The notes under the pieces: generated by a model | What the model was told of the DNA's origin: nothing | Databases searched by the model: none | What the model saw: only the letters and a program-made list of their open reading frames with translations | Position numbers and translations under genes: made by a program | From: a virus | Length of the DNA stretch: 64,000 nt | IMG/VR virus record: IMGVR_UViG_3300031788_000005 | Coordinates: 1-64,000 of that record | Strand: one strand, 5' to 3' | In this document: positions 1 through 64,000 of the stretch, piece after piece | Position numbering within the stretch: the first letter of the stretch is position 1 | How the letters are laid out: each line of letters begins with the position of its first letter

Positions 1-348
1 CCGTGCTCACGGATTGTTCCAACGCATTACAGGTGAACCCATGCTCGTATTTTTACCCTGCATTCTTTGGATAAGACAGTTACCACCAGTTATCAGGTTA
101 ATTTAATTAGTCAATCTTTTATTTTTAAATTTTTCTTCTCGCGCCAATCGCGCAGCTTCAATTTTTTTATTTGCACTGTCCATATTTGGGTCAGGGTCGC
201 GCGGCAGTGTTATTTCGTCTCATATTTATTTACTTTTTATTTGGCGTTATTTGGCGGAATTAGAATAAAATTTGGCCTATTATTTAATTATTTTGCGCAT
301 TTATGGCGCATTTCGCGGAATTGGATTAAAAGCCTTATTTGCAGATAC

Positions 349-525
349 TTACGGTTGCAATGTAATATTATCCAACCACAACTGCGGAAGCCCCATCGGC
401 CCATCAATCTCAATCCACAACTCAACCGAACTACCATCAGTGAAAGTAATTTTCCACATATTAATGGCGTTGGTGTCAATTGACTTAATTGTCTTTCCTT
501 CTATCGCCCATGTGTTTTTAGTCAT
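349..525 (-). CDS. hypothetical protein, 58 aa (MTKNTWAIEGKTIKS...)
   Basis: Read manually; ATG lies just downstream of a TTGACT promoter at ~555-560; below the ORF-track size cut-off. Confidence 0.5.
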   Translation of the reverse strand: MTKNTWAIEGKTIKSIDTNAINMWKITFTDGSSVELWIEIDGPMGLPQLWLDNITLQP

Positions 526-1559
526 AAAAATAATATATCAAATTAATAAAACAAAGTCAAGAAATATTAGTCATCATCGCTCCATTGCTTCCCATGGCGG
601 AAACCTTCGTAATAGCCTTCAATAAAAGCAACCGTAAGTAATTTCGCGACTTCATCACCGTAATCCGCTCTGTTATAAGATTTTACTATTTCATCAGGGT
701 TATTAGGATGAATAACAACGTATTTATTACCGATGATTTTGAATTTCATATTATTTTTATTTATCCCTTGGTGTGATAATCGCCGTGAACATTGATATAA
801 GACCATTGATACCAAATAAAATAGCCGTAATATCCCATTTTAAAACAGTCAATTGACACGCCAAAATAAAGGAAAGTAAGGCGATAATAGTATAGTATTG
901 GTGAGATTTCATGTTATTACCAGTATTTAGCCAGAAAATGGAGTCCAACGTATATCATACAACCACCGAGAATGCATCCAAATACCAAAGAAATTGCCAT
1001 CATTAATTCAATTATTGTATAAGCTTTATTTTTCATGTTATTTTTTTGATTTTTTGTTTTCATCTGCGCCAACCTTATCACAGGGAACAACAGATAGCAA
1101 GGATTATTTGGATTTATTTTTAATTCAAACAGGTGTTTTAATTTTATTATTATTTAATTAAATATATTTTGCATACGGCCAGAAAAAATTTTAAAACAAA
1201 TTAAAACCATCTTATTTATATCTCTGTTGTCTCTCTCTATATGAACATCTACAAAAATATCCACAAATTACAACACACAATTAAATATAAATCATTCAAA
1301 ATCAACCACTTAAGTCTCTTTTTTTAATCTACGTTTTTACCTGTGTCTACCACGTTGTTATTCATCATAAATCAAAGCCTCTTAAATCGAAGAATAGAGC
1401 GTTTTTAGGCTATCTAGCGGGTATATTGGCAACAGTGTTATAATCTATGTCGTAAGCAGTGTTTTTGTGCCTTGGGAATATACCCCAAGACGCGGTTTGA
1501 TTTCTTTTGAGTTATCTAGGAACCAAATTACCTACTGAAAATTTAGGTAATTTACTCAT

Positions 1560-1799
1560 TTAATTATATTTTGGGTGTCTGCTGGCACAGATTTGGTTGC
1601 CCATACCATCAGAAAAGTAGTTTTCAAAACCCATTGATTCCCATCTATCCATACAAGTCATCCTTACTTGTAACTGTCCCTTATGCAAACGAGCACGATT
1701 GTAACGATGGCCATTGGTATAAAATCCCGCTTGCTGGCTATTTAATTCCCGCACTAAACGCCGCAAGACGGTAGGATGATTGGGTTCTAGGAGTTTCAT
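1560..1799 (-). CDS. hypothetical early protein (leaderless)
   Basis: ORF track; TTGACT-N17-TATTGT-N6-ATG. Confidence 0.65.
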   Translation of the reverse strand: MKLLEPNHPTVLRRLVRELNSQQAGFYTNGHRYNRARLHKGQLQVRMTCMDRWESMGFENYFSDGMGNQICASRHPKYN

Positions 1800-1805
1800 G
1801 AAAAT

Positions 1806-1834
1806 ACAATAGCAAATTATTAATTAAAAGTCAA
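1806..1834 (-). promoter_or_regulatory. sigma70-type early promoter, representative of roughly 60 similar sites on the - strand
   Basis: TTGACT-TTTAATTAATAATTTGC-TATTGT-ATTTTC-ATG; extended -10 TG. Confidence 0.8.
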
Positions 1835-1896
1835 GTCCAAGAATGAATTTTTGCCAACATTTCGGGGATATGATTCTTCAAAGTCAACAATAAAAA

Positions 1897-2115
1897 TCAT
1901 CCCACCGCTAAATAAGTTTTATGAAAGTTATAATCATCCATAACCCCTTTATCCCCACTTGGATGTGTAATAATCCAATCACCTTTATAGACCTCAAGAG
2001 CGTTGAAAAATGCTAATTGAGGATATTTCGGATGTTGTTCTAATCCCTTAATTTTATGCGGCCAGCCCTTCCATTGAACGGCGGTCACGGATTTTTGTCG
2101 AAGAATATATTTCAT
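1897..2115 (-). CDS. small phage protein, PGDYG-like (KGDWII...F.KTY)
   Basis: Motif VYKGDWIITHPSGDKGVMDDYNFHKTY. Confidence 0.5.
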   Translation of the reverse strand: MKYILRQKSVTAVQWKGWPHKIKGLEQHPKYPQLAFFNALEVYKGDWIITHPSGDKGVMDDYNFHKTYLAVG

Positions 2116-2501
2116 GATTAACAAGCCATTGCTGTGTCAATTCCGGCGATATTACCGTTGACTACCACGAATTTGTTATTGGGGATGTTATTATCCACCC
2201 ATTGCATCAACTGGTTTTCATTATCGAACTGCTTAACGTGCAAGTCGTTAGAGTCGTCTTGGTAAATTAGGACAAATGGTTTATTCATATACAAACATTT
2301 TCAGGATGTCTTCCAAAATTGAGTTTTTAGTAGGACGACCATCTATATCTTCTCCACCCGTAAGATATCTGTCGAACTGTCCGCCTTCATTATACCAAGC
2401 CGCGAATTTCTGCCTCTCTAAGACGGTGAGGATTTTTTCGGCTAATTGTTTTTGTTGTGCTGTCATATTTAAAGAGTATCAATAATTAAATTAAAAGTCA
2501 A

Positions 2502-2831
2502 TCAAATTTTCGTAAATTTAAAATAGACTACTCCCTTGTGAGTCTTTAAAAAATCATGAATTAATGTATCTAATTCGTCAGTAAAAAAGACGTTATGGTA
2601 ACTAATAATCCCTTCAATCCACCAATACCAAACCTCCTCAAGATAGGATAGACCGCACTTAGTAAACCCTTCTTCCTCATTTCTAATGACTTCCAAAGTA
2701 TAATTGGCGAATTCATCTTTTACACCAAGTTTTCTAAGAGTATACTTGCAAAAATGAATATTACAATATTCTGCCGCTACCCACCGATGCCAGAGAGGAT
2801 TAAATTTGAGAGTTAGAGTTAATTTATTCAT
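2502..2831 (-). CDS. hypothetical protein
   Basis: 109-aa ORF with own TTGAC promoter. Confidence 0.6.
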   Translation of the reverse strand: MNKLTLTLKFNPLWHRWVAAEYCNIHFCKYTLRKLGVKDEFANYTLEVIRNEEEGFTKCGLSYLEEVWYWWIEGIISYHNVFFTDELDTLIHDFLKTHKGVVYFKFTKI

Positions 2832-2989
2832 GTGAGTACCTTATCAGCAACAAACAACAAAGTCAATTGGAGTGGTAGTTTTTTTAATCATATATTCACC
2901 TTTTATGATTGAAACCAAAGAACCAGCAAATGTAAAACAACAGCAAATATCACAGCAATAGCAAATACTATAATAACAGTAGCCATATA

Positions 2990-3274
2990 TCAGTTTTTAA
3001 AGTACCTCTCTGCGCGTTCCTTCATCGAAGACAAGACTGGAACGACATCTTGCGGGATTTTCTTTTTACAAATATGAGTTTGTAATGTCCTACCGAGAGC
3101 AATGGACAAACCCATCTCCTTGTCAAATTTGTCTCCAGATTTTCGGTTTACAAAACTCCAGCCAATGCGATAACGGTCTTGGGGGTCTTTAACGGCAATT
3201 ACCACACCACGCAGTTGACCGCGCCGTTTACCGCGAGTTTCTTTTACGTATTGAATTAGAGGATTATTATTCAT
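2990..3274 (-). CDS. hypothetical phage protein (IGWS...DKFDK.MG..IAL.R)
   Basis: ORF track; own promoter at ~3304. Confidence 0.65.
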   Translation of the reverse strand: MNNNPLIQYVKETRGKRRGQLRGVVIAVKDPQDRYRIGWSFVNRKSGDKFDKEMGLSIALGRTLQTHICKKKIPQDVVPVLSSMKERAERYFKN

Positions 3275-3970
3275 ATTGCAAATATATCAGGGATGGATTG
3301 AAAAGTCAAGAAAGAAACTCAACTTCACAACCGCCGTTCATTTCAGCCAGCGCCCATTCAATTTCGTAATCACTAGGGGTAAATCCATAATGGTTTGTGG
3401 CCAAATTCTTTATGAGATTAAAACAGTAATCGCGATTACCTTTACCCATGCGCCACATGGTCTTAACGAATCCGCCCTCGAAATCATTTCGGAAAACATT
3501 TGTCTTGATTTTATAGACGTTTTTAAGATGTTAAGTGTCGTTATTCATTTTTTTATTGATTTTTAGTCTGCCACAGGGGAATCCATTGTTTAGATTCGAC
3601 CAACTGGAATTTTTCCTTACAGTGATAACATTCCATTATGTCACCAATTTTAATTTCTTTATTAGGGAGATTTTTCCAGCTTTCAACGCAACAGCGAAAG
3701 ACGCCAGCGGTAGTAATTGTTGTATCGTTAAGTTTCATACTTGCGCCAGCCGCGTCCATTCATCCATCACAAATTGAAGTTCCTTAAATGTAAGACTTGA
3801 ATTTGTTTCACCCAATGTCAAAACAGGTTCAAACCCTGTTCCGTTATGCTCATTTGCAACGTAGCCAATTTTCCATGCACCACTGTTAATTTCCAGACAC
3901 TGGCCACGAGCATTCCATTCACAATTAATATTATTCATATAAAAGATAATATCAAAGCCGGTCATTAAAG

Positions 3971-4324
3971 TCAAGAATTATGTTTTAAATATTCACCACA
4001 CTTAGTAATGTGATATTGTGCGATTGCAAGCCAACGTTTTACCAAATCTGGATGATTGCTAACTAGCTTCTTAAAGTCCTGACTGTAAACATTTAGTTGG
4101 CTAACACTATTACCGCTATGAAGATAAATGGTGTCATCGTCAGCATGGCGCGAGGGTTGAACCTTAATATAGTTAGAATAGCTTCCAATTGGTACAGAGA
4201 CTTCTTTTCTCTCGTATTGTGCCCCATAAATACCCTTTAAGATTGCCTCGCCAAATGCCTTGGGGTCTTTTTCAAACTCGCCCATGGCATCATTGTGAAT
4301 TGTGATTGTAGTTAAGAATCCCAT
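3971..4324 (-). CDS. hypothetical protein
   Basis: 117-aa ORF; own promoter; TGA stop lies inside the next TTGAC. Confidence 0.65.
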   Translation of the reverse strand: MGFLTTITIHNDAMGEFEKDPKAFGEAILKGIYGAQYERKEVSVPIGSYSNYIKVQPSRHADDDTIYLHSGNSVSQLNVYSQDFKKLVSNHPDLVKRWLAIAQYHITKCGEYLKHNS

Positions 4325-4629
4325 GTGTTATTAATATATAAAATTAAAACAAAGAAGTCAACAATTATTCCGGTAAATAACTCCAACCCCATTTTAGGTG
4401 ATGCTCTTTAAGTTCTTCTTTTGTGTTGTGAAGTGTCGAAATGATACAAGTCATTCCACCAGCGGAGGGTTCAAAACACTCTTTCCAACTGGGATATGCA
4501 CGTTCAAGGTCATGCAATTGACCACGCAACTCTACCAACCCCCAACGAATTTCCTCAATCAAAATCGATGGCGGCTTGGTTAAGTCTGTCTTATAAATTG
4601 GTTTATGAGTAAGGTTAGGAGACATAATT

Positions 4630-4926
4630 TTATTTTAATTGGTTATAAGCTTCCCGCGCAATGTCGTTGCAAAACGCCCTAAATTTACTATTATGTTCCT
4701 GATACCAAGGTTTATTGAACATCGAGTTGTACCAATCCCACTGCCAGCCCTGATTGAAATTCAAACAAACACCTAAGATAACCGACTCAGGCAGGTGACT
4801 CGTTACCAGCACAAACTTATCTTCGGGATTGACTTTTGCCCACAACTTGGTATTTGGGTGGTCGAGAATAGCTTGCAGACCAGCTTTCTTGAATCCGGCT
4901 TCCAGTGTTTCAACTTGCGTTTTCAT
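4630..4926 (-). CDS. hypothetical protein
   Basis: 98-aa ORF with own promoter. Confidence 0.6.
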   Translation of the reverse strand: MKTQVETLEAGFKKAGLQAILDHPNTKLWAKVNPEDKFVLVTSHLPESVILGVCLNFNQGWQWDWYNSMFNKPWYQEHNSKFRAFCNDIAREAYNQLK

Positions 4927-4956
4927 ATCACTACTATATCACAAGACGCGGATTAG

Positions 4957-5376
4957 TCAAGACTTTTTCGCTGCCTTATACTTATCTACAAGTTTAATCA
5001 GGGTTTCAATCCTAAATGTCTGACATCCAACAACTACATCACCCGTCTTGGTATTAACAACCGCGCTGTACCTATCATTAAGTACTTGGGTAAAATACAT
5101 TTCGTTAAATGTTATGATGTGTTGGAGAAATTGTTCAAAACTAACCAAACCATCTACTATATTATCTATGCTACCACGAGATTGAATTCCATTATCATCC
5201 AAAAGCAAATATTTGTTATCACCTTCGCTTGGATATTCATTAACGGCGTCTTCAATTTTATCAAGCAACTGCCAATTACCGCCAGAAAAATATACCTTGA
5301 CTCCCGCGCCCTTGGCAAGAGTGAAGATGATTTTGCGCTGTTCTGGTGTGGCGATTGTTTTAAGTGTGTAGTCCAT
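4957..5376 (-). CDS. 'VGCQ' paralog family member 1
   Basis: C-terminal LNDRYSA...VVVGCQTF shared with 9517-10820 ORFs. Confidence 0.7.
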   Translation of the reverse strand: MDYTLKTIATPEQRKIIFTLAKGAGVKVYFSGGNWQLLDKIEDAVNEYPSEGDNKYLLLDDNGIQSRGSIDNIVDGLVSFEQFLQHIITFNEMYFTQVLNDRYSAVVNTKTGDVVVGCQTFRIETLIKLVDKYKAAKKS

Positions 5377-5391
5377 AAGTTTTAATAATTA

Positions 5392-5679
5392 TTATTCAGC
5401 CAACCATTCAGCCAGTTCGCGGATATTTTCAAAAACAAAAATCTCGCAACGTTCATCGTTCAATACATATTTTAAAATCTCTTCCGCCGTTTCACCCGAA
5501 CACCAGTGGTAAGTTCCATCACAAAATGCCACTTTAATATTGATGCCACTATTTACAATAGGAGACAAAATATATTTCTTTCCAATTGTCTTTGTCTGCA
5601 TGCCTACTAGAGACCAGTTTTTAATTTCGGGTAATTGGATGGTGGTTAGTTGGGGTGATTCTTTAATTAGTTGTTTCAT
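5392..5679 (-). CDS. hypothetical protein, paralog of 12058-12363
   Basis: MKQLIKESPQ...FVFENIRELAEWLAE. Confidence 0.65.
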   Translation of the reverse strand: MKQLIKESPQLTTIQLPEIKNWSLVGMQTKTIGKKYILSPIVNSGINIKVAFCDGTYHWCSGETAEEILKYVLNDERCEIFVFENIRELAEWLAE

Positions 5680-6169
5680 ATAAGATGATAATAGCAGATA
5701 GATTAATAAATGTCAATTAGAAATTTCCAAATAGATAAGATTCCCATCTTTCCACGTCTTGAATTGCGCCCCCTGACCTTGAAGCGCGGTAATGAGTTTG
5801 GCCAGCCAGACGTTTTGTTCGGTTGAGTTGATATTGAATTCCATTGGCTCGTTTTTATTCATGGGAAGATAATAGCAGAATAATTAATGATTGTCAACTC
5901 TTTCCCATCAAAGTTATCGGTTTTCCGGTGCTGGTATTAAGTTCCACCGAGCAAACTCCTAGTCCTAATTTTTTTATATTCAAACCCCATACTTTACCGC
6001 CAACAATGGCAGTTTGATTGTTTAGCAACAAAGCTTTAGCAATTGTCGTTGGGACGCGAATCTTTTCTCCAACAACCAACTTGTTGATTTCGTTTAAAGT
6101 ATTTTTATATTGATTATGTAGGGCATTAGTCATATTTAAGATATTATCAGCAATTAAATAAAAAGTCAA

Positions 6170-6904
6170 CTAAATACTAACAAGTGTTTCACGCATCCAA
6201 GCCATATTAATGGATTTTTTGACTCTAGCATCATCATTAGCCAACGGCAAAAGTTTCTTCGCTGGCACGGAAAATAAATAACTGCCATCCATAATAGTAT
6301 CTCTGTCGATTCCAAGTCTTTGTTTAACCCAGTTAAGTGTACCCTCAATACAATTTCCGGCACACCTAGAATCCTGCAAATTTACACGAGTAGAATTAAT
6401 TTCCCGCTCAAAAATTTTCTGGTGATATTGTTTTTCCAATTCCAATTTACGGGCATTTTTTTGTTTCTCCCAATTTTCCCGCAAATTAAATAGCATTCCC
6501 TTAACACCATTGAATAATACATCGTCAGAATTAAAATAAAAATTCTTTTTTGGATTAGATTTGCTTTGCAAAGAGACGCCCAAATTGTCAGCCGCAAAGA
6601 TAAAACCTTTGGGCGCAATTAAATGAAAATTTTCGACACCAATTTTGCCGACCAAAGCCGAACCATTATCAATAATCTCACCAAAGCTTTGGCAATAAGG
6701 AGAATATTCATATTTCGTGTATTGGCAACGACTTGAATATCTGCCACAATTATGGGTAAAATATCCTCCAATTGGTTTTATGGCATCATCTAAAGCCGCA
6801 GTTGGATTACGCCAATTTTTGATTCGAGGATAATTTTCTTGGCAAATTTCAAGAGTACGGTTTTTAATTTTTTGTCCTAATGGAATGCGGTATTTAAAAT
6901 TCAT
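6170..6904 (-). CDS. hypothetical protein, 244 aa (DSRCAGNCIEGT motif)
   Basis: Long ORF; start reassigned to the ATG 6 nt after the -10 box. Confidence 0.75.
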   Translation of the reverse strand: MNFKYRIPLGQKIKNRTLEICQENYPRIKNWRNPTAALDDAIKPIGGYFTHNCGRYSSRCQYTKYEYSPYCQSFGEIIDNGSALVGKIGVENFHLIAPKGFIFAADNLGVSLQSKSNPKKNFYFNSDDVLFNGVKGMLFNLRENWEKQKNARKLELEKQYHQKIFEREINSTRVNLQDSRCAGNCIEGTLNWVKQRLGIDRDTIMDGSYLFSVPAKKLLPLANDDARVKKSINMAWMRETLVSI

Positions 6905-6948
6905 ATGCAAAATATATCAGAGTATAATTAAAAAGTCAACTAAATATT

Positions 6949-7227
6949 TCAATCAGCATCTGCAATCAGGTGTTTTCTAAGGTTGATTTGCATCAGGCCA
7001 GACGGACGTTTGTCCACACTTTCTACTTGGTTAGGATGAAAACCAATACCCATTGTGCCGTGTCCAGAAGAACTTTCTCCCACGCGCAAATAAAATCGGT
7101 TATCATCATCTTCGGGAGCTTCCAACTGACCGTAGAAAGAGAAATGGATTCCATTGCTATCCGCGCAATCATCACCCGCGCGGACTTCAATGTATTGACC
7201 AACCAGAGGGGTTAATTTGTTTTTCAT
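6949..7227 (-). CDS. hypothetical protein
   Basis: ORF with own promoter. Confidence 0.6.
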   Translation of the reverse strand: MKNKLTPLVGQYIEVRAGDDCADSNGIHFSFYGQLEAPEDDDNRFYLRVGESSSGHGTMGIGFHPNQVESVDKRPSGLMQINLRKHLIADAD

Positions 7228-8450
7228 ATGAAGACTATAGCAGAATTAAAGGTAAAGTCAAGGCTTTACTCTCTTGCACCCATATTCTTCTTTGATTTGA
7301 TGATATCGTTCATGAGTAATACAATAAGCAGGTAAATCCACAAAACGCAATACACCAAGTCCCGCTTCATTCCGAACTAGATTCCAGATAAATAGCGTAT
7401 TTAAATTCGCGCCAATATCTTGATTGGTACGGAAGTAGTTATCCTCCACGTGCTTAATGAAATCGGGGTCTATGTTGCTATTTGTTGTAATCATACATTT
7501 GTCTGGTTTTTATACCAAGTGGTTCCTTCCAACCAAGGTTTTGTCATTTCGACTAATTCGCTACGCTTAAACAGCCCAAATGATTCTTGCGTAGTTGAAT
7601 CAATTACCGAAGTCATTGCGAAACCCAATTTAGAACCATGGTCTTTCTGCTTGTTCGCGAACTCTTCCACGCCAGCAATCGCCGCTTTAATTACTTGATG
7701 AAAGAATTGCGGGTCTTTTTTGCATTGACTAGCGACCAGAGATAGAATGATTTTTTCGTCCATATATTAATACCCTAACAGACTAATGCAAATGAGTCAA
7801 GTAAATTATCAAAGGGATTCTCCCGCTGCGTCTTCGGCAATAGCTTCAATTTCCCTTTCCAATTCAGTAATGCGCGTAAGTAGTTCGTTCAAAGCCCGTT
7901 CTTTTGCCTTGATACCAAGACCATCATGAGTTAGCAGGACTAATTTGATGTATTCAATGTCCATAAGTCAACCTAAAAGATTTGGTTTTCCACGACTCCA
8001 ATAAAAATTAGGCAAATATTTAAAATTAAACCACGCATTTAAATAACAGCCAAACAGAAAGAAAGTAAGTCTGGTATTGTAAAATGGATAGTTCTTGGGA
8101 TTCTCTTTGTGAATACCGATATAGGATACGCCTTCATGTTCAGCCCAAAAATAGGTTAGTTTCATTACTTAATGCGAGTTTGGATTACTTGAAACTGGTG
8201 AATTTCGACGGAGTTTTTCCAATCAGGCCCAAAATAATCTTCCATTGCTTTGATTAAGTCTCGTTCGCTGTCAAAGTCGAAGACATAATCCTTGCCATCC
8301 CAAAATGGCTGATAGCGTGGAACAGAAAGACTTTTACACCATGCGCGATGCATAACGTATCCAGTTGATTGGTTGATTTCCATATATTAGTACTTTATCA
8401 GAAGGATTAAGTTTTGTCAAGTTTTTCTTTTTTTTCTTTCATCATTTAAA

Positions 8451-8563
8451 GTTGGTTTTTGTCAATGTGTCAAAGCACCAGTATTTAGCCCCTACTGGAC
8501 GCGGCCCCAAGTATATTATGCGTCACGCTTCCATCTACTCACTAAATACGACCCATAACCAAC
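8451..8563 (-). ncRNA. putative structured ncRNA C
   Basis: Starts at the predicted +1 of a TTGACT promoter; ends pair (GTTGGTT/AACCAAC); internal GTATTTAG/CTAAATAC helix; no ORF. Confidence 0.5.
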
Positions 8564-8613
8564 AAAAGTACTCTAATAGAAAATTAACCAAAAGTCAAAT
8601 AAAAAATTTAAAA

Positions 8614-8720
8614 TGTCAGTGATGTTCAGGTCGCTCGCTTAGGTTTCTCATGTCAGTTACAAATGCGCTTCGCGCTCACCTAATGCCTACCCCTAACACG
8701 CCCTCAATGCATCACCAACA
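8614..8720 (-). ncRNA. putative structured ncRNA B
   Basis: Terminal helix TGTTGGTGATG/CATCACTGACA; internal TTAGGT/ACCTAA and GCGC-GAA-GCGC. Confidence 0.5.
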
Positions 8721-8729
8721 AAAATTAAC

Positions 8730-8802
8730 ATTGAAACGTTCACCGACTCGGCCAACCCTACGCTGTAAAGACGCTCGATTCGTCGCTTTTAACCGTTTCA
8801 AT
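8730..8802 (-). ncRNA. putative structured ncRNA A
   Basis: Directly after TTGACA-N17-TAATGT promoter; terminal helix ATTGAAACG/CGTTTCAAT. Confidence 0.5.
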
Positions 8803-8833
8803 AAAACAACATTATCAGAATCATCGCAGCTTG

Positions 8834-9109
8834 TCAACTATTTTTTAAAAAAGATTTTTGAATTTCCAACAAACAATTAAATGGTTTAACTGGTTTATTC
8901 ATATCAAAACGTCTAATAAAACGCCTAGCAGAACGAGGAAGTTCAAATACTCTTCCAGAATTCATAAAATTTACTTTCCCAACAAGGGTAACTACGGTCT
9001 CAGGAATAACTACATCTTTAATTGCCAAGGCAATAGGACACCTAGCAAAATCACCACGTTTACCTAATTTAATGTGTTTTTTCTGGACTTTAATGATTAC
9101 TTTATTCAT
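8834..9109 (-). CDS. hypothetical protein (CPIALA motif)
   Basis: ORF track. Confidence 0.6.
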   Translation of the reverse strand: MNKVIIKVQKKHIKLGKRGDFARCPIALAIKDVVIPETVVTLVGKVNFMNSGRVFELPRSARRFIRRFDMNKPVKPFNCLLEIQKSFLKNS

Positions 9110-9110
9110 A

Positions 9111-9482
9111 TTATTTATAAAATTTCGTGTGTCCTATCACCAAAAACGGCTTAAGATGTAATACTTTGGTAAAATACCAATTGTCTATATCTCCCCCGAA
9201 GTAACGACATCCGTGAGTTATGTTGGATGTTCTAGATTCATTCCACGCCCTATTAACCCGCTCGTAAATCCTACTACTTTCATACCTATGAGCGTTGGCA
9301 CCATACACACCTTGTAAACTTCCACGCTTCCTAATTACTTCACAAATAGCTACTTGAGCAAGATATGGTTCGCCGGAACTTTCTTCAACTACTGCATGAA
9401 TGATGGTAGCAGTATCCGGCAATTTTGCCTCACATTTACTAAATAAACTACACACTAGTACTATCAATACTATAACTCTCAT
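9111..9482 (-). CDS. SleB-like cell wall hydrolase (Hydrolase_2) with signal peptide
   Basis: EESSGEPYLAQVAICEVIRKR...IGHTKFYK; hydrophobic N-terminus. Confidence 0.75.
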   Translation of the reverse strand: MRVIVLIVLVCSLFSKCEAKLPDTATIIHAVVEESSGEPYLAQVAICEVIRKRGSLQGVYGANAHRYESSRIYERVNRAWNESRTSNITHGCRYFGGDIDNWYFTKVLHLKPFLVIGHTKFYK

Positions 9483-9516
9483 ATTTATAGTATTGTATTC
9501 TCTTTTTAGGAGAAAG

Positions 9517-9939
9517 TCAATGCTTAAATGCTTTTTCCCTAATTGTATTAATGGCGTTAGTTAGTTCATCAAAATTCAGCAACGGTATTTTCTGACAACC
9601 CACTGTGATAAAATCATTACCTTGCTTGTAGTTAGCTGAATATTCTTCATTTAAAGGAATATTAACTTCGAGTAAAATTGGCCCAGAATGAAGATTACTT
9701 ACGAATTCATAAAAAGAAACAGAATTTCGGTTATTATTATCTTTGGTAAAACAATTCCATTCATCTTCATAATAAAAGCCAACTTTTGGATATCTTATGT
9801 TTGGATTATCAATTGAAACTCCTCCGACTATTTTTTCTCCAGCCGCAATCAAGATATTAAGTACTGCCGATTTTTCTTGTTGCGTGGTGCATTCGATGAA
9901 GTAATTTTCACGGATTTTATTTAGGTATTTTTTATTCAT
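9517..9939 (-). CDS. 'VGCQ' paralog family member 2
   Basis: LNEEYSANY...ITVGCQKIP. Confidence 0.75.
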   Translation of the reverse strand: MNKKYLNKIRENYFIECTTQQEKSAVLNILIAAGEKIVGGVSIDNPNIRYPKVGFYYEDEWNCFTKDNNNRNSVSFYEFVSNLHSGPILLEVNIPLNEEYSANYKQGNDFITVGCQKIPLLNFDELTNAINTIREKAFKH

Positions 9940-9970
9940 ATTTTTAGATTATTAGATTGCGCGTTAAATA

Positions 9971-10381
9971 TCAAGACTTAATTGAATCAATCTCATTCAA
10001 GAATTTTCGGACAATAGCAAGAGGGATGGTTTGACATCCTACTGTAATATGTTCGTTGCCTTCAATATATTTCGCGGAATATTCGCTGTTAAGTTCAATT
10101 TCAACAACTTTTTTGACCTTTGGGACATGCACATCAATCATAAAGTCCCTAAATGAAATAACTTTGTCATTTAGCTTATCACGAAAAGCAGACCATTGAA
10201 AAATACCATCGTACTTAACGTAAGGATATTCTATAGTATCGTTATTTACATCTAGTAGTAAAACTGAACAGTTTTCTCCCGCTTCCTTAAGGATGGTTGC
10301 AATCGCACATTTTTCCCAATTGTCGGTAGTTTGGATAGCCCTATTTTCTTTCTTAATTTGTTGGATGTAGTCTTTATTCAT
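9971..10381 (-). CDS. 'VGCQ' paralog family member 3
   Basis: LNSEYSAKY...ITVGCQTIP. Confidence 0.75.
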   Translation of the reverse strand: MNKDYIQQIKKENRAIQTTDNWEKCAIATILKEAGENCSVLLLDVNNDTIEYPYVKYDGIFQWSAFRDKLNDKVISFRDFMIDVHVPKVKKVVEIELNSEYSAKYIEGNEHITVGCQTIPLAIVRKFLNEIDSIKS

Positions 10382-10412
10382 AAGTTGATAGTATATTAAT
10401 TCTCGTTAGATT

Positions 10413-10820
10413 TCAAGTGTTAATTTTATTAATTTCCATTATAAGATTTAAAAGAGTAAAAACGGGTATCTTTTGGCATCCCACAGTGATTTCAGAGTCG
10501 CCCTTATTGTAAATGGCGGTGTAGTCCTTGTTGAGTTTATATTCCAACATCTTTTTATTGGGGTTAAATAAGTTAGTAATAAATTCCGTAAAATTAATCA
10601 CAGGATTGCCCTTCTTACTAAAACCCCACTCCATCATTCCCGCAAAAACTTCGCCATTAAAATAAACGATTGGATATTCAATGTCTCCCTTTTGAGTTTC
10701 CGTCCCAACCTTTTCATTTAAACTTATTAGAATTCCAACAAGAGTCAATTTTTCTTCGTGAGTGGCGCACTTGATGCCAGTTTTAGATGATTTAATTGAT
10801 TCGAGATATGCTTTATTCAT
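10413..10820 (-). CDS. 'VGCQ' paralog family member 4
   Basis: LNKDYTAIY...ITVGCQKIP. Confidence 0.75.
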   Translation of the reverse strand: MNKAYLESIKSSKTGIKCATHEEKLTLVGILISLNEKVGTETQKGDIEYPIVYFNGEVFAGMMEWGFSKKGNPVINFTEFITNLFNPNKKMLEYKLNKDYTAIYNKGDSEITVGCQKIPVFTLLNLIMEINKINT

Positions 10821-11109
10821 AAATGTAGATTATAGTATTTTGCTACGATTGTCAAGACAAATGAGTAATTTCCAAAGGATATTCGTTTTCAAATACTTCC
10901 CCCGCCATTCGTGGCCATCCCTGAAAGATAAAAACTGCATCTTGTCCGTAACTAGAACCCATGACGGTTTTGATATCTGGCGCGGTAAGGCGTTTAATCT
11001 TGGTAATAGAGTGCCAATGACTTCCACGTTGGAAATGGTCGTTATAGATGACAGTGAATTTATTCATGCGATTAATCTATCAGAATATTTGTTACTTGTC
11101 AATAGAAAA

Positions 11110-11343
11110 TTAAAAATTGTATTCAAGCATCCTATTTAAAATGCCCACATCTTCAATCCTAGCTTCTAGTCTTAAAGAGACGCTATTTCCCCAGACTGAC
11201 CAGATACCATTTGTTTGCGAACATAAACCCGCAGATAATACCTTTTTGCCGTTGGCTATTTTGTTGTGTTCTATAAATGGCGAAAACACAATAGGAACTT
11301 CCAAATCCTTTTCAAGGACGACAATGTATTTAGCTTTTTTCAT
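11110..11343 (-). CDS. hypothetical phage protein
   Basis: KYIV...PIVFS..IEH...SAG...WGNSVSL. Confidence 0.6.
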   Translation of the reverse strand: MKKAKYIVVLEKDLEVPIVFSPFIEHNKIANGKKVLSAGLCSQTNGIWSVWGNSVSLRLEARIEDVGILNRMLEYNF

Positions 11344-11897
11344 ATCCCTATATTATCCTGTTTGCCAAGAATGTCAAGACTTTCTTTTAACTGATTTTCC
11401 ACCCGCGCATACAATTCGTCGTTCGCGCCCTTTAAACCCTTCATAACCACAGTCTTTTCGCGCAGATAGACGCGAGCGAAGTTGGGGTCATGTTCGACGA
11501 TAGATTTCGTATTGGAAAAAAGGTCTGCCATTTTGATTAGCTTACTCTCGTTTGAAATCGTAGCAATCCTAGCCGCTTCCTGCGCCTTACGCCATGCGCG
11601 GTTTTGATTAGGAAAAATTTCTGATGTATAAAAGTCAGTTAGTTCTTCAACAAACTCGGTAACACGGCCACCAAATCTTTCGTAAATGTCTAATACTAAG
11701 ACCTTTGTATCTTCAAGCAGGTCATGATGAATCGCCGCTATAATTACGTCTTCATCGTCCGTATATTCAGAAACGATTTCTGCGACTTCGAGAGGGTGAA
11801 AAATATAAGATTCGCCAGTATACTTTCTTACTTGTCCAGCGTGAGCTAGTCTAGCGAAATCTTTGGCTTCAATCAGTCTGTTGCTCCAATTAATCAT
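11340..11897 (-). CDS. Mesh1/SpoT-like HD-domain (p)ppNpp hydrolase
   Basis: FA..AHAGQVRKYTGESYIFHP.EVA...AAIHHDLLEDT...LIKMAD..SN. Confidence 0.88.
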   Translation of the reverse strand: MINWSNRLIEAKDFARLAHAGQVRKYTGESYIFHPLEVAEIVSEYTDDEDVIIAAIHHDLLEDTKVLVLDIYERFGGRVTEFVEELTDFYTSEIFPNQNRAWRKAQEAARIATISNESKLIKMADLFSNTKSIVEHDPNFARVYLREKTVVMKGLKGANDELYARVENQLKESLDILGKQDNIGI

Positions 11898-12057
11898 GTT
11901 TTTAATTTATCAGAATAGTCGTCTTTTGTCAAGGGGGATTAACACAAATGTTTCCAAACCTGTCTCTCAACAAATTCCCGTTGTTCGTTAAGCCAGTCTA
12001 ATTCTTCTTGAGACAACTGCCTGAGATTCTTGCCGTTGAGCTAATCCCCGATAAAAT

Positions 12058-12363
12058 TTAACAAATTGGCTCACTCAACCACCTAAACAATTCCTTCTCA
12101 GTTTCAAAAACAAACGCCTTTCGTGTATCGGAATCTTCACCAATCCACCTCATAACTTCTTTCATTGAGAGTCTATGCATCCAGCTATTACAATGACTTA
12201 CGCCACTAGACGCCACCATCACATTATAAATGTCAAGACCGTATTCCATGCACTGTACCCACCCCTTATCATTGTAAATAATGACACCGACAATACTATC
12301 GTATTTGACTTGTTTAGGTTCGATGAACCCTTGGGGGGATTTGTTAAATATTACTTGTTTCAT
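12058..12363 (-). CDS. hypothetical protein, paralog of 5392-5679
   Basis: MKQVIFNKSPQ...FVFETEKELFRWLSE. Confidence 0.65.
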   Translation of the reverse strand: MKQVIFNKSPQGFIEPKQVKYDSIVGVIIYNDKGWVQCMEYGLDIYNVMVASSGVSHCNSWMHRLSMKEVMRWIGEDSDTRKAFVFETEKELFRWLSEPIC

Positions 12364-12396
12364 ATATAAAAAGATTAACAGAATTATCGGTTATTG

Positions 12397-12825
12397 TCAA
12401 GAGTTCTCAGAAAAAATCTTTTCGTCCGGTCGAACACCTTCAATGCTTCCGAAAGAGTATTCGAAAATACTATTATTTACACTACGAAAACTCTCTTTTT
12501 CAATAGCCTCATAGTCGGCGTTCGCAAGTGCAATAGCTTCGTTCTTGAAACCATCTTTCTTACCTTTAAACTTGGCGGGGACAGTATCCCACAACTCCAT
12601 AATACGGAGAGTAAATAGATACTTCTTCAACTGTTTTAGGGTAGACCAACATACAACAATATTATCCCCAACATAGGGAGGATTTTCCCCACTTAATAGT
12701 GATGTAGCACCCCAATTACCCATACTAACCCATTGATTATAAGCATCTTCCGGCGTATTCCCCTCAAGAAAAACTTTTATGCTGGAACCGAAGTTTTGGA
12801 AACTAATTTTACAATTTTTATTCAT
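12397..12825 (-). CDS. hypothetical protein
   Basis: 142-aa ORF with own promoter. Confidence 0.65.
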   Translation of the reverse strand: MNKNCKISFQNFGSSIKVFLEGNTPEDAYNQWVSMGNWGATSLLSGENPPYVGDNIVVCWSTLKQLKKYLFTLRIMELWDTVPAKFKGKKDGFKNEAIALANADYEAIEKESFRSVNNSIFEYSFGSIEGVRPDEKIFSENS

Positions 12826-13476
12826 GTGATTACTTTATCAGATACGGAGTTAGAAGTCAACTAAATTTTACTACAATGTTAGATTTCAAACACTAATCTG
12901 ATGGAAGTTAATACAAATTTTTCGTGGCTCAATAGCTATAATATTATTATCAAGCAACATGTCACACAATCTCGTATCAGGAATTTCATAAGATAAATCA
13001 AATACTAGCGCCTTACAATATTCTCCATGACCACTTTTGGAAATCAAAATTCCAAATAAATAGCCACCATTAGTTGAACCATTTTCGGAACAGAACTGAA
13101 ACCATTTTCCCTCACCGAGATGCGCCAATTTTTGTTCATAATTATTCGTTGTTGTCGTTACATAGGCACGGAATCCCTTCAAAGAGATGTTTTTGATGCA
13201 TCATTGAGACATTAGCCTTACTTGGCTTAGGAAATGGAGACCGTTTTGAAACATGGATATACTTAGTTTTAACGATACGACGAGCCTGAAAACTTCCCTT
13301 GGAAGAATTGTGGTATCCCTTACTCGGTACCTCCACACTAACCGAACCTTCCTTACTGAGAATTTTCCGCAACCGTGTTTGATTTTTGTTCATTTTGTTT
13401 TTTTTTTTTGTTTTATTGTTAACCGATATACAGACTCTACCAGAACAGGAACAGATTGTCAATACTTATTTTGAGA

Positions 13477-13572
13477 ACTGGCGTAACCCACAGGAATTCA
13501 CTTACTTGTGAGGCGTATTAATGAGCCACGAAGGAACATAAACCATGGGCCGGAATCCCTTTTTACGCCAGT
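13477..13572 (-). ncRNA. putative structured ncRNA D
   Basis: Perfect 10-bp terminal helix ACTGGCGTAA/TTACGCCAGT; inner GGGATTC/GAATTCC and two hairpins; strand assumed from neighbours. Confidence 0.45.
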
Positions 13573-13576
13573 CAAA

Positions 13577-13996
13577 TTAGACCGTCAAAATCTTTCCCCC
13601 GACAATTTTAGACTTCAAGAATTTCTTGAAAGTGTGAGCGTCGTCATTATCGAAACCACAAATATATTCTGATTTTTCTTCTGTTACGTCTAAGTTTCTC
13701 CAAGTTGGGCGAGAACCGTCCGACTTGTCATAAACAAATTCTACCGTCTTGATAATAGCGACGGGGAAAACATCCTTGTCACGTACTTGGATAAGAGACA
13801 AATAACCATCATTCCCAATAAAATTATTAATTTCTTGTAGGCTTGTTTTCTTTTTAAGATTAGTATTGACTAGTTCGATAATATCATGCGGACAACTCTC
13901 GCCAACCCACGCGGTAAAGATTTCGAATTCCCGCACAGAAAGGTCGAGTACTACTGAGTGGGGCTGGCCGTTTGTTTTGTTTACTTTAATTTTCAT
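13577..13996 (-). CDS. protein with C-terminal WYL/Sm-like domain
   Basis: EFVYDKSDG..TWR.L......YICGFD....FKKFLKSKI. Confidence 0.5.
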   Translation of the reverse strand: MKIKVNKTNGQPHSVVLDLSVREFEIFTAWVGESCPHDIIELVNTNLKKKTSLQEINNFIGNDGYLSLIQVRDKDVFPVAIIKTVEFVYDKSDGSRPTWRNLDVTEEKSEYICGFDNDDAHTFKKFLKSKIVGGKILTV

Positions 13997-14549
13997 ATGT
14001 TTATATTAGTTGATTTTGCGTTGAAAGTCAAGATTTTTATTCAATTTTACTCAAATTTGTAATTTTCATATTAATGATTGCCAAAAAGTCCCGCTTCAAA
14101 ATAGATATAAAAAAGGAAAGCGAATATAAAAATCGTACATACCACACCCGCAAAACCCTGTGCTTGTGGTTCGACCTTGTCTCTGCCGTAAATATCTCTG
14201 TGTAAAGTAAGGAAGAAATTAATTACAAGTAAGGATGCAATAAAAATTTGATAGTCGTTCATGTTTTTATTTATTATTTCAGTTGAAAAACCAACTAAAT
14301 GTGTGTTTAATAATCGTTAATGTAACTTCATGACAGACTAACCATTTAGCCCACGCAAGTGGACAAAAAAGGAAATCTACAATTGCCCATCCTATTGAAC
14401 CATGGATGGTATAACCAATCATAGCGGTCAACACACAGAAAATGGTATAAAGAAGACCATTACCACCTACCCTAACTGATACTTTGTTTTTGCTCATATG
14501 TTTTGTTGTTTTAATCGTGTCTTTATCTTAAATTATTATTCGACTAAAG

Positions 14550-14900
14550 TCAAGGAATTTCTTGAATTATCGCATATAAATGTTCCGGCGCGGGATTGAA
14601 GTATTTGTAAAGTGCAGGACAAAGCCAGCCCACTATAGCCAACTGCTTGCATTCGTACCAATTACCGCCGCCTTCATCATTAATCCATTCCAAATGTAGG
14701 TCATAGGATGGCAACAATGTGGGAGAAACCAACAAAGCAATACCTTTGTCTGTATTTTTGATTTTCTTTTTTTCCACCACGGAATTAATCATTTCTGGAA
14801 TACCACACACAAATGGTTCTGCAACCAAACCAACATTTGGGTCGTCAAAAACCCAAGTACCGTGCTTAAGATATGGTTTTAGAGCAATAATGGAATTCAT
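14550..14900 (-). CDS. DUF6717-like protein
   Basis: PY...GTWVFDDP.VGLVAEPFVCGIPEMI...GWLCPALYKYF. Confidence 0.7.
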   Translation of the reverse strand: MNSIIALKPYLKHGTWVFDDPNVGLVAEPFVCGIPEMINSVVEKKKIKNTDKGIALLVSPTLLPSYDLHLEWINDEGGGNWYECKQLAIVGWLCPALYKYFNPAPEHLYAIIQEIP

Positions 14901-16645
14901 GAAAAAAGAGACAATTTTGTAAATAGGGTCATTGTGAACCTGTAATGAGTTTAATTAAGAACACTACTACCGTAACCTTCCTCATGGCGAGGATACTTAA
15001 AGGTATCAAAATTATTAAGGAAATAATCGGGATTTTCGTACCGAGATTGGGTGTTTTGATTCACTGTATCAGTAAACCACTTAAAAAGTTGGGATTCGTG
15101 TTCGACATCATTAGAGATGATGTCACGCTCGCTATTTGAGAGCAAATCCCAAAATTTCTCAAACATTCTCTTTTGAATTGTCTGATAGTGTGTCATATTA
15201 CAATTCGGTTACAACAACCTTGTTCGCCGCCGCCGCCGTTTCCTCTGGCACCGTTGCGATGACAGGAACTTCGGTTAGGTTACTAACGCGGTCAGTAACT
15301 AGGTTTGTCGCGCCCAATGACTCAAGTTGCTTGCGTGAAAACAAGAACTTAAATGTTGGGTTGTTGTTGATTTTGGCTGCGTCTGCCAGCGTCAATGCTG
15401 AGTAAGAGAAGCTGCCTTTTGTCCTGCCTTGATGATGTGTTTTATTTTTCATATAATACTAATTTATCAGAGTCTTCTATTTAAGTCAAGTTATTTTTAT
15501 TTATTTTTATTCCAAAATCCATTTAGCCATTTCAAGGCCGGAATCAAAGATTCGCGCAAGTAGCGGGAATGTGGGTTTTTTTTGCTTAATGACGGGAATA
15601 TTACTTTGTGTTTTAATCATATTATTCAGCAGTTAAAGTTACACTAGTTCCAGCGGGTAGGATTTCCCATGTTTTTGTGTCAGTTACGTCCACCCAGTCA
15701 TCGGAATAATGCCCAATTTTATAAGACTTAGAATTAAAAACAACTGTTCCAGTATTTTTGTTAATGAACAAAACCACACTTTCATAGTGTTTGGAGTTAG
15801 CCAATAATGGAAAAATCGGGTATTTGGCTTTTGTTGTTTTTTTAAGTGTTGTTTTAATCATAAAATTATACAGTTACTTCAATGTGTGAATTACTCATAA
15901 CACGGAACATTTCATTTGCTCCACTCTGGTCGCCTTTTGGAAAGTCAGTCAGACGACCGTCGGCATGTAAAACGAGATTGGTCTGGTCAGGACGCACGAT
16001 TAAATACTTATAATAACGCTTGGGCGCACCCAACCTTTCATAAATCCCCTCGCTAGATAGAGCTTCATAAAAGGATACTGTGGCTTTTTGCGGTGATTCT
16101 GTGATTTTGAATTTCATTATTTTTTTTATTTGTTAATTACGATAATTAGAGATTATCGGATATGTCACATAAAGTCAAGGAGTTTTTATTACTTTATCCA
16201 ATAGATTACTTTATCGTTAAACATTGTGAATTTGACCTCTTTTGCGCCCTTGGCAATGTAATCGCGCTTGATTTCGGCTAAAATTGTCCTATCCTTAGTA
16301 TCGCCAGCCTGAGTAAAACCCTAAGCGAGCATTTTATAGGGTGGGATGTATTCGATTGTGGGTGATTTAAATGTGTTAAATTTGGCTTTCGAGGCAACCA
16401 ACTTATCAATAAAGACTTTTAAATTAATGGGTTCATCTTCCCAATATGCCTCTTCTTCATCTTCGCCGAAAGCGGTAATTGTGAAATTTTCTGACGGCTG
16501 AAAAACCAAAAGCTCGCCCCAATGAGTTTTGCATAGTAAAGATTGGTAGTGTTTACCTACCTGTTTACCGTTTAAGTCTTCTATGCGATATTGTACTACG
16601 TTAGCACTTGTCATATTTTTACTATGGCAGACTATGCCATAAAAG

Positions 16646-17629
16646 TCAAGAAATTAATTCAAGTTCCCTTAAATACTGAATCCCTTGTCCAGTAATAACT
16701 CTCCCTTTACCTTGTTGTGTTTCAATGAGTGAATGTTCCATAAGAATCATTTCATAGTCTTGTTGTAATGCAGTTTTAGACAGGCCAGTTTTTGATACTA
16801 AGCTATTTAATGATGAACCATTTGGATGACCTTGAAGGATTTTTAGAATATCTATTTCTTGACGCCGAAGCCCCAATGGATGGATAGAAAGAATGTTTTT
16901 AAGGTCTTCCCATTGAGCTTTACCAAAGGTTCCTGTATTATTAAGATAGGTTTTAATTTCCGCTGCCATATCTACCGCTTGACGGGCATTTTGCCTGACA
17001 GTCGAAGCGATTTCTAATAGAACGTCTTCAATATAAGAGATTTTGGGAGAAGCTTTTTTAATAATATTAGCCAAATCCTCTAGTGAATAGGACTCCAAAT
17101 CGATACGTTTTAAACGGTCTTTAAGGGGAACAGAAACCTTTTCAACATTGGTTGTGGCAAATAAAAAAGTATTGAGTTTAAAGCAAATATCAATAGAAAA
17201 ATCATCGACTACTAGAGAATTGCGATTTTCAGTATTGGGATTCAATAGAGAAAGCAAATTAAACTCAACATCTGATGCTAATTCAGAGCATTCATCAATG
17301 AAGCATGTCGATGGTTTTCCCACGCAATGAGGAATGAGTACTGAATTCATAAACCAACGGAAGTTCTTAATGTTGGCGGCATTAATATAAATCCAGCTTT
17401 TCTTTTTGAAATCTCCATTTTCTTTTTTTAAGGGCACTCCGTGTTCGTCATACTCAATAAGATTCCTGCCTACTTCAGTAGCGATGTGACTCTTGCCAAT
17501 TCCTTTCGCACCAGAAAACAAAAGGTTGGGCATAATTTTAGTTTGGTAGTACGAACGTAAATAAAAATCGAGACGGCGCTTGGCTTCATTTTGGCCAACA
17601 ACAGAATCGAACATTGGAGTATTAGTCAT
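16646..17629 (-). CDS. ruvB: RuvB-like Holliday junction branch-migration AAA+ ATPase
   Basis: FDSVVGQ, Walker A GAKGIGKS, Walker B FIDE, ATT...PLKDR, C-terminal winged helix with GRVIT..G. Confidence 0.85.
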   Translation of the reverse strand: MTNTPMFDSVVGQNEAKRRLDFYLRSYYQTKIMPNLLFSGAKGIGKSHIATEVGRNLIEYDEHGVPLKKENGDFKKKSWIYINAANIKNFRWFMNSVLIPHCVGKPSTCFIDECSELASDVEFNLLSLLNPNTENRNSLVVDDFSIDICFKLNTFLFATTNVEKVSVPLKDRLKRIDLESYSLEDLANIIKKASPKISYIEDVLLEIASTVRQNARQAVDMAAEIKTYLNNTGTFGKAQWEDLKNILSIHPLGLRRQEIDILKILQGHPNGSSLNSLVSKTGLSKTALQQDYEMILMEHSLIETQQGKGRVITGQGIQYLRELELIS

Positions 17630-17635
17630 ATTTAA

Positions 17636-17664
17636 ACTCTAACAGAGATTATCCGCGAAGTCAA
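17636..17664 (-). promoter_or_regulatory. sigma70-type promoter of ruvB (leaderless)
   Basis: TTGACT-N17-TAGAGT-TTAAAT-ATG. Confidence 0.7.
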
Positions 17665-17667
17665 GTC

Positions 17668-18192
17668 TTATCCGCCGCGATGTTTCCAGAATTTGTCCAC
17701 CAAAACTTCATAGGCGTCTTTTTTATTATTCGCTACGCCGTAGGGGTTTTCGAGAGAATGACAAATAGCAAAGTCATTTTCGGGGCACATCAATTTAACA
17801 CTACCACCATTTAGTTCCTCAGACACAAGTGGAGTCTGGCAGAAGGGACATGTAAATTCGGTTTCCTCTTTAAGAGAACGTACTTCTACCTTTTCCTGCT
17901 TAATTTCAGTAATGGGGACGGTTTCAAACACTTGTTTGATTTCTGATTTTTCTTCAATAATAGGCGCTACTTCTGCTTTTGGGGTAACAATTGGATTTGC
18001 GCCGGAATACACCGAGTAAAGTACTGTCGGTTTCCCGCGTCCACCCGCCGAACGCTTTCCAGTTGGCACAATCTTACCTTCATCGCGCAGAGCCTTAAAT
18101 TCGGGATAGACCTGTAGAGGCGTTTTACCGTTTAGGGCGGCGAATTCGGCTTGGCTAAATTGACTATCAGGGAACTTAAGTGTTTCATTCAT
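17668..18192 (-). CDS. putative winged-helix plus Zn-ribbon protein
   Basis: N-terminal ...GRGKPTVLY wing; CPFC...C...C. Confidence 0.5.
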   Translation of the reverse strand: MNETLKFPDSQFSQAEFAALNGKTPLQVYPEFKALRDEGKIVPTGKRSAGGRGKPTVLYSVYSGANPIVTPKAEVAPIIEEKSEIKQVFETVPITEIKQEKVEVRSLKEETEFTCPFCQTPLVSEELNGGSVKLMCPENDFAICHSLENPYGVANNKKDAYEVLVDKFWKHRGG

Positions 18193-19228
18193 AGGAATTT
18201 TGTTTTAGGACTTTCTTTATTGGTTTCAAATCTACCATTACCGCTCTAAATGCCGTATCAGGATGGACACAACCATCAATTATACCTTGTAAAACATTAG
18301 ACATTTTGTATTTTGTTTCACTAGTAAATCGAAATTTTCTTTAGTAAAAGGAATTGAATTCATATTAGAAATATACCAGAGATATAATTAAAAGTCAATA
18401 TCTATTTATTATTTTTATATTTGGGTATATGCAATTCTTTAAATGTATCCATAGTTTTTAAAAGATGAGTTATTTTATTAGTATCTCCCATGGAATTCAT
18501 TAAATAATCTTCGGCGGCTTCTGCCATGACCGAACCAGCCTGAAAAAGTTCCGAATACATTTGCTGACATGCGGCTAATTTCAATTTTAAGCCAATAATT
18601 TCGTTAGGTAAAGGATTTTGTTTCATGAAATATTCCTAAAAAACAATTTCGTCCTATCTCGCCACATTCCATCTTCAAATTCGGCATCATAATCTATCGT
18701 AAATTCGACACCGCAATTGCTGCAACGACAATCCTCGTTTTTATCAGATAGACAGTCACTGGGAATTTTAATGTTATCCCCGCAAGATGGACAATCATAA
18801 GTCTTTATCTTCATGGTGTTGTTCTTTTTTAAAAAATCAACTAGTTCTTTCTTTGGGTTGTCTATTTATCAGATTTAAAATTAAACCAGTTCCGCATTCT
18901 TTTAGAGCGTTAACTGCTTCTGTATAAGCATCGTATTGAATTTTTTGAATTTCTAGTAGTCTTCCAGTTTTTCCCAATTTGCAAAATTGTTTTTCAATTA
19001 ATTCTTCGTCCCATTCTTGAGGAGTTTTCATAAATTATTTCACCACTTCCCATTCCAACGCATCAGTCAGATTCTCACAGAATAGCGGGAAAACTTGTTG
19101 GCTATCCAAGGATTTCTTACCCCATACTCCGCGCTCCCATTGTGAAGACCATATATATGTCTTTCCGTCAACAGGATAGATAAACTTTATTCCACCCAAA
19201 TCTGCGTCTTCCGGCAAATCTTTAATTT

Positions 19229-19591
19229 TCATAGTTTTTTCCAATGAGTTACCTTATCCCAAGTACCTTGTTCAAAACCCTTAATAATCCAGTCATAAAC
19301 ATACCAATTTTCGAGTTTACCCCAATGAGTGGTATATACGAGACCACTACCCTTTTCGCTAGAAGTTTTCATCCACACTTGAATTTCAGTTCCATCCTTG
19401 GGCGCGATGCTGATGGGTGCCCATTCTGTGTTCCATTTAAATTCCGCGTAAGCAATTGCTTTTTCTAAAGCATCTTCCATGGCGGGAACACCTAAATCCG
19501 CCCATTGGTCAGTGGGCCACTTTCCACAGATTGTAGAAATAGCCTTGTTGAGTTGTGTGCCGAGTTCGGCGATTAATTTTTGTTCTTCCAT
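19229..19591 (-). CDS. protein with DUF551-like C-terminus
   Basis: W.PISIAPKDGTEI...VTHW; start moved to promoter-proximal ATG. Confidence 0.55.
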   Translation of the reverse strand: MEEQKLIAELGTQLNKAISTICGKWPTDQWADLGVPAMEDALEKAIAYAEFKWNTEWAPISIAPKDGTEIQVWMKTSSEKGSGLVYTTHWGKLENWYVYDWIIKGFEQGTWDKVTHWKKL

Positions 19592-19741
19592 ATTCCCAAA
19601 TTTACCAGAACGTTCTCCCGAAGTCAAGATAAATTAAAAACAAGTTTGCCATGCTTTTGCGAATGTAATCTCAGAAGGTCTTCCACCAAACAGGCCGCGT
19701 GTTCGGGTAATAGATGCGAGAAAAACCTAACTCCCAAGCCA

Positions 19742-20089
19742 TTATACAGGCTTTTGGTCTGCTTTGGGGTTAGTTGGATTTGGTTTTTTTTGCTCATTTT
19801 TCTTTCTTTCCTTGGCGATATAGGCGTCATAATCAGCTTCGCTTTTCTCTACGACTTCTTGGATAAAGTGCCTAACATCATCAAAATCCATAACCTCGCC
19901 CCTAGAGTTTATTTTATTAGGCTTGGTAAGGTTTTCTTTAAGAATTTCGCGCTCTTCTGGTGGAATGGCGTTAAACACCAGTTCATAAGTAGATTTATAA
20001 AAATCTGAGAGAAGCTTGGGCTTCTCGGGTTTGGGCGTGATTGCAGGTGTTTCTTTAGTTTTTGGTTGAGTTTCTTGCTTTTGTGACAT
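19742..20089 (-). CDS. hypothetical protein
   Basis: 115-aa ORF with own promoter. Confidence 0.6.
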   Translation of the reverse strand: MSQKQETQPKTKETPAITPKPEKPKLLSDFYKSTYELVFNAIPPEEREILKENLTKPNKINSRGEVMDFDDVRHFIQEVVEKSEADYDAYIAKERKKNEQKKPNPTNPKADQKPV

Positions 20090-20170
20090 ATTTATATCCT
20101 AATAGAATTTTCGTTTAAAGTCAACAAAAATTTCACAGTATTGGCAACCTAGAAAAACACAACAAAAACA

Positions 20171-20503
20171 TCAAAGGAGGCCGTGTTCTTTCTCCCACTC
20201 TTTGCGCCACTTCCTCCGAAGTTTGCACACAATCTTCCACATTGCCACACCCACAACTCGTTCTAGTTTAATTACTTGTTTCTCTGTTAATGTAGGGTGA
20301 GTCAAGTGGCCAACTATCTCATGAAATCCCGAGAGGAATAATTCACGGTCATTTTGTCGTATACTAATTTCTGCTGTATGGTCGTAACCCGTTGCGAGTC
20401 CCATTAAATAGCGTTGCCCGTATTTTTTTGCTAAATCCGCATAAATAATTCTAGGCTTTTTAATGATTACCCGCGAATTTAAATGTTTAGGCATCTTAAC
20501 CAT
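20171..20503 (-). CDS. hypothetical protein, possible zincin-like (FHEIVGH)
   Basis: ORF preceded by GTGTAAT motif. Confidence 0.45.
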   Translation of the reverse strand: MVKMPKHLNSRVIIKKPRIIYADLAKKYGQRYLMGLATGYDHTAEISIRQNDRELFLSGFHEIVGHLTHPTLTEKQVIKLERVVGVAMWKIVCKLRRKWRKEWEKEHGLL

Positions 20504-21326
20504 AATTACACCATACAACAAGTTTGGTTAATTATTTTCTATTAATTTCCCAAACAACAAAACCACATACCAAAGCTCCAATAAATAATCCCAAGTAATA
20601 TGACCAAATAGAACATTCACTCATATATATTAATCGCTATACTCTTTGTCCCAGAGGGAAATTTTTGGCGGTTTTTTAATATTTTTTTCTTTGTTTAAGA
20701 CATTTCTTACAGGTCACTCTATCCCATCTATTACTTGTTTGAACAAGGATATAGCGATTAATAGCGTTAGAATATTTATAAAGTCCTATCCGGCACTGAG
20801 TTTCTCCCCAAGTTGGACAAGTTTTATGGATTATTTTCTTAATAAATTAGCACGGCTTTCCGCAGTTGGGGCAAATAGCTCTTCCAGAACGAGTTACATT
20901 TACTTTACAGTTACATCGCGGACACAGCCCAAAGAAAAGCCATACGCCGCGCTTAAGATATTGTTTCTTATAATGCCACCAATTACCCGTGAGGATAATA
21001 AATGAAGCACTAGAAACAATAATAAAAATTAGTAAATATTTCATTATTTATTGCCCTTCCTACATTCCATAATGGTGCCATATACCATAATGGCAACCAC
21101 AATATAGACCCATGAGTTATTAAACATAAAATTAATATATCAGAGTATTCGAGTCATTTCAACTCTAATCTCGTCCATTGACCGCAATCACTACAACTAA
21201 CTGTCTTTTCTGAAGTTTTCATATTTTGAAAATTTTTATTGGCGCATACTGGACAAACCCACCAAACTTCAATTGGTTTAGAAATATAAGGATTAATTAC
21301 GATTGTTTTGTTGGTTTTTTCCATAA

Positions 21327-21590
21327 TTATTCTTGGTATAAAATTTTTCCGTGGTTTTTACAAGATTCATTCCATTCTTTTCGACGTTGTATCTCGATTT
21401 TTGCTTCATCTAAAGATTTAAGAAAGTTTTCTTGTTGTTGTTTGTTTGGCGAAAATATATCTATATCTGATAATTCTTCGCTTCCATTAAACCATCTTCG
21501 AATTGCGCCACCACAAATGAATACCCCAAATTGAGGTTCAATTGGCGGCTTAGTGCCACGCATATCATCAGTTTTAAGTTGTATAATCAT
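21327..21590 (-). pseudogene. truncated nucleotidyltransferase head domain (CCA-adding/poly(A) polymerase-like)
   Basis: VFICGGAIRRWF....SDIDIF signature in only 87 aa. Confidence 0.5.
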
Positions 21591-22120
21591 TTCCTATCCT
21601 CGTCTAAAATCATCCCACTCACTGAGCCACCACTACTTTCCATGTACTGAAATTTAGCTTCGGGGTATTGTTTAATCAATTCTTTATACCTATAGTAGTT
21701 GCCCAGTGTCGGCTTTTCATCTTTGTAAACAACATCAGTCATAACCCCCATCCAATAACCATTCTTGGGGAATTCCCTACCCTTCGACAAGACGACAAAA
21801 GTATACAACTTATCCCGAACGTCCACGCCAGTGTCACTGAACAAAGCATCACTATTACTATGCCAGCCGCCATGAAGTTCAAAAGTCGTTCCGTCTACCA
21901 AAGGAAACGACAATGTGGCACCACCAAATCCAGCCATACTATCTTTGGAATTAGAAGTATTTTTGGGGTTATTAGTAACATACACATTCGACGCCGCGTC
22001 ATCTTCGGTCGAAACTAACCAAGTATTACCACTTTTGCCGATATACTTGTTGTATTTGTGGGAGACGGCTTCGGCTTGTCCTGAGAACGCTCCCTGAGAT
22101 TTAATTGTATAATCGCTCAT
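21587..22120 (-). CDS. hypothetical phage protein (GFGG...GGWHSNSDAL)
   Basis: ORF track; start moved to MSDY after the promoter. Confidence 0.65.
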   Translation of the reverse strand: MSDYTIKSQGAFSGQAEAVSHKYNKYIGKSGNTWLVSTEDDAASNVYVTNNPKNTSNSKDSMAGFGGATLSFPLVDGTTFELHGGWHSNSDALFSDTGVDVRDKLYTFVVLSKGREFPKNGYWMGVMTDVVYKDEKPTLGNYYRYKELIKQYPEAKFQYMESSGGSVSGMILDEDRK

Positions 22121-22152
22121 ATAAGTAACATTACCACGTTTTGATTTGGAAG

Positions 22153-22335
22153 TCAAGCACCAAAAAATTCATCTTGGCATTTTTGGCACAAACCACTCAG
22201 CTTTAATTCTTTAAGAGACAATTCGTCTCGAAAGGTCGTGGCATCAATCGGCATAAGACAGAAGGGGCATTTACCGCTTTCAACATCCTTGACTTGTTGG
22301 TCGAATCCGGCAGATTTCATTATTTGTTTGTTCAT
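22153..22335 (-). CDS. small Cys4 Zn-binding protein
   Basis: CPFC...FRDELS.KE..LSGLCQKCQD. Confidence 0.6.
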   Translation of the reverse strand: MNKQIMKSAGFDQQVKDVESGKCPFCLMPIDATTFRDELSLKELKLSGLCQKCQDEFFGA

Positions 22336-22996
22336 GGTTTATGCCTTAGTTTTTCTAACGCTTCACAAAACTCATTTAATTGTTTGGCAGTTACATTCGT
22401 ACTGGCCCCACTTCCCATAAATGACAAAACTACCACATCGTCATCTATAATTTTGTTTTCCACCAGAAAGTATTCGGCGGAAACAAATGCCCACCACGTT
22501 GCAATGGGAGAGAATTTTTCTAGTAAATGTTTGTTCATAAATCTTTGTGTAAGGAAACTTAAGACATTTCATCGTGACTTCCGCGAGACAGAGTACTTCC
22601 AGCATAAAGTCGTTTAACACACTGACAAAGATTAGTCGTATCTACTCGACCTAGGTGGTTCATATATTCTAGTGTAAAACCTTTTGGAGTTAGTTTAACA
22701 ACCTTAGCCTTCACCAAACCCTTATAACTCGGCGGGTTAATGGCGACTTCATCACCAACGAAAACAGGGTGGCCGAATATGTCTAGTTTATGGTTCATAT
22801 TATTTTAAGTAAATTTGCATTTTTGTTTTGAGATATTTCAATTTCTCAATATCTCTTCGAACGGCAGTTTGGCATTCGACGGCTGTACTGTTATAAGACT
22901 TCTGACGATTAAGCGTATCAAAATTAGTTTCAATGCGAAATATAAGTTGTCCTAATTCGTCAATAATGGTTTCGTTTACAGTCATAAATTTTAAAA

Positions 22997-23109
22997 TGTG
23001 GACAAAATTAACACCCGAATGTCATTTCTTAACGAAGCTTGAAATAAAAAGGCGCATCGGCGTCCGTCCAGTTTACCCCGCGTTTTCGTCTTGCCTTTCG
23101 GCGTCCACA
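22997..23109 (-). ncRNA. putative structured ncRNA E (downstream of RNA ligase)
   Basis: Own promoter TTGACT-N17-TAATCT; terminal helix TGTGGAC/GTCCACA; GCC-GAAA-GGC and GACA-TTCGGG-TGTT hairpins. Confidence 0.55.
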
Positions 23110-23144
23110 AAAATAAGATTAGCAGAAGATTCAATATAAGTCAA

Positions 23145-24155
23145 CTACTTTTTTGAATCGTAGTGTTTATTAATGACCTTAAAACTTCCACCGTTTTTAA
23201 GCTTAATGACAACTCCCTCAAACGGCTGGCCGTTAATTTCGGTTAATTCTTCGTCATACTTTTTAATTAATTCTGGAGTCAAAATAACACCCTTTTCCAA
23301 CATTGGAACAGTTTCAATATTAAGTATTTCAGCTACTTTTTCATAGTAGAATAAACCTTCTGTACCCTCATAATTTAATGTGTCTAAATTTAAAACACTA
23401 AATAAAGCAAAACCCAATGGCAACTTCGCATGAGGATTTACCGGACCTGCCTGAATTCCACCCCCGTAAATCTCGCCACGAAGAGCAAGATTAACTTTAA
23501 ATTTATTACAGAAATGAGTAAGTTTATTTAAAATGTCTATTTTTTTGGCAATTATAGTATAATTATTTACTGCGTCCAATTTCAAATCCATAGAACGAGT
23601 TGTAATACCAGTATCATAATGGTAATCCCAATCGGCGGTTTCTAATTCTAGCGTCTTCTCCTTACAATAGGCAGTCAAACTACTACCGTCAATTTTCAGA
23701 GTCACATCAACAATTTCACCATAAGGAATATTAAGAAGATTCTGGTATCTTTCCTCGTCAGACTTAAAAATTCCGTGGGGTAGATTACCTTTTGCATCAA
23801 GATTTTGAGGAAGAGGGGGTTCATAATGCGTTATCCCCAAAATTCCAGAGACTTCATATCCTTCTTCAGCCAAAAATGTGTTATATTGAATGATTGACGG
23901 GCTTTCGACAATACCCATCGAAAAAACACCCCTTAACTTTATGGCTCGAACCCGACTAGACTTTGCCTTGTAAAATTTAGCCCATTCTGCGTCAGGTAAG
24001 ACTGTATCTGGGGAAATAAACACAACCAAATCTTCAACCTTAAATTGGTTTCGCTTTACGATTACTTGGTAATTTAGCACCGTTACGATGGAAAGAAACT
24101 CACCGTTAGGATGGTCAATGATTGATTTAATTTTTTCAATACTTGCTAGTTTCAT
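23145..24155 (-). CDS. RNA ligase (DRB0094/Rnl5-like family)
   Basis: N-terminal OB-like KLASIEKI...HPN; motif I KIDGSS; GEIYG; EGVV; FKVIN. Confidence 0.9.
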   Translation of the reverse strand: MKLASIEKIKSIIDHPNGEFLSIVTVLNYQVIVKRNQFKVEDLVVFISPDTVLPDAEWAKFYKAKSSRVRAIKLRGVFSMGIVESPSIIQYNTFLAEEGYEVSGILGITHYEPPLPQNLDAKGNLPHGIFKSDEERYQNLLNIPYGEIVDVTLKIDGSSLTAYCKEKTLELETADWDYHYDTGITTRSMDLKLDAVNNYTIIAKKIDILNKLTHFCNKFKVNLALRGEIYGGGIQAGPVNPHAKLPLGFALFSVLNLDTLNYEGTEGLFYYEKVAEILNIETVPMLEKGVILTPELIKKYDEELTEINGQPFEGVVIKLKNGGSFKVINKHYDSKK

Positions 24156-24165
24156 AAATTTTAAA

Positions 24166-24304
24166 TGTTGGTGCCAGATTCTCTCGGCCTTGCGAGCCTA
24201 TTCCACTGACAAATGACTCATACCTCACACCTTTGAGTCCACGACTTGAGAATTCGTGTGCGTCTCACACCCTTCTTGGGGTAATGTTCTTTCGCCAACC
24301 AACA
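24166..24304 (-). ncRNA. putative structured ncRNA F or 5' leader of RNA ligase
   Basis: Starts at +1 of TTGACT-N17-TAGTAT; terminal helix TGTTGGT/ACCAACA; GACTCA/TGAGTC and other hairpins. Confidence 0.55.
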
Positions 24305-24520
24305 AAATCATACTATCAAACTATTCCGCAGAAGTCAACTCTTTTTAGGCAGATTGTTTGGCTAAATAAATTAAATAATACAACCATTTAAAACTATCAT
24401 CTTGTTCAAGAGTGGGATTGCAATCGGGACATTTCCTCATTTGTAGTAGAGAGTCCGCGATACTCATTTCCGCTTCTTTTATTTTAAGAAGTCTTTTTTG
24501 TCTGGGCGTTTTAAATTTTT

Positions 24521-25015
24521 TCATGACTTTTTTCGCGGCTTTTTAGTTGGCTTCTTGGGCGCGGGTTTGAGTGTTTCTTTCTGGAACTCAGCAAAGTCTT
24601 TTAATTCTTTTTCGAGTTTGGCTTTATTTTTCTGTTGGTCGGAGAATTTTTTCTTTTGTTCGGCAAATAGTTTGTGGAAAATTACTTTTTGTTCGTCAGC
24701 GGTTTTATAAAGTCCTGCATCTGAGTAACATAGGTAAGTACGTAGGGGCACTTGTTTCTCAATATCCGTACCTTCTTGGTGACACAAAATCACCGGCCCA
24801 AGAAGTACTGAGTCGTTTTTGGCATCGGGGTGCATTGTAATAGCAACACAATTGTCATCCCTCAACTTTTCAAGCGTCTCAATTAATCGTACCCCACACT
24901 CATATTGCTGACAAATTATATCTTGTTCAGCATTGAATTGGTCAAGTTCTACCCTAGCAGAAAAGTTTACTCCATTCAAAATGTATACTGGCAATTTTAA
25001 ATCATTGGCAATCAT
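24521..25015 (-). CDS. hypothetical protein with basic C-terminus
   Basis: 164-aa ORF. Confidence 0.65.
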   Translation of the reverse strand: MIANDLKLPVYILNGVNFSARVELDQFNAEQDIICQQYECGVRLIETLEKLRDDNCVAITMHPDAKNDSVLLGPVILCHQEGTDIEKQVPLRTYLCYSDAGLYKTADEQKVIFHKLFAEQKKKFSDQQKNKAKLEKELKDFAEFQKETLKPAPKKPTKKPRKKS

Positions 25016-26069
25016 AAATAAATTCTAAATCTTTTTTACTTGAGATAGATATACACTACACATATCACCCGTCAAGATATTTTTCACATTTAAATAGCGG
25101 AGTTTACCGCCGAATTTAACAACCTCAGTCACTTGACCCTCAAAATCTTTCTCAAAGGTATCGTTTTCAGTCTTGAAAACAAAAACCTTATCAAAGACAT
25201 GGAACCCGTCTAAATTAAGTTCAAATTGTGGGCTAATAAATTTCATACGACAACGTCAAATTCTCCTCTGACCCACCTTACTGGCGGAATAAACTCGTCA
25301 GGATTTTCTGATTCAATTAAGTAAGTGTCATCCTTTGCACGAAATTCAGTAATTACGCCGACGAAATCCTTGAAATTTCCCACAAGTATCCTGACGCGTA
25401 CCCCGATTGGAAATAGGTCTTTCATTCGGTTAAATACTCCCTTTTCTGAATCCACACTTGGTCTAATACCAAGTTTTCGTCTTCCTGCTTGGCAATTTCC
25501 CATCGCGGGTCAAGACGAATAAGAGTATCAGCGTCTTTATAACTCACTAATTGAGTGTCCAAAATGCGGTAGGGTTTAAATAATTTGAGATAGATTTTGC
25601 GGAACATAGTTTTTTTTAGTTTTTGTTTTGGTGTTGATTGCAGCCGAACCATTTTTCGGTTATAATTTCTTTGCCATTTGTGCCATATGCTCCGAAAGTC
25701 ATTTCTCGGGAAGCGCCACAGTACATTTCGTCACTAGGATTTTTACTTTCTCCAAAGTGGCTATCTGGAATGTCAGTCCAGAATTTGCAAGTTGAGCAGG
25801 TTTTGTCCATGTTTAAATCCTAACAGAATATTTGTTTTGTGTCAACAAAAATTACCACTTAATTTTCCCGCCACGATTACGAGCCTTAATAATACGTGTA
25901 TTTTCTTCCTTCGAAAGCCTGTTTAGTCTTTTTTGGCGGGTTTCGGGTGTCTTGTCGTATTCAGGTATGTGGGTGGTGAGGTTAAGTAAAAGACTGCGTT
26001 GGAAACGTAGCTAGTTCGTCGTAAAAAATATACGAAGCCGTCTTTCCGCGAATTGGGTCTGAGGGATTA

Positions 26070-26726
26070 TTAGTCATTTTTTAGTCCATGTTTTTTTAAT
26101 TCTGCTCGGTTGAGTTGACGCTTTAAAATTATCTTAAACGACGGAGGAAAGTTAATTATTGTTTCGAGAATTATATCATGGGGTTTCAGATTAGTTGGAT
26201 TACTAATAATTCCCGCTTTTATTTGATACCAAATACCATTTAATTTATAAAGCTGATTGTAATTCCCCAAAATACGACAACGTGCATCACGTGCTTCTTG
26301 CTGTTTTTTTTGATAACTTTTCCTAGTCGGCGGGGTGTAAATACAGATAGTCTTTGAAACAGGATGAACATAAAAAATTTTTTGACCACCTTCGACTGGC
26401 ATTGCCGAATCATCGCGGTCACGCCATGGAGTAGGATAGTCGGAATAATAATAAATTTTCTTATCTTCTCCTACAAACGTATTAAATTCCAGATGACGGC
26501 GCAAATTATGGGCCAACCTAAATTCCTTGGGAACCCATTTGGCGTGAACGTAATTGTGAATAACGGTATCGACATTCTTTCCAAGATTAGATTCTAACCA
26601 ACGCTGCATTCTGCGCCATGAAAAATTCCAACCGAAATATTTATCATTTTCCCAAGAATAATCATGATTCCGTTCGCGGGAAGGAAGATTTTCTAACTTT
26701 TCTTCGCGTTGTGTTTGCCAGTTCAT
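26070..26726 (-). CDS. hypothetical protein
   Basis: Long ORF; start reassigned to MNWQ after the promoter. Confidence 0.7.
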   Translation of the reverse strand: MNWQTQREEKLENLPSRERNHDYSWENDKYFGWNFSWRRMQRWLESNLGKNVDTVIHNYVHAKWVPKEFRLAHNLRRHLEFNTFVGEDKKIYYYSDYPTPWRDRDDSAMPVEGGQKIFYVHPVSKTICIYTPPTRKSYQKKQQEARDARCRILGNYNQLYKLNGIWYQIKAGIISNPTNLKPHDIILETIINFPPSFKIILKRQLNRAELKKHGLKND

Positions 26727-27616
26727 GATTAAGAATTTATTAGATAGGTTGCTTTTTGTCAACTGATTTTTTGGCTTCTGCGTACCTAAGTTCGCTTTTA
26801 TTGGCAGAGAAAGCGTAATTAAACAAATCCGCTTCTTTCTTAGAAAGAGGAAGTCCTTTACTGATAATTTTGCCAGTGAGAGTGTTGATTAAATTGTATG
26901 TTTTGTCTTTCATAAAATTACCTCAAAACAATTTCCTTAACCGTATAAGGCACAACAATATACTCGCGTTCGGTTTCGAGAATTTGTTCAATTATTTTTT
27001 TGGCTTCCCGTGCTATTAAGGTATCAGGAATCAACTTATTCCATTCAAGATTTTTATCGCTCTTTTGGATTTCGTAATAAATAATTCCAGTACGTGGGCT
27101 TCTCCAACTAAATACAATGCGGTATTTTTTCATTCAGGAAATAGTTCTTTTTCTAAAACTTCCACGGATTTGTTCAGTTTCAGACGATATAACAAATCAA
27201 GTTTACGCTTTCGTTCAATGGTATAATGTTCAATTTCATCAATCATAAATCCACCTTCTCCACGACTGGGATATTCAACTATGATAAATGAAGTATCTAA
27301 TATTTTAACTACTACCATGGGCTTATTACCCCATATACTATTTTTAGTAGCGAATACTACGTCGCCAATTTCGAATGTTTGATTGTTTTTCATGTTTTTA
27401 ATATAACAAAAAAATCATTAATCGTCAAGTCTTTTTACAAAATTTTTATAAAATTCTGCTACTTTTGGGGTATATTCAATACTTGCGCCTTCGTGTTCGC
27501 CTTTCATCATAACAGCATATCTCCTTCCACAATGTCTACAAAAAAATAAAGCACTTTGTCTGCTTAATGGTCCTTGAACTATTAATTTATGAAAACCAAA
27601 GAAACATTTAATTTTA

Positions 27617-28111
27617 TTAATCATATTTACAAATATATAACCTCACAGGAGAATCATCAAAAACAGAACCAATAATAGCCCTAACCACGTTCCAATTTCC
27701 CCCACCGAGATTGCAGCCCATTTTATAAGGTATAGCTAAAGACCTCCCCGAAGGGTCTTTAGCTTTTCCGACCACTCCCCTGAGAATTGACGATAATCCC
27801 ATTTCAAATGCATCATAACTGGTTTTGCGTTCGCTACGACCAATATCGAACTGACCGTATAAATTAATGACATACCTAATATTAGGATTGATTCGAGTAT
27901 CATTAGGGCGAGGGATAACTTTGGCGAATGAATAGGTGCCGAGTTTATTAATATCTCCCTTGGCGGTCTTGCAGTCAGCTTCATAAGCTTCTGGGAATAA
28001 CTCTCTTACATAACGAGCCACGCCGCCACCCATAATATGAAAACAATTAGCACTATGAATGATGGCGTCCGCATCAGCTTTGAACAAATCACACTTAATT
28101 TCATTAATCAT
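27617..28111 (-). CDS. macrodomain protein (ADP-ribose processing)
   Basis: DLF...DAIIHSANCFHIMGGGVA...NLYGQ...PYKMGCNLGGGNW. Confidence 0.9.
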   Translation of the reverse strand: MINEIKCDLFKADADAIIHSANCFHIMGGGVARYVRELFPEAYEADCKTAKGDINKLGTYSFAKVIPRPNDTRINPNIRYVINLYGQFDIGRSERKTSYDAFEMGLSSILRGVVGKAKDPSGRSLAIPYKMGCNLGGGNWNVVRAIIGSVFDDSPVRLYICKYD

Positions 28112-28338
28112 AAATTTCTTTTTCTGTCATCCACAAAGCCGCAGATTCCCAGTTAGCAAACCAAACATTTAAATTACTTCTTGGGTTCAATCTTCGGTCC
28201 TTAAAATTCCACCACAAAAACCATTTTTTATACTGGCACCTATATCTATGACCGTCTAGTAAGATTCTTCGTTTCATTTTAATTTGAAAAATGTATTTAT
28301 AATTAAAATCCTATTACAACCCTCAATCAACGTCAACC

Positions 28339-28773
28339 TTAAAATGGCATAAACAACAAATCAAATGCTTTATCCGCCAATTCTCCATCCAAAACATACC
28401 AGTCGCCGGATGCATTAACCATTAAATTAATGATGTTGTTGTAGTTAACTGGTTCTTGTTCATTAACATTTGTAGAAAATGGCTTTCGCGGACGACCCCA
28501 AGGTTCAACAGACAAAGAATTACCCTGCGGATTCATGCCCACAATCCACTTACCGAGACACGAATGTTTCAACATTAAAATACGCTTTGAATTTAGCGCC
28601 CTAAGAAGGGTTTCCAGTTTGGTAATTTTAAAACATCCAATATTGCGCGTTGAGATAAAGTTATCATCCCAAATTTTAGTTATAGACTCTTCTTCAAGAA
28701 TCTCGTTTTTGACTTTAATTAGGTCATCGATTTGTTGTTGTATTGTTTCGGATTTTTTCATAAATTTTCCCAT
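28339..28773 (-). CDS. hypothetical protein
   Basis: 144-aa ORF. Confidence 0.6.
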   Translation of the reverse strand: MGKFMKKSETIQQQIDDLIKVKNEILEEESITKIWDDNFISTRNIGCFKITKLETLLRALNSKRILMLKHSCLGKWIVGMNPQGNSLSVEPWGRPRKPFSTNVNEQEPVNYNNIINLMVNASGDWYVLDGELADKAFDLLFMPF

Positions 28774-29111
28774 CCCTTTTTTGGTTTAGCGTCAGTTGGT
28801 TTACGAAAGCCTTTTTTATCTTTCGCGATTTCTTTCCAAATATCCATCATTTCACATGGCAAATCAGCTACTTCAACAAAATTACCGTCTCCCTCGCGGA
28901 TTAATTTATTGTGATAATATTTTAGTGAAGATGCAAACTCACTATTTAATTCTTCCCAAGCTTCTTTTTTGGTTTCCGCGCCCCAACAAGACTTAGACCA
29001 GTAAGGATAATTAGGATGCCATGACCACCAATAATAATGATATTGAAGAGTTTTATCCTTAACCTTAAACGGAGGAACTTCAAAAGGGCAATTTGGTGAA
29101 TTAGAATTCAT
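28758..29111 (-). CDS. hypothetical Trp-rich protein
   Basis: 117-aa ORF coupled to Nudix gene. Confidence 0.55.
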   Translation of the reverse strand: MNSNSPNCPFEVPPFKVKDKTLQYHYYWWSWHPNYPYWSKSCWGAETKKEAWEELNSEFASSLKYYHNKLIREGDGNFVEVADLPCEMMDIWKEIAKDKKGFRKPTDAKPKKGWENL

Positions 29112-29506
29112 AAATTTTTAAGATACTGTACCAAAAATGGTACAAGTTTCAACTTTAAAGCTTCTTTCTTTGTATAAAGTTTCCATTCTGAGTGTTTTTC
29201 GGGTTCTAGGTTTTTTACTCCATCAAAAAAAAATTCACTATCAAAACGATATTCAAAGATAAAAACCTTATGCTTGTATTTTTCTACAACGTGACAGTCT
29301 GTTAAAGTGGGATTTCCCCATAATTGAATATCTGTTTCTTCCATAACTTCCCGCCGTAGACCTTGGACAATAGTTTCACCTTTGTTAATCTTGCCACCTA
29401 CACCACCATAGTAACCATTAAAAACCTTACCATTACGTTGTGCAAGCATGATTTTCCCATTAAACCACATCAGACACACGGCGCATTTTTGATAATCTTT
29501 CTTCAT
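29108..29506 (-). CDS. Nudix hydrolase
   Basis: Nudix box GGKINKGETIVQGLRREVMEETDI. Confidence 0.9.
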   Translation of the reverse strand: MKKDYQKCAVCLMWFNGKIMLAQRNGKVFNGYYGGVGGKINKGETIVQGLRREVMEETDIQLWGNPTLTDCHVVEKYKHKVFIFEYRFDSEFFFDGVKNLEPEKHSEWKLYTKKEALKLKLVPFLVQYLKNL

Positions 29507-29734
29507 AATTATTTCCCCTTTTTGGTTGTTTTTTTACTACCACCCCATACTTGGTTGAATTGGGCTTGTGATACGACCATCCAAAGACTATCTTTAATTC
29601 CCCTAAGACCATGGTCTAAGAAGGCGGCAACAACATGCTCATTGGCCCATTGATTAAATTCCTCGAAGTTCATTTTGTCTGTTGTTTTTTCTTTCATATT
29701 TCAATACTAACACATTATTAAATTATTGTCAATT

Positions 29735-29775
29735 AAAAAAGAGCGACGAGAATCTCGTGCTTCCCGCCGCCCTTT
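29735..29775 (-). terminator. intrinsic terminator after rIIA
   Basis: GGGCGGCGGGAA...TTCTCGTCGCTC followed by T6. Confidence 0.7.
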
Positions 29776-29795
29776 CTCGAATCGGCAGACCTATT

Positions 29796-31880
29796 TTAAC
29801 TACCGACAAGATTCACATATTGGGTAACGCCTTCCAAGAACTTCTCGTTATTTTGCCAATATAAATTCTCAAACAATGGATAATTTGTGATGACTTCCGA
29901 AGCCACCGTCTTCAAATCGTGTTCAGCTTTGCCAGCCATGGAATAATATTCCTTCCAAGCAATGGCAGTGTCTAGAACCTTTTTGTCGTTTGAATATTTC
30001 ATATACTCGAATACTTCATTAGCCTTAGCCAATACAGTTGTGTTGCTAACTTTCTTAGCAATCGACCCAATGTAGGGCAACCAGCTATAAGATGAATTAG
30101 ACTCATAAGCCAATCTATTAATAAGTTTCTGAGAAATCTTATTAGCGTCAAAATATTTAGTTAACTCCTGTTCGATAAAGTTCCATAAAGAAATCATACC
30201 TGAATTCTTAAGGACAATATCCCGTTTAGCAATCTTGAATCCATAAAGTTTAGGAATAGTAATCCCAAATACCTTAAGGTCTTCAATAATTTTATTGAGT
30301 TTACTGGAATGAACTAACATCCTAGCTTTATCTTCATACTTAAACCCTTCTAAAATAACATATACTCCCGAATCATTGGCGATATCAACAGTTTCCTTCT
30401 CCCAGTAACTAGAGTTGCTATGGCCAGTACTAGTATGACCAGCAGCATAAACATGGTTATAGATAAACTCTTTACTTGCATGCTTTAAATTCTTAACTGG
30501 CCCACCGCTTACAGTAGATAGAACGATTTTTGGCAGTGAACTTAGGAGGATAAAGTTACTATCCACTAATCCCGTCTCAGTCAAGAAATCCTGCTTATCC
30601 TTTTCAGTGTTATAATGAAGGATATAGACATCCTTACCACCGCTGTTAAAAACTAGGTTATAGATACGGTTACTGATACCGTTGGCAATTTTCAGGTCAT
30701 TGTAGATAAGAACCGTCTTATCGCTACAGGAAATAGTATTATAATCGCAGACTTTAATCTTACTACCCTTATAACTACTTTCGTACTTACGCAGTAGGAA
30801 TGTATTAATGTTTTGATTCTCAAAACGGATATCAGAATTCAAGACAGCCTTACCATTGAAGGTTAGACTGGATTTAATCATCCCGCGAAGAGCGTAAAGA
30901 TTACTCCCATAATCCATGATGGTACCATAATATTTACAGGCATCAAACATAGTGGCGCAAGATTGAAAACGGATATTAAGAGTCGTGGCAACTTCCTTAA
31001 TAATTTCCTCCAACTTAGCCTTGATAGCGTCTTTGGTTTTGGTGTTGTACTCCAAAGATTCACGGGAAGCTGAAACAGAAATATCCCCAATACCAAATTG
31101 GACTTCCAACCCACAGGAAAGCGCGGCTGAAATAGCTTCGTTCTGTCCAAATTGATTATGAATGGGATAGGCAATATTACCCATGATAGCTAGTGCAGTG
31201 GTCGTCCCGCCATAGATAGCCCAATCTTTCCCTTCTACAATCGCCGTTCGCGGTTCATAGACCAAATCACTTCCATATATAATAGGACGAACCTTGAAAT
31301 GTTGAAAAAGAGTCTGAGCCTTTTGAATAAAAGCCAACACGTCATAATCCTTAACGGCAACGCAAACTTCTACTCCATCGCTTTCCAAAGTGGGTTCGCT
31401 TGCCAACTTTGCAATCTGGCTAAGATTTTCGCTATCCACATAAATGTTGTAGGTGTTCTTAACTCCACCGTAATAGGAAGTTAGAATAAATGAATCGCCA
31501 TAAGCCAAGGGAGCGACTTTTCCAATTCCCATAAAACCAGCCTGAAGATTAGTCCCGCGCTTTGAACTAGAGCCATAATAAGCATACAGATTGACAATTG
31601 AATCTTCGGACATACCAGTGCCGAAATCGCGAATTCGCAAGGTTGTTTCATTACGTGTGGGAAGTGTTACTTCAATGGGACGGTCAGGGCATCCAGCCTC
31701 AACATGAGAGTCAATCGCATTTACCGCAATTTCACGGATGACTGCCATGATTTTATCTGAGTAGATTTGGGAGCGAAGAATGTTTTGAATGAAACCCATA
31801 CCCTCCTTATGGATTCCCATTTCTTTGCTCAATTTAATACCGTGTGTTTGGACTGTGTTTACGTTTTGTTCAATTATCAT
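29796..31880 (-). CDS. rIIA: rIIA-like protein (N-terminal GHKL ATPase)
   Basis: IYSDKIMAVIREIAVNAIDSH...IRDFGTGM...SSSKR...GFMGIG...VSASRESLEY; rIIB nearby. Confidence 0.88.
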   Translation of the reverse strand: MIIEQNVNTVQTHGIKLSKEMGIHKEGMGFIQNILRSQIYSDKIMAVIREIAVNAIDSHVEAGCPDRPIEVTLPTRNETTLRIRDFGTGMSEDSIVNLYAYYGSSSKRGTNLQAGFMGIGKVAPLAYGDSFILTSYYGGVKNTYNIYVDSENLSQIAKLASEPTLESDGVEVCVAVKDYDVLAFIQKAQTLFQHFKVRPIIYGSDLVYEPRTAIVEGKDWAIYGGTTTALAIMGNIAYPIHNQFGQNEAISAALSCGLEVQFGIGDISVSASRESLEYNTKTKDAIKAKLEEIIKEVATTLNIRFQSCATMFDACKYYGTIMDYGSNLYALRGMIKSSLTFNGKAVLNSDIRFENQNINTFLLRKYESSYKGSKIKVCDYNTISCSDKTVLIYNDLKIANGISNRIYNLVFNSGGKDVYILHYNTEKDKQDFLTETGLVDSNFILLSSLPKIVLSTVSGGPVKNLKHASKEFIYNHVYAAGHTSTGHSNSSYWEKETVDIANDSGVYVILEGFKYEDKARMLVHSSKLNKIIEDLKVFGITIPKLYGFKIAKRDIVLKNSGMISLWNFIEQELTKYFDANKISQKLINRLAYESNSSYSWLPYIGSIAKKVSNTTVLAKANEVFEYMKYSNDKKVLDTAIAWKEYYSMAGKAEHDLKTVASEVITNYPLFENLYWQNNEKFLEGVTQYVNLVGS

Positions 31881-32227
31881 AATAGGTTTTATATTTTATT
31901 TAATTACATCCCTACTTTAGCAGAAGGTTCATTGACAGTCAAGTTCTTTTTTAAAATAATTACCCCAATCTGGTTTGATTTTTAAATCCTTTAATTGTCT
32001 TTCATAAATAGCAGCGTAATAACGAATTGTAGTTAAAGCATTAAAATAATTAAGTTTACGTTTGATTATACCAGCAATAGAAATAGATTTAAAAAGTTTG
32101 AATTCCGTTCCACATTTATGACAATGGATAAGTTGATGACATCTTAAATCGCCGCAGGAACACATATCACGATTATCATGATAGTAATTTATTGGAGATT
32201 CAATCCATTCTTTAAACATCATAAAGA

Positions 32228-32551
32228 TTAAGGAATCGACCCCACATACTCATGTAACAACTGGTTTACTTTAATCATCTTAGCCAGATACCACAAACCG
32301 CCTTGATTCTTGGGTTTCTTGAGTGTGGTGACATCTTTAATTTCGATTTCCGCCCAGACACGTCCTTTATTAGTTAAATGTGGCGCGTGAGGTTGAGGGA
32401 CACAATGCCAGCCGTGTCTTACTTTAAAGCCATCAGTGGGAAAGAGTTCTGCCTTTAGCCATTTTCCTATTTCCAGAGGTTTGGATTTGTTAATAAATAA
32501 TGATGTAATTTCGCCATTGGCTTTCAGGCGGAAGAGTTTATAGGCTTTCAT
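32228..32551 (-). CDS. hypothetical phage protein
   Basis: AYKLFR...SLFIN...RHGWHC..PHAPHL...QGGLWYLA. Confidence 0.65.
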   Translation of the reverse strand: MKAYKLFRLKANGEITSLFINKSKPLEIGKWLKAELFPTDGFKVRHGWHCVPQPHAPHLTNKGRVWAEIEIKDVTTLKKPKNQGGLWYLAKMIKVNQLLHEYVGSIP

Positions 32552-32774
32552 TTAAAATTAAGACATTTCTAGTATTTTTTTAATTTGCTTAAGTTTTTCC
32601 AAACCTTTTTTTATCCTACCATGTGATTCTCGTTCAATGCGCTTTTCAATTTCACTGTAATTATCACCGCCGTTAGAGGCACAACACAAATTTGTACATT
32701 TAATAATGAATCCATCTTCGCCATCAGGAGTTTGACTCATATCTATATCACCACAAATGGGGCATTTTACATAA

Positions 32775-33158
32775 TTAATCATATTTTTTCATTCCTTGGA
32801 TAAATAAAGGTTTAATGGTTTTATAATTATCAAACGCCCAAGAATAGGCTTTACCATAATTCGCCCCCTTTTCTTCTAGAAAATAAGCAAAATATCCTAT
32901 AAACCATGTGGCTTCTTGTCCTCGGTCGTGGTTGTTTTTAAAGTGTTTTTTTACTCGTTTGAATAAATTGTATATAGTCCAAGAAGAAACATTCACAAAT
33001 TCTCCACTGCATTTTGTACATTTCAATCCGGCGTGATATTGACTATCATAATAATCACATTTGCCGCATAATTTTAACTTAGGATTGAAGCGTTTGATTT
33101 CAGAAGCAAGAATATCTTCTATATCAGTCAAGGTTATTGTAAAATCAGTAGTTTTCAT
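32775..33158 (-). CDS. hypothetical protein with Zn ribbon
   Basis: CGKC...CTKC. Confidence 0.55.
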   Translation of the reverse strand: MKTTDFTITLTDIEDILASEIKRFNPKLKLCGKCDYYDSQYHAGLKCTKCSGEFVNVSSWTIYNLFKRVKKHFKNNHDRGQEATWFIGYFAYFLEEKGANYGKAYSWAFDNYKTIKPLFIQGMKKYD

Positions 33159-33404
33159 TTACTTCATTCTAAGCGGAAGTCGTTCCATTGCATTAGCCTG
33201 AGTATCTTCCTTAGTTTGCCGTTTGTAGTCAGATTTAGCCTTGTTTATCCGAATCATGGTTATTGCCGGAACATTCAAAAGGTGTCCCACCATATCCATC
33301 GCATCGTGTGGCCCAAATTGGGTTTCACATTCGACTTCAATTGTTAATTTAGTTTTATAAAAACTCATATTTCTAATCTAACATAAAAATTTATTCTTGT
33401 CAAT

Positions 33405-33442
33405 AAAAAAGACCAACCAGAATTTCTTCTAATTGGTCTTTC
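33405..33442 (-). terminator. intrinsic terminator after rIIB
   Basis: AGACCAATTAGAA-GAAA-TTCTGGTTGGTCT followed by T run. Confidence 0.7.
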
Positions 33443-33468
33443 TTGCTTAGGTGGAGAAAGGCGTTTTG

Positions 33469-34554
33469 TTAAATAAACTTTCCATTACCATCGCGCTTTT
33501 GCCGCTTTGCCGCCTTACGCAACTTGGCACGGGTGGCGGGACTAATTGTGGTCTTTTTTACAACCTTGGCGACGGGTGCCTTGGCTTGTTTGACTTCGGC
33601 GTATACAGAACTATAACCCTCGTTATAACCCTCTGCAAATGAGAAGTCATTAATATTACCGTCTTGGATATCAGCCAATGCCTGGCTAGCATCACGAACG
33701 ACTCCATCCTTGGCGTCATAAACACCTTCTTTGTAGCCAAGTGCGCGAGAATTTGCACCATCGCTGTCGTAATCGCTTCCATCATTGAAAGCTACAGTAG
33801 GTTCAGTTTGATACAATGCGCCGAATTTTTCGCCAGCCTCATAACCAGAACAGTCGCCAAATACCAAATACTTACAGCAACGACCCTTGGTATTATTGTA
33901 ATCTGTTGGAATACAAACTACATCAGCAGGGTTAATCTTGACGATTACTACTCGACCCTTACCACCATGATACTGAGATAGATAAGCTTGCGAACAGAAA
34001 TGCAAACCATTTGAACAAGTTTTATTGGAGTTTTCATCCACATGATTGCGCGGAACTTCAACTGTTTTTCCAACAGAATTATCAAAGGTCTTGGTATAAA
34101 AGTCCTTATAATCTTCAGTCACTTTGCGATAAGCCAAAAAATGACCATCTTCGGTAATTGGCAACTTCGCGTATTCCAAGAATCCATAAAGTTCCTCAAC
34201 AGCACGGAAAGAAGGATTCTGCAATAGATTCTCAAGGAAATTAAGTAACGGCTGGAATGGCAAACCACTCTTCATGAATTCCTTAATTTTAGTGACCACA
34301 TAATTGTGGACAGCCTGACCCTTATAGAAAACTTCGCCACCCTTGACGACCAAGTTACCACGAGTAAATGAAGCCGTAACCGCGATATTGGCGTTTGGGT
34401 TAAGAATATCTTCTAGACGAGAAAAATTCTGGCTGGCAATGAGGTTTTTCAATTCCTCATACTTCGGGTTGGAATGGTTGACGTTGTATGGCGTGCCGTT
34501 GACAACGATGGCGATGGATGAATCAGTAATAATGTAACTTGGACTATTTGTCAT
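33469..34554 (-). CDS. rIIB: rIIB-like protein
   Basis: FLENLLQNPS.RAVEELYGFL...LPITEDGHFLAYRKV...DNSVG..VEVPR..VD....TCS.GLHFC...VKINPADVV.IP.DY..KGRCC.Y. Confidence 0.92.
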   Translation of the reverse strand: MTNSPSYIITDSSIAIVVNGTPYNVNHSNPKYEELKNLIASQNFSRLEDILNPNANIAVTASFTRGNLVVKGGEVFYKGQAVHNYVVTKIKEFMKSGLPFQPLLNFLENLLQNPSFRAVEELYGFLEYAKLPITEDGHFLAYRKVTEDYKDFYTKTFDNSVGKTVEVPRNHVDENSNKTCSNGLHFCSQAYLSQYHGGKGRVVIVKINPADVVCIPTDYNNTKGRCCKYLVFGDCSGYEAGEKFGALYQTEPTVAFNDGSDYDSDGANSRALGYKEGVYDAKDGVVRDASQALADIQDGNINDFSFAEGYNEGYSSVYAEVKQAKAPVAKVVKKTTISPATRAKLRKAAKRQKRDGNGKFI

Positions 34555-34641
34555 ATATTTTGTTTGTTTTTTATTGTTAACTATGAATTTATTATTGCAA
34601 AACTTTCAGTAAAAGTCAAGGGGTATTTTAAATTATTTTAA

Positions 34642-34755
34642 AGGGCGTTGAGCGGCAAAGACTCCCCTTGAATGCTCCAAACACATCTTCCACCAACCTG
34701 CTGATTTCAAGGCCCATCCTGACATTTCGATAACGGCTGGCCTTTTACAACCCCT
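34642..34755 (-). ncRNA. putative structured ncRNA G
   Basis: GC-rich non-coding island; AGGGGTTG/CAACGCCCT terminal helix; CCTTGAA/TTCAAGG inner helix. Confidence 0.4.
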
Positions 34756-34787
34756 AAGCTGACATTTATGTTTTTGGGATTTCATTT

Positions 34788-35216
34788 TTATTTCAACGTA
34801 AAAGAACCGTCCTTCTCAAAACTAATAATAGTGGAGGATTCTGATTTGGTACTTTTGATTTCTTTGCCAGTCGCGGGATTAATACCCAATTTACGCCAAT
34901 GAACTAAATAACTGTCAACTTCTTCCCGTAACGTTTTTTCCACATCTTCACCTTTAATCGTCGAAAACAAGGCTGTCAGTAATAAACCCGAGGCATCATC
35001 AGCATGGCAAACACCAAACTTTTTTAGAACATCTTGCATTAAAGAAGTTTTTTGATTCCACAATTTCCAGCCATTTCTTAGTTGTCGACCCGTCGAATGA
35101 TGGACCATGGCCGGTTCGTTTTTTTGAATAAATTCTTTCTCTTCGGGGGAAACGTCGGCAACAAGCATTTTCACAGCCGAATCAAAATCAGTGGGAATTT
35201 CATCAGATATATTCAT
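34788..35216 (-). CDS. hypothetical protein (H...GRQLRNGW.LW...HADD.S; DUF6794-like)
   Basis: ORF with own promoter. Confidence 0.6.
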   Translation of the reverse strand: MNISDEIPTDFDSAVKMLVADVSPEEKEFIQKNEPAMVHHSTGRQLRNGWKLWNQKTSLMQDVLKKFGVCHADDASGLLLTALFSTIKGEDVEKTLREEVDSYLVHWRKLGINPATGKEIKSTKSESSTIISFEKDGSFTLK

Positions 35217-35313
35217 ATTATCATATTGACACTTTCCTAAAGAATTGTCAAGAGATTTCCATGATTATTTATTCCCTGATGGATTATTCAGGTGTAATTC
35301 CCTATAATATGAT

Positions 35314-35451
35314 ATGGGAAGAAAAAAACTTAACCGAACCAGAGAAGAACTCCTTGAACAACACAGAGCCTGTCAAAGACGCTACTATTCAAAAAATAGG
35401 GAACAACTTAATGTCAAACGACTTAAACGCTACTTCGCCGAAAAAGATTAG
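35314..35451 (+). CDS. small basic protein, 45 aa (MGRKKLNRTREELLEQ...)
   Basis: Read manually; follows GTGTAAT; overlaps the GIY-YIG start in another frame. Confidence 0.5.
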   Translation: MGRKKLNRTREELLEQHRACQRRYYSKNREQLNVKRLKRYFAEKD

Positions 35452-36298
35452 CGGTATTTATAAAATAATAAATAAAGTTAATGGGAAATATTATGTGGGT
35501 AGTAGTATTAATATTTATAGAAGGTGGTCCATGCATAAATCATGGCTTAATCGAAACAAACATCATAATTATCACCTACAGTTATCTTGGAATAAATATG
35601 GCCAGCAAAACTTTGATTTTATTATCGAAAAAGAAGTACCTCCAGAAACCCTTTTAAAAGTAGAAGACGAGTATCTATTACTAGCCAAAAAAGAAGCGTC
35701 ATATAATCTAAATTTTAACGCCACGGGTTCTGATGTCAGTAATTCTACAAGAAGTATACTATCCCAAAAAGGAAAAGAAAGATGGTTAAACCAACAATAT
35801 AGAGAAACTCAAACTTTAAAAATTACTCAAGCCATGAATAAACCAGAAGTGAAATTAAGGGCTTCAAATTTGACTAAGGCTACTATGACACCAGCAAGGA
35901 AACTACAACTTTCATTTTTTGCAAACGTTCCCAGAAATTTAAATAAAATTAAATTATTTAATAAATTTACTCAAGAAATCTTTGAAGGAACACAATGGGA
36001 ATGCCGAAAAAAATATTCTCTTAACGCCTCCCATCTATCAGGATTAATACAAGGAAAAAGACTTTCTCATAAAGGGTGGATTTTATTCAAAAATCGTTTC
36101 AATAAATACGTCTTAGAAAATCAGTTAGGGATAAAGTCTCTAACCAAAATAAAACTAACCAACTCAATCAGCCAAGAGATGTTTGAAGGAACTAGAGATG
36201 AATTTAAAAAAAGATATAAAATAAGTAAAAGTAATGCTAATAATTTAATAAATAAAAAGATAAAATCGCACAAGGGATGGAGATTAGCCTCTATTTAA
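35411..36298 (+). CDS. free-standing GIY-YIG homing endonuclease with C-terminal repeats
   Basis: SGIYKIINKVNGKYYVGSS..IYRRW..H...HHN.HLQ.SWNKYG...YN; two FEGT...SHKGW repeats; start uncertain (track gives 35261). Confidence 0.9.
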   Translation: MSNDLNATSPKKISGIYKIINKVNGKYYVGSSINIYRRWSMHKSWLNRNKHHNYHLQLSWNKYGQQNFDFIIEKEVPPETLLKVEDEYLLLAKKEASYNLNFNATGSDVSNSTRSILSQKGKERWLNQQYRETQTLKITQAMNKPEVKLRASNLTKATMTPARKLQLSFFANVPRNLNKIKLFNKFTQEIFEGTQWECRKKYSLNASHLSGLIQGKRLSHKGWILFKNRFNKYVLENQLGIKSLTKIKLTNSISQEMFEGTRDEFKKRYKISKSNANNLINKKIKSHKGWRLASI

Positions 36299-36658
36299 AT
36301 TATTAAAAATATTTCCTACTACTTCTAAACTATTTCGGTCTATCCTATCACCCAAACAAAAAGAATATTCCATGTATTCATTAGTCATGTATCGTCCGAA
36401 AGAAAAACACGCGTTCTTATCATCCCAAAATACTTCAGCCTTTTTAATATCCTCTGATTCGGGACCATGCGCGTATCCTTGCAGGGTGAAATTAATCAGG
36501 TCGCCGGAATAAATTTTTTCCCCATTCTTGTCTTTTAAACCAGTATATTGCAAAAACTCATAGGTCGGGTCATTGAAATCAACCCTTCCAATTAAGTTAA
36601 AATCTACAAACTTACTCAAATGGTAATCCCAAGCCTTGAATGATATTTCGCGGTTCAT
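36284..36658 (-). CDS. YopX family protein
   Basis: REISFKAWD...QYTGLKDKNGEKIYSGD...EVVGNIF. Confidence 0.88.
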   Translation of the reverse strand: MNREISFKAWDYHLSKFVDFNLIGRVDFNDPTYEFLQYTGLKDKNGEKIYSGDLINFTLQGYAHGPESEDIKKAEVFWDDKNACFSFGRYMTNEYMEYSFCLGDRIDRNSLEVVGNIFNNLNRG

Positions 36659-37079
36659 ATTATCTTCCTAAATAACTGGCTCCTTCCTTAAATCCTTCAA
36701 AGAAAATATCTTGTCCTTCCCTACTAAGACCTTTGGGGAAATAAGTTATTTTATGTTGAACGTAACAACCACCCAAACCGCCATCTTGATGTATTTGCTC
36801 AACAATACAAGGATACTTCACTGGATATTCTTTAAGTGCGGGACATGGCTCTTTATTAGGCGGACTTTTGTAATAGTAAAAATCTTTAAATTCTTTTGGT
36901 GTATTAATTATTTTCATTTAACTATCTTTAGTTTAAAATATTTTTCTCACAAAGTCAACAAAAATCTGTATAATATATTGCGTAGTGATAATAAAACCAA
37001 CCAACAGAATTTTGGCTTTTCGTGAGCGTTTTGGAAACGCACTTCGATTTATTTGAACTACGCAGCACGAAAGGCTTTT

Positions 37080-37214
37080 ATGACTAAAAAATGGACACCC
37101 AAAGAAATAGCTTATCTTAAAGAAAATTATTCAAAATTTAGAGCCAAAAAATGCGCTCAAGATTTAAAAAGAAGTTTAAATTCTGTTTATTGTCAAGCTA
37201 AATTATTGAATTAA
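37080..37214 (+). pseudogene. 44-aa helix-turn-helix fragment, probable homing endonuclease relic
   Basis: MTKKWTPKEIAYLKENY...CAQDLKRSLNSVY.QA..L. Confidence 0.4.
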
Positions 37215-38557
37215 TTAGTTCTGCTCCTAGTGTGAAATTCCACTGAAGATTCAGGAACTTCGTTAACAACACCACTAAAAGAAATTAGAAAAGACTTATT
37301 GTGTAATAGACAGCACCATAAATATCCCTCAGTATTTTTTGGGATATGAATGTCTCCAACCGTCACGTCTTTTTTGAGAAAAACCCTCATTCTAGAATCC
37401 CATTTTCCAAATCCTCTAAGATAGAGGTTGAGATTTTAGCCGCGTTAGTTTCACCACTTTCCACGTAATTTCCTACAAATTCTTTGATTTTAAGAAGCCC
37501 TAATGTTTGAATTTCGGAGTCTTTGCCAGCGGTTCTTAGTTCGGTTAAGACATCCATAAACAGATTTTCAATATCGTCAGTACTCATATTATTCTTCTAT
37601 CTTGCCACTATTCTCGGGAAATGTCAAGTAAAATTCCTTCTTAAGACTTTCGTACTTAGCAATAAAATCAGTAAATTCCTTAATAACTTTTTTCCCTGCT
37701 TTTTTATCGCGAAGAATTATCAAGACCTTAGACAGTAGTAATGAGTTGTGGTTCAGGGACATAAGTTGATTCGACTTCTATAAAAAATTCTTGTGGTTTT
37801 TGTTGCAAATGAGAAAAGATATGTTCGTTGGGTATTACCCTTTGAGACTGGTAAATGCACCCGAATTTATTTCCATCTTTATGGGTTAACATAGTTTCAA
37901 AATGAAAGCCGTCTAGCTGTCTGGTTGTAAATGTGAAATCTGCTATGTCCATATTAATCTCCATTAATCTTTGCAGCCAGTGGTTTCGGCATAAATCCCT
38001 CGCATCGGCCCTCTGGTGAAATTTTACAGATACTTGGAGTCATACATTTTAGTCTTATATTGAATTTACAACCGACCGCCTGACAGTCTATATCTAGCCA
38101 ATCGCGACTTAGCCACGGATGATGTTCCTTTCCGTGACCGACTCTAGGATTAGTCCGGCAGTTTTCATTCGTCGTGTCCGTCATTCTCCAACAATTCTTC
38201 GTATTCGCACGTCTCAATCATATCCTGCAATAACTCTATAACATCCTTTTTATTAGAATCAAAATTATCTTGTAAGTCGCCTGTGGAAAACAGGTGTGAT
38301 ATATTTTCGAGTTTTTCAATGATTTTTTCTAAGTTGTGGATAATTTTGTCGGGTTTCATAATTATTAATTAATTCTGTTAAAATCTCGGCTGTATAACGT
38401 GGGATAAATTTTATTCATATTCAAATCATTAATAAATAATAGTTTATATTGGTTTTCTGATAAAGTCAAGTATTTTATTTTTAGTTAATGATTTAAATTT
38501 GTTCCAGTCGTTTTCCCACACAAAAACCTATAGATGTGAAATTAAAATACGAATGGA

Positions 38558-39100
38558 CTATTTCCCACTTGACCCAAAACCACCCACTCGCGCTGTTTGA
38601 GACAAAAAGTCAACCAACTCAAATTTAATGGGGATTGTTGTTCTGGCTACTAATTGTCCAATACGGTCGTTTTTAGAATAAATTTTTTCATAATTTATTT
38701 TATAATAAATTCTTGTGATACCGGCTTCTGGCAAAACAAACAAATCCTCTGCGGCTGGTATGTAGCGAAAACGAAGTAATATTTCTTGCGTAAAATCAGC
38801 ATCTATTAATCCAATTCCGTTAGCTAATATCAGATTCTTATTTGAAACACTGGAACGAGGAAGAATCTCAATATGTTCATTGGGACTTTCGGGAGAAATA
38901 TAAATTCCAGTATGATATTGAATATAGTCAATTCGACGATATAACGTAAAATTATCCAATGGAAAATTAACTATGTCGCCGACGATTATTGGTTCAGAAA
39001 GCGCGGTCACATCATAACCCGCGCTATGTTCAGTTGCTTGTTTTGGTGGTTCAATCTTGAAACTAGTCCTGTCGCATTTATTTTTTAGATATACCTTCAT
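38558..39100 (-). CDS. dut: trimeric dUTPase
   Basis: SAGYD, PRSS, GLIDADF, RIGQL, RVGGFGSSG. Confidence 0.92.
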   Translation of the reverse strand: MKVYLKNKCDRTSFKIEPPKQATEHSAGYDVTALSEPIIVGDIVNFPLDNFTLYRRIDYIQYHTGIYISPESPNEHIEILPRSSVSNKNLILANGIGLIDADFTQEILLRFRYIPAAEDLFVLPEAGITRIYYKINYEKIYSKNDRIGQLVARTTIPIKFELVDFLSQTARVGGFGSSGK

Positions 39101-39540
39101 ATTTTAATTAATCCAATCTCCAATGACTCGTCTGCTTCCTGCAAATTCGTCTAACTGCATATAAGCCCACGAACTACCCACCTTGTTTGTTGCTAGAAAT
39201 TTTCCGTCTTTATAAGATACCGTATATTTGTCGGGATTATTTTTCGCAACATAGCACCACGCTTTAAAAGCCTTTTGGCGAACGGTTAATGAGGGACAAT
39301 TTTTGTATGCGCGTTTGACTTTTTGAGCGAAATTCATATTATTTTGTCTTAATTGGTTCCCATTTTCCATTTTTAAAAACTTGCATATAAACATCAATGG
39401 TTTCTTTGTCAGCATAACCTTAATAAAGATACTCACTAACTTCATCTTTTACACCTAAGAACCCTTGTGTTTCATTTTTTAGTTCCTCGTCGGGAATTTC
39501 GAATGTGCGGGTTACTGTATAAATATGTTGAATTTTCATA

Positions 39541-39933
39541 TTAATCGTGATTATACTCTTCTGTACTAACACCATTCGGTGTAACTGTTACTTTAACATG
39601 GTCTCCAAACATAGCCAACATCGTATTATCTTCTATGGCTCCAACGATGTCAGATGCTAGTTCAAAGGCATTTTTAGGAACTTCATCTTGTTTGTCATAA
39701 TCATCATAATCATTAATTTTAACGTCATTATTAACTGAAAAACGACATTCATCACCATCATTAAAATATGGCGTATATTGATTCCACGAAATACTCTTGA
39801 CCGAAGGAAAAAGTTCAAAAAACTCTTTCATTGATTCATTAAATAGTTTTTGGGATTCAGATTTAATTTCCTCTTGTAGTGAGGAAACTCTTTCTTTTAG
39901 GTTTTCGAGTTTATCTTGTATGGATTTGTTCAT
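39541..39933 (-). CDS. conserved phage protein (W.QYTPYFNDGD.C.F)
   Basis: Motif recognition. Confidence 0.7.
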   Translation of the reverse strand: MNKSIQDKLENLKERVSSLQEEIKSESQKLFNESMKEFFELFPSVKSISWNQYTPYFNDGDECRFSVNNDVKINDYDDYDKQDEVPKNAFELASDIVGAIEDNTMLAMFGDHVKVTVTPNGVSTEEYNHD

Positions 39934-40181
39934 AAAATTATAAAATAATAGCTAAATCATCTTTCTCCTCATTAGTTTCTGAGCATTCGACATTTGAAAG
40001 AATTTCCATGATTTTTTCAGTACAAGCCTTCTTAGGCAGAAGTTCTTCCTTATTTCGGTCAAAAACCATTAGACTTTGGACGCTATTATCATATGTGCAA
40101 TCATTGTATTCAGAATTAAATCTGACAATTGCATAAAATGCCGAATCAGGATAATTTTCTTTAACGAATTGTTTAATTTCT

Positions 40182-40607
40182 TTAGTCATAACGTGTTTGG
40201 TTTATTAGGTTGGGTATTTCAATTGGTAATTTTGATTTTAATTTGTCTTCAATTTTCTGGAAACTGGGAGGGACACCACGTCCATTATTCATCCAGTCTT
40301 TCATTTCCATTTCTTGCAAATAATCTTGGGCGGTAGGAATAAATTTTCCTCGAAAATCTTCTGCTACATGCTGTTCACCAATATCACGAACAGATATTTT
40401 TTTATTTTCCGAATTAGTAATTGTAACTCCAAAAATTTTTTCAAGTATGAAACTCAAAAACCAAGAATTATGAGTCAAAGCACGGTGACGATTGTCACAA
40501 ATAGCTCCTTTTGAACTATCCATAAGATTATGAATTTCAATGTAGTCTTCAGGAACACCGCCAAAACGTTTGGCGGAAGATACTGCATGTATGTATGGTT
40601 TACTCAT
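40182..40607 (-). CDS. DUF6915-like protein
   Basis: PYIHAVSSAKRFGG..EDY.EIH..MD.SK....D.RHRAL.H...VRDIGEQHVAED. Confidence 0.75.
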   Translation of the reverse strand: MSKPYIHAVSSAKRFGGVPEDYIEIHNLMDSSKGAICDNRHRALTHNSWFLSFILEKIFGVTITNSENKKISVRDIGEQHVAEDFRGKFIPTAQDYLQEMEMKDWMNNGRGVPPSFQKIEDKLKSKLPIEIPNLINQTRYD

Positions 40608-40608
40608 A

Positions 40609-41118
40609 TTAAACTTCACATTCCTTTTCTGAAATCATACACTTAATACCCAATTCCTTATCAAACCACCTAGCCGCAACCCCTGCTTCATTAAACATAA
40701 TCATACTGCGGTCATCATGACCATTCCACTTTTCACCCTTAATTTTATCCCACAAGTTTTCCCATTGTTTGTGTAAAACAATTTCTGTAATTCCGGCTTG
40801 AATAATTGCACGAGCGCAGTCCGTACATGGAGTAGAGTTGGTATACATTATAGAACCAAAAGTCTTAATTCCATTACGGGCAGCGTTGTATACTGCATTG
40901 CGTTCGCCGTGCTCAAACCAATAATATTTTTCAGGTCGTTTATTTCTTTCTGTAGCTTTATCGTTAACTTTACGACAGATTCCATTGTAACCCTCTGAAA
41001 CTACACCACCGTCTTGAACAAGAATAGCTCCTATTTGGGTAGAAATATCTTTGCTTTTGGAGCCAATTAAATAGACGTGCCTCATAAAAAGCTCGTCCCA
41101 AGATGGAATAGGTATCAT
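40609..41118 (-). CDS. dCMP deaminase
   Basis: SKD.STQIGA...GYNG...EHGERNA...PCTDCARAIIQAGI. Confidence 0.92.
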   Translation of the reverse strand: MIPIPSWDELFMRHVYLIGSKSKDISTQIGAILVQDGGVVSEGYNGICRKVNDKATERNKRPEKYYWFEHGERNAVYNAARNGIKTFGSIMYTNSTPCTDCARAIIQAGITEIVLHKQWENLWDKIKGEKWNGHDDRSMIMFNEAGVAARWFDKELGIKCMISEKECEV

Positions 41119-41123
41119 ATTAA

Positions 41124-41199
41124 AAGAAAAAGAAGCAATATAGGATTTATTATTTTACATTCCCTAAAAGTAGGGGACTTTGCCATCCATGATTGCTTC
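41124..41199 (-). terminator. long hairpin or terminator
   Basis: GAAGCAAT...ATTGCTTC followed by T-rich tract; internal CCCT/AGGG hairpin. Confidence 0.45.
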
Positions 41200-41207
41200 A
41201 ATATTGA

Positions 41208-41483
41208 TTACACGCAATAAGATTCAACTAGATATTTATTTACCTTATGCTTGTCAATCTTTTTGAGTTCGGAGTCTTTAACAAAACCGAACAAAGTATG
41301 ATGCAAACTAACAAGTCTGGCACCCTTATCGTCCTTCTTTAAGGCTCGAACTACTTGGTTTTTCCAAGAATAGAGTCGGCCAGCCACTATCTTATTAGGC
41401 GAAGCAAACTTCCCATCATTTGCGCGATTTACTTTACGCGTGAATTGGCCAGCCGAGTTTCGAATGTTATAGAATTTATTCAT
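41208..41483 (-). CDS. hypothetical basic protein
   Basis: R...GQF and R...GKF repeats. Confidence 0.55.
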   Translation of the reverse strand: MNKFYNIRNSAGQFTRKVNRANDGKFASPNKIVAGRLYSWKNQVVRALKKDDKGARLVSLHHTLFGFVKDSELKKIDKHKVNKYLVESYCV

Positions 41484-41514
41484 AGTATTATTGTGGATTA
41501 TATTTCTTAAATTG

Positions 41515-41895
41515 TCAAGGATTATTGGTCGATTTTTCTTTAATTTTTTCTTTTACGTATTCAGCGGCATTAATATTAAAATAAGTTGCCGAAGCATGGT
41601 CTTCGTCTACATCGCCCGAAAACCATTGTAGAAAATGTCTAAGCGCGGATTCGCGGAAACGTTCAAGTTCTTCTTCTCCATTCGCCAGCATCCAATTGCG
41701 CTTTTTATATTTCTTAGCCCCTAAAGTAAGATGTTTGGCAAATCTTTTGAACATCGGGCCATCAAGAGCCAGAGAATAATCGATTTTGTCGGTAGTTACG
41801 TCTCTAACCATGCCGCTTTTATATTCAGTTCTTACGCCTGAATCTTTAATAGTGAATTCGGTTTTAGAGGATTGGATTGGGGGGTTTGATTGCAT
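41515..41895 (-). CDS. dATP/dGTP diphosphohydrolase-like (DUF5664)
   Basis: KDSG.R..Y.SGMVRD...GAKKY..RNW...SALRH..QW..G..DEDH. Confidence 0.8.
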   Translation of the reverse strand: MQSNPPIQSSKTEFTIKDSGVRTEYKSGMVRDVTTDKIDYSLALDGPMFKRFAKHLTLGAKKYKKRNWMLANGEEELERFRESALRHFLQWFSGDVDEDHASATYFNINAAEYVKEKIKEKSTNNP

Positions 41896-41989
41896 ATTAA
41901 ATTAATACTTCTGCTTTTTCTAATTAAATAGATAGTTTTTGGATATTTGGTATTGATGTATTTACGGCCAACTTTTATTTGGGAGGGTT

Positions 41990-42382
41990 TCATAGTTCTG
42001 GATTGCCTTCTATAACACCCGTATTTGGAATAACATGATAAGCACGGTCATCAACAAAATGAGTAAAATAATACATCTTCAAACAAGTAATCTGCAATGT
42101 TTCCGGCAACCCGTTCTCTTTGAGAAAATTTTGGATTTTTTGAATTTCTACTTCTGATGTAGTTTGTGAATGAGAAAGTCGCGCTGTAAAAATAGAAACT
42201 TTATAACCCTTTTTAAGCCACTCTTTGACTTTACTAACCATATATTTAACAGGTTTACCTACCTTATTACCCTGAGCTTCCCAACTATCGTAATGAGCAA
42301 TTACTCCATCAAAATCAAGTGCTATATACACTTCCTTATGAGCCTTCTCTGGGTCTGGGATTTCTATTTCTATTTTTGCCAT
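41990..42382 (-). CDS. HAD-family phosphatase
   Basis: IALDFDGVI...IFTAR...K...FVDDRA. Confidence 0.85.
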   Translation of the reverse strand: MAKIEIEIPDPEKAHKEVYIALDFDGVIAHYDSWEAQGNKVGKPVKYMVSKVKEWLKKGYKVSIFTARLSHSQTTSEVEIQKIQNFLKENGLPETLQITCLKMYYFTHFVDDRAYHVIPNTGVIEGNPEL

Positions 42383-42759
42383 AAAAGTATATTAATCTAT
42401 CTTTCCGTCTTTGTCAACAACAATCATCCTACGATAATCTGATAATTGCAATTAGGACAGGTTATATAAGTATAAGTATCGGTATCACCAGTGTAGTCCG
42501 TGTGTATTTTTGTGAAAGTATCCACGGGCATGTATTCAAGCAGTGCGCCACAATTACGACAAGTACACTGTTTGACTAATTTTTTGTCTGGTTCTTTGTT
42601 TATAATTTTAATAGGCATAAATTTATAATGAGTTACGGAAGGGCTTCCATCTTCAGGTAGTTATCGGCCATGTATGCATCCATGCGCTGTTATTGCTTTT
42701 ATTATTATAATCTTAAATCTAGATTACTGTGCAGTTGTGTTTCTGCCAATCGCTCGAAA

Positions 42760-42929
42760 TGGTGGAGCAGGAGAGTCAACACGCTTTTGGACTTACGCGC
42801 CTACATTTGGCGCAACCTTGGCTAAAAGTCGTTGCCTTTTGTGTCTGCTGTCGTCTTGCGGTGTCCCGCTATCGTAGTAACAGACTTCTCCGATTAACTT
42901 GCTTCTCCCCGCTTTAAACGGGATGCTCC
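42760..42929 (-). ncRNA. 170-nt CCA-ended structured RNA
   Basis: 5' GGAGCA pairs with 3' TGCTCC-A-CCA; several internal hairpins. Confidence 0.55.
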
Positions 42930-43304
42930 GAAAATTTTCAATCTACGGAAGTGTTTTACTTCCCATAGACACCCCAACAACGCCACTAACAGAAATAATG
43001 GCAAAAATAATACAATCAAAAAAGTTGCTAACAATATTATTGGTATTTTTTTTTATATTTTCTTTTGATTTGATTTGTTGTTTAAAATTATTTGGGGAAA
43101 AATTAACTAATGTTATACAGATAATCATTAAAATGAGAATAACTAAACATACGACACAATATAACGGCCAGCCTAATGACATTATTATTAATGATAAAAT
43201 CGCAAGTGGAGACCGTTGTCTATCTGCTTTATCTAATATGCTTTGAAGCCAAATAAAGAAGGTACAAAATAAAAAACATCCAGCAAAGTAAAGGTATAAA
43301 AATA

Positions 43305-44138
43305 TCATAATTTCTTAAAAGTAATTTTAGAGTCATTTGCTATTGGCGCATAACGATACGCCGTTGTATGAGGTGAATAAATAGTAATATCCTTAACATT
43401 AGCAAATCCAGCTAGGTGAGCTATTAAAGAGTCTGTCCCAATAAATCTGTCTGTTAATTTTAGTAACTCAATAATAACGCCAAGTGGTAATCCGAAATAA
43501 TATCTAGTTGAGAATATTGGGGCGTGAGACTTCTCTTCTTCTTTTGAGCCGACAACAATAGGATAAATTTTGTCTTTCAACCACAAGTTACTAATTACGT
43601 CGTTAATAATATTTTGACCCATTTTTCTTTTTTTACCTTTAGAAAATGGATGAATAACTGCAAAGGAGCCACGCAAATGATTTTTTATTTTTAAAGCCTG
43701 AACTTTATCTTCTAAAGAAGTATATAAATCGCAAGGATATTTATTTCTTGGAACCCCTAAATCATCGCAAATTCTTTCAATCTTATGTTGGGCGTTATAG
43801 GAATTGGTTAGGTTATAAAATATTTCTGGCATGGTTTGAATCTCAGAAAGGATTACTTCGTCATATCCAACCTGCTTCCATTTTTCTGCCAAAAATATCA
43901 TCTTTAAAAATCCAAAACCGAGATAATAAACAAAAGGATTCCAATATTTTGGATTTTTTCCAAAAAACGAATACACTTCATTAATATTGGGGTTTTCTTT
44001 AAAAATCCAGCGACAATCATCCAATACGAGAAGGTCAATTATGTCATTGGGATGCATTTCGCGATATTTTTTTAAAACACCCGTAAGCATGACACAATCA
44101 CCCATACCGTGAAGGAAAATTATTAAGGTTTTTTTCAT
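43305..44138 (-). CDS. GT9 (heptosyltransferase-like) glycosyltransferase
   Basis: HGMGDCVM...HP.D.ID; IHP; FIGTDS..AHLA. Confidence 0.85.
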   Translation of the reverse strand: MKKTLIIFLHGMGDCVMLTGVLKKYREMHPNDIIDLLVLDDCRWIFKENPNINEVYSFFGKNPKYWNPFVYYLGFGFLKMIFLAEKWKQVGYDEVILSEIQTMPEIFYNLTNSYNAQHKIERICDDLGVPRNKYPCDLYTSLEDKVQALKIKNHLRGSFAVIHPFSKGKKRKMGQNIINDVISNLWLKDKIYPIVVGSKEEEKSHAPIFSTRYYFGLPLGVIIELLKLTDRFIGTDSLIAHLAGFANVKDITIYSPHTTAYRYAPIANDSKITFKKL

Positions 44139-45320
44139 TTAATTTAACGGATTTTCTGGACACATTCATTTTCCCACGATTTCCACATTTTATCTGCTAT
44201 TTTTTTTTATCTCTTTAATAGGGACAATGTGTCCAGATGGGCGTTCTTTACCAATTACAAGTTTAAGTTTCTTTATCTTCACAGCTTATTTTCTTCCTTC
44301 GACGAGTCTAGTTCAAAAGTCACGGGGCCGACCTCAAGCTTGGCAAACATTTCTTTGGCTTTATCAGAAGCTCCTTGACTTGGTCGTAATAGGGCAGCTA
44401 ATTCCTTTGGATAGTCAAAATATAGGCAGAACGAATCCGTTCCAGCATATGACTTTCCTACCTGACGCTCTAGAGCCTTTCCGAACTCGCGGAGAGTAGC
44501 GAAATCTTTCTTCTCAAATGTTAATGTAACTTTCATGACTGATAATGTATACCATCCGTCGCGGGAATGCAAGCAGGAAATAGTTTATTTAAAATTTCTT
44601 TGTCTCTTTTTTCCTCTTCCAAAATTGATTTTTGTCTTTGTTTAAAATCTATATCGGACAGGGCATGACAAATCATTTTTTGTTCGGTGATACTCAAAGG
44701 ATTTATTTCAATTTCACTTATTTTTACATGTGAAAAATGTGAAAAATACTTTTTTCCTATTTCGTAAAAGCCCCAAATTAAATGATATTCTTTGCCGTTC
44801 ATTTTTGCTATCCCGTTATGACTGCCAGAGAAAGACCATTTGTCATGATTTTCAAGAGATAAATCATTTAAAATTTCCCTAGCGATACATCCAATTTTGG
44901 GAATTGGAGGCGGTGGGGGAAGTGCGTCTTCAACGCGTGCAACATAACTAAAAGGTTCATCCCATAGGAATGAAATACTACTCCATAATTTATTTAGTGA
45001 AACCATATTAGACCTTAATCTTTAATTTCCCCAATTCAAATGTCAAACCCTGCAAACGTTGGGTCTTTCGTTCGATTTCAGGTGCCAAGTCTTTGATTCG
45101 CTTGGCAAGACGGCGACAGCGACTAATTTTACGGTTTTGGATATGTGATACATTCATATTAAAATATTAGCTGATATTACCAACAAAGTCAAGTTATTTC
45201 TTCCGCGCCCCAATTTTCATCAATTTTTGCCATAAACTCTACAGAGACCAGTTCCATCGATACTTTATCGTTAAAGGCGTAATAATCTCCTAATTTAATC
45301 AATGTTTTAATGCGGGGTAT

Positions 45321-45785
45321 TTAATCTTGGATTTCGTCACTTTCTAATTCCTCTCCATTAGCATACGCTTTAGATTCAACTAAACAATAATGAAAATAGG
45401 AAGGTATATTATAAAGCATTTCTTCAAAAGTCTTGCCTCCCCACATTCCATTAAATAAGAAGAAAAAGCAACTAAAAAGCAATTTATGGAATAAACTGTT
45501 AGCCTTCATTGATTCCTGCGTTGGTTTTCCAGAGGAGGGGTCTATCTCCGTTAATGCCACTGTGCTATTCCACTGATATACAGTTTGTTTGGTTCTATCG
45601 TCCATACTGGGAAGTTGGGCAAAAAGATAGAAAGGAACTCCCGCTTTTAAAAGCGCGGTTGTGGCTTTCATGGCGGCTTCGAATTTTTTTCTTTCTAGTG
45701 GCAACAACGAATCAATGAAATTGTCACGTTCGACATTGATATCGTTTTGTTTAGCCTCTAATTGTTCTAGGTTAGGAAGTGACAT
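45321..45785 (-). CDS. hypothetical protein
   Basis: 154-aa ORF coupled to thyX. Confidence 0.6.
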   Translation of the reverse strand: MSLPNLEQLEAKQNDINVERDNFIDSLLPLERKKFEAAMKATTALLKAGVPFYLFAQLPSMDDRTKQTVYQWNSTVALTEIDPSSGKPTQESMKANSLFHKLLFSCFFFLFNGMWGGKTFEEMLYNIPSYFHYCLVESKAYANGEELESDEIQD

Positions 45786-46677
45786 TTGGTTTAAATTTTT
45801 GTATTACTCGCGGGTCAGAAAGATTTTCATTATCAAACATTTTTCTATATTGTTTGAACCCTCTATAATTACCACTCCAGTCTGAATTATTCTGCGCTTG
45901 GGCAACGTGTTCAGTTGGGGAAAGGTGTTTGGGATTTCCACCAAATAATCTATCACAAAGTTTTATGTCAGCTTCGTAGTCGTCTTTGCCTTCAAAATTA
46001 TTGTAACTGACGCGGGCGCAACGGGCGATAGCAATTTTCTTTTTTGCATCATCTACGGAAATCATATGCAACTGAGGATAAGTAGCTGCATCATTAAGAT
46101 ATTTATTAAAAAGTCTATCTTCATTAATTTTATCTCCAAATGGAATATGCCAATCCCCTTCATTCAGATATTTGGGTTCTGAAGCATTATAAGCTTCTAA
46201 CATCTTATAAGCCAATTCTGCAATATGAATTTCAGCGTCCTTATGGGCGCGTAGAGCAAAGAAATTTTCAAATTCAGTAGCCGAAAGGATGACCTTGTGC
46301 CACATAAATGGTTCTAGCAACCTATTTCGAAGTTGTTTGGTGACTGGAAATCTAAAATCTAGAGCAGCATCTACCGCTTTATCTCGTGCATTAAGCCAGT
46401 CTTGAATACATAACTTATCTTCATTAGCCTCATAATATTCAGTGCCCTGCATCCCCGAATGGTCTTTTTGAAACTTAGTTGGGATAAATGGGTCAGTTTT
46501 AGCTCTCTCTAACATTTTCTCAAATGGAATAGCGCGACTAGAGGCACTATTTTTTGAGAGTGACCTGTGAGTATTAAGCTCACTTAATATAATTCTAGGA
46601 AATTCAAGAACGAAAGTCGTTAGGCGATTTCCTACTGGGTTGAAACTATCAGCGATGATGGAGGCTTGGATTGGCAT
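45772..46677 (-). CDS. thyX: flavin-dependent thymidylate synthase
   Basis: PR.ILSELNTHRSLSKNSASSRAIP...NRLLEPF...NFFALR...ARCARVSY...HLSPTEH. Confidence 0.92.
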   Translation of the reverse strand: MPIQASIIADSFNPVGNRLTTFVLEFPRIILSELNTHRSLSKNSASSRAIPFEKMLERAKTDPFIPTKFQKDHSGMQGTEYYEANEDKLCIQDWLNARDKAVDAALDFRFPVTKQLRNRLLEPFMWHKVILSATEFENFFALRAHKDAEIHIAELAYKMLEAYNASEPKYLNEGDWHIPFGDKINEDRLFNKYLNDAATYPQLHMISVDDAKKKIAIARCARVSYNNFEGKDDYEADIKLCDRLFGGNPKHLSPTEHVAQAQNNSDWSGNYRGFKQYRKMFDNENLSDPRVIQKFKPNVTS

Positions 46678-47341
46678 ATTTATATATTATTTTGTATTTC
46701 TTATTTTGTCAAGGTTTTTATGTCATTGGATTCATTTTCTTAATAACATCCATAGTGGGATTTTCTTGGGCTTTGGCGGCGGATTTTCACTGTTTTATCA
46801 TTTTATCGGAAGGAGTAGTTATTATTTCTACTTTTGATAATTCCTCTTGTAATTTACCTTGCATTGCTGCGATAGGCCCATTGATAATAGCTGTAAGTTC
46901 TTTATCACTCAGGGGTTCACCAGATTGGGTATGATGGGCAAAAATACCGAACTTGTTTTTGGGTACAGGAAAGGTAACATTTTTATCCCAATTAATTTCG
47001 TCCCAATTATCTTGGACAGTTTTAAAACTTTCTTGGCGTCTTTTAGAACCTTTTGACATAATTTAGTGGGGTTTGGGTTCGGGTATTTCTCAATGCCGCG
47101 TATTCTGCTATTTTACGAGCCTTGAATTCCTCGGATTTTTTGATTTTTTTATCTGTTTCTTCTTTTATATCAAGAATGATTGCCTTATCAACGTTAAGTT
47201 CGAATTCTAAAACATCAGGACATCCATATTCATCATCAGGGACTTCGGTATAACCAAAACTTCCACCATAGACCCCCCTTACATGTTCGGTCATATTATC
47301 TGGCTTAATAAATGCCCATAAACGATTCAAAAGACTAGATT

Positions 47342-47965
47342 TCATAATGCGCTCCTATAAGTGGCGTAAGGATTTAACCAATAGGGGTTTATTTTTTTAA
47401 AACCTTCTTTAATAATATCCCAACATTCACCCACACTAACTGAATTATGTCGGTCAAACTCATTATCTGGTTGTTTGTCATATGGACACGCTATGTATAC
47501 TTCCTTATTAGTAACCTCAACCTTAGTCATTAACGTCATTACTAATCCTTCGGACAATGATTCGTGATAGGCTCCAGCCTCAAAAAAGTATTCATTCCAA
47601 ATTCTGTTTTCTGACTGTAGAACCATAAAGCAGCGCGAATTGTCTTTTTTAACTAAAACAGTGTTCCTACCAACTGTATGTTGCGGGTTATACAAATCCA
47701 TATCGCCCTTATCTGTGAAGAATGGAGCATATATTTTATTAACTAATTTGCCATTTCCGGCGATGACCCTACTTCTGAAAGAAAATCGATGGTTGTGAAT
47801 TTGGGTATTGACCTTCTGACATTGGAGACGCTGTTCCGGCCATACATTCAATCGTGTGTTAGGTTCAAAATCCAATTGAACGAAACCATTTCCATGATAG
47901 CGAGGAAGGATGTTTTCCTTTATGCAATTCAAATATAACTTATCAAATTCTAGAGTAATTTTCAT
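47342..47965 (-). CDS. cupin/double-stranded beta-helix protein
   Basis: HGNGFVQL...IHNHRFSFRSRV..G...YHE. Confidence 0.6.
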   Translation of the reverse strand: MKITLEFDKLYLNCIKENILPRYHGNGFVQLDFEPNTRLNVWPEQRLQCQKVNTQIHNHRFSFRSRVIAGNGKLVNKIYAPFFTDKGDMDLYNPQHTVGRNTVLVKKDNSRCFMVLQSENRIWNEYFFEAGAYHESLSEGLVMTLMTKVEVTNKEVYIACPYDKQPDNEFDRHNSVSVGECWDIIKEGFKKINPYWLNPYATYRSAL

Positions 47966-48753
47966 AGTTTATTTAAGTAATTCCGAAATAGTACTAGCGC
48001 ATTTCCAGCCATTAAGACACCAATTTCCTTGTTTATTTTCCCAAAATACACGCCTAAAACATTCAAAAGTAGTATCATAAAAAATCATCCTGCCTTCACC
48101 AATATCAGCTACAAATTCGCATGTTGATACAAGGTCTCCAGCCCAAATATCTTTAGTGACATCTCCTAGTTGAAATTTGGTTTGCATGTTTTACTTTTAA
48201 AGCCTATTCTTTCGGCCATTTCCACTGGATTTGCCCACCCAAAATCAACGCGAAATTTCTTACCTCGACTGATAAGATACTCTATAGCATTAACATATTC
48301 AGTTAGTTCTTCTTCTGTGAATATATAGGTCGCGGGATGATGGATTGCATATGCTGGTTTTTTAATCATATTAAAGTCCCTTGGGCAACGGACGTTTTGG
48401 AGCCTTCATACTAGATAGGAGGTCTTTTAAAAATCTCACAAACTGTCTATGATTGGTTATTGGCCTTCCATAGGTTGTACCACTCAAAAATTTATCATCT
48501 ACAAAGATATTAACCCTATGAGTATTAGCAAAAGGATTTGTATTCTTGTTGCCATTTTTCGCAAAAGAATTAATTCGGCGGCGGACTTGCAAAGCCGTCA
48601 AACCCTTTGGCACAATATAGGGACTATGAAACTGATGAAGATTTTCCATGTCGCGCTTTGTCTTAAAATATTCCTTTCGGAGATAAGTAAGCAAAACTGG
48701 ATTTTCTTTTAGCCAATTTTGGGTAGATGCTTCTAAATTTTCTAATGTTAGTT

Positions 48754-49524
48754 TCATAGGTCTGAGAATTTTTTAATTGTTAGTTTGTTATCTTTAATTA
48801 ATAAATATTGGTTAAGATGGCAGTCGATATCTATATTTTGCCAAATATTTTCATCAAACGAACCCTCGGTACTGTGGGGTAAAATATTAGTATGGGAACT
48901 ATGCCCAACTACCTGCGGAAGTCCTTCAATCGGTTCAAATTCCGTATCAAAATCCAACCAGTCCAATCCACCCACTGATTGACTACCTCCTCTACCATAT
49001 CCAGCGCGGTACATCCAATGTCTTCCATTAGCAGAAAGAGATATTTCGGCCTGTTCTACCTGTTCATCCAACCATTTAGAAAGACTTATTTTATCTAATT
49101 TTTGGTTTGGAGGAAGGAATGAGGGGTGAAGACCCGCGTGGGATAATAGCCGGTCGTCCAAAAACAAATACCACAAAAACTTTTCCCTGATTGCTGGCAT
49201 AAAAGACCCAAATTCTTTGGTAATTAACTTGTCCTTCCACCTATAATAACCACTACATTGAGTGTGCTGAGTATAACCCCACAAGTAACTTATATCGTGA
49301 TTGCCGATTGTGGTAAAGAAGTTTGGCTCAAACAAATACTTTTTGAGAAATTTACACGTTTTGATGGCGTCTTCTTCGCTATTATGACTAAAACTATCGA
49401 AAAAATCGCCGAGACAAACTACTTTATCGTAATTTTCACGCTTGAGAATTGTCTCTAGTTTATTAATCTCCTGATGCGGGTCGCTCAGGACAAGAATCGT
49501 CTGGTTTTTACTTGAAAGTTCCAT
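48754..49524 (-). CDS. calcineurin-like metallophosphoesterase
   Basis: DPH, GDFFD, GNHD, SHAG, QVVGHS. Confidence 0.9.
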   Translation of the reverse strand: MELSSKNQTILVLSDPHQEINKLETILKRENYDKVVCLGDFFDSFSHNSEEDAIKTCKFLKKYLFEPNFFTTIGNHDISYLWGYTQHTQCSGYYRWKDKLITKEFGSFMPAIREKFLWYLFLDDRLLSHAGLHPSFLPPNQKLDKISLSKWLDEQVEQAEISLSANGRHWMYRAGYGRGGSQSVGGLDWLDFDTEFEPIEGLPQVVGHSSHTNILPHSTEGSFDENIWQNIDIDCHLNQYLLIKDNKLTIKKFSDL

Positions 49525-49562
49525 CTTTTAATCTTAACAAAGTGTTAGAAAAAAGTCAAGCC

Positions 49563-49982
49563 TTAATAATCACCAAATTTAACGTCCGGTTGCGCGGCAA
49601 AACTTTCGGCTATTTCTTTTTCAAAAATCTTCTCGGCGGTTCTGCAAAGTTCACCTTGTTGTTTCATTCTTTTCCAATTTATGGAGTATTCGCTTTTTAG
49701 CAGCGATTCCTTCATATACCTCTTGAGCCAAATAATCTTTTCGTAGACCTTTTTTTCTTCTTCATTTAGATATTGGGGTATATAAGTTTTTGCCGTGTCA
49801 AAGTCAAAATGGTCAGCGCGGCATTCGTCGCAACTATGTCCATTACAAGAAGAACCATGGCACTTTTTGTCAGTACATCCAATAGTAAATACATCACAGA
49901 GGTCACAAAATCGAATAGGGTATTTGCCCTTCCACTTCTTACCACAGTCAAATATATCGTCTAGTAATTCTTCTTCGTTCAT
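49563..49982 (-). CDS. Cys-rich hypothetical protein
   Basis: CDLC...C...C...SSCNG..CDEC. Confidence 0.55.
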   Translation of the reverse strand: MNEEELLDDIFDCGKKWKGKYPIRFCDLCDVFTIGCTDKKCHGSSCNGHSCDECRADHFDFDTAKTYIPQYLNEEEKKVYEKIIWLKRYMKESLLKSEYSINWKRMKQQGELCRTAEKIFEKEIAESFAAQPDVKFGDY

Positions 49983-50585
49983 AATTAAGTTTTAGGTACC
50001 AATGCCAACTCTGTATTTTCGGGGAAAACATACCCACATCTTAGCAAATAGTCTTCCATTATTTCTATCATTTCTTGAAGGTTTTTCTCGTCTTCCACGA
50101 GGATTTCTACATCATAAGGGATTTTATCATCGAATTCCGATGGTTCGCTGCGATAACATAGTGCGTGTTTAATCATATTATTATTGTAGGTGTTAACTTG
50201 ATAATTGGCATAAAAATCACCCAAGGAACGGCATCATACGGTAAATATCGCCCCTGAAGAGTGGCTTCCCAATGTTCTTCTTCAATTTCTTTCATGCGAG
50301 TGAGAATATTATCAAATTCTACATCCTCATTCCACCATTGTAATGTCCCAGATGGTAGGGGTGTTGCTTCCAAAGGGATATTTTTTGGAATTTTATTATT
50401 GCGACAAATACGATATGTCAGTCGATATTTCATACAAATGCCGAAGCGATTAATAAAACTAGTCCTAGCAAACACGAGTAGGGAAATAGAAATCGGTTTT
50501 CTGAAATATTCATCAGTCCATCCTCTAATTGGAGATACTGTCGTTTCAGGTCTTGTAGGTCTTTAATCAGTTGGTTCATAAATTA

Positions 50586-51233
50586 TTAAGGTTCAAATTC
50601 TTTCTTTAAAATTTCATAGTCGCGCTTTCTTTCGGCTTTGGCATAATCATCTTTAGAAAGTCCCACTCCACCATCTTGAAGTCTTTCGCCATGATGGTCT
50701 ATAGGTTTCCAATTTTTCTTTTCCATTATCGCCGCGACTTGCTCAAAGCTAATAGGATAAAAGTTATGGCAGTCAACCCCCACATCAATCGCTCTAGCGT
50801 TGGGGTCGTCTGGCAAACTGCCGTGGCTATGAGCATAAAGATTATAGCTTCCATAATGACTGCGATTCCATACGCGAAAAGCGTAATGCGACAAAACGAT
50901 AAATTGACCGTTAATAGTAACTTCCGCGTAATCTCCTAAATAATTCACCTTATTAAGAACAACATGTTTGGCAAAATTTCTCAATGACTTGTCGTGATTA
51001 CCAAAAATAATATTAATGGTTCCATTAAGCCTAGATAAAAATCTAGCCACTTCTGATTCACCACCAAAGACAAAATCTCCTAAAAAAAATCCAACATCGT
51101 TAGGTGATACACGGCTATTCCAATTTGTGATAATAGTCTCATTCATTTCTTCGACATTCTTAAATGGACGCTTAGAATAGGTCAAAATATTAACATGGTT
51201 AAAATGAAAATCTGAACTAAAAAAATACTTCAT
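50586..51233 (-). CDS. calcineurin-like metallophosphoesterase
   Basis: SDFHFNH, LGDF, GNHD, LSHY, HSH, IDVGVD; start moved to MKYFF. Confidence 0.9.
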   Translation of the reverse strand: MKYFFSSDFHFNHVNILTYSKRPFKNVEEMNETIITNWNSRVSPNDVGFFLGDFVFGGESEVARFLSRLNGTINIIFGNHDKSLRNFAKHVVLNKVNYLGDYAEVTINGQFIVLSHYAFRVWNRSHYGSYNLYAHSHGSLPDDPNARAIDVGVDCHNFYPISFEQVAAIMEKKNWKPIDHHGERLQDGGVGLSKDDYAKAERKRDYEILKKEFEP

Positions 51234-51932
51234 ATTAAAATAATAATATACTTTTATTAACAAGTCAAGGATTTATTTTTACTTTATCTCCGTTTTTTAA
51301 TTCACTAATTTTGCAATAACGCTTATAAGGATTTACCCCGTGTTCCTCTTCACCCACGTCGGCGCGGTGCTCCCAATCATGCGGGCAATGGAATATAAAC
51401 TGCAACGTATTCCTGATATTAACAAAGAACGGGTTAGTTTCTTTGGCTGAATAAATCCATTTTATGAGTTTATTTTTCATGCTGAAGTCATTACTAAGCC
51501 CATATTTTTAGCACTAGAGATTTCTATTGGAGTAAAAAATGCTCTATCTCGGTCAAACAAAACTTCTCTTCCCCAATATACCTTATCAGCTAGATATGTT
51601 TTAGAATATCTCAATTTTTTCCTTCTTGGCATAGCTTCCATGTAGTTTTTACGCTTAACAAACTTAATTCTACAACCCATTAACGAAGGAGTAAAGTTAT
51701 TAGTATATCTAATATAAGCTTGAGGTATTTTATTAATATCATCTGAGAATTCGTGGCTCATAGAGACGGATTCAGGACTTTTCCCATTTTTATCGTAATA
51801 TTTGTTAATTGTCCAATTTAATCTTCGCAGTAAATCTGACATATAACCAATATTATCTCACATTTCAAAATTTGTCAACTATTTTCTTTTTTTCTTACAA
51901 TAATTCTATATAATAAATTGATTAAAAAATTT

Positions 51933-52694
51933 ATGCAATATATGAACCCAAATACCACCCCTAACCTCTTTGAACGGGATAAACAGAAACTCGAAATTAT
52001 TACAATCTCGGTGGGATTTGATGATATTTTAGATGTTACAATTAGTGAGAATCATACTCAGTGTGACCATCTAATTATTGTTACAACACACGAAGATAAA
52101 GCCACCCAATCAGTTTGTAGGAAACATGGAGTAACTTGCGTACCAACTGATGTAATTAATCCTTCACCAAATGAGTTTAGGAAAGGAGCCGGAATAAATA
52201 GAGGATTTGACTTTTTGAGATATTACGGATGGAGACTTTACTTGGACGCAGATATCTTTCTTCATAATAATTTTAATAGAATATTATTTAATCATACTTA
52301 TTTGGATGAATCTGTCCTTTATGGATGCGACCGTATTAACGTTTCTGGGTTAAAAGAATTCGAAGATATTAAAAAACGCCTAGACAATAATCCTCAACAT
52401 GCGTATGGTTATTTAATTAATCCAAGTCATGGTGGAACTTTTGGAAGTCGTTATGTTGATGGTTACGATTTATTTTGTCCTATTGGGGCATTTCAACTTT
52501 GGCACGCGAGTCAGCAGAAGCCATATCCATCTTCAAAAAATGAAGCAAGTCATGATGATGTAAGTTGGGCTAAACTTTGGCCCAGAAGCAAAAGGCAATT
52601 ATTGCCTAGCACATTTGTTTATCACCTCGTACCAGAAGGAGAAGTGGTTTTTGGAGCAAATTGGAAGGGTAGGACACAACCCCGAATAAAATAA
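51933..52694 (+). CDS. GT-A fold glycosyltransferase-like protein
   Basis: FRKGAGIN.G...YLDADI...GAFQLWH...DD..WA. Confidence 0.7.
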   Translation: MQYMNPNTTPNLFERDKQKLEIITISVGFDDILDVTISENHTQCDHLIIVTTHEDKATQSVCRKHGVTCVPTDVINPSPNEFRKGAGINRGFDFLRYYGWRLYLDADIFLHNNFNRILFNHTYLDESVLYGCDRINVSGLKEFEDIKKRLDNNPQHAYGYLINPSHGGTFGSRYVDGYDLFCPIGAFQLWHASQQKPYPSSKNEASHDDVSWAKLWPRSKRQLLPSTFVYHLVPEGEVVFGANWKGRTQPRIK

Positions 52695-53103
52695 TTTTGT
52701 TATATTTTCCTTAAAAGTTCCGCTGCTGCTCTACGGCTTATATCAAAATTTGCCGCTACTTCGCTGGCAGAAGCTCGATTAATAAATTCTGTTTTAGATA
52801 TCAATTCGCTATTAAATTGCTTCTCATTAGACCAACCTTTTGGATTAATAATACGTAGACCGAGTTTTTCGGCCCAATCTTTGCCAGTTTTTTTTGTACG
52901 ACTCATAAAAAAGGGGTTAGAATTAATCTTCTTCTCTGATATATTCTGCAAGTTTTTTAGCCGCTTCGACATATGCCACGCGAAGTTTGTGAAATTCAGG
53001 GTCTTTTATCTCTTCAAACCTAGAATAATGCCTAAAAGCATAATCAAAGCCTTCATTATCAACACATTCTTGAATAAATTTTAAGTTTTTTGCATTCATA
53101 TTA

Positions 53104-53367
53104 TTGAATATAGAGAATTTTTCGGGGTTTGTCAAGAATTATTTAAATTTTAAACAATGGGCCATTTCCCATGGATATAAAGAAGGTTTAAGTATAGAAA
53201 GAATCAACCCAGATGGAAATTATTGTCCAGAAAATTGCGAATGGATAACTAAATCTGAAAATTCAAGTAGAGTTACGTCAGGTAGAGACGCAAAAATCCA
53301 TTTTTTAACTGAAGAAAATATTCAATTAAAAAATAGGATAAAAGAATTAGAATTATTACTTAGGTAA
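53104..53367 (+). pseudogene. HNH endonuclease C-terminal fragment
   Basis: F..WA..HGY..GLSIERINPDGNYCPENC.W.T..EN; no credible start. Confidence 0.6.
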
Positions 53368-53991
53368 AAAATAAAACCAATCGACGTGAGCCGCGTTTTT
53401 TACCGCATATGAGGCGGGAATAGGTCTAGGCTCCTGATGAAAAAACAGGGGAACTAACCCCACGTCTTCTAATTTTTTATTTCCGCGCTTGCTATTGATA
53501 TCTTTATTCACGAGCATTAAATTTTCAAAATTACTTTTGCCTCCATGGGAGCGGGCAATTTTGTGTTCTATGTTAAGTTTGGAATACGGCAGACGAACCC
53601 CGCTATAACCACAGATTCCTTTTTGTTTTTCAAAAAGCACTGTTTTCGTAGGGCGAAATTTCCGAAGAGGCATTTTTGAATAGGACGTAACAATAATCGA
53701 GGGCGACCTTATTTGTATTTTCGCGCCGTGAATAACTTGGTCTATTCCGTTACGGATAGGTACTTCTAACCATTCTTCAAAAGAACAAGCTTTAAAACCA
53801 ATAACATTATCAAAATCCCAAGACCCATCTTCTTTTTTGCCATATTCAATATTAATGGCTTTGGCAGCAGGACGTTCTCCATCCGAAGAACTATTCATTG
53901 CAACCACGGCTTGGCGCGGACTAGTTTGGCCAATAATTTGATACAACGCGTTCAAGACCAGTGTGCTGGATTTATTTAAAAAATCACTCAT
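53356..53991 (-). CDS. HNH endonuclease (McrA-like)
   Basis: LVLNA.Y...ICGYSG...NIEH.I.RSHGG..NFENL...N.K.GNK. Confidence 0.85.
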   Translation of the reverse strand: MSDFLNKSSTLVLNALYQIIGQTSPRQAVVAMNSSSDGERPAAKAINIEYGKKEDGSWDFDNVIGFKACSFEEWLEVPIRNGIDQVIHGAKIQIRSPSIIVTSYSKMPLRKFRPTKTVLFEKQKGICGYSGVRLPYSKLNIEHKIARSHGGKSNFENLMLVNKDINSKRGNKKLEDVGLVPLFFHQEPRPIPASYAVKNAAHVDWFYFLPK

Positions 53992-54036
53992 ATTCTTTTA
54001 ATAATAAATTATTTTTACCCATTTGTCAATACCAAG

Positions 54037-54043
54037 GTGTAAT
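54037..54043 (+). promoter_or_regulatory. putative late promoter GTGTAAT
   Basis: Same motif 7-11 nt upstream of starts at 54051, 58428, 60040, 54922 and 20494. Confidence 0.5.
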
Positions 54044-54050
54044 TATTTTC

Positions 54051-54860
54051 ATGAATATTCACGCTCACCCAACGAAGAAAATTGGCGTTTTGCCTCGTCC
54101 AGCACACGTTAAAACCTGTAAATTAGCCAATTATTTAAATATTGGGATGATTCCAACTCCCCCCGCATCTTATGATTGGGGTACGACCGCTCCAAATTCT
54201 CTTCAAATGTTCATGAATGATTCCATAGGTGACTGCGCGGTAGCAGCTTATCTTCATCACAAAGAAACAGTTTTGCAAACTGCTGGTTTGGGAGTTTCAT
54301 TTCTTGACCCTGTTGCTTTGGAAGTTTATGAATGGGCAACAGCCGATGAAAATGGCGGACAAGGATATAATCCAAAAGCAGGTTCTGGCGATAATAATCC
54401 AACCGATACTGGTTTAGTACTAGTGAGTTTTTTGGAAGATTTAAGGACTCGTGGATTGATTTATGCTCATGCCGAAGTTAATTTAAATAATGCCAAAGAA
54501 GTTGCAGCCGCGCAATATTTATTTGGTGGACTTTATGTGGGAGTTGCACTTCCTGTTTTTGTTCAAAATCTTCAGAATCTTTGGTATATTCCAACCACCG
54601 CTCAAAACTTAGGAGACCCAACAAAAGGAAGTTGGGGCGGGCATTGCATTTATACTCGTGGAATTACGCCAACGACTGGAAATACTATTTTAACGAGTTG
54701 GGGAGAAACTATTCAAGCAACTCCACAATGGATGCAAACTTATCAGGATGAGGCTCATATTATTGTTCATAAGCATTCAGCCGCAGCTTTTGATAAATTA
54801 GCTAGTGCTAATTTTGGAATTAATGACCTTATTGCCGACCTAAATGAAATAAAAAAATAA
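54051..54860 (+). CDS. papain-like cysteine peptidase
   Basis: ND.IGDC..A...GSWGGHC...TSWG. Confidence 0.7.
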   Translation: MNIHAHPTKKIGVLPRPAHVKTCKLANYLNIGMIPTPPASYDWGTTAPNSLQMFMNDSIGDCAVAAYLHHKETVLQTAGLGVSFLDPVALEVYEWATADENGGQGYNPKAGSGDNNPTDTGLVLVSFLEDLRTRGLIYAHAEVNLNNAKEVAAAQYLFGGLYVGVALPVFVQNLQNLWYIPTTAQNLGDPTKGSWGGHCIYTRGITPTTGNTILTSWGETIQATPQWMQTYQDEAHIIVHKHSAAAFDKLASANFGINDLIADLNEIKK

Positions 54861-54874
54861 TTAGATATTTCTAC

Positions 54875-54922
54875 TTAAATTTTATTATTTATTAAATTGG
54901 TAATAGAGTATATTCCAGTCAT
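54875..54922 (-). pseudogene. GIY-YIG endonuclease N-terminal relic
   Basis: MTGIYSITNLINNKI*VEIS: stop where the Y of YIG is expected. Confidence 0.6.
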
Positions 54923-54940
54923 ATACTATATTACACTGTT

Positions 54941-55182
54941 TTACGTTTTTTAGCCGATATTTTGTGTTAATCTGACATTTTTCTCACTAACTGGATGTGG
55001 CGATGTGTTAATAATCGCTGCCCAAACCCGCTCTCAATGGAAAACATTATCCTCAAGCTGTTTTGGTTGCATCTACCTTTTGGTACAAACGAGTTTTTAA
55101 GACTCTCCCATGGCTGTTTTGATGTATCGAACTTCCTCTAATATAGGACTTTACCCATATCAGCGTCAGAATATTAACGTAA
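54941..55182 (-). ncRNA. rnpB: RNase P RNA, minimal form
   Basis: P1 TTACGTT/AACGTAA; P2 TCTGAC/GTCAGA; P3 ATATGGG/CCTATAT; CR-I GAGGAAGTTCGATA and CR-V ACAAAATATCGGCT forming P4 with bulged U; TGCAAC; AGAAAAATG before P2 3' strand. Confidence 0.8.
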
Positions 55183-55188
55183 TAATTC

Positions 55189-55217
55189 AATTTACACCAT
55201 CCATCAAAATTTGTCAA
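55189..55217 (-). promoter_or_regulatory. promoter of RNase P RNA
   Basis: TTGACA-N17-TAAATT; predicted +1 coincides with the P1 5' strand; overlaps a GTGTAAA motif. Confidence 0.65.
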
Positions 55218-55564
55218 TTATTATCTTCAATATTATCTCCCCACCAAAAAACATCCGATTTGCTACCAAAGAAATTAGCTCCACCAAGTTCTATACTTAA
55301 TTGCAAATTAGTATTATAGGTAAAATTAAAATAAGGAGGCATTTCATCTACTTGTAATGTTACAAAAATACACTTCTTGGGGAGTTTATATGATGCAGAA
55401 TTAATCGTTATTGGCGTTTGAATCATGCCGTGATTTAATGCTACGCGGCAGGTCTCGCGGAGACCATCCAAATATCCCTGCTCATAAGTATGTTTCGGGT
55501 CAACGGTTGTTTTGCTACATCCCGCAAATAGCAGGACGGCAATTAGTAGTATTATATTTTTCAT
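55214..55564 (-). CDS. putative lipoprotein
   Basis: MKNIILLIAVLLFAGC lipobox. Confidence 0.65.
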   Translation of the reverse strand: MKNIILLIAVLLFAGCSKTTVDPKHTYEQGYLDGLRETCRVALNHGMIQTPITINSASYKLPKKCIFVTLQVDEMPPYFNFTYNTNLQLSIELGGANFFGSKSDVFWWGDNIEDNN

Positions 55565-56205
55565 ATTTATTTTTTAATCATGAATTTTTTAATGCGTTTT
55601 AAAAAAGCATCCAGATTTTCATTTTCTTTTACAATGTGGTCGTGGTCGTAATATGCTCCGTCGCCCTTGGTATTAAAATCTAATTCTTGGACTTCACAAG
55701 GAATATTCGAAAATTTCAGGAATTCTTTTATACCTTCAAATTTGTAAGAGAGTTTAGTATGATAATCGTCTCCTTCATCAAACTTTTTTCCGTCAACAAA
55801 AATGATGTAATACGCATCATATGACACATCCAATGTTACTAATGTTAATTTCATAAAATTATTATTTTCAAGGAATTTTTAAATCGAATTTAGGTACTTT
55901 TACGTTTTTATCAGGCTTTAATTTTTGTTGGTGTATTTTGGATAATTTTTCTCTCAATTCATAAACCTCTAATGCCAAACCAATTACCAGATTATCTCCC
56001 ACTAAATCACGCCATTTTTCGCCATACCTTAAGGCTTCACCACCGCCATTTTTCCAATGTTGGACAGTATATTTTCCATCGCAGATAGTCACTTCCCAAT
56101 CAATTTCTTTTTCGGTAACGGGTTCCCATGGACTTGGACTGACTATACATCCACATTTAAAAGTCTCTGGATTAACAATTTGTTTACAACGTTTGCATTT
56201 CCATT

Positions 56206-56385
56206 TCATTTGTCAATTATCGTTTCACCATCTTGAGCATAGTTCCATCCTTTTGGGAGATTTTTGCCAGTTTCTTCCATAAAACGCTCGTTCATGGCAT
56301 CAATAATATCTGATTCGGCGGGGCCGAAGTCGGCATGATGACGAAACCATTCTAAGTATTCTAAATTAGTTGCTCTTTTTCTCAT
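56206..56385 (-). CDS. small protein, paralog of 61838-61987
   Basis: Read manually: ATNLEYLEWFRHHADFGPA...ETGKNLPKGW. Confidence 0.65.
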   Translation of the reverse strand: MRKRATNLEYLEWFRHHADFGPAESDIIDAMNERFMEETGKNLPKGWNYAQDGETIIDK

Positions 56386-57290
56386 AATTATTTATCAAAT
56401 CCCAATTCAAGACTATATTCTGCTTCTTCAAGGTAATTTTTCTCTTTTTCCAAAAAGTTTTCCGCTCGTATGACTTCTTCCTTTAATCGGGAATATTCTT
56501 TTTCTAAATTAGCCTTTTCTTGCTCAACTATGGCGTAGGATTTTTTATATCCTTCTTCAAGATTTGTTTTAGCTTCACGGAGTTTAGATTCGGCGTCTTT
56601 TACGTCGATTTTAGCTCGGACAACTCTGGCTTGTTTGTCGGTCATGATTTCCTCCAATTAGGATACTCTGGATACTCTGATTGACTTCCTAGAGTGCTAT
56701 TACCCATTAGTCGGGTAGGGCATAATCGGCGACTACAACATTGCCATTTTTGTTCCATAGTTTTCAAAATTAGCGTTGCATTGTGGGCAGCAGCCTTGTA
56801 TTGCAGGGCATCCATTTGGATGAATCGGACAATTTCCGTCACCATCGGTATCTAGTTCGCATCCTTTCATAATCATAAATAAGGGTTTTCCTCTTCGCAG
56901 ATTGGGCAGATTTTCCAATTATTTGCAGTTAAACCACAGGGGGCTTCGTCAGTTTTAAATGACCATCCTCCCGCTTCGGGAAATGATTCGCGACCGCAAA
57001 AAAAAACTTCCTCTCCAGCAGCACGACTCCAAAAATGGATATGTTTACACCATTTAGGCTTATTGCCGGATAAGTCTTGTTTAATTAATTGATTAATTGT
57101 CATTTATAACTTTCCCCCGCTTCTTGGGTTGGTTGACCGCATGTTGGACAGAGTAACGCGGAATTAACATCACGTTCCGATTCATAAGAATAATCGCATC
57201 TAAAACACTTCCAAATTATCCTATGTTCATGATTTCTTTCCCACTGGTATTGAAAATCATCATCCCTACCATAATCTTTATAATCGTAAC

Positions 57291-57725
57291 TCATATATTA
57301 AATTCCTCAATTTCCCCATCAGGAAATACAATCATACCTTTTTTCTTTACTTTTTTAGAAAATCGAACTGTACTCCACGTTCCAGACCTTAACTGTTCTT
57401 CTTTTTCTTTCGGGGCCGCAATTAAGAAATCACAATTATTAACAATATCATGATTTCTTTCAAGGTAGGGTTTCGGAATTAGTTGTATATCATACTTACA
57501 GAAGGCTCTATGAGCCTTAATATTGGGTACATGCCCAAATGTTTTGATTTTTTGAAAATTTTTATTTGCATTTGCTAAGGTAATTAGGTCGTAGAATTCG
57601 CGGTCGCTTCCAGAGCAATCACCGCTATGACTTTCTGTTATATAATGTTCGGCGATAAAAAGGGCAACTTTTAGTAATTGCATGGGTGTCATTCCATCGC
57701 GGGTTCCAGTAAATCCTAGTTTCAT
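57291..57725 (-). CDS. SLOG-superfamily (DprA/LOG-like) protein
   Basis: GFTGTR.GMT...GD..G.D...RNHDIV..CD.LIA.P...RSGTWSTVR. Confidence 0.75.
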   Translation of the reverse strand: MKLGFTGTRDGMTPMQLLKVALFIAEHYITESHSGDCSGSDREFYDLITLANANKNFQKIKTFGHVPNIKAHRAFCKYDIQLIPKPYLERNHDIVNNCDFLIAAPKEKEEQLRSGTWSTVRFSKKVKKKGMIVFPDGEIEEFNI

Positions 57726-58052
57726 AATTATTTTTTTAAAAAAGCAGAAATTGTTTGTTCCTGATTCTTATTTCTAAAAGAAATACTTGGTCGCCATGGC
57801 AAACAGCCCATCGTCCAAAGTGTCGGCAGATGCTCTTTTTTAGTTACCTCAGAAATGTTTGAAATACCTATCTGTTTTGATTCAAGGGCTTGTGAAACTA
57901 TTTCACCTTTATTTGCGCGAAAAGCAGACTCAACACATTTATATGGGTCTTCGTCATAAAGGTTTTCTACTACAATTTCGGTTTTAATGGTGATTTTCGC
58001 TCGAATCAGTTTGGACTTCATATCCTTATGATTACATATCCTTCAAAAAATG

Positions 58053-58352
58053 TCAAGCGCAAACATCAATTGAAGAGACCCATATGGTGTGCTGCAATAA
58101 ATATGTACATGAAATTTCCCATACCATAATATCCCCTTGGTAAAGTTCTTGGCCCTTGTCGTCGTATTCGCCAAAAAATTGTTGAACTACCGCTGGTACA
58201 AAATTAAAATCCCAAGGGGGAATCCAAATTTTATTATTGTCCCAGATAATCATATTGTTCACATGATGAACATAAAAATGCCCCGAAGAGTCGGGGTATC
58301 GGTAAGATTGGTCTTGTTCACTAAATAACCTTATTTTTTTGATATTTTTCAT
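58053..58352 (-). CDS. YopX-like protein, possibly degenerate
   Basis: QQFFGEYDDKGQELYQGDI. Confidence 0.45.
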   Translation of the reverse strand: MKNIKKIRLFSEQDQSYRYPDSSGHFYVHHVNNMIIWDNNKIWIPPWDFNFVPAVVQQFFGEYDDKGQELYQGDIMVWEISCTYLLQHTIWVSSIDVCA

Positions 58353-58427
58353 ATTATCAATAATAATACTATTTTCTTTTTAAGTCCATAAGGTGTTTCC
58401 CCCATATAAAAAAGTGTAATTTTTATT

Positions 58428-58685
58428 ATGAGCAAATCCATTGGTGATTTTTGGGAAAAACATAAGACCCTCGCACAGATTATTGCGATTCTAGGGGTCG
58501 TTGCTGGTATTTATGGCAACCATTACGAAACTTCTCAAAATTCAGATATTATTCAAGGCCAGAATAATTGGATGAAAGACGTTATTAAAGAACAAGCGCG
58601 GGAAATCCAATCATTAGAAATTTCCAACGCCGTTCAAGAACAGCAAATTTGTGATTTGAAGGAATTTTATTTAAATAAAAAATAA
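58428..58685 (+). CDS. membrane-anchored coiled-coil protein (possibly lysis-related)
   Basis: One TM segment plus heptads; GTGTAAT upstream. Confidence 0.5.
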   Translation: MSKSIGDFWEKHKTLAQIIAILGVVAGIYGNHYETSQNSDIIQGQNNWMKDVIKEQAREIQSLEISNAVQEQQICDLKEFYLNKK

Positions 58686-58688
58686 AAA

Positions 58689-59507
58689 TTAAACACCTTC
58701 AATTATCTGATTGACAGCCGCTACCACCTTTTTCTTATCTGTGCAATACAGTCCAGCCGACGAGAAAGACGTTAATTCTCCTAACCAAAAAGAATTATCT
58801 CCATCTTGAAAAATATCCACACAGAAAATGGGGTCAGGATAATATCCAACTTCCAGAATTTGTTTGCATTTTTCAGTAGCTCCCAAGGGGGCGCTTGGAA
58901 TTAATGTTTTCTTTCCTTGATATTGGTAAGTAGAACAGGAAATAATATCTTTTTTAGTACAAACAAAACGCCATTCACCCATAATTTTCTTGGGTGTCGA
59001 AACGATGACAATATCAGAACTGGAACAATTACCGCCGCCACTAGTAGCGTTATCCCAAAATCTATCAAAGTCTTGTAAATCAAGTAACTGGGCTTGAAAA
59101 GTCTTTTCGCCGCTATCAGGACGAATAAAGATTAAGGCTTCCCTACCGAACTTTTGATAATAATCAAATTTGAATTCTTTTAAATTACCAATGAATGTAA
59201 ATTCATTAAAATCATTAAATAGCAAGTCTTTAAAATAAGGATAATATGACGAGCAAAGATACTTCTCCCATGAAGAATATGCAACAGGATGACATCCTTT
59301 GGGAAGTCGGCTGGCAATATTTTTAGTCATTTGAATAGAACCCTGTACGATAACAAGGTCATTTTCCTCAAATCCTGATGGGTCGAAATCAAAGTGATTA
59401 TTCTTATCAATAACAAAACAATACCGCCCCGAATCGCGGACGGCTTGAATAAGGTCGCGGTAGTCTTCAGAATCAGTGAAATTTTCTATGATATATTTAA
59501 CTTTCAT
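58689..59507 (-). CDS. ATP-grasp protein (R2K/DUF4343-like)
   Basis: FIRPDSGEKTF...EWRF...S.Y...CVDI......GEL..FSSAGLY. Confidence 0.8.
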   Translation of the reverse strand: MKVKYIIENFTDSEDYRDLIQAVRDSGRYCFVIDKNNHFDFDPSGFEENDLVIVQGSIQMTKNIASRLPKGCHPVAYSSWEKYLCSSYYPYFKDLLFNDFNEFTFIGNLKEFKFDYYQKFGREALIFIRPDSGEKTFQAQLLDLQDFDRFWDNATSGGGNCSSSDIVIVSTPKKIMGEWRFVCTKKDIISCSTYQYQGKKTLIPSAPLGATEKCKQILEVGYYPDPIFCVDIFQDGDNSFWLGELTSFSSAGLYCTDKKKVVAAVNQIIEGV

Positions 59508-59549
59508 ACAAGAATGTTAACGTAATTATTAAATAATGTCAAGTATAAA

Positions 59550-59584
59550 CAAAGAAAGCCCCCAAGAATTAACTTGGGAGCTTT
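59550..59584 (-). terminator. intrinsic terminator
   Basis: AAAGCTCCCAAG-TTAATT-CTTGGGGGCTTT-CTTT. Confidence 0.7.
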
Positions 59585-59602
59585 GGGTATCGGTTTAAAT
59601 TA

Positions 59603-60040
59603 TTATTGAACGTTCCAGTGAACACCGTCTCCAAAAAAGAAACGGGTTGTTCCCGAAGGAATTGTGAATCCTGATGTAAGTGTTCCAGTGTTGAAGAAAA
59701 CAATACCAGTAGTAACACCGGATACCGCCAATCCACCACCTTTAGAAGTAATACTTAGTTCTTGTCCAATAACCACTTGTGGGAAAAGACCAGTTGATAC
59801 ACCAGCGCCACTTCCTACAACATAGGAATATCCTCCTACAATTCCACTCATTGAACCAGTCAAGATTAGTGGTGGATTAATATAACTGCCATAATTATTA
59901 ATACCGCCGCCAGTGTTGAGATTTAGTACGCCGGAAACGTCAAAGGCATATTGTGGGTTGGAATTATTAATACCAAATTGTCCTGCGTCGGTGACTGTTA
60001 GACCAGCACCTGATGTATATTGAATGGTTTCTTTTGACAT
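59603..60040 (-). CDS. Gly/Ser/Thr-rich putative virion (fibre-like) protein
   Basis: GQFGINNSNPQYAFDVSG motif; GDGVHW; GTGTAAT upstream and terminator downstream. Confidence 0.55.
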   Translation of the reverse strand: MSKETIQYTSGAGLTVTDAGQFGINNSNPQYAFDVSGVLNLNTGGGINNYGSYINPPLILTGSMSGIVGGYSYVVGSGAGVSTGLFPQVVIGQELSITSKGGGLAVSGVTTGIVFFNTGTLTSGFTIPSGTTRFFFGDGVHWNVQ

Positions 60041-60136
60041 ATATACTTTATATTACACAGAAAAAGAATAAAATTGAGAAAATTTTTGAAATAGTTATAA
60101 TAGACTAATTAATAATAACTAAGAAAGGTAAAAGTT

Positions 60137-60228
60137 TGGCGGTTCGCAGATATCACGCTTACCAGACGGGTTTTAACCGTCCCAATAGCTTTCCAAGCTA
60201 CGCTGGTGCCTCGACCAGTTTACGAACC
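60137..60228 (-). tRNA. tRNA-Ser(GGA)
   Basis: Cloverleaf, long variable arm, G73, CCA; T-loop AGCGTGA. Confidence 0.8.
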
Positions 60229-60232
60229 AAAA

Positions 60233-60326
60233 TGGCGGATAAGTAAAGTGCCGACCTCTATCCGTGGTATTAGCACGAATCACCTGCTTTCAAAGCAGAG
60301 GCCATCGCCGGATGGCTAACCTATCC
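60233..60326 (-). tRNA. tRNA-Ser(TGA)
   Basis: CTGC-TTTGAAA-GCAG, long variable arm, GCCA; T-loop GTCGGCA. Confidence 0.85.
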
Positions 60327-60858
60327 AAATTATAAAAAATTTATTTTATCTAAATTTATTTTTGGATTAATAATAGTTTCCCCAATTTCCGTAGTCGCTA
60401 GAAATTTCCTAACTTCTTGGATTTTACTTTTATTACCCTCCCCATATTCAATCAACGCCTGCATGGTTTGATGTTCACAAATAAATTTTACATCGGAGGG
60501 AATATATTTTTCCCATAGTTTTTTAAATTGTTTATATTTCATAATATTCTAATTCAGCTATTCTTCTGGCCGCTTTTTTATCTACTCGCAAACAACGCCT
60601 TCTATGGGTTGTGTCTTTAGATTTTCGCCTTCCAGATATGCCTTTTAAAAAAGATTTACTGCTATACGGTTTCATAATATTATTGGGTAAATTTTAGATT
60701 TGTCTTTCTGCAACTCCTTCCACATCAAAACCTGCTGACAAGCATGAATTCCATCGCGGAAATAACGTTGGTGGTCGGGATGGGTTTGTGGCAAAAGGAT
60801 AAATTTATCCCACGCTTCGACAAGACATTGCATTATTTCTTTTTCCTCATTCATAAAT

Positions 60859-60931
60859 TGGTGAATCCTTGATGGCTCACACACCACAAGCGGTTTGCCG
60901 CAGTCGTCTTTCTCATTGCAGACGAGGACTC
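60859..60931 (-). ncRNA. tRNA-like RNA without a recognisable anticodon loop
   Basis: GAGTCCT/AGGATTC-ACCA acceptor; CGTCT/AGACG, GCGG-CAAA-CCGC and TGG/CCA hairpins. Confidence 0.5.
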
Positions 60932-60937
60932 GTAAAT

Positions 60938-61024
60938 TGGCGGATAATTACCCTCCTGCCGAGTAAACCTTTCGGTTCGCACCGTTTTCGAAACGGGCCT
61001 AGAAACTTTTCTAGTTAATTATCC
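60938..61024 (-). tRNA. tRNA-Ser(CGA)
   Basis: CCGT-TTCGAAA-ACGG; variable arm ACC-GAAA-GGT; GCCA; T-loop GGCAGGA. Confidence 0.8.
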
Positions 61025-61470
61025 AAATCATTGGTCTCCATCCATTAAAGTTTGTAACGTCAAAGCTGCTAGATTTGCTTTGGTAGGCCGTTCAATACCG
61101 CAGATGGGACACATTTTCCAAGATTTTGGAATATCCCTGTGTAATGAGTCCATCCACCAAGAATAGCGCCTATTTCCATCAATATATTCATGGAGATATT
61201 TAATATGGTCACACCAAGTTTTCATAAAGCCGCTTGCCAGAATGTATCGACTGCCCCAATCATAGTCCCTGATAAAACCCAAAAATCACCTTCTGCTCGT
61301 GGATATGGATTAGGGATAATCTCTACTTCATGTTCTCCCGCTGACAATGGCACTATGATATCTCGCGGTAGACGCATTTTAGATGCATCAATTAAATTTA
61401 ATATTCTAGTCGTAATTACTTTCATTAATTTAAGCTTAACAAATTTTTCATTCAAAGTCAAGAAAAAAAA

Positions 61471-61545
61471 TGGAGGCTAATCAGGGATTTGTTTCGCCCT
61501 GTCTTGTAATTTACGAAATTACTGTGCATACAACACCTAAAAGCC
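61471..61545 (-). tRNA. tRNA-Thr(CGT), atypical
   Basis: GTAAT-TTCGTAA-ATTAC; enlarged T-loop; U.U mismatches in acceptor; TCCA. Confidence 0.6.
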
Positions 61546-61550
61546 GAAAG

Positions 61551-61625
61551 TGGAGGACAAGCCGGAATTTACATCCGATTCCCAATTTTACCAAAATTGA
61601 ATTTTATTACATAAACTACAAGTCC
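61551..61625 (-). tRNA. tRNA-Thr(GGT), atypical
   Basis: CAATT-TTGGTAA-AATTG; U.U mismatches in acceptor; TCCA. Confidence 0.7.
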
Positions 61626-61639
61626 AAAAAATCATAAAT

Positions 61640-61718
61640 TGGTGCTGCGGACAGGAGTTGAACCTGCATTATTCCAATTATGCGCTTCCTCTTTAGGAAA
61701 GAGTGCCATTACCGCAGC
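61640..61718 (-). tRNA. D-arm-less tRNA-Arg(CCT)-like
   Basis: GCTGCGG/CCGCAGC-ACCA; canonical GGTTCAACTCC T-arm; CTCT-TTCCTAA-AGAG. Confidence 0.6.
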
Positions 61719-61726
61719 GTAAAATC

Positions 61727-61834
61727 GTGCTGACTGTCTGTTGAGTTGGCAATCCCAATTAACGACCCGACAGCTAGGTGGCTCACTAAACGTGGTGTTC
61801 GGTAGCGAATCGAACGCGCCTTTGATATCAGCAC
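61727..61834 (-). ncRNA. permuted tRNA-like (Y RNA/YrlA-like) RNA
   Basis: Ends pair (GTGCTGA/TCAGCAC); GCG-TTCGATT-CGC T-arm precedes a loop-closed acceptor-like stem ACCGAAC-ACCAC-GTTTAGT. Confidence 0.45.
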
Positions 61835-61837
61835 AAA

Positions 61838-61987
61838 TTATTCGTCGTCCCAACCTTGAGGGACTTTCTTGCCCGTTTCCTTTTCAAACTGGCGGTGCAT
61901 TTCGTAACGCACATCACCATCGGCAGGGCCAAAATCAGCGTTGATACGAAACCATTTAAGGTATTCAAGTTCTGTTGCTTCTTCCAT
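61838..61987 (-). CDS. small protein, paralog of 56206-56385
   Basis: Read manually: ATELEYLKWFRINADFGPA...ETGKKVPQGW; own promoter. Confidence 0.65.
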   Translation of the reverse strand: MEEATELEYLKWFRINADFGPADGDVRYEMHRQFEKETGKKVPQGWDDE

Positions 61988-62028
61988 ACTCAAACATTAT
62001 CATCAATGTCGGATTATGTCAAGCGAAA

Positions 62029-62119
62029 TGGAGGAAGGAGCAAATCCCGCCTTTGACACCCCTTTCAGGGTGCGATGTGTTTAGCAAACACTCCTAGAAC
62101 CTCGTCTAGTTCACCTTCC
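62029..62119 (-). tRNA. tRNA-Ser(GCT)
   Basis: GTGT-TTGCTAA-ACAC; long variable arm CACCC/GGGTG; CCA; T-loop GGCGGGA. Confidence 0.75.
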
Positions 62120-62513
62120 ATTGTTCAAAGTTTTCTGCTAATTTTACATCTGGATGTCTTTTTGAAGCAGAAAAACTAAGATAAATTTTACTTTTACCGC
62201 GAGCCAAATGCAACGGAACAAAATAGACCTTATCATTTGCTGGATAATAAATGGCAAAATAATCTATTTTGCCTTCGTAATCTTTGCTTACTTGCTGTCC
62301 CTTAATTTTGTAAGTAGATTTTCCATCAAATTCGATGCTGTTATTTACTTTTCGTCCTGTTTTTGTTTGGATGCGAATTAAATTATTATCGTCTTGAACG
62401 ATTAAATCTACACCCGTATTTTCTCCAAATGGGAGAAATGCCGTTTTCCCTAATTCCAAAACTTTAGCTAAAACTTTGGCTTCAGAAATACTTCCTTTGC
62501 TTTTTGTGTTCAT
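62106..62513 (-). CDS. PD-(D/E)XK endonuclease, group I intron-associated/homing type
   Basis: KG.ISEAKV...PFGEN...DLIV......RIQTKT...Y...IDYFAIY.P....YFVP. Confidence 0.85.
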   Translation of the reverse strand: MNTKSKGSISEAKVLAKVLELGKTAFLPFGENTGVDLIVQDDNNLIRIQTKTGRKVNNSIEFDGKSTYKIKGQQVSKDYEGKIDYFAIYYPANDKVYFVPLHLARGKSKIYLSFSASKRHPDVKLAENFEQWKVN

Positions 62514-62553
62514 GTCTATCTAGTAATACACTAGACACGTTTCATTGGGAAAT

Positions 62554-62638
62554 TGGTCGCAATGGTGGGACTTCCACCCACAAAGGTCGGAGATTTTAAG
62601 TTTCCATGCTCTTGTATTCGCTGTCAACCCACATTGCG
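62554..62638 (-). tRNA. tRNA-Leu(TAA)-like, atypical
   Basis: CGCAATG/CATTGCG-ACCA; GGAAA-CTTAAAA-TCTCC; T-arm GTGGG-TGGAAGT-CCCAC. Confidence 0.6.
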
Positions 62639-62645
62639 TTGAAAT

Positions 62646-62721
62646 TGGTGTGTTCTTTCCCACCGTCAGCAGCCAAGGGAGCGGCTTTACCAGCCATCCT
62701 CGGTATCGTTTTGTGCGAACG
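62646..62721 (-). ncRNA. degenerate tRNA-sized CCA-ended element
   Basis: Ends in ACCA; GTTC/GAAC; GGCT/AGCC and CCC/GGG hairpins; sits between tRNAs. Confidence 0.3.
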
Positions 62722-62726
62722 TATAT

Positions 62727-62803
62727 TGGTGCGCCCCCTCGGTAATGCTCCGAGTCCTATCGGGTAAGAGCCGATTGCTTGCCACTATTAGAGCTTGGAA
62801 CGC
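62727..62803 (-). tRNA. tRNA-Lys(CTT)
   Basis: ATCGG-CTCTTAC-CCGAT; T-loop AGCATTA; ACCA. Confidence 0.85.
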
Positions 62804-62809
62804 AGTAAA

Positions 62810-62885
62810 TGGTTGTCGTGACAGGTGCCGACCCTGCTAAATTCTCCATGTAAAGGAGATAATCATGCCGATGATACTCACGACA
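62810..62885 (-). tRNA. tRNA-Val(TAC)
   Basis: TCTCC-TTTACAT-GGAGA; T-loop GTCGGCA; ACCA. Confidence 0.8.
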
Positions 62886-62891
62886 GTAAAA

Positions 62892-62966
62892 TGGATGCCT
62901 GTGATGGTGCTGCCCCATCGCCTCGACTTTCAGAGAGTCGCGAACTACTGTTATTCAGAACAGGCA
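62892..62966 (-). tRNA. tRNA-Gln(CTG)
   Basis: CGACT-CTCTGAA-AGTCG; U1-A72; T-loop GGCAGCA. Confidence 0.85.
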
Positions 62967-63433
62967 ATAAAATTACTTTTCTTGTAATGATTCAGAATGA
63001 CCGCATTGTGGACATTTCCAACATCTAACAAGTTTTCCTTCTGAATAATGAGTGTATTCTGTTTTAATATTTTCATCAACAAAATCAACAGACTCACCCA
63101 ATTTTAAATTAATTTTGCAGTATTTACATTTTTTATTTTTCATAAATTTAAAATCTCAACAAAAAGGTTAATTCTTCGCTGAGAATCCAAGGTATATTAC
63201 TACCCTTGAAAACCCCTATGGTGCACTTTAACCATTCCCCTTGCAAAAAGAACAAGCGTTAAGGGTACTAAATCTCTCTAATCCACTCCGTAACTGGAAT
63301 AAATTTTTCACATTTACAATTAGGACATTTTTTAAAAACCTCGTCTAAATTAAAAATCTCAGAACATCCTATGCATTTTTTGAAATTTTGCAATCTTGGT
63401 TTAATTTTGTAATAATCTTTGATTTTCATAAAA

Positions 63434-63508
63434 TGGAGCCAAGCCTCGGTAATGCTCCGAGTTCTCTCGATTACAAGTCGAGTGCATCACTTTGTATGCT
63501 TGCAAGGC
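63434..63508 (-). tRNA. tRNA-Thr(TGT)
   Basis: CTCGA-CTTGTAA-TCGAG; T-loop AGCATTA; TCCA. Confidence 0.85.
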
Positions 63509-63513
63509 GAAAT

Positions 63514-63589
63514 TGGTGCATCCTGTCGGAACTGCCCCGACATCCCATTCCTTAAGAGGGAAGGCTCTATCTCGCTGAGTTAAGGATGC
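63514..63589 (-). tRNA. tRNA-Lys(CTT), second copy
   Basis: TTCC-CTCTTAA-GGAA; T-loop GGCAGTT; ACCA. Confidence 0.85.
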
Positions 63590-63858
63590 AAAATTATTAA
63601 TATATTATTTAATTTCTAAATTATCTAGAACTTCTATTAGTTTAACATCCAAAATTTGGGCATCATCTTCTGTTAGAGAGCGGTCATAAATCAAACCTTT
63701 CGTAGGAGAACCGTATCTCCAATCTTTCCAGTATTTTTTACCATCTCTATCTTGCCAAATTGTTGTTCCACCGTCACGAATTGTATTAATTTTCTTAACC
63801 AAAATTTCTTGCATATTTTTATTATGAATGAAGTTTAGATTTTTGTCAAGGAGAAAAA

Positions 63859-63933
63859 TGGTCCCAGTAGAAGAAATTGCATCTTTAACTCCGAATGACT
63901 TATGAAATCACCGTTCCACTCTGGATTACTGGG
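63859..63933 (-). tRNA. tRNA-Met or Ile2(CAT)
   Basis: TGAT-TTCATAA-GTCA; CCCAGTA/TACTGGG-ACCA. Confidence 0.7.
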
Positions 63934-63938
63934 AAAAA

Positions 63939-64000
63939 TGGTGGACATTTCGTGTTACGCTCACGACTTTCAACTTTTTCAGAGTTGCACTTTCACTAGA
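63939..64000 (-). tRNA. tRNA-Phe(GAA), 5' end beyond window
   Basis: CAACT-CTGAAAA-AGTTG; T-loop AGCGTAA; ACCA. Confidence 0.8.

Follow-up and report, generated by a model that had tools for sequence, protein, structure and literature searches.

Location and architecture of the RNA

The window, that is, the whole stretch of 64,000 nt analyzed in this work, belongs to an 83-kb record of an uncultured peat phage that is estimated to be 75% complete. A 242-nt structured RNA with a P1/P2/P3/P4 arrangement as in RNase P RNA lies on its minus strand at 55182-54941, so that RNA position n corresponds to window coordinate 55183-n. The intergenic gap that holds this RNA is 353 nt long and is bordered by an ORF on the plus strand (53961-54860) and an ORF on the minus strand (55214-55564). 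The individual elements are listed in Table 1. The two-part core pattern occurred once in the window and in none of 100 shuffles. The minimum-free-energy fold of the RNA alone was unremarkable (z = -1.8), which is expected because the RNA has two pseudoknots. A mitochondrial origin, considered in view of a reduced RNase P and odd tRNAs, was ruled out by the rIIA/rIIB, HNH, and phage-family ORFs and by the IMG/VR virus record.

Table 1. Predicted elements of the RNase P-like RNA and its promoter in window coordinates.
Feature	Position	Strand	Remarks
Sigma-70-like promoter: TTGACA (55217-55212), 17-nt spacer, TAAATT (55194-55189)	55189..55217	-	10/12 positions match; would place +1 near 55182
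Whole predicted RNase P-like RNA (P1 5' to P1 3' strand)	54941..55182	-	family model R1 match 54938-55185
P1 5' strand UUACGUU, RNA 1-7	55176..55182	-	pairs with AACGUAA
P2 5' strand UCUGAC, RNA 13-18	55165..55170	-	6/6 pairs change on both sides, about 91% of cells paired
P3 hairpin, RNA 20-45, 10 bp, loop UAAAGU	55138..55163	-	compensatory changes vs L004; P3 base 97% paired
CR-I GAGGAAGUUCGAUA: J3/4 and P4 5' strand (55133-55125), bulged U53 at 55130	55125..55138	-	P4 99.7% of cells paired
P5 5' strand CAUC, RNA 59-62	55121..55124	-	P5 99% paired
P6 pseudoknot 5' strand AAACA, in J5/7	55115..55119	-	5/5 pairs change on both sides
Specificity-domain remnant: P7-like helix, GA, hairpin 78-92, junction GUUUGUA	55074..55114	-	layout recurs in folds of each of 38 members
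P5 3' strand GAUG, RNA 110-113, then J5/15 C-A-A (55069-55067)	55070..55073	-	P5 99% paired
P15 5' strand CCA (55066-55064) and L15 5' side AAACA	55059..55066	-	P15 100% paired, 3/3 pairs covary
P16 (GCUU/GAGC), internal loop, P17 (GGA/UCC)	55030..55058	-	both covary; aligned to P16/17 of Rfam model in L030
P6 pseudoknot 3' strand UGUUU, in P17 loop	55042..55046	-	5/5 pairs change on both sides
L15 3' side GGGUU (RNA 154-158, includes GGU) and P15 3' strand UGG	55022..55029	-	GGU invariant
Extra hairpin between P15 and P18 position, GCGAU/AUCGC, 9-nt loop UAUUAACAC	55000..55018	-	78% paired, 5/5 pairs covary
P18-position hairpin CAC/GUG, 9-nt loop, RNA 184-198	54985..54999	-	79% paired, 3/3 pairs covary
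CR-IV / J18/2 AGAAAAAU, directly 5' of P2 3' strand	54977..54984	-	AGAUAAAUG near-invariant in family
P2 3' strand GUCAGA, RNA 207-212	54971..54976	-	6/6 pairs change on both sides
CR-V ACAAAAUAUCGGCU: J2/4 and P4 3' strand (54959-54952)	54952..54965	-	P4 covariation
P1 3' strand AACGUAA, RNA 236-242	54941..54947	-	pairs with UUACGUU

As read from the sequence, the catalytic domain is complete and of the bacterial type A, with P1-P5, the bulged U of P4, CR-I and CR-V, the AA of J5/15, P15 with the GGU of L15, P16/17 together with P6, a hairpin at the P18 position, and CR-IV. The strings and pairings named in the original prediction for P1, P2, P3, and P4 with its bulged U were found on the minus strand. 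P1, located in the family members by an anchored search, had at least 6 bp in 37/37 members, and its mean length was 9.3 bp, compared with 4.7 bp when the flanks of different members were paired. The P3 hairpin varies in length among family members, the shortest having 3 bp and a GNRA loop and the longest about 70 nt, and in the window its last pair takes the G of GAGGAAG. P4 consists of 8 bp with one bulged U after the third pair (A50 G51 U52, bulged U53, C54 G55 A56 U57 A58 with U224-U231). Its three distal pairs covary (e.g., CG 23, AU 12, and GC 2), and the pair G51-C230 is changed to C-G in the phage LR745206.1. P5, the pairing of which had been described as not clean, is a clean helix of 4 bp (CAUC 59-62 with GAUG 110-113). 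Within the same member 3.95 of its 4 pairs are formed, compared with 2.65 across members, and 16 distinct pairings occur. The P6 pseudoknot is a hallmark of type A. It was paired in 94% of cells on the unfitted MAFFT alignment, and RNAalifold picked P4 and P6 unprompted. The earlier description of this RNA had overlooked the P6 pseudoknot.

Positions A115, A116, G155, G156, and U157 are invariant in the 38 sequences. In bacterial RNase P, the GGU of L15 pairs with the 3'-CCA of the tRNA. The original prediction had regarded both this GGU and P18 as absent, but the GGU is present in GGGUU (RNA 154-158), just 5' of the 3-bp P15, which is paired in all cells and covaries, and a hairpin occupies the P18 position (RNA 184-198). 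In many relatives this hairpin has 4-5 bp and a GNRA cap (GAAA, GCAA, or GGAA). Similarly, the motif assigned to a shrunken specificity domain (UGCAACCAAAAC...UGAGGA) turned out to be the P5 3' strand, J5/15 (AA), P15, L15, and P16 of the catalytic domain. The first pair of P16 was paired in 89.5% of cells, its other three pairs in 56%, and P17 in 80%. The extra hairpin preceding the P18 position carries two compensatory changes relative to the homolog L004 and is missing in about one-third of the family members. CR-IV was aligned to the matching block of the Rfam model in the member L030.

In cellular enzymes, the specificity domain stacks on the T-loop/D-loop elbow of the tRNA. A full domain of this kind (P7-P14 with CR-II/CR-III) is not found in the phage RNA, which has a P7-like helix and one hairpin only. 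The P7-like helix (UGG 73-75 with CCA 100-102 and an outer GCC/GGU) was paired in 87.6% of cells, and 4/5 of its pairs covary. Between the P5 strands there are 47 nt, compared with about 158 nt in genuine type A RNA, so that the elbow-reading module of type A (P8-P14 with CR-II/CR-III) is represented by a stub. The absence of P12, P13/14, and P19 had been foreseen correctly, as P10-P14 and P19 are all missing. The Rfam alignment of L030 also skips the specificity domain, with three local-end gaps that correspond to 117 model positions (14 + 14 + 89) and hold 63 sequence residues instead.

Homologous family and covariation

The search with the core pattern gave one homolog among viral contigs and 50 loci in metagenome contigs, of which about 38 are distinct homologs. 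The same pattern also picked up genuine RNase P RNAs of Micrarchaeota (89 bits, above the curated cut-off), and among 185,579 cellular genomes it matched no copy of the phage type. Eight GC-rich, coding-like matches of the pattern were rejected as false positives (L014, L015, L036, L042, L050, L056, L057, and L058). A second pattern, composed of the P3 loop and CR-I, gave no homolog beyond L004, and its match L005 was a chance match in GC-rich, coding-like sequence.

When the 38 sequences were aligned by MAFFT without fitting, 81% of cells were paired compared with 61.7% after shuffling, and the covariation score was 0.455 compared with 0.156. None of 500 shuffles reached as high a value, and slid controls stayed at or below 0.12. 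The model-based alignment gave 88.7% paired cells (66.3% shuffled) and a score of 0.512 (0.159 shuffled), again with 0/500 shuffles as high, and 44/51 pairs change on both sides. Covariation supports P2, P3, P4, P5, P7, P15, and the P6 pseudoknot. The compensatory changes among homologs that the original prediction looked to were thus observed.

The family model R1, from the building of which the window and its two nearest relatives were left out, scores the window RNA over its full length at 137.8 bits (E 1.3e-42), and this is the only copy in the 83-kb record. The phage is very distant from known phages, with an rIIA at most 35% identical. BLAST searches of 50,697 phage records with the window RNA and with the 10 kb around it were without a match, as was a search of phages with the L016 RNA. 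No relatives were found among viral contigs through the flanking proteins and rIIA. A cultured carrier of the family is Stenotrophomonas phage DLP6, in which the gene is unannotated and lies at about 105,771-106,022 of KU682439.2. The family is large, natural, and widespread among phages.

Comparison with known RNase P RNAs

No RNase P match of the window RNA was obtained against all 4227 Rfam families, including RF02357, either at the gathering score or, for a segment of 551 nt, with E values as high as 10 allowed. The search of the whole record with the RF00010 and RF00011 models was also without a match. The DLP6 member was matched by the bacterial type A model RF00010 with 54.7 bits (E 3.3e-17), which is below the cut-off of 100, and L030 by the archaeal model RF00373 with 36.6 bits (E 2.7e-9), below the cut-off of 84. 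The L030 alignment maps P1-P5, J5/15, P15/L15, P16/17, CR-IV, P2', and CR-V. The comparison with Rfam covariance models, put forward with the original prediction, was therefore negative for the window RNA itself and positive for these two members, with significant scores under the curated cut-offs. We do not take the negative result as a refutation because the models charge heavily for the missing specificity domain and because cmscan also missed the DLP6 copy, which a separate model search scored at 54.7 bits. In the reciprocal direction, R1 gave no match at any of three loci with genuine type A rnpB, even when the search filters were switched off, so reciprocal detection failed there. It detects Micrarchaeota RNase P RNAs as the top match in their genomes (E 1.5e-5).

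Each block of the phage RNA was compared with its counterpart in three genuine type A RNAs (253-308 bits). The order of the catalytic-domain helices and conserved blocks is the same as in bacterial type A RNase P RNA (rnpB/M1-type; RF00010, clan CL00002). The genuine arrangement GGAGC-AA-GACC-AAAUAG ... GGGUAA-GGUC has its counterpart in GAUGC-AA-CCA-AAACAG ... GGGUU-UGG of the phage RNA, where the genuine RNAs read AAAUAG on the 5' side of L15 and GGGUAA or GGGUAG on its 3' side. Furthermore, the genuine AGAUGAAUGA stands against AGAAAAAUG in the phage, and the CR-V block ACAGAAUCCGGCUUA against ACAAAAUAUCGGCUAA. CR-IV of the genuine RNAs is read as AGAUGAAUGA, AGAGGAAUGA, and AGAUAGAUGA, and the phage AGAAAAAU agrees with the form AG-N4-AU and matches their AGAUGAAU / AGAGGAAU. 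The P4 strands have the same length, and J3/4 is GGAAGUU in the phage and GGAAAGU in genuine type A, with equal length and pairing kept. Unlike type A rnpB (367-424 nt), the phage RNA is only 242 nt long, has an additional hairpin between P15 and P18, is phage-encoded, and in the window copy is missed by the Rfam model.

Catalytic-domain-only RNase P RNAs from engineering and reduced organellar ones demonstrate that a P4-centred domain can still be RNase P, although it is usually more protein-dependent. Those are laboratory constructs or organelle genes, whereas the phage RNA is a natural and widespread lineage. Another reduced RNase P RNA is type T of Thermoproteaceae archaea (RF02357) (PMC13462272). 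Like the phage RNA, it is natural, about 200 nt long, and has lost most of the specificity domain while the catalytic domain is kept. However, type T is a housekeeping gene of cells, its catalytic domain is of the archaeal style, and its protein partners are archaeal, whereas the phage RNA has the type A hallmarks P6, P15/L15 GGU, and P18. The window RNA is thus not a member of type T, as it lacks an RF02357 match and its catalytic domain has bacterial type A features. The short RNase P RNAs of Micrarchaeota (DPANN) have the exact CR-I and CR-V strings in common with the phage family and a similar length (about 270 nt), but their interior differs, their score of 89 bits exceeds the cut-off of the archaeal Rfam model, and they belong to cells and not to tRNA arrays on phage contigs. 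The only viral RNase P-like RNA that we found in the literature is that of camelpox, which did not process pre-tRNA in vitro (PMC3001073). It belongs to a eukaryotic virus and has no link to viral tRNA genes, whereas in the phage family every catalytic-domain element is under covariation. We found no publication describing a phage RNase P RNA family.

Promoter, presence in RNA libraries, and tRNA context

The promoter TTGACA-N17-TAAATT of the original prediction exists at 55217-55189, although such sites are not enriched in the region, with 3 found compared with 3.6 expected from shuffled sequence. By eye, TTGACA-N16/17-TAnAnT-like sites are also seen upstream of the homologs L004, L028, and L029. 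A terminator scan 3' of the RNA found none. A 100%-identical contig that lies inside the RNA, from 54953/4 to 55156-55172, occurs in each of three peat metatranscriptome runs, which come from three studies. Being assemblies, these contigs indicate that the sequence occurs in RNA libraries but give neither its level nor its strand or exact ends. They end 10-13 nt inside both predicted RNA ends and leave the P1 strands uncovered. The coincidence of the contig ends at 54953/54954 in three studies is a weak hint of a discrete transcript. In X23 and X24 the RNA contigs leave the flanking ORFs uncovered, and holes in contig cover prove nothing.

Nearly all homologs lie within or adjoin dense tRNA arrays (111 tRNA matches in the 20 loci scanned), and in most relatives the gene is flanked by ordinary tRNAs scoring 50-70 bits. 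The window gene is solitary, with about 5 kb to the nearest tRNA-like gene. ARAGORN called 11 tRNAs in the record, and all of them (11/11) encode CCA, the partner of the L15 GGU. Many of the tRNA-like genes of this phage have non-standard T loops and were missed by ARAGORN and Rfam. A gene for the protein subunit, rnpA, was found neither in the 75%-complete record nor in the complete DLP6 genome. In the huge phage LR745206.1, an rnpA gene (TIGR00188, 43.8 bits, above the cut-off) occurs together with a family member that scores 161 bits with R1.

Proposed function and alternative explanations

The analysis shows that the RNA is structured and conserved, that it is homologous to RNase P RNA, that it is associated with tRNA arrays, and that it is present in RNA libraries. 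The central claim of the original prediction, a phage-encoded RNase P RNA of reduced size, is backed by the homologs, the covariation, the family model, and the significant Rfam scores of family members. The best explanation is that the phage has here a gene for a miniature RNase P RNA, derived from the type A design of bacteria, which is most likely active, uses bacterial RnpA, and matures phage tRNAs. Activity is not to be assumed, because the RNA lacks the specificity domain, which is a defining part of the bacterial RNase P RNA of cells; we infer the catalysis, the protein partner, and the substrates as follows. The RNA would be transcribed from its own sigma-70-type promoter and would fold into an active site centred on P4. 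It would most probably bind the RnpA protein of the host, which is the likely partner because no rnpA was found in the 83-kb fragment. Together, RNA and RnpA may cut the 5' leaders of precursor tRNAs, chiefly of those encoded in the large tRNA array of the phage itself. The substrate would be recognized via the acceptor stem, the pairing of L15 GGU with the genomically encoded 3'-CCA, and the grip of the protein on the leader, and not via the elbow.

The RNA could also be an active ribozyme with altered targets. Its main substrates would then be RNAs other than tRNAs or RNAs that resemble tRNAs (polycistronic transcripts of the phage, or mRNAs or tRNA-like RNAs of the host), or it would serve only the unusual tRNAs of the phage and have no part in general tRNA maturation. 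In catalytic-domain-only constructs of bacterial RNase P, the lost elbow recognition relaxes the choice of substrate, and this speaks for such a role, together with the non-standard T loops of many phage tRNA-like genes and the isolated position of the window gene, about 5 kb from tRNA-like genes and with its own promoter. However, most relatives have their gene among ordinary tRNAs of 50-70 bits, and the kept L15 GGU together with CCA-encoding tRNAs points to classical acceptor-end recognition, so we consider this explanation unlikely. Another role would be that of a non-catalytic decoy that keeps the RnpA-binding surface and soaks up host RnpA or otherwise disturbs host RNase P, by which RNA processing is shifted toward the phage. 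Such a role was discussed for the camelpox RNA, and the failure of that RNA to process pre-tRNA in vitro would be in line with it (PMC3001073). The loss of the elbow-reading domain is consistent with a decoy, and so is the record without rnpA, in which the RNA must meet the host protein. On the other hand, the elements of catalysis and docking are invariant or covary (P4 bulged U, J3/4, J2/4, J5/15 AA, L15 GGU, and P6), dozens of phages have the gene linked to tRNA arrays, and LR745206.1 carries its own rnpA, which would be senseless for a protein sponge. A decoy is therefore very improbable.

A chance resemblance, by which the locus would encode a structured phage RNA without relation to RNase P, or no RNA at all, could be suggested by the missing Rfam match of the window and by the unremarkable fold energy. 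It is opposed by the absence of the core pattern from all 100 shuffles, by eleven covarying helices, two pseudoknots among them, in the exact type A order, and by the matches of members to RF00010 (E 3e-17) and RF00373 (E 3e-9), and we attach almost no probability to it. The preferred explanation, maturation of phage tRNAs by a miniature RNase P, could be extended to an elbow-blind enzyme that is half of a private supply line of phage tRNAs, reading only the acceptor stem and CCA and maturing tRNAs with remodelled T loops independently of the host RNase P RNA. This extension is tentative and rather unlikely. The remodelled T loops escape standard detectors, and host enzymes or defence nucleases may overlook such tRNAs as well.

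Significance

RNase P RNA is generally considered a housekeeping ribozyme that is restricted to cells and organelles. A phage lineage of RNase P RNA would add a ribozyme to the translation-related genes of phages. It would show that strong selection in nature maintains a catalytic domain of bacterial type from which the specificity domain is almost gone, which bears on substrate recognition by RNase P and on models of its modular evolution. The lineage would also explain unannotated gaps in phage tRNA arrays that are missed by current (Rfam) annotation, and it would provide the engineering of RNase P with compact scaffolds of natural origin. The question is directly testable because a cultured carrier exists in Stenotrophomonas phage DLP6. 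The window copy is notable as a solitary gene with its own promoter, found in three metatranscriptomes, in a phage whose tRNAs have unusual elbows. If the private supply line were true, it would mean that the translation of the phage is shielded from host shut-off or tRNA-directed defence.

Homologs and covariation

The window RNA is conserved and covaries; its type A catalytic domain is architecturally complete, and its specificity domain is vestigial. No RNase P match to the window copy was returned by the Rfam scan of the window at the gathering score, by a scan of the 551 nt around the RNA at E up to 10, or by RF00010 (bacterial type A) and RF00011 on the whole record, an outcome that the original prediction had itself counted against the idea, and we therefore turned to comparative evidence. 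Flanking proteins and BLAST yielded no relatives. The first DNA pattern on the core (GAGGAAGTTCG, gap, ATCGGCTAA), run on viral contigs, gave one homolog, L004, and the pairwise comparison revealed compensatory substitutions in helices P1, P2 and P3 and in one inner hairpin. With three distal P4 pairs left free, the looser pattern retrieved 50 metagenome loci, and about 38 distinct sequences among them are clearly homologous to the window RNA; five loci are short archaeal RNase P RNAs, and another five were rejected as probable false positives (GC-rich, coding-like). In prokaryotes (one genome per species, 185,579 species), this pattern returned no copy of the phage type.

The proposed structure was scored on A2, a MAFFT alignment (38 sequences, fitted to no structure), where 81.0% of cells were paired vs 61.7% in shuffles and the covariation score was 0.455 vs 0.156, with none of 500 shuffles as high; sliding the 3' partners by 1-3 columns gave at most 0.12. 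During model building, the consensus chosen blind by RNAalifold comprised P4 and P6. On the model-based alignment A4, fitted only to these two, 88.7% of cells were paired (66.3% shuffled), the score was 0.512 (0.159 shuffled), and 44 of 51 pairs changed on both sides; pairing reached 87.6% in P7, 93% in the base of the stub hairpin, 80% in P17 and 78-79% in the two 3' hairpins. P1 is unreadable by alignment columns and was tested by pairing each member's own flanks; all 37 members formed 6 bp or more, on average 9.3 bp, vs 4.7 bp with the flanks of different members combined. P5 had been called not clean and proves well paired, with 3.95 of 4 positions pairing within members vs 2.65 across members, through 16 different sequence pairs.

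Anatomy of the RNA

Features of the window RNA on the minus strand (window coordinate = 55183 - n; position 1 = 55182), matching blocks of L070, a genuine type A RNA, and support on A2
Feature	Position	Window RNA	L070	A2
P1	1-7 / 236-242	UUACGUU / AACGUAA		
P2	13-18 / 207-212	UCUGAC / GUCAGA		6/6 pairs change on both sides
P2 to P3 start		UGACGCUGAUA...	AAUCGCUCUCC...	
P3	20-45	hairpin of 10 bp		
CR-I		UAGAGGAAGUUCGAUAC	GAGAGGAAAGUCCGGAC	
P4	A50 G51 U52 (U53) C54 G55 A56 U57 A58 / U224-U231	8 pairs, 1 bulged U		99.7% paired; three free pairs covary (CG 23, AU 11, GC 3; GC 17, CG 9, UA 8, ...)
P5				98.9% paired
P6 pseudoknot				94.2% paired; 5/5 pairs covary
Specificity-domain remnant	69-109	short P7-like helix, dinucleotide GA, one variable hairpin, GUU-N3-A junction		
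P5', J5/15, P15, L15		GAUGC-AA-CCA-AAACAG	GGAGC-AA-GACC-AAAUAG	
P15				100% paired; 3/3 pairs covary
L15 3' side, P15'		GGGUU-UGG	GGGUAA-GGUC	
Additional hairpin between P15 and P18	165-183	loop UAUUAACAC		
Hairpin at P18 position	184-198			
CR-IV		GAGAAAAAUG	AAGAUGAAUGA	
CR-V		ACAAAAUAUCGGCUAA	ACAGAAUCCGGCUUA	
Metatranscriptome contigs	window 54953-55169; 54953-55172; 54954-55156			

All strings quoted in the original prediction are present on the minus strand, including P1, P2, P3 and P4 with its bulged U, and the catalytic domain is complete, beyond mere P1-P4. The L15 GGU, read as apparently missing, is there as G155, G156 and U157, invariant in 38 sequences, and the P18 position, also taken to be empty, is occupied by a hairpin that in many relatives has 4-5 bp and a GAAA, GCAA or GGAA cap; both 3' hairpins are missing in about one third of family members. 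The specificity domain is indeed reduced, but the string read as its shrunken form is really J5/15, P15, L15 and P16, and the layout of the true remnant is repeated in all family members. P10-P14 and the CR-II/CR-III module are missing, so that the proposed absence of P12 and P13/14 holds, and the P5 strands lie 47 nt apart vs about 158 nt in L070.

Relation to RNase P RNA

A family covariance model (R1), built from 33 members, with the window RNA and the two relatives closest to it left out, matched the window RNA over the full length of the model at 137.8 bits (E 1.3e-42) as the sole copy in the 83-kb record, which makes the window RNA a family member. The copy in the Stenotrophomonas phage DLP6 matched RF00010 over the full model at 54.7 bits (E 3.3e-17), below the curated cut-off, and was missed by cmscan with filters on a 268-nt stretch. 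The homolog L030 matched archaeal RF00373 at 36.6 bits (E 2.7e-9), also below the curated cut-off, with P1, P2, P3, CR-I, P5, GCAA (J5/15), P15, AAAUAG (L15), P16/17, GGGUUGAGGC, UAGAUAAAU (CR-IV), P2' and GAACAAAAUGGCGGCUAC (CR-V) aligned to the corresponding blocks of the model; the specificity domain of the model became three local-end gaps of 117 positions (14 + 14 + 89), filled by 63 residues. The blocks were compared with those of three genuine type A RNAs, which score 253-308 bits vs RF00010, and the search pattern also picked up genuine archaeal RNase P RNAs. These four lines (R1 membership, curated-model matches, type A blocks and archaeal retrieval) tie the family to RNase P. R1 did not match the three bacterial rnpB genes even with filters off; it consists mostly of unpaired positions and cannot span a 110-nt insertion, so we read this miss as a limit of the model and not as counter-evidence.

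Among the archaeal RNAs, L045 exceeded the RF00373 cut-off (89 bits), and the pattern search of prokaryote genomes found its group also in Micrarchaeota. The RNase P RNAs of these DPANN archaea (L059 6133-6362; L060, L045, L025) have only about 270 nt, and their CR-I and CR-V strings are identical to those of the phage family; L025 falls just under the archaeal Rfam cut-off (78 bits).

Genomic setting and tRNA arrays

The family is carried by phages and associated with tRNA arrays. Twenty homolog loci scanned held 111 tRNAs and no other Rfam match, and therefore the RNA resides within or adjoining phage-type tRNA arrays; several copies begin only a few bases from a tRNA 3' end. Two GenBank phage records contain unannotated members. 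The copy of the cultured, T4-like DLP6 (KU682439.2, 105,771-106,022; L062 1299-1550) sits directly 5' of tRNA-Arg with a hypothetical CDS on its other side, and the DLP6 paper makes no mention of RNase P. The copy of LR745206.1, an uncultured 635-kb phage, lies at 502,058-502,279 (L063/L077), with a core P4 pair changed from G-C to C-G.

The window RNA occupies a 353-nt intergenic gap between a plus-strand ORF (53961-54860, phrog_19005) and a minus-strand ORF (55214-55564). The predicted TTGACA-N17-TAAATT promoter is present as a site ending 7 nt before RNA position 1, but a site scan of the region gave no enrichment of promoter-like sites around the RNA; by eye, TTGACA-N16/17-TAnAnT sites precede the family copies in L004, L028 and L029. 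An AU-rich hairpin (AGUAUAU...AUAUACU, 54900-54925, minus strand), about 20 nt past the P1 3' strand, lacks a U tract and was not called by the terminator scan; it may be the end of the primary transcript. The source record, an IMG/VR virus record of estimated 75% completeness, encodes rIIA, rIIB and an HNH endonuclease and is very remote from sequenced phages (rIIA identity at most 35%); rnpA was not found in its 83 kb. Only 11 ORFs of at least 250 aa occur in the 64 kb of the window, and short minus-strand ORFs are packed tightly in long runs (e.g. 55214-58352).

The tRNAs of the record lie upstream of the window RNA on the same strand. ARAGORN detected 11 at 64.5-74.4 kb (L061, the record beyond the window, 566-10438 = record 64566-74438, minus), all encoding CCA; in seven, position 55 of the T loop is G (loop UGCGAGU in five), several are 84-91 nt long, and Rfam scores are modest (31-56 bits). 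About a dozen further minus-strand genes at 60137-63933 (73-94 nt) show a perfectly paired 7-bp acceptor stem and then NCCA; their T loops are non-standard (e.g. GGCAGUU, GUCGGCA, AGCAUUA). ARAGORN at default settings detected none of these, and the Rfam tRNA model only one (61643-61718, 30.2 bits). A raiA motif match (RF03072) also lies inside the array (L061 6222-6519, record 70222-70519, minus strand; 56.7 bits, E 1.3e-11), significant but under the cut-off of 101.3.

Presence in RNA libraries

The window RNA is present in RNA libraries. A single contig, 100% identical and inside the window RNA, came from each of three peat metatranscriptome runs (three studies); the contigs are assembled and are therefore evidence of presence in RNA libraries only. 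Their common end at 54953/54954 hints weakly at a discrete RNA, whose mature form may or may not include the P1 strands. The window DNA was found in many peat metagenomes, and one DNA run spans the whole 1.6 kb around the RNA. Run X22 also gave a separate 176-nt contig (54733-54908) adjoining the RNA gene, which spans the 3' end of the plus-strand ORF 53961-54860 plus 48 nt beyond.

Proposed function

We infer that the window RNA is probably an active RNase P RNA that partners bacterial RnpA and trims pre-tRNA 5' leaders while ignoring the elbow. Chance resemblance is scarcely credible: the two-part core pattern, found once in the window, is absent from all 100 shuffles. The sole viral precedent that we found is the inactive RNase P-like RNA of camelpox (PMC3001073), and a role of the window RNA as a decoy for RnpA, set beside its complete catalytic domain, appears improbable. 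An active ribozyme that has shifted to other substrates, or that serves only odd phage tRNAs, is somewhat easier to envisage next to the unusual T loops of this record, and is still unlikely.

As an active RNase P RNA, the molecule would join bacterial RnpA, in this phage that of the host, and together they would remove pre-tRNA 5' leaders; recognition would use the acceptor stem and, via the L15 GGU, the encoded CCA, with the elbow ignored. RNase P RNA itself is known; a natural phage-borne, type A-derived lineage almost without a specificity domain is not, and a full-text literature search turned up no account of an RNase P RNA encoded by a phage. LR745206.1 also encodes an rnpA of 115 aa (L076 1465-1812, about 76,408-76,755) with the motif KRAVDRNRIKR (PF00825, 49 bits; TIGR00188, 43.8 bits, over the cut-off), and RF00010 had no match elsewhere in its genome. 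Both subunits are therefore present in at least one phage, and this rnpA and the mini RNA may form a complete phage RNase P holoenzyme.

Follow-up and report, generated by a model that had tools for sequence, protein, structure and literature searches.

One of the closest described counterparts of the RNA considered here is the bacterial type A RNase P RNA (RF00010; E. coli M1 RNA). RNase P recognizes the 3'-CCA of its tRNA substrate by base pairing through a GGU sequence, and it stacks on the outermost elbow pair of the tRNA, 19:56 (PMC13254310). In E. coli, RNase P is described as separating polycistronic pre-tRNAs (PMC7049720). A minimal form, the type T RNA of the Thermoproteaceae (Pyrobaculum; Lai et al. 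2010), is described as having lost most of the specificity domain and is reportedly still catalytically active (PMC7191817). Among viruses, T4, T5 and huge phages carry clusters of tRNA genes that share a strand and are separated by short spacers; host RNase P processes the transcripts. Here we describe a peat phage genome that encodes its own, much reduced version of the RNase P ribozyme together with some 40 tRNAs whose elbows are altered. The original prediction, made from a 64,000-nt stretch of this genome (positions 1 to 64,000 of IMG/VR record IMGVR_UViG_3300031788_000005; hereafter, the window), was that the two form a self-contained tRNA maturation system. We find instead that they are independent traits, which coincide in this genome without either needing the other. 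The RNA and its elements are as follows.

54941-55182, minus strand: phage RNase P RNA, 242 nt, with a type-A-like bacterial catalytic domain and a reduced specificity domain
55189-55217, minus strand: sigma-70-like promoter, TTGACA-N17-TAAATT (10/12 matches)
55176-55182, minus strand: P1 5' strand TTACGTT, pairing with AACGTAA at 54941-54947
55165-55169, minus strand: P2 5' strand CTGAC, pairing with GTCAG at 54972-54976 (5/5 pairs compensatory)
55138-55163, minus strand: P3 hairpin (helix 2 of the covariation alignment)
55125-55138, minus strand: CR-I GAGGAAGTTCGATA, including the P4 5' strand with its bulged U
55074-55120, minus strand: specificity domain, reduced to 47 nt and flanked by the P5 strands at 55121-55124 and 55070-55073
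55019-55066, minus strand: P15 (CCA/TGG), P16 (GCTT/GAGC) and the joiner CGGGTTTGGGCA with the conserved GGU
54951-54985, minus strand: CR-IV-like GAGAAAAATG, P2 3' strand and CR-V ACACAAAATATCGGCTA (P4 3' strand)
54895-54935, minus strand: hairpin directly 3' of the RNA, with a 13-bp stem and 7-nt loop followed by CCAATTT (fold -10.5 kcal/mol)

A profile built from 29 relatives, with the window sequence excluded, had this RNA as its sole match in the 83-kb genome (55169-54951, E 1.6e-30, 100.5 bits). No Rfam RNase P family matched the window RNA, even at E<=10, and its relatives fall below Rfam gathering, with the top one scoring 35.4 bits versus 84 for RNaseP_arch. Independent evidence from Rfam comes from one family member (L057:405-633), which matches RNaseP_arch across the full model (E 3.5e-7). 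In the family alignment, 96.5% of helix cells are paired versus 28-44% with slid partners, and compensatory changes occur in 23 of the 30 helix pairs; covariation supports the six helices P2, P3, P4 (with its bulged U), P5, P15 and P16. CR-I and CR-V together make up the P4 helix (AGTTCGATA paired with TATCGGCT in the window), which consists of eight pairs that are 100% paired, with the bulged uridine present and the three outer pairs covarying (CG/GC/AU, GC/UA/CG and AU/GC/UA/CG). A P1 helix of 7-19 bp, unrelated in sequence, was detected by script at the equivalent position in most relatives. CR-I, CR-IV and CR-V are conserved across the family in the right order, as is the CCA-binding GGU. 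The invariant blocks are GAGGAAGTTCG, AG..A.T(G) and ACA.AA...CGGCTA, and CR-I variants with GAGGTCAAG or GAGGACAAG exist. Within the GGU-bearing joiner CGGGTT, column G155 is invariant, and each of C153, G156, T157 and T158 is conserved in 90% or more of the sequences. The phage blocks also match the bacterial consensus for CR-I (GAGGAAAGUCC), CR-IV (AGAUGAAUG) and CR-V (ACAGAAnCCGGCUUA), a comparison that draws in part on the RNaseP_arch match. The profile match and helix covariation bear out the original prediction on this point and support window:54941-55182(-) as a genuine phage-encoded RNase P RNA, putatively catalytic.

The -10 box of the promoter ends 7 nt ahead of the first base of P1, a position that suits a transcription start at P1, and a 218-nt contig from an RNA library (metatranscriptome) spans exactly 54953-55169, which is a weak hint of expression given that the library could contain DNA. 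The hairpin at 54895-54935 resembles a tRNA minihelix; possible roles for it are as a 3'-processing site or as a terminator.

Like type A RNA, the phage RNA has P1, P2, P3, P4, P5, P15 and P16 in that order, a P4 pseudoknot with a bulged U, and a GGU internal loop in the P16-P15 joiner. It differs in being phage-encoded inside tRNA arrays with no accompanying rnpA gene, and in size: members of the family measure 206-262 nt, compared with 367 positions in the Rfam bacterial type A model. The specificity domain, 40-85 nt long in each of the 30 aligned members, has no recognizable P8, P9, P13 or P14. Its reduction in the window, noted from the start, is borne out: the domain (P7-P14, CR-II, CR-III and the double T-loop module) is not present in full, and the 47 nt between the P5 strands hold, in order, a short helix, GAG, a P12-like hairpin and then CGTTTGTA, the recognizable parts being one 4-bp helix and the hairpin. 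The resemblance to type T is functional only, and we liken the two reductions without claiming homology. Type T RNAs are archaeal and chromosomal and work with archaeal proteins. The phage family is viral and its conserved blocks are of bacterial type; in place of the near-total loss seen in type T, a small remnant of helix and hairpin persists, with conserved joiners.

A pattern scan returned 83 loci, from which 65 IMG/VR phage loci were confirmed by profile, and 1 of 120 pattern matches in GTDB genomes was confirmed as a family member. Because the retrieval pattern was derived from the window, these prevalence figures are lower bounds. A member is also present in the huge-phage record LR756501, and the paper describing that record makes no mention of RNase P. 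Rfam 15 has no family for this phage RNA, and neither Rfam 15 nor the searchable literature yielded a description of the family or of any virus-encoded RNase P RNA with an intact catalytic core; the family is large and apparently undescribed. Its members keep close company with tRNA genes: all tRNAs in the RNA-bearing loci (643/643) lie on the same strand as the RNase P RNA, 27 of 57 members are at most 60 nt from a tRNA, and at least three tRNAs are found in 43 of the 57 loci. An RnpA gene (PF00825) is absent from this record and from 50 other RNA-bearing phage records, 7 of them at least 90% complete. The system is therefore not self-contained, contrary to what had been proposed; a gene for a CCA-adding enzyme is likewise absent from this record.

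A relaxed cloverleaf scan combined with ARAGORN at lowered thresholds identified about 40 tRNA genes at 60137-75460 of the record, all on its minus strand. With default settings, ARAGORN finds 0 tRNAs within the window; Rfam at gathering finds one there and only 12 over the entire record. The portion of the array inside the window is listed below together with other RNA-related features.

60137-64000, minus strand: tRNA array portion inside the window, continuing to ~75460 in the record
60137-60228, minus strand: tRNA Ser-GGA
60233-60326, minus strand: tRNA Ser-TGA
60859-60931, minus strand: CCA-ending RNA with a 7-bp acceptor-like stem, without a cloverleaf
60938-61024, minus strand: tRNA Ser-CGA
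61640-61718, minus strand: tRNA Arg-CCT, D-armless
62554-62638, minus strand: tRNA Leu-TAA
62727-62803, minus strand: tRNA Lys-CTT
62810-62885, minus strand: tRNA Val-TAC
62892-62966, minus strand: tRNA Gln-CTG
63434-63504, minus strand: tRNA Thr-TGT
63514-63589, minus strand: second tRNA Lys-CTT
63859-63933, minus strand: tRNA with a CAT anticodon
63939-64014, minus strand: tRNA Phe-GAA
23145-24155, minus strand: RNA ligase gene (PF09414, PF21189; phrog_968, E 1.9e-40)
50586-51263, minus strand: phosphoesterase gene (phrog_547, E 2.5e-55)
48754-49524: second phosphoesterase gene, calcineurin-like (PF00149)

The 34 tRNA genes that could be parsed have anticodons covering all 20 amino acids and fold into a regular cloverleaf: the acceptor stem is 7 bp, the anticodon loop is 7 nt and includes U33, and the T arm has a 5-bp stem and a 7-nt loop. 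Several details that had been read from the window needed qualification. An encoded CCA, claimed for every tRNA, holds for all 34 parsed genes, which end in NCCA, and for the unparsed tRNA-Trp, and overall is best stated for nearly all of the ~40. The very short spacers said to separate the tRNAs (4-9 nt) occur only within clusters of 2-4 genes, with small ORFs between clusters. Of three further RNAs proposed to combine an acceptor stem with RCCA, those at 60859-60931 and near 42760 (GGAGCA...TGCTCCACCA) both have an acceptor-like stem plus ACCA, and the one at 62646 showed no convincing acceptor stem on folding check. The RNA ligase and the phosphoesterases, in turn, were corroborated by the Pfam and PHROG matches given above.

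Most of the phage tRNAs do have the non-standard elbow that had been reported for them. TTC is found at positions 54-56 in only 1-2 of the 34 parsed tRNAs, the other T-loops being TGCRA, AGCGTTA, GGCAG, GTCGGCA or TGGRA, and the canonical elbow bases (G18, G19, T54, T55, C56 and A58) do not describe the tRNAs of this genome. The changes are coordinated, with G55 covarying with A18 and G56 with C19 of the D-loop, and, inside the T-loop, A54 with T58 and G54 with G58. Where canonical tRNAs have G18:Psi55, G19:C56 and T54:A58, the phage tRNAs thus have A18:G55, C19:G56, A54:T58 and G54:G58. The cloverleaf and the 7-nt T-loop are the same as in canonical tRNAs, and so are the tertiary-pair positions, as the covariation of the paired bases shows; pair 19:56 stays Watson-Crick. 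Missing are U54, U55 and G18, which are common T-loop and D-loop modification targets in canonical tRNAs. G55-rich tRNA arrays are widespread in phages. The combination of G55 with a GG D-loop was seen in 0 of 490 cases in other phages (Fisher p 1e-33), and a further survey found G55 with an AG D-loop 438 times versus once with GG.

That both traits are extreme in this genome, and that RNase P depends critically on its elbow-docking module to bind substrates (PMC13254310), fits a coupled system in which the reduced domain is adapted to, or tolerates, remodelled elbows that host RNase P handles poorly; in that case the phage would mature its tRNAs by a partly orthogonal route that resists host defences or shutdown. 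The reduced domain is, however, common to all members of the family, most of which sit among canonical tRNAs: 54 of the 57 distinct RNA-bearing loci have mostly ordinary tRNAs, TTC is present in 542 of 637 (85%) tRNAs from such loci, and the specificity domain of the window fits the family consensus with no special change. Two of the 57 loci besides the window, L046 and L064, are G55-rich, compared with 0 such arrays in 118 canonical-pattern controls, a control that is biased against them. When G55-rich arrays were collected independently of RNase P, the RNA was found in 2 of 25 whole records versus 1 of 50 canonical controls, counts that come from fragments and incomplete records and are compatible with weak enrichment. 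The remaining 23 of the 25 do not have it; five of the G55-rich records are 90% complete or more, and three of these are among those without the RNA. Moreover, the pair on which RNase P stacks, 19:56, is still Watson-Crick in the remodelled tRNAs, and no phage RnpA gene was found. The distribution therefore comes down largely to a lack of co-occurrence in relatives, the outcome that the original prediction had itself taken to speak against a link. Since the two traits are distributed independently across phages, they do not seem to form one matched system, attractive as that idea is, and we consider coupling rather unlikely. Five arrays nevertheless combine many G55 tRNAs with the RNA (the window, L046, L064, L509 and L532). 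For these phages it is conceivable, though doubtful, that the mini RNase P RNA reads the elbow loosely or differently and so provides a partly orthogonal channel, and there is a similarly slim prospect that such loose reading frees the phage to replace nearly every elbow base recognized by host enzymes and tRNA-directed defences and still process its own tRNAs.

The reading we favor, with a probability of about 0.72, is that these phage RNase P RNAs form a family that keeps the catalytic core and cuts phage tRNAs, the elbow trait being independent. The drastically reduced specificity domain and the missing phage RnpA gene, as a result of which the RNA would have to compete for host RnpA if it uses that protein, would also suit a non-catalytic mimic, a decoy or regulator that sequesters pre-tRNAs or host RnpA and so shuts down or retunes host tRNA processing instead of processing phage tRNAs. 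A possible decoy role has been discussed for an inactive poxvirus RNase P-like RNA (PMC3001073). Yet all catalytic-core elements are conserved over a divergent family, and a decoy would not require them all; the same-strand placement, often a few nucleotides from tRNAs, suits an enzyme made together with its substrates. Such a mimic strikes us as quite improbable. Both features escape standard tools, and the motifs resembling CR-I and CR-V, like the unusual tRNAs, might even be taken for chance resemblance or a decayed, non-functional relic, but the strength of the profile match, the compensatory changes in six helices, the near-complete anticodon set and the covarying tertiary pairs, which show selection for folding, make this scarcely credible.

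Given that in relatives the RNA lies inside tRNA arrays, always on the tRNA strand, the natural reading is that the phage contributes to the 5' processing of its own tRNAs. In this family the specificity domain has shrunk to one short helix and a P12-like hairpin while the whole core (P1-P5 and P15/P16) is retained. Under the favored scheme, the GGU of the RNA would pair with the encoded CCA ends of the phage tRNAs, and the RNA would cut the 5' leaders and short spacers of their polycistronic transcripts. Its partner is probably the host RnpA protein, because no examined RNA-bearing phage record encodes RnpA. RNase P capacity would in this way be added, or maintained, during infection. Whereas host RNase P processes the arrays of T4, T5 and huge phages, here the phage itself would supply the catalytic RNA. 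Separately, rebuilding of the elbow by compensating changes would preserve the L-shape, and the altered bases may be those that host T-loop/D-loop enzymes or nucleases would read.

Members of the family occur in many lineages of phages, with genomes of up to 735 kb. These dozens of natural RNase P RNAs, bacterial in type and ~210-260 nt long, are relevant to the question of how small a specificity domain the enzyme can manage with, and they inform the possible origin of the type T reduction. The A18:G55 and related elbows are, for their part, natural experiments in tRNA tertiary structure. Standard tRNA finders under-call the remodelled tRNAs, which matters both for phage annotation and for work on tRNA-targeting defences. 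Finally, if the RNAs are catalytic as their conserved core suggests, phages would take over a step in the biogenesis of the translation machinery for which they had been assumed to rely on the host.

Standard annotation of the window's record (83,067 bp, 75% complete according to CheckV, from a phage found in many peat metagenomes) was nearly empty of structured RNA. ARAGORN at default settings called no tRNA in the window, Rfam at gathering thresholds returned a single weak tRNA (61643-61718), no Rfam RNase P family matched at E≤10, whether the query was 40000-64000 or a 411-nt stretch around the candidate, and RF00010 had no match anywhere in the record. This near-total miss reflects the models behind ARAGORN default and Rfam, not absence: the RNase P RNA candidate and the tRNAs were recognised by reading the sequence directly, where tool output alone looked empty. 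Comparing the window with GenBank phages by megablast and blastn gave nothing meaningful, and no relatives were found when related loci were sought with two window proteins. The 64-kb window holds only 14 ORFs of at least 220 aa and is dense with small genes. Stop-codon recoding was examined because of this scarcity of long ORFs and a CTA-anticodon tRNA candidate (ARAGORN, loosest threshold), but no reassignment lengthened the ORFs, and the candidate could not be parsed as a tRNA. The RNA and the features in or around its region are as follows (window positions).

54941-55182, minus strand: RNase P RNA, 242 nt
54895-54935, minus strand: hairpin directly 3' of the RNA (13 bp, 7-nt loop), then CCAATTT
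53356-53991, minus strand: HNH endonuclease gene
35261-36298, plus strand: GIY-YIG protein gene

The minus strand from 55182 to 54941 holds GAGGAAGTTCGATA and ACACAAAATATCGGCTA, which are able to form helix P4 with a bulged U. A degenerate pattern made from these two blocks, placed 140-170 nt apart, was scanned over IMG/VR and returned 83 loci, in almost all of which the three bases following conserved block CR-I are complementary to the three that precede CGGCT. Profile searches with nhmmer confirmed that 65 of these loci belong to a single family, with 57 distinct sequences, and a profile built without the window gave a single match in the 83-kb genome, at 55169-54951 (E 1.6e-30). Three relaxed 3' motif matches (L568, L570 and L572) gained no confirmation from the profile. 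When 30 members were aligned with MAFFT without reference to a structure, the alignment backed six helices (P2, P3, P4, P5, P15 and P16), with compensatory changes in 5/5 pairs of P2, 4/4 of P5 and 3/3 of P15; P4 is 100% paired and all three of its variable pairs covary. Overall, 96.5% of cells are paired, a share that falls to 28-44% once the 3' partners are shifted by 1-3 columns; none of 500 shuffles reached the observed pairing values. Helix P1 (7-19 bp) is at the expected place in most members, with sequences unrelated between them. The single-stranded block GAGGAAGUUCG, the block AGAUAAAUG before the P2 3' strand, and ACAGAA-NN-CGGCUA are conserved and match what we take to be the bacterial consensus of CR-I, CR-IV and CR-V, respectively. 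The RNA of one relative (L057:405-633) matches Rfam RNaseP_arch over the whole model (E 3.5e-7; 35 bits, with gathering at 84), which we regard as independent support for the RNase P identity. The joiner between P16 and P15, CGGGUU, contains GGU, the element through which RNase P base-pairs with the CCA end of the tRNA (PMC13254310). Judged from comparative sequence analysis, the RNase P RNA of the window is real, and the profile match, covarying helices and conserved blocks bear out the original prediction on this point.

A distance of 7 nt separates the end of a promoter (TTGACA-N17-TAAATT) from P1. Among the contigs listed from a peat metatranscriptome, the one of greatest depth (12.1) is 218 nt long and spans 54953-55169 with no mismatch; RNA-library contigs cover only a minor part of 54500-64000. 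This is only a hint of expression, because RNA libraries can contain DNA. The hairpin at 54895-54935 resembles a tRNA minihelix, and the CCAATTT after it also follows many of the phage's tRNAs, so that RNase P could conceivably trim its own transcript there. In relatives, a tRNA often lies 7-20 nt after the RNA.

The specificity domain is strongly reduced, as had been predicted. The whole RNA measures 206-262 nt across family members versus 367 positions in the Rfam bacterial type A model, and the two P5 strands enclose 40-85 nt (median 50; 47 in the window). What remains is a short covarying helix (one pair G:C versus A:U), GAG, a hairpin that is often GNRA-closed, and a conserved joiner, CGUUUGNA. 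In contrast to bacterial type A RNase P RNA, no P8, P9, P13 or P14 is recognisable in the family's specificity domain. The window's domain corresponds to the family consensus and has no special feature.

When GTDB (one genome per species) was scanned with the same pattern, 1 family member was found among the 120 matches listed, versus 65/83 in IMG/VR, and the family is therefore essentially viral; the GTDB member comes from a candidate-phyla-radiation MAG, where its contig is 3 kb long. Among GenBank phages, blastn found members in uncultured huge phages only (LR756501, LR756503 and LR745206), with 76.7% identity over 89% of the query for LR756501 and LR756503 (735 kb). The member in LR756501.1 is at 181316-181535 (minus strand); these genomes are 735 kb and 635 kb, the records LR756501.1, LR756503.1 and LR745206.1 carry no annotation at the RNase P RNA, and the paper describing them does not mention RNase P. 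Two members of the family have variant CR-I blocks, GAGGTCAAGTTCG and GAGGACAAGTTCG (L532:3502-3748, minus strand; L571:1296-1533, plus strand). The family is thus broader than the search pattern and its prevalence is underestimated. Across the 57 distinct loci, ARAGORN called 643 tRNAs, every one of them in the same orientation as the RNA; 27 of the 57 members are within 60 nt of a tRNA, and 43 loci have at least three tRNAs. An RnpA gene (PF00825) is absent from the window's record and from 50 other RNA-bearing records, seven of them at least 90% complete, and the RNA would therefore have to work with the host protein, another partner, or alone.

A cloverleaf scan anchored on NCCA, together with ARAGORN at lower thresholds, found about 40 tRNA genes on the minus strand at 60137-75460, with anticodons for all 20 amino acids. 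The very short spacers that had been described hold within clusters (4-9 nt); the clusters themselves are separated by small ORFs. The claim that most tRNAs have a non-standard elbow (D-loop/T-loop contact) was confirmed, as the canonical TTC at 54-56 is present in one or two of the 34 parsed genes.

T-loop types of the phage's tRNA genes, with D-loop bases 18-19
TGCRAnn: 8 genes, plus 1 CGCAAAA; AG in 7/8 and in the CGC gene
AGCGTTA-like: 7 genes; AG in 6/7
GGCAGnn: 5 genes; AG
TGGRAnn (G56): 4 genes; AC, read by eye (script scored 'other')
GTCGGCA: 3 genes; GG

The four G56 tRNAs, which have AC where GG is normal, and further genes in or apart from the array are the following (G000, whole-record positions).

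G000 64398-64473, minus strand: G56 tRNA
G000 62554-62638, minus strand: G56 tRNA
G000 72212-72302, minus strand: G56 tRNA
G000 73411-73488, minus strand: G56 tRNA
window 61640-61718, minus strand: tRNA-Arg-like gene, CCT
G000 73881-73958, minus strand: tRNA-Arg-like gene, GCG
window 62106-62513, minus strand: 135-aa ORF between tRNAs, phrog_5018 (function unknown)
window ~42630-42800, minus strand: ~170-nt RNA, distant from the tRNA array

From the table it follows that G55 goes with A18, G56 with C19 and T55 with G18, while 54:58 is T:A, A:T or G:G. In the G56 genes with AC D-loops, the G19:C56 tertiary pair seems to have been exchanged for C19:G56. G55 arrays were retrieved with a tandem G55 T-arm pattern, independent of RNase P, which gave at least 119 IMG/VR matches (L448-L566; e.g. 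L509, L480, L471, L541, L497 and L505) against ~3 expected by chance on a rough estimate, so that such arrays are common and A18:G55 elbows (TGCRAnn T-loop with AG D-loop) are widespread among the tRNA arrays of phages. G55 is present in 502 of their 1171 tRNAs; tRNA-Ser is almost never G55 (2 versus 69). AG with G55 was counted 438 times in these arrays and GG with G55 once, and among the 637 tRNAs of the RNase P RNA family loci G55 accompanies a GG D-loop in 0/490 (Fisher p 1e-33). On this covariation, the elbow changes compensate one another within tertiary pairs, and selection keeps the tRNAs able to fold. The outermost pair, 19:56, on which RNase P stacks (PMC13254310), remains Watson-Crick in the remodelled tRNAs. 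In both tRNA-Arg-like genes, TAATGGC replaces the D arm and GCATAATTGGA(A/T)TA precedes a canonical TTC T arm. The phrog_5018 ORF looks by eye like a PD-(D/E)XK nuclease. The ~170-nt RNA starts with GGAGCA and ends with TGCTCCACCA; it looks tmRNA-like at its ends and received no ARAGORN call. Scans with two single-tRNA patterns, GGGTGCGAGTCCC...CCA and GGAGCGTTACC...CCA, gave chance matches only (L316, for the latter, is without an ARAGORN tRNA).

The original prediction joined the reduced RNA and the remodelled tRNAs in one self-contained, partly orthogonal maturation system. Both traits are present in this phage, as are the genes for an RNA ligase and phosphoesterases, but nothing ties these enzymes to the RNA, neither RnpA nor a CCA-adding enzyme gene was found in the window's record, and the expected co-occurrence in relatives did not materialise. 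RNA-bearing phages have TTC in 542/637 tRNAs (85%), and only L046 (16/27) and L064 (12/28) are G55-rich; without these two loci, the G55 share is 1.4% versus 1.3% in 118 control arrays retrieved by a canonical tandem T-arm pattern. Conversely, the RNA is present in 2/29 G55-rich loci (L509 and L532). In whole-record searches (two motifs plus profile confirmation), it was found in 2/25 G55-rich records versus 1/50 canonical controls, a difference that is not significant in counts for which many records are fragments and the motifs miss family variants; it was not found in 3 of the 5 G55-rich records with a completeness of 90% or more. The RNA and the G55 elbow are thus independent to a first approximation, a weak enrichment among G55-rich phages being conceivable, and a self-contained, orthogonal system is a low-probability reading.

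No Rfam 15 family captures these RNAs. In the searchable literature, which includes few subscription journals, neither a phage-encoded RNase P RNA nor A18:G55 tRNAs are described, and among viruses the sole candidate mentioned is a poxvirus RNase P-like RNA that lacks activity (PMC3001073). We class the phage RNA as a structural and ecological variant of RNase P RNA; the family, together with its distribution, is new here, as is the independence test. PMC7049720 describes RNase P as the enzyme separating polycistronic tRNA precursors in E. coli. The reading we favor is that the phage supplies its own predicted-catalytic RNase P RNA, whose most likely role is to cleave the phage's many polycistronic tRNA precursors. 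The remodelled elbow is a phage trait apart from this RNA; it may plausibly serve to remove bases read by host T-loop/D-loop enzymes or tRNA-directed nucleases.

What the first reader, a model, noticed from the sequence alone, without database searches (positions are those of the whole stretch)
60137..64000. Systematic, covarying remodelling of the tRNA T-loop/D-loop elbow
Seen: T-loops read AGCGTGA, GTCGGCA, GGCAGGA, GGCGGGA, AGCATTA (twice), GTCGGCA, GGCAGCA, GGCAGTT, AGCGTAA, TGCAATT, TGGAAGT and TGTAAAT rather than TTCRANY. Positions 54/58 covary (A/U, G/G or U/A). tRNAs with G55 carry AG in the D-loop (Thr-TGT, Gln, Phe, both Lys, Ser-GGA/CGA/GCT), whereas the two with U55 (Ser-TGA, Val) keep GG. 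Lys(CTT) at 62727 and Thr(TGT) share an identical 19-nt T-arm. Inference: this is compensated structure rather than decay. It removes the TrmA/TrmFO and TruB target sites and may evade elbow-reading nucleases or toxins.
Basis: partly seen in the sequence, partly recalled or inferred. Interest (0 to 1): 0.72.

Follow-up and report, generated by a model that had tools for sequence, protein, structure and literature searches.

The report
Phage tRNA set with rewired elbow
An uncultured peat phage carries about 43 transfer-RNA genes, most of which build the corner of the L-shaped molecule from a different but mutually matching set of bases (A18 with G55 instead of the near-universal G18 with U55); they look like working tRNAs that lack the sequence read by standard tRNA-modifying enzymes and by at least one published antiviral nuclease.

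Summary
All 13 listed T-loops sit in clean cloverleaf genes on the minus strand. These genes belong to a ~15-kb array of about 43 tRNA genes for 19 amino acids, on an 83-kb T4-like phage contig from peat.

The covariation survives formal tests:
- **18:55.** In 148 tRNAs from this phage and six other phage contigs, G55 goes with a D-loop AG and U55 with GG (Fisher p about 1e-26). There is no exception among the 31 tRNAs whose numbering is unambiguous.
- **19:56.**
- **54:58.** The pairs are U:A, A:U, G:G or C:A (mutual information 1.1 bits; 0 of 10,000 shuffles reach it).
- **Other invariants.** G53:C61, C56 and R57 are kept, and discriminator bases mostly follow bacterial identity rules.

These are therefore compensated, probably working tRNAs, not decayed copies. 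Standard finders miss about 30 of them.

Why the elbow is rewired is inferred, not shown. G55 removes the TruB site. It also removes the U54-U55 motif that the published T-loop nuclease Cash needs.

I found no paper describing A18:G55. This scan has already flagged the same design in at least 26 other genomes, and I found it here in Verrucomicrobial tRNA arrays too.

The parts
60137..60228 (-). tRNA-Ser(GGA), long variable arm, T-loop AGCGTGA (A54 G55 C56 U58), D-loop with GAGG, G73 + CCA
60233..60326 (-). tRNA-Ser(UGA), long variable arm, T-loop GTCGGCA (G54 U55 C56 G58), D-loop keeps GG, G73 + CCA
60859..60931 (-). CCA-ending tRNA-like RNA: 7-bp acceptor stem and T-arm (loop TGTGAGC) but no recognisable anticodon arm
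   Evidence: fold z -2.5
60938..61024 (-). tRNA-Ser(CGA), T-loop GGCAGGA (G54 G55 C56 G58), D-loop AAAAGTTT (A18 G19)
61471..61545 (-). tRNA-Thr(CGU)-like gene with aberrant elbow: 5-nt D-loop, 10-nt T-loop, weak acceptor stem
61551..61625 (-). tRNA-Thr(GGU), T-loop TGTAAAT (G55 U56), D-loop ATGTAATA (A18 A19: compensated 19:56 A:U)
61640..61718 (-). tRNA-Arg(CCU) without D-stem; canonical T-loop TTCAACT and a TAATGG linker that keeps GG; the only Rfam tRNA hit in the window
62029..62119 (-). tRNA-Ser(GCU), T-loop GGCGGGA (G54 G55 C56 G58), D-loop ACGAGGTT
62106..62513 (-). PD-(D/E)XK endonuclease gene inside the array (homing-endonuclease-like; context, not part of the tRNAs)
   Evidence: PF11645, E 2.4e-27
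62554..62638 (-). tRNA-Leu(UAA) with oversized D region and short variable loop, T-loop TGGAAGT (G55 G56); D region holds AC, numbering ambiguous
62727..62803 (-). tRNA-Lys(CUU), T-loop AGCATTA (A54 G55 C56 U58), D-loop TAGT (A18 G19)
62810..62885 (-). tRNA-Val(UAC), T-loop GTCGGCA (G54 U55 C56 G58), D-loop ATCGGCAT (G18 G19)
62892..62966 (-). tRNA-Gln(CUG), T-loop GGCAGCA, D-loop CAGT (A18 G19), U1:A72
63434..63508 (-). tRNA-Thr(UGU), T-loop AGCATTA, 8-nt D-loop ACAAAGTG (A18 G19 at the standard positions)
63514..63589 (-). tRNA-Lys(CUU) second copy, T-loop GGCAGTT (G54 G55 C56 G58), D-loop GAGA
63859..63933 (-). tRNA with anticodon CAU (Met or Ile2), T-loop TGCAATT (U54 G55 C56 A58), D-loop GAGTGG
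63939..64000 (-). tRNA-Phe(GAA), T-loop AGCGTAA, D-loop TAGT; the gene runs on to 64014, beyond the window end

Best explanation
The stretch is the first quarter of a roughly 15-kb tRNA gene array (60137-75452, minus strand) on a T4-like phage contig. It holds about 43 genes for 19 amino acids.

**What the tRNAs are.** They are real and most likely functional in translation. Their elbow follows an alternative, internally compensated design:
- The tertiary contact G18-U(Psi)55 is replaced by A18-G55.
- The outer Watson-Crick pair 19:56 is kept, as G:C or by covariation as C:G, U:A or A:U.
- The intraloop 54:58 pair is U:A, A:U, G:G or C:A.
- G53:C61 and purine 57 are retained, so the T-loop fold and its docking to the D-loop should persist.

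**What is shown.** The anatomy, the covariation, and the spread of the same design to other phages and to bacterial accessory arrays.

**What is inferred.** The tRNAs are charged and decode. The advantage of the design is that the phage's own tRNA supply cannot be handled by proteins that read the standard U54-U55-C56 and G18 elbow. Those proteins are the host modifiers TruB, TrmA and TrmH and, more importantly, T-loop-directed immune nucleases such as the Cash Schlafen enzyme. Phage translation would then continue when host tRNAs are cut.
For: **Real cloverleaf genes**
- High-scoring cloverleaves with encoded CCA occur only in the array. Background over both strands of 83 kb stays at 27 or below, against 29.5-41.5 in the array.

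**Covariation**
- 18:55: G55C56 tRNAs have a D-loop AG in 58 of 63 and GG in 9 of 63. U55C56 tRNAs have GG in 69 of 70 (Fisher p 1.6e-26).
- With 7-nt D-loops, where numbering is unambiguous, the split is 20 GG/UC against 11 AG/GC with no exception (p 1.2e-8).
- 19:56 compensates in the minority classes (one search list): G55G56 with AC, U55A56 with GU, G55U56 with AA, U55G56 with GC.
- 54:58: U:A 99, A:U 23, G:G 16, C:A 5, other 7. Mutual information is 1.08 bits and 0 of 10,000 permutations reach it.
- On a gapless 19-sequence alignment the stems are 95% paired, and the covariation score is 0.96 against 0.23 for shuffles (0 of 500 reach it).

**Retained features**
- G53:C61 in 57 of 60, C56 in 56 of 60 and R57 in 60 of 60 G55 tRNAs.
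- Discriminator bases follow bacterial identity rules: G for Asp, Trp, most Ser, Asn and Gln; U for Gly, Cys and Thr; A for the rest.

**Spread**
- The closest relative phage, G001, has the same design in 23 of 30 tRNAs. Same-anticodon partners there differ by 150 double compensatory stem changes.
- Three other phages mix both designs in one array.
- Verrucomicrobial contigs carry arrays of 15-21 such tRNAs, while the same genomes hold a full dispersed canonical set.

**Possible driver**
- Cash cuts 5' of U55 and is blocked by single U54 or U55 mutations (PMC13462974).
- The phage also encodes an RNA ligase and a candidate 2H phosphoesterase, which fits conflict over tRNA cleavage.
Against: - No direct evidence of expression, processing, charging or decoding. 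One peat metatranscriptome has contigs over two array tRNAs, but DNA carry-over cannot be excluded.
- The host is unknown, so it is not shown that the host has a T-loop nuclease or a canonical tRNA set.
- About 40% of the G55 tRNAs keep U54, so TrmA avoidance is not general.
- A few array members do not fit the scheme: T-loops TCCTCAA and ACATCAG, a 10-nt T-loop, and a tRNA-like RNA without an anticodon arm.
- The only previously described tRNAs that lack both G18G19 and U55, the staphylococcal non-proteogenic tRNA-Gly, are excluded from translation (PMC13443448).
- D-loop numbering is ambiguous for long D-loops. Seven G55 tRNAs hold both AG and GG.
Confidence: 0.72

Rival explanations
1. The alternative elbow is structurally compensated but selectively neutral. 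It is an equivalent variant that arose once in a mobile pool of tRNA genes. It spreads by descent, by recombination of T-arm modules, and by hitch-hiking in phage and bacterial arrays, and it confers no protection.
For: - The identical 17-nt T-arm CTCGGAGCATTACCGAG sits in tRNAs of different identity: Lys and Thr here; Gln, Gly, Met and Asp in other phages. This suggests modular exchange.
- The same T-arm occurs in 23 bacterial contigs.
- Some G000 tRNAs are 77-85% identical to Verrucomicrobial array tRNAs, which points to shared ancestry.
Against: - The design is nearly fixed in whole arrays (G000, G001, Verrucomicrobial arrays), while the dispersed housekeeping tRNAs of the same bacterial genomes score as canonical.
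- All 25 T5 tRNAs keep U54-U55; all but tRNA-Ile1 keep C56.
- A neutral variant should also drift into housekeeping sets.
- Several independent 54:58 solutions co-occur with G55.
Confidence: 0.2
2. The rewired elbow marks 'self'. It lets a phage-encoded activity tell phage tRNAs from host tRNAs. That activity could be a nuclease that destroys host tRNAs, or a phage processing enzyme such as the RNase P-like RNA at 54941-55182.
For: - The set is nearly complete (19 amino acids), which would allow translation without host tRNAs.
- A conserved roughly 240-nt structured RNA with RNase P-like P4 strands lies 5 kb away. It is syntenic in the relative G001 and shows compensatory changes in two helices.
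Against: - No tRNA nuclease was recognised among the 40 larger proteins scanned.
- The RNA has no Rfam RNase P match even at E up to 10.
- Phages G002-G004 mix both elbow types in one array. That does not fit a strict self label.
Confidence: 0.12
3. The G55 genes encode tRNA-shaped RNAs that do not take part in ribosomal translation. They could be decoys for host nucleases, or donors for non-ribosomal reactions, like the staphylococcal non-proteogenic tRNA-Gly that also lack G18G19 and U55.
For: - Staphylococcal NP tRNA-Gly lack G18-G19 and U55 and are kept out of translation (PMC13443448).
- The array also holds clearly non-standard tRNA-like RNAs (60859-60931 and 61471-61545).
Against: - The set spans about 40 anticodons for 19 amino acids, with standard 7-nt anticodon loops (U33 was a search criterion; R37 in 58 of 60) and identity-consistent discriminators.
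- For most amino acids the G55 gene is the phage's only tRNA.
- A decoy for an elbow-reading nuclease should keep the canonical elbow, not lose it.
Confidence: 0.07
4. The genes are decaying tRNA pseudogenes whose loops have drifted.
For: Most score below the thresholds of ARAGORN and Rfam.
Against: - Stems are 95% paired with abundant double compensatory changes.
- The loop changes are correlated, not random.
- CCA ends and discriminators are kept.
- The same design is conserved in unrelated phages and bacteria.
Confidence: 0.02

Closest known systems
Canonical bacterial and phage elongator tRNAs (Rfam RF00005), including large phage tRNA clusters such as that of phage T5
   Same: - Cloverleaf with a 7-bp acceptor stem, 5-bp anticodon and T stems, 7-nt anticodon and T loops, and an encoded CCA.
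- Array layout with small ORFs and homing endonucleases between the tRNAs, as in T5.
- G53:C61, C56 and R57 are kept.
   Different: - G18-U55 is replaced by A18-G55 in most genes, and U54:A58 is often replaced by A:U, G:G or C:A.
- All 25 T5 tRNAs keep U54-U55 and a D-loop G18.
- About 30 of the roughly 43 genes fall below the Rfam and ARAGORN thresholds.
Phage tRNAs that escape tRNA-targeting defences through anticodon-loop changes (T5-like phages; PrrC, PARIS AriB, Retron-Eco7 PtuAB; PMC10264068, PMC11464382)
   Same: The phage brings its own tRNAs, and these differ from host tRNAs at a site that a nuclease reads. The phage also carries RNA-repair-type genes.
   Different: - The changed site here is the elbow (positions 18, 19, 54-58), not the anticodon loop.
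- The change affects nearly the whole set, not single isoacceptors.
- No nuclease resistance has been shown.
Staphylococcal non-proteogenic tRNA-Gly (NP1-3) (PMC13443448)
   Same: They lack the conserved G18-G19 and U55.
   Different: Those are a few Gly-only tRNAs with a shortened anticodon loop, excluded from translation by weak EF-Tu determinants. Here a near-complete decoding set keeps G19:C56 or a compensated equivalent, and keeps normal anticodon loops.
Eukaryotic initiator tRNA-Met and tRNA-Ala(AGC) with an A54:A58 pair (PMC7566577, PMC7912444)
   Same: The U54:A58 reverse-Hoogsteen pair of the T-loop is replaced by another pair in tRNAs that still work.
   Different: Those keep U55 and G18. 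The alternatives here are A:U, G:G and C:A, and they come together with A18:G55.
Long tRNA gene arrays of bacteria (L-arrays, tRNA array units; PMC8421152, PMC4758250)
   Same: Dense accessory arrays of 15 to more than 20 tRNA genes exist beside a housekeeping set. Verrucomicrobial arrays found here carry the same A18/G55 design and some related tRNAs.
   Different: The L-array paper I searched (PMC8421152) does not mention the elbow change. The present array sits in a phage genome.

Membership tests
tRNA (Rfam RF00005) | Cloverleaf: 7-bp acceptor stem, D arm, 5-bp anticodon stem with a 7-nt loop (U33, purine 37), 5-bp T stem with a 7-nt loop | tested here: met
   - 38 genes of the contig parse this way.
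- Stems are 95% paired with covariation 0.96 against 0.23.
- Exceptions: two Arg genes without a D-arm, one gene with a 10-nt T-loop, and one RNA without an anticodon arm.
tRNA (Rfam RF00005) | Conserved elbow nucleotides G18, G19, U54, U55, C56, A58 | tested here: not met
   In G000 only about 5 of 38 parsed genes have U55-C56 with GG. Most have G55 with A18, and 54:58 is often A:U or G:G.
tRNA (Rfam RF00005) | Score at or above the family's gathering threshold (29 bits) | tested here: not met
   12 of about 43 genes reach it in a sensitive search of the whole contig, and 1 within the window.
tRNA (Rfam RF00005) | Aminoacylation and decoding | not testable with these tools
   Only indirect signs: identity-consistent discriminator bases, long variable arms on Ser, encoded CCA.
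T-loop structural motif | Pair between loop positions 1 and 5 (54:58), closing G53:C61 pair, purine at 57 to stack with the intercalating base 18 | tested here: met
   54:58 covaries (U:A, A:U, G:G, C:A; MI 1.08 bits; 0 of 10,000 shuffles). G53:C61 is kept in 57 of 60 and R57 in 60 of 60 G55 tRNAs.
T-loop structural motif | Three-dimensional fold (U-turn at position 55, intercalation of base 18) | not testable with these tools
   No RNA 3D prediction or probing data are available. That G55 can make the turn is inference.
Phage tRNAs that evade tRNA-targeting immunity | The phage tRNA differs from host tRNAs at the nuclease's recognition or cleavage site | tested here: inconclusive
   Cash needs U54 and U55 (PMC13462974), and U55 is absent from most tRNAs here. 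The host, its tRNAs and its defences are unknown.
Phage tRNAs that evade tRNA-targeting immunity | Demonstrated resistance to cleavage and rescue of infection | not testable with these tools
   This needs biochemical and plaque assays.
Non-proteogenic tRNAs (staphylococcal NP tRNA-Gly type) | Single amino-acid specificity, shortened anticodon loop (extra 31:38 pair per PMC13443448; standard numbering would be 32:38), weak EF-Tu determinants | tested here: not met
   19 amino acids and normal 7-nt anticodon loops. EF-Tu determinants were not evaluated.

The most novel reading that the evidence does not exclude
A18:G55, with freely covarying 19:56 and 54:58, is a second working design of the tRNA elbow. 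It is carried by a mobile pool of tRNA genes that moves between phages and bacterial accessory arrays. Whole translation sets built on it would be immune to T-loop-directed immunity (Cash-type Schlafen nucleases) and independent of TruB, TrmA and TrmH. In this phage lineage the design may be coupled to a phage-encoded, specificity-domain-less RNase P-like RNA, so that maturation also no longer depends on reading the standard elbow.
Probability: 0.3. Interest if true: 0.88.

Novelty: new variant of a known kind. Interest (0 to 1): 0.76.

Why it matters
G18, G19, U54, U55 and C56 are textbook near-universal tRNA nucleotides, and the tools that find tRNAs rely on them.

- **For structure.** A near-complete decoding set that swaps G18-U55 for a matched A18-G55 shows that the elbow has at least one other viable solution.
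- **For annotation.** Standard finders miss about 70% of this phage's tRNAs, so phage tRNA content is being undercounted.
- **For phage-host conflict.** Immune nucleases that cut the T-loop at U54-U55 have just been described, and their authors left open whether phage tRNAs are targeted. The idea that these elbows are a counter-defence can be tested at the bench.
- **For applications.** tRNAs that host modification enzymes and nucleases cannot see could serve as scaffolds for orthogonal translation.

Tried and rejected
- **Standard tRNA finders.** ARAGORN default gave 0 hits in the window. At lowered thresholds it gave hundreds of false hits across the contig. Rfam at gathering and at E up to 10 gave one tRNA in the window.
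- **Covariance model.** I tried to seed one from MAFFT alignments. A1 was misaligned in the 5' half, and A2 placed the single gap at the 5' end instead of the variable loop. No model was built. I used a loop-blind structural parser and an equal-length gapless alignment (A3) instead.
- **Cultured relatives.** blastn of the stretch against 50,697 cultured-phage records found no match. A tblastn of rIIA found no relative above 35% identity, so no host could be assigned.
- **Model phage.** T5 was checked for the same design. All 25 of its tRNAs keep U54-U55; only tRNA-Ile1 departs at position 56.
- **Literature.** Searches for A18/G55, unusual phage T-loops and elbow-directed defence found no description.
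- **Other nucleases.** DARNA and RorSlfn5 turned out to cut the anticodon arm or loop, not the T-loop, so they do not bear on the elbow.
- **RNase P.** An Rfam search over 54500-55600 gave no hit for any RNase P family.
- **Metatranscriptome.** A few contigs of one peat RNA run cover parts of the array, including two whole tRNAs (Lys-UUU 69396-69485 and Asn-GUU 70129-70216). Contigs cannot show ends or strand, and DNA carry-over is possible, so I do not count this as evidence of expression.
- **A8:U14 swap.** I looked for a compensated swap here and found no consistent pattern.
- **Alanine.** No Ala tRNA was found on this contig, which CheckV estimates at 75% complete.

Full report
**Where the stretch lies**

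The window is the first 64 kb of a single 83,067-bp IMG/VR virus record that CheckV estimates at 75% complete. The contig is AT-rich, 34-39% G+C. It encodes rIIA, rIIB, an RNA ligase, a clamp loader, thymidylate synthase, dCMP deaminase, dUTPase and several homing endonucleases. I read it as a T4-like phage fragment. No cultured phage is close: there is no blastn match, and rIIA is at most 35% identical. The sequence recurs in many peat metagenomes.

**Checking the observation**

Standard finders almost fail here. ARAGORN gives 0 genes in the window and 11 beyond it. Rfam's tRNA model gives 1 gene in the window at gathering score, and 12 on the whole contig in a sensitive search.

I therefore wrote a cloverleaf scanner that scores only stems and geometry and ignores the D-loop and T-loop sequences. 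Scores of 29.5 or more occur only on the minus strand between 61551 and 75452. The best background score on both strands of the rest of the contig is 27. A looser pass added the class II and weaker members.

Together the two passes give about 43 genes, all ending in a discriminator base plus CCA, for 19 amino acids. Ala was not found. Sixteen of these genes lie in 60137-64000.

So are the 54/58 combinations, the AG-versus-GG rule, and the 19-nt stretch shared by Lys(CUU) 62727 and Thr(UGU).

**Formal covariation tests**

To gain power and independence I fetched tRNA regions from the closest relative and from other phages:
- G001, a 203-kb contig whose neighbouring ATP-grasp protein is 73% identical.
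- Five other IMG/VR contigs, found either through that protein or through the exact 17-nt T-arm.

The same scanner run on these gave 148 distinct tRNAs.

*Positions 18:55.*
- Of 63 tRNAs with G55-C56, 58 have AG in the admissible part of the D-loop and 9 have GG.
- Of 70 with U55-C56, 69 have GG (Fisher p 1.6e-26 for GG, 5.7e-17 for AG).
- Two of the five apparent exceptions come from my window rule: in both, AG sits one or two bases further 5'.
- With a 4-bp D-stem and a 7-nt D-loop the numbering is unambiguous. There the split is 20 GG/UC against 11 AG/GC with no exception (p 1.2e-8). Typical D-loops differ by one base, AATGGTA against AATAGTA.

- G55-G56 T-loops (TGGAAAT, TGGGATT) go with AC.
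- U55-A56 goes with GU.
- G55-U56 (Thr-GGU at 61551) goes with AA.
- U55-G56 goes with GC.

*Positions 54:58.* The counts are U:A 99, A:U 23, G:G 16, C:A 5 and other 7. Mutual information is 1.08 bits over all tRNAs and 1.42 bits within this contig, and 0 of 10,000 permutations reach either value. A54:U58 occurs only together with G55.

*Tool-based count.* On a gapless alignment of 19 equal-length tRNAs:
- Stems are 95% paired, with 168 cells changed on both sides.
- The covariation score is 0.96 against 0.23 for shuffles (0 of 500 reach it) and 0.14-0.19 for slid partners.
- The tertiary pair 54:58 is U:A in 11, A:U in 6 and other in 2.
- The pair 18:55 is G:U in 10 and A:G in 9.

**Signs of function**
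- The G55 tRNAs keep the rest of the T-loop signature: G53:C61 in 57 of 60, C56 in 56 of 60, purine 57 in 60 of 60. A14 and A21 are also mostly kept.
- Discriminator bases follow bacterial identity rules. They are G for Asp, Trp, three of four Ser, and one each of the two Asn and two Gln genes; U for Gly, Cys and Thr; A elsewhere.
- Ser tRNAs have long variable arms, and Gln has U1:A72.
- Same-anticodon tRNAs of G000 and G001 are only 35-83% identical. They differ by 150 double compensatory and 22 single consistent stem changes, against 20 that unpair. Since I selected for stems, this shows maintained structure under fast divergence rather than an independent test.
- Direct evidence of expression is weak. 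One peat metatranscriptome holds contigs across a few array segments, including two whole tRNAs, but DNA carry-over cannot be excluded.

**How widespread the design is**
- G001 has it in 23 of 30 tRNAs. G002, G003 and G004 mix 20-35% of such tRNAs with canonical ones in the same arrays. One translation apparatus must therefore accept both types.
- All 25 T5 tRNAs keep U54-U55 and a D-loop G18. One of them, tRNA-Ile1, has U56 matched by A19.
- The exact 17-nt T-arm shared by Lys and Thr also occurs in 23 bacterial contigs, about half of them Verrucomicrobiota.
- Scanning those contigs shows arrays of 15-21 tRNAs per 8 kb in which 147 of 155 tRNAs have G55 with AG D-loops. They include the same Arg type with G55-G56 matched by AC.
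- Three such genomes also hold a full, dispersed set of tRNAs scoring 50-76 bits with the standard model. The rewired tRNAs are therefore an accessory set beside a canonical housekeeping set.
- A few G000 tRNAs are 77-85% identical to array members; for example Lys(CUU) is 83% identical over 71 nt. This points to a shared mobile gene pool.

**Mechanism**

*Shown.* The elbow is rebuilt from covarying parts while the frame of the T-loop motif is kept.

*Inferred from established tRNA structure.* In canonical tRNA, G18 stacks between bases 57 and 58 and donates hydrogen bonds to O4 of Psi55. The G19:C56 pair forms the flat outer face used by the ribosome, RNase P and T-boxes. The 54:58 pair closes the loop. 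An A18 amino group facing O6 of G55 could give a comparable contact. A G at the turn position can provide an imino proton to a backbone phosphate, as the first G of GNRA loops does. The outer 19:56 pair stays Watson-Crick in every class, so the face read by the translation machinery should persist. None of this could be modelled here.

*Possible benefit.*
- G55 cannot be a TruB substrate.
- A54, G54 and C54 cannot be TrmA substrates.
- A18 cannot receive the Gm18 modification that TrmH makes on G18.
- The CRISPR-associated Schlafen nuclease Cash cuts tRNAs mainly in the T-loop, at the phosphate 5' of U55 in a UUC motif. Single U54 or U55 mutations abolish cleavage. The authors state that whether phage tRNAs are targeted is open (PMC13462974).
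- A near-complete tRNA set without U55 is what one would expect of a phage selected to keep translating under such an attack. This remains an inference.
- The RNA ligase (23145-24155) and a weak 2H-phosphoesterase match (67375-67917) fit a lineage in conflict over tRNA cleavage.

**Rivals**
- *Decay.* Excluded by the covariation.
- *Non-translational role.* The staphylococcal NP tRNA-Gly also lack G18G19 and U55 (PMC13443448). This is unlikely here given 19 amino acids, normal anticodon loops and identity elements.
- *Neutral spread of an equivalent variant.* The recurrence of identical T-arm modules in tRNAs of different identity fits this. It does not explain why housekeeping sets stay canonical while whole accessory and phage arrays are converted.
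- *Self-marking for a phage-encoded activity.* This remains possible. A conserved structured RNA with RNase P-like P4 strands lies at 54941-55182 and is syntenic in G001 with compensatory changes. It matches no Rfam RNase P family, and I found no phage tRNA nuclease.

**Comparison with what is known**

The genes work like tRNAs and have the tRNA cloverleaf. They fail the family's conserved-elbow feature, and most fail its score threshold. I found no description of A18:G55 in the searchable literature. Known partial precedents are:
- A54:A58 in eukaryotic initiator tRNA and tRNA-Ala.
- The staphylococcal NP tRNA-Gly.
- Anticodon-loop escape variants in T5-like phages.

Earlier notes of this scan report the same design in at least 26 other genomes. 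I re-tested here their claims about covariation, about bacterial arrays and about a T-loop nuclease.

I class this as a new variant of a known kind. The anatomy and the compensation are well supported. The function and the selective reason remain to be tested.

Noticed in passing
window 54941-55182 (-); homolog at L002:13015-13260 (+): A roughly 240-nt non-coding RNA whose nested helices enclose strands resembling the RNase P P4 helix (GAGGAAGTTCG... and ...ACAAAATATCGGCT). It is syntenic in the relative phage G001 (nhmmer E 8e-11), with both-sided changes in two helices. No Rfam RNase P family matches it, even at E up to 10. It could be a specificity-domain-less RNase P RNA, which would matter for how the rewired tRNAs are processed.
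   Followed up: partly
window 61640-61718 (-) and L010:13881-13958 (-) (contig 73881-73958): Two tRNA-Arg genes (CCU, GCG) without a D-stem. An 8-nt TAATGGCN linker replaces the D-arm, and a long variable region holds CATAATTGGA. Both keep the canonical TTCRACT T-loop and a GG.
   Followed up: partly
window 60859-60931 (-): A 73-nt CCA-ending RNA with a perfect 7-bp acceptor stem and a T-arm. In place of the D and anticodon arms it has two hairpins, one with a 10-nt loop and one with a tetraloop. It recalls the 'tRNA-like stable RNAs' annotated in the T5 tRNA region.
   Followed up: partly
window 61471-61545 (-): A Thr(CGU)-like gene with a 5-nt D-loop, a 10-nt T-loop and two U-U mismatches in the acceptor stem. 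It may be a different elbow solution or a pseudogene.
   Followed up: no
L010 (contig 60001-76500): 4566-4655, 5652-5735, 9396-9485, 10129-10216, 13411-13488 (all -): Variable-arm classes are shuffled. Pro(UGG), Gln(UUG), Lys(UUU) and Asn(GUU) copies carry 12-19-nt variable regions. Leu(CAA) has a 5-nt variable loop. The long-armed Asn(GUU) with a canonical T-loop is 83% conserved in G001.
   Followed up: no
L010:9493-9570 and 13700-13777 (-); L011:10569-10647, 11191-11267, 8236-8312, 9221-9298: A third group of T-loops (TCCTCAA, TCCCCAA, TCGTCAA, CAGTCAA, ACATCAG, GTGCCAG) goes with D-loops that begin AAATG or similar. It fits neither the U55/GG nor the G55/AG rule. It includes tRNA-Ile(UAU), which would read AUA without lysidine.
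   Followed up: no
L010:14214-14289 (-) (contig 74214-74289): tRNA-His(GUG) appears to have C at position 33 (anticodon loop TCGTGAA) and A73. The G001 His gene has C73.
   Followed up: no
window 62639-62726 (-) and 63150-63270 (-): Two non-coding segments between tRNA genes. The first ends in CACACCA but does not fold as a tRNA (z -1.3). The second folds into three hairpins (z -3.2), the last of which looks like a terminator.
   Followed up: partly
window 23145-24155 (-), 48754-49524 (-); L009:3375-3917 (-), 12296-12964 (-): An RNA ligase, two metallophosphoesterases and a weak 2H (2'-5' RNA ligase superfamily / Acb1-like) match. Together they could form a tRNA-repair or anti-signalling toolkit.
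   Followed up: no
window 62106-62513 (-); L009:603-1736 (-), 2706-3389 (+), 8249-9352 (-): PD-(D/E)XK, HNH and GIY-YIG homing-type endonuclease genes are interspersed in the tRNA array, as in phage T5. One HNH ORF ends inside tRNA-Pro(UGG) at 64566-64655.
   Followed up: no
L018, L020, L021, L023, L031, L033, L035, L036, L038 (Verrucomicrobiota MAG contigs): Dense accessory arrays of 10-21 tRNAs per 8 kb in which almost all members have A18/G55. Given the peat origin of the phage, this hints at a Verrucomicrobial host or a shared mobile tRNA pool.
   Followed up: partly
L017:8211-8287 (-) (phage T5 tRNA-Ile1): T5 tRNA-Ile1 has a TTTAAAT T-loop (U56) and a D-loop with GA. This is a single compensated 19:56 A:U change in a model phage.
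   Followed up: no
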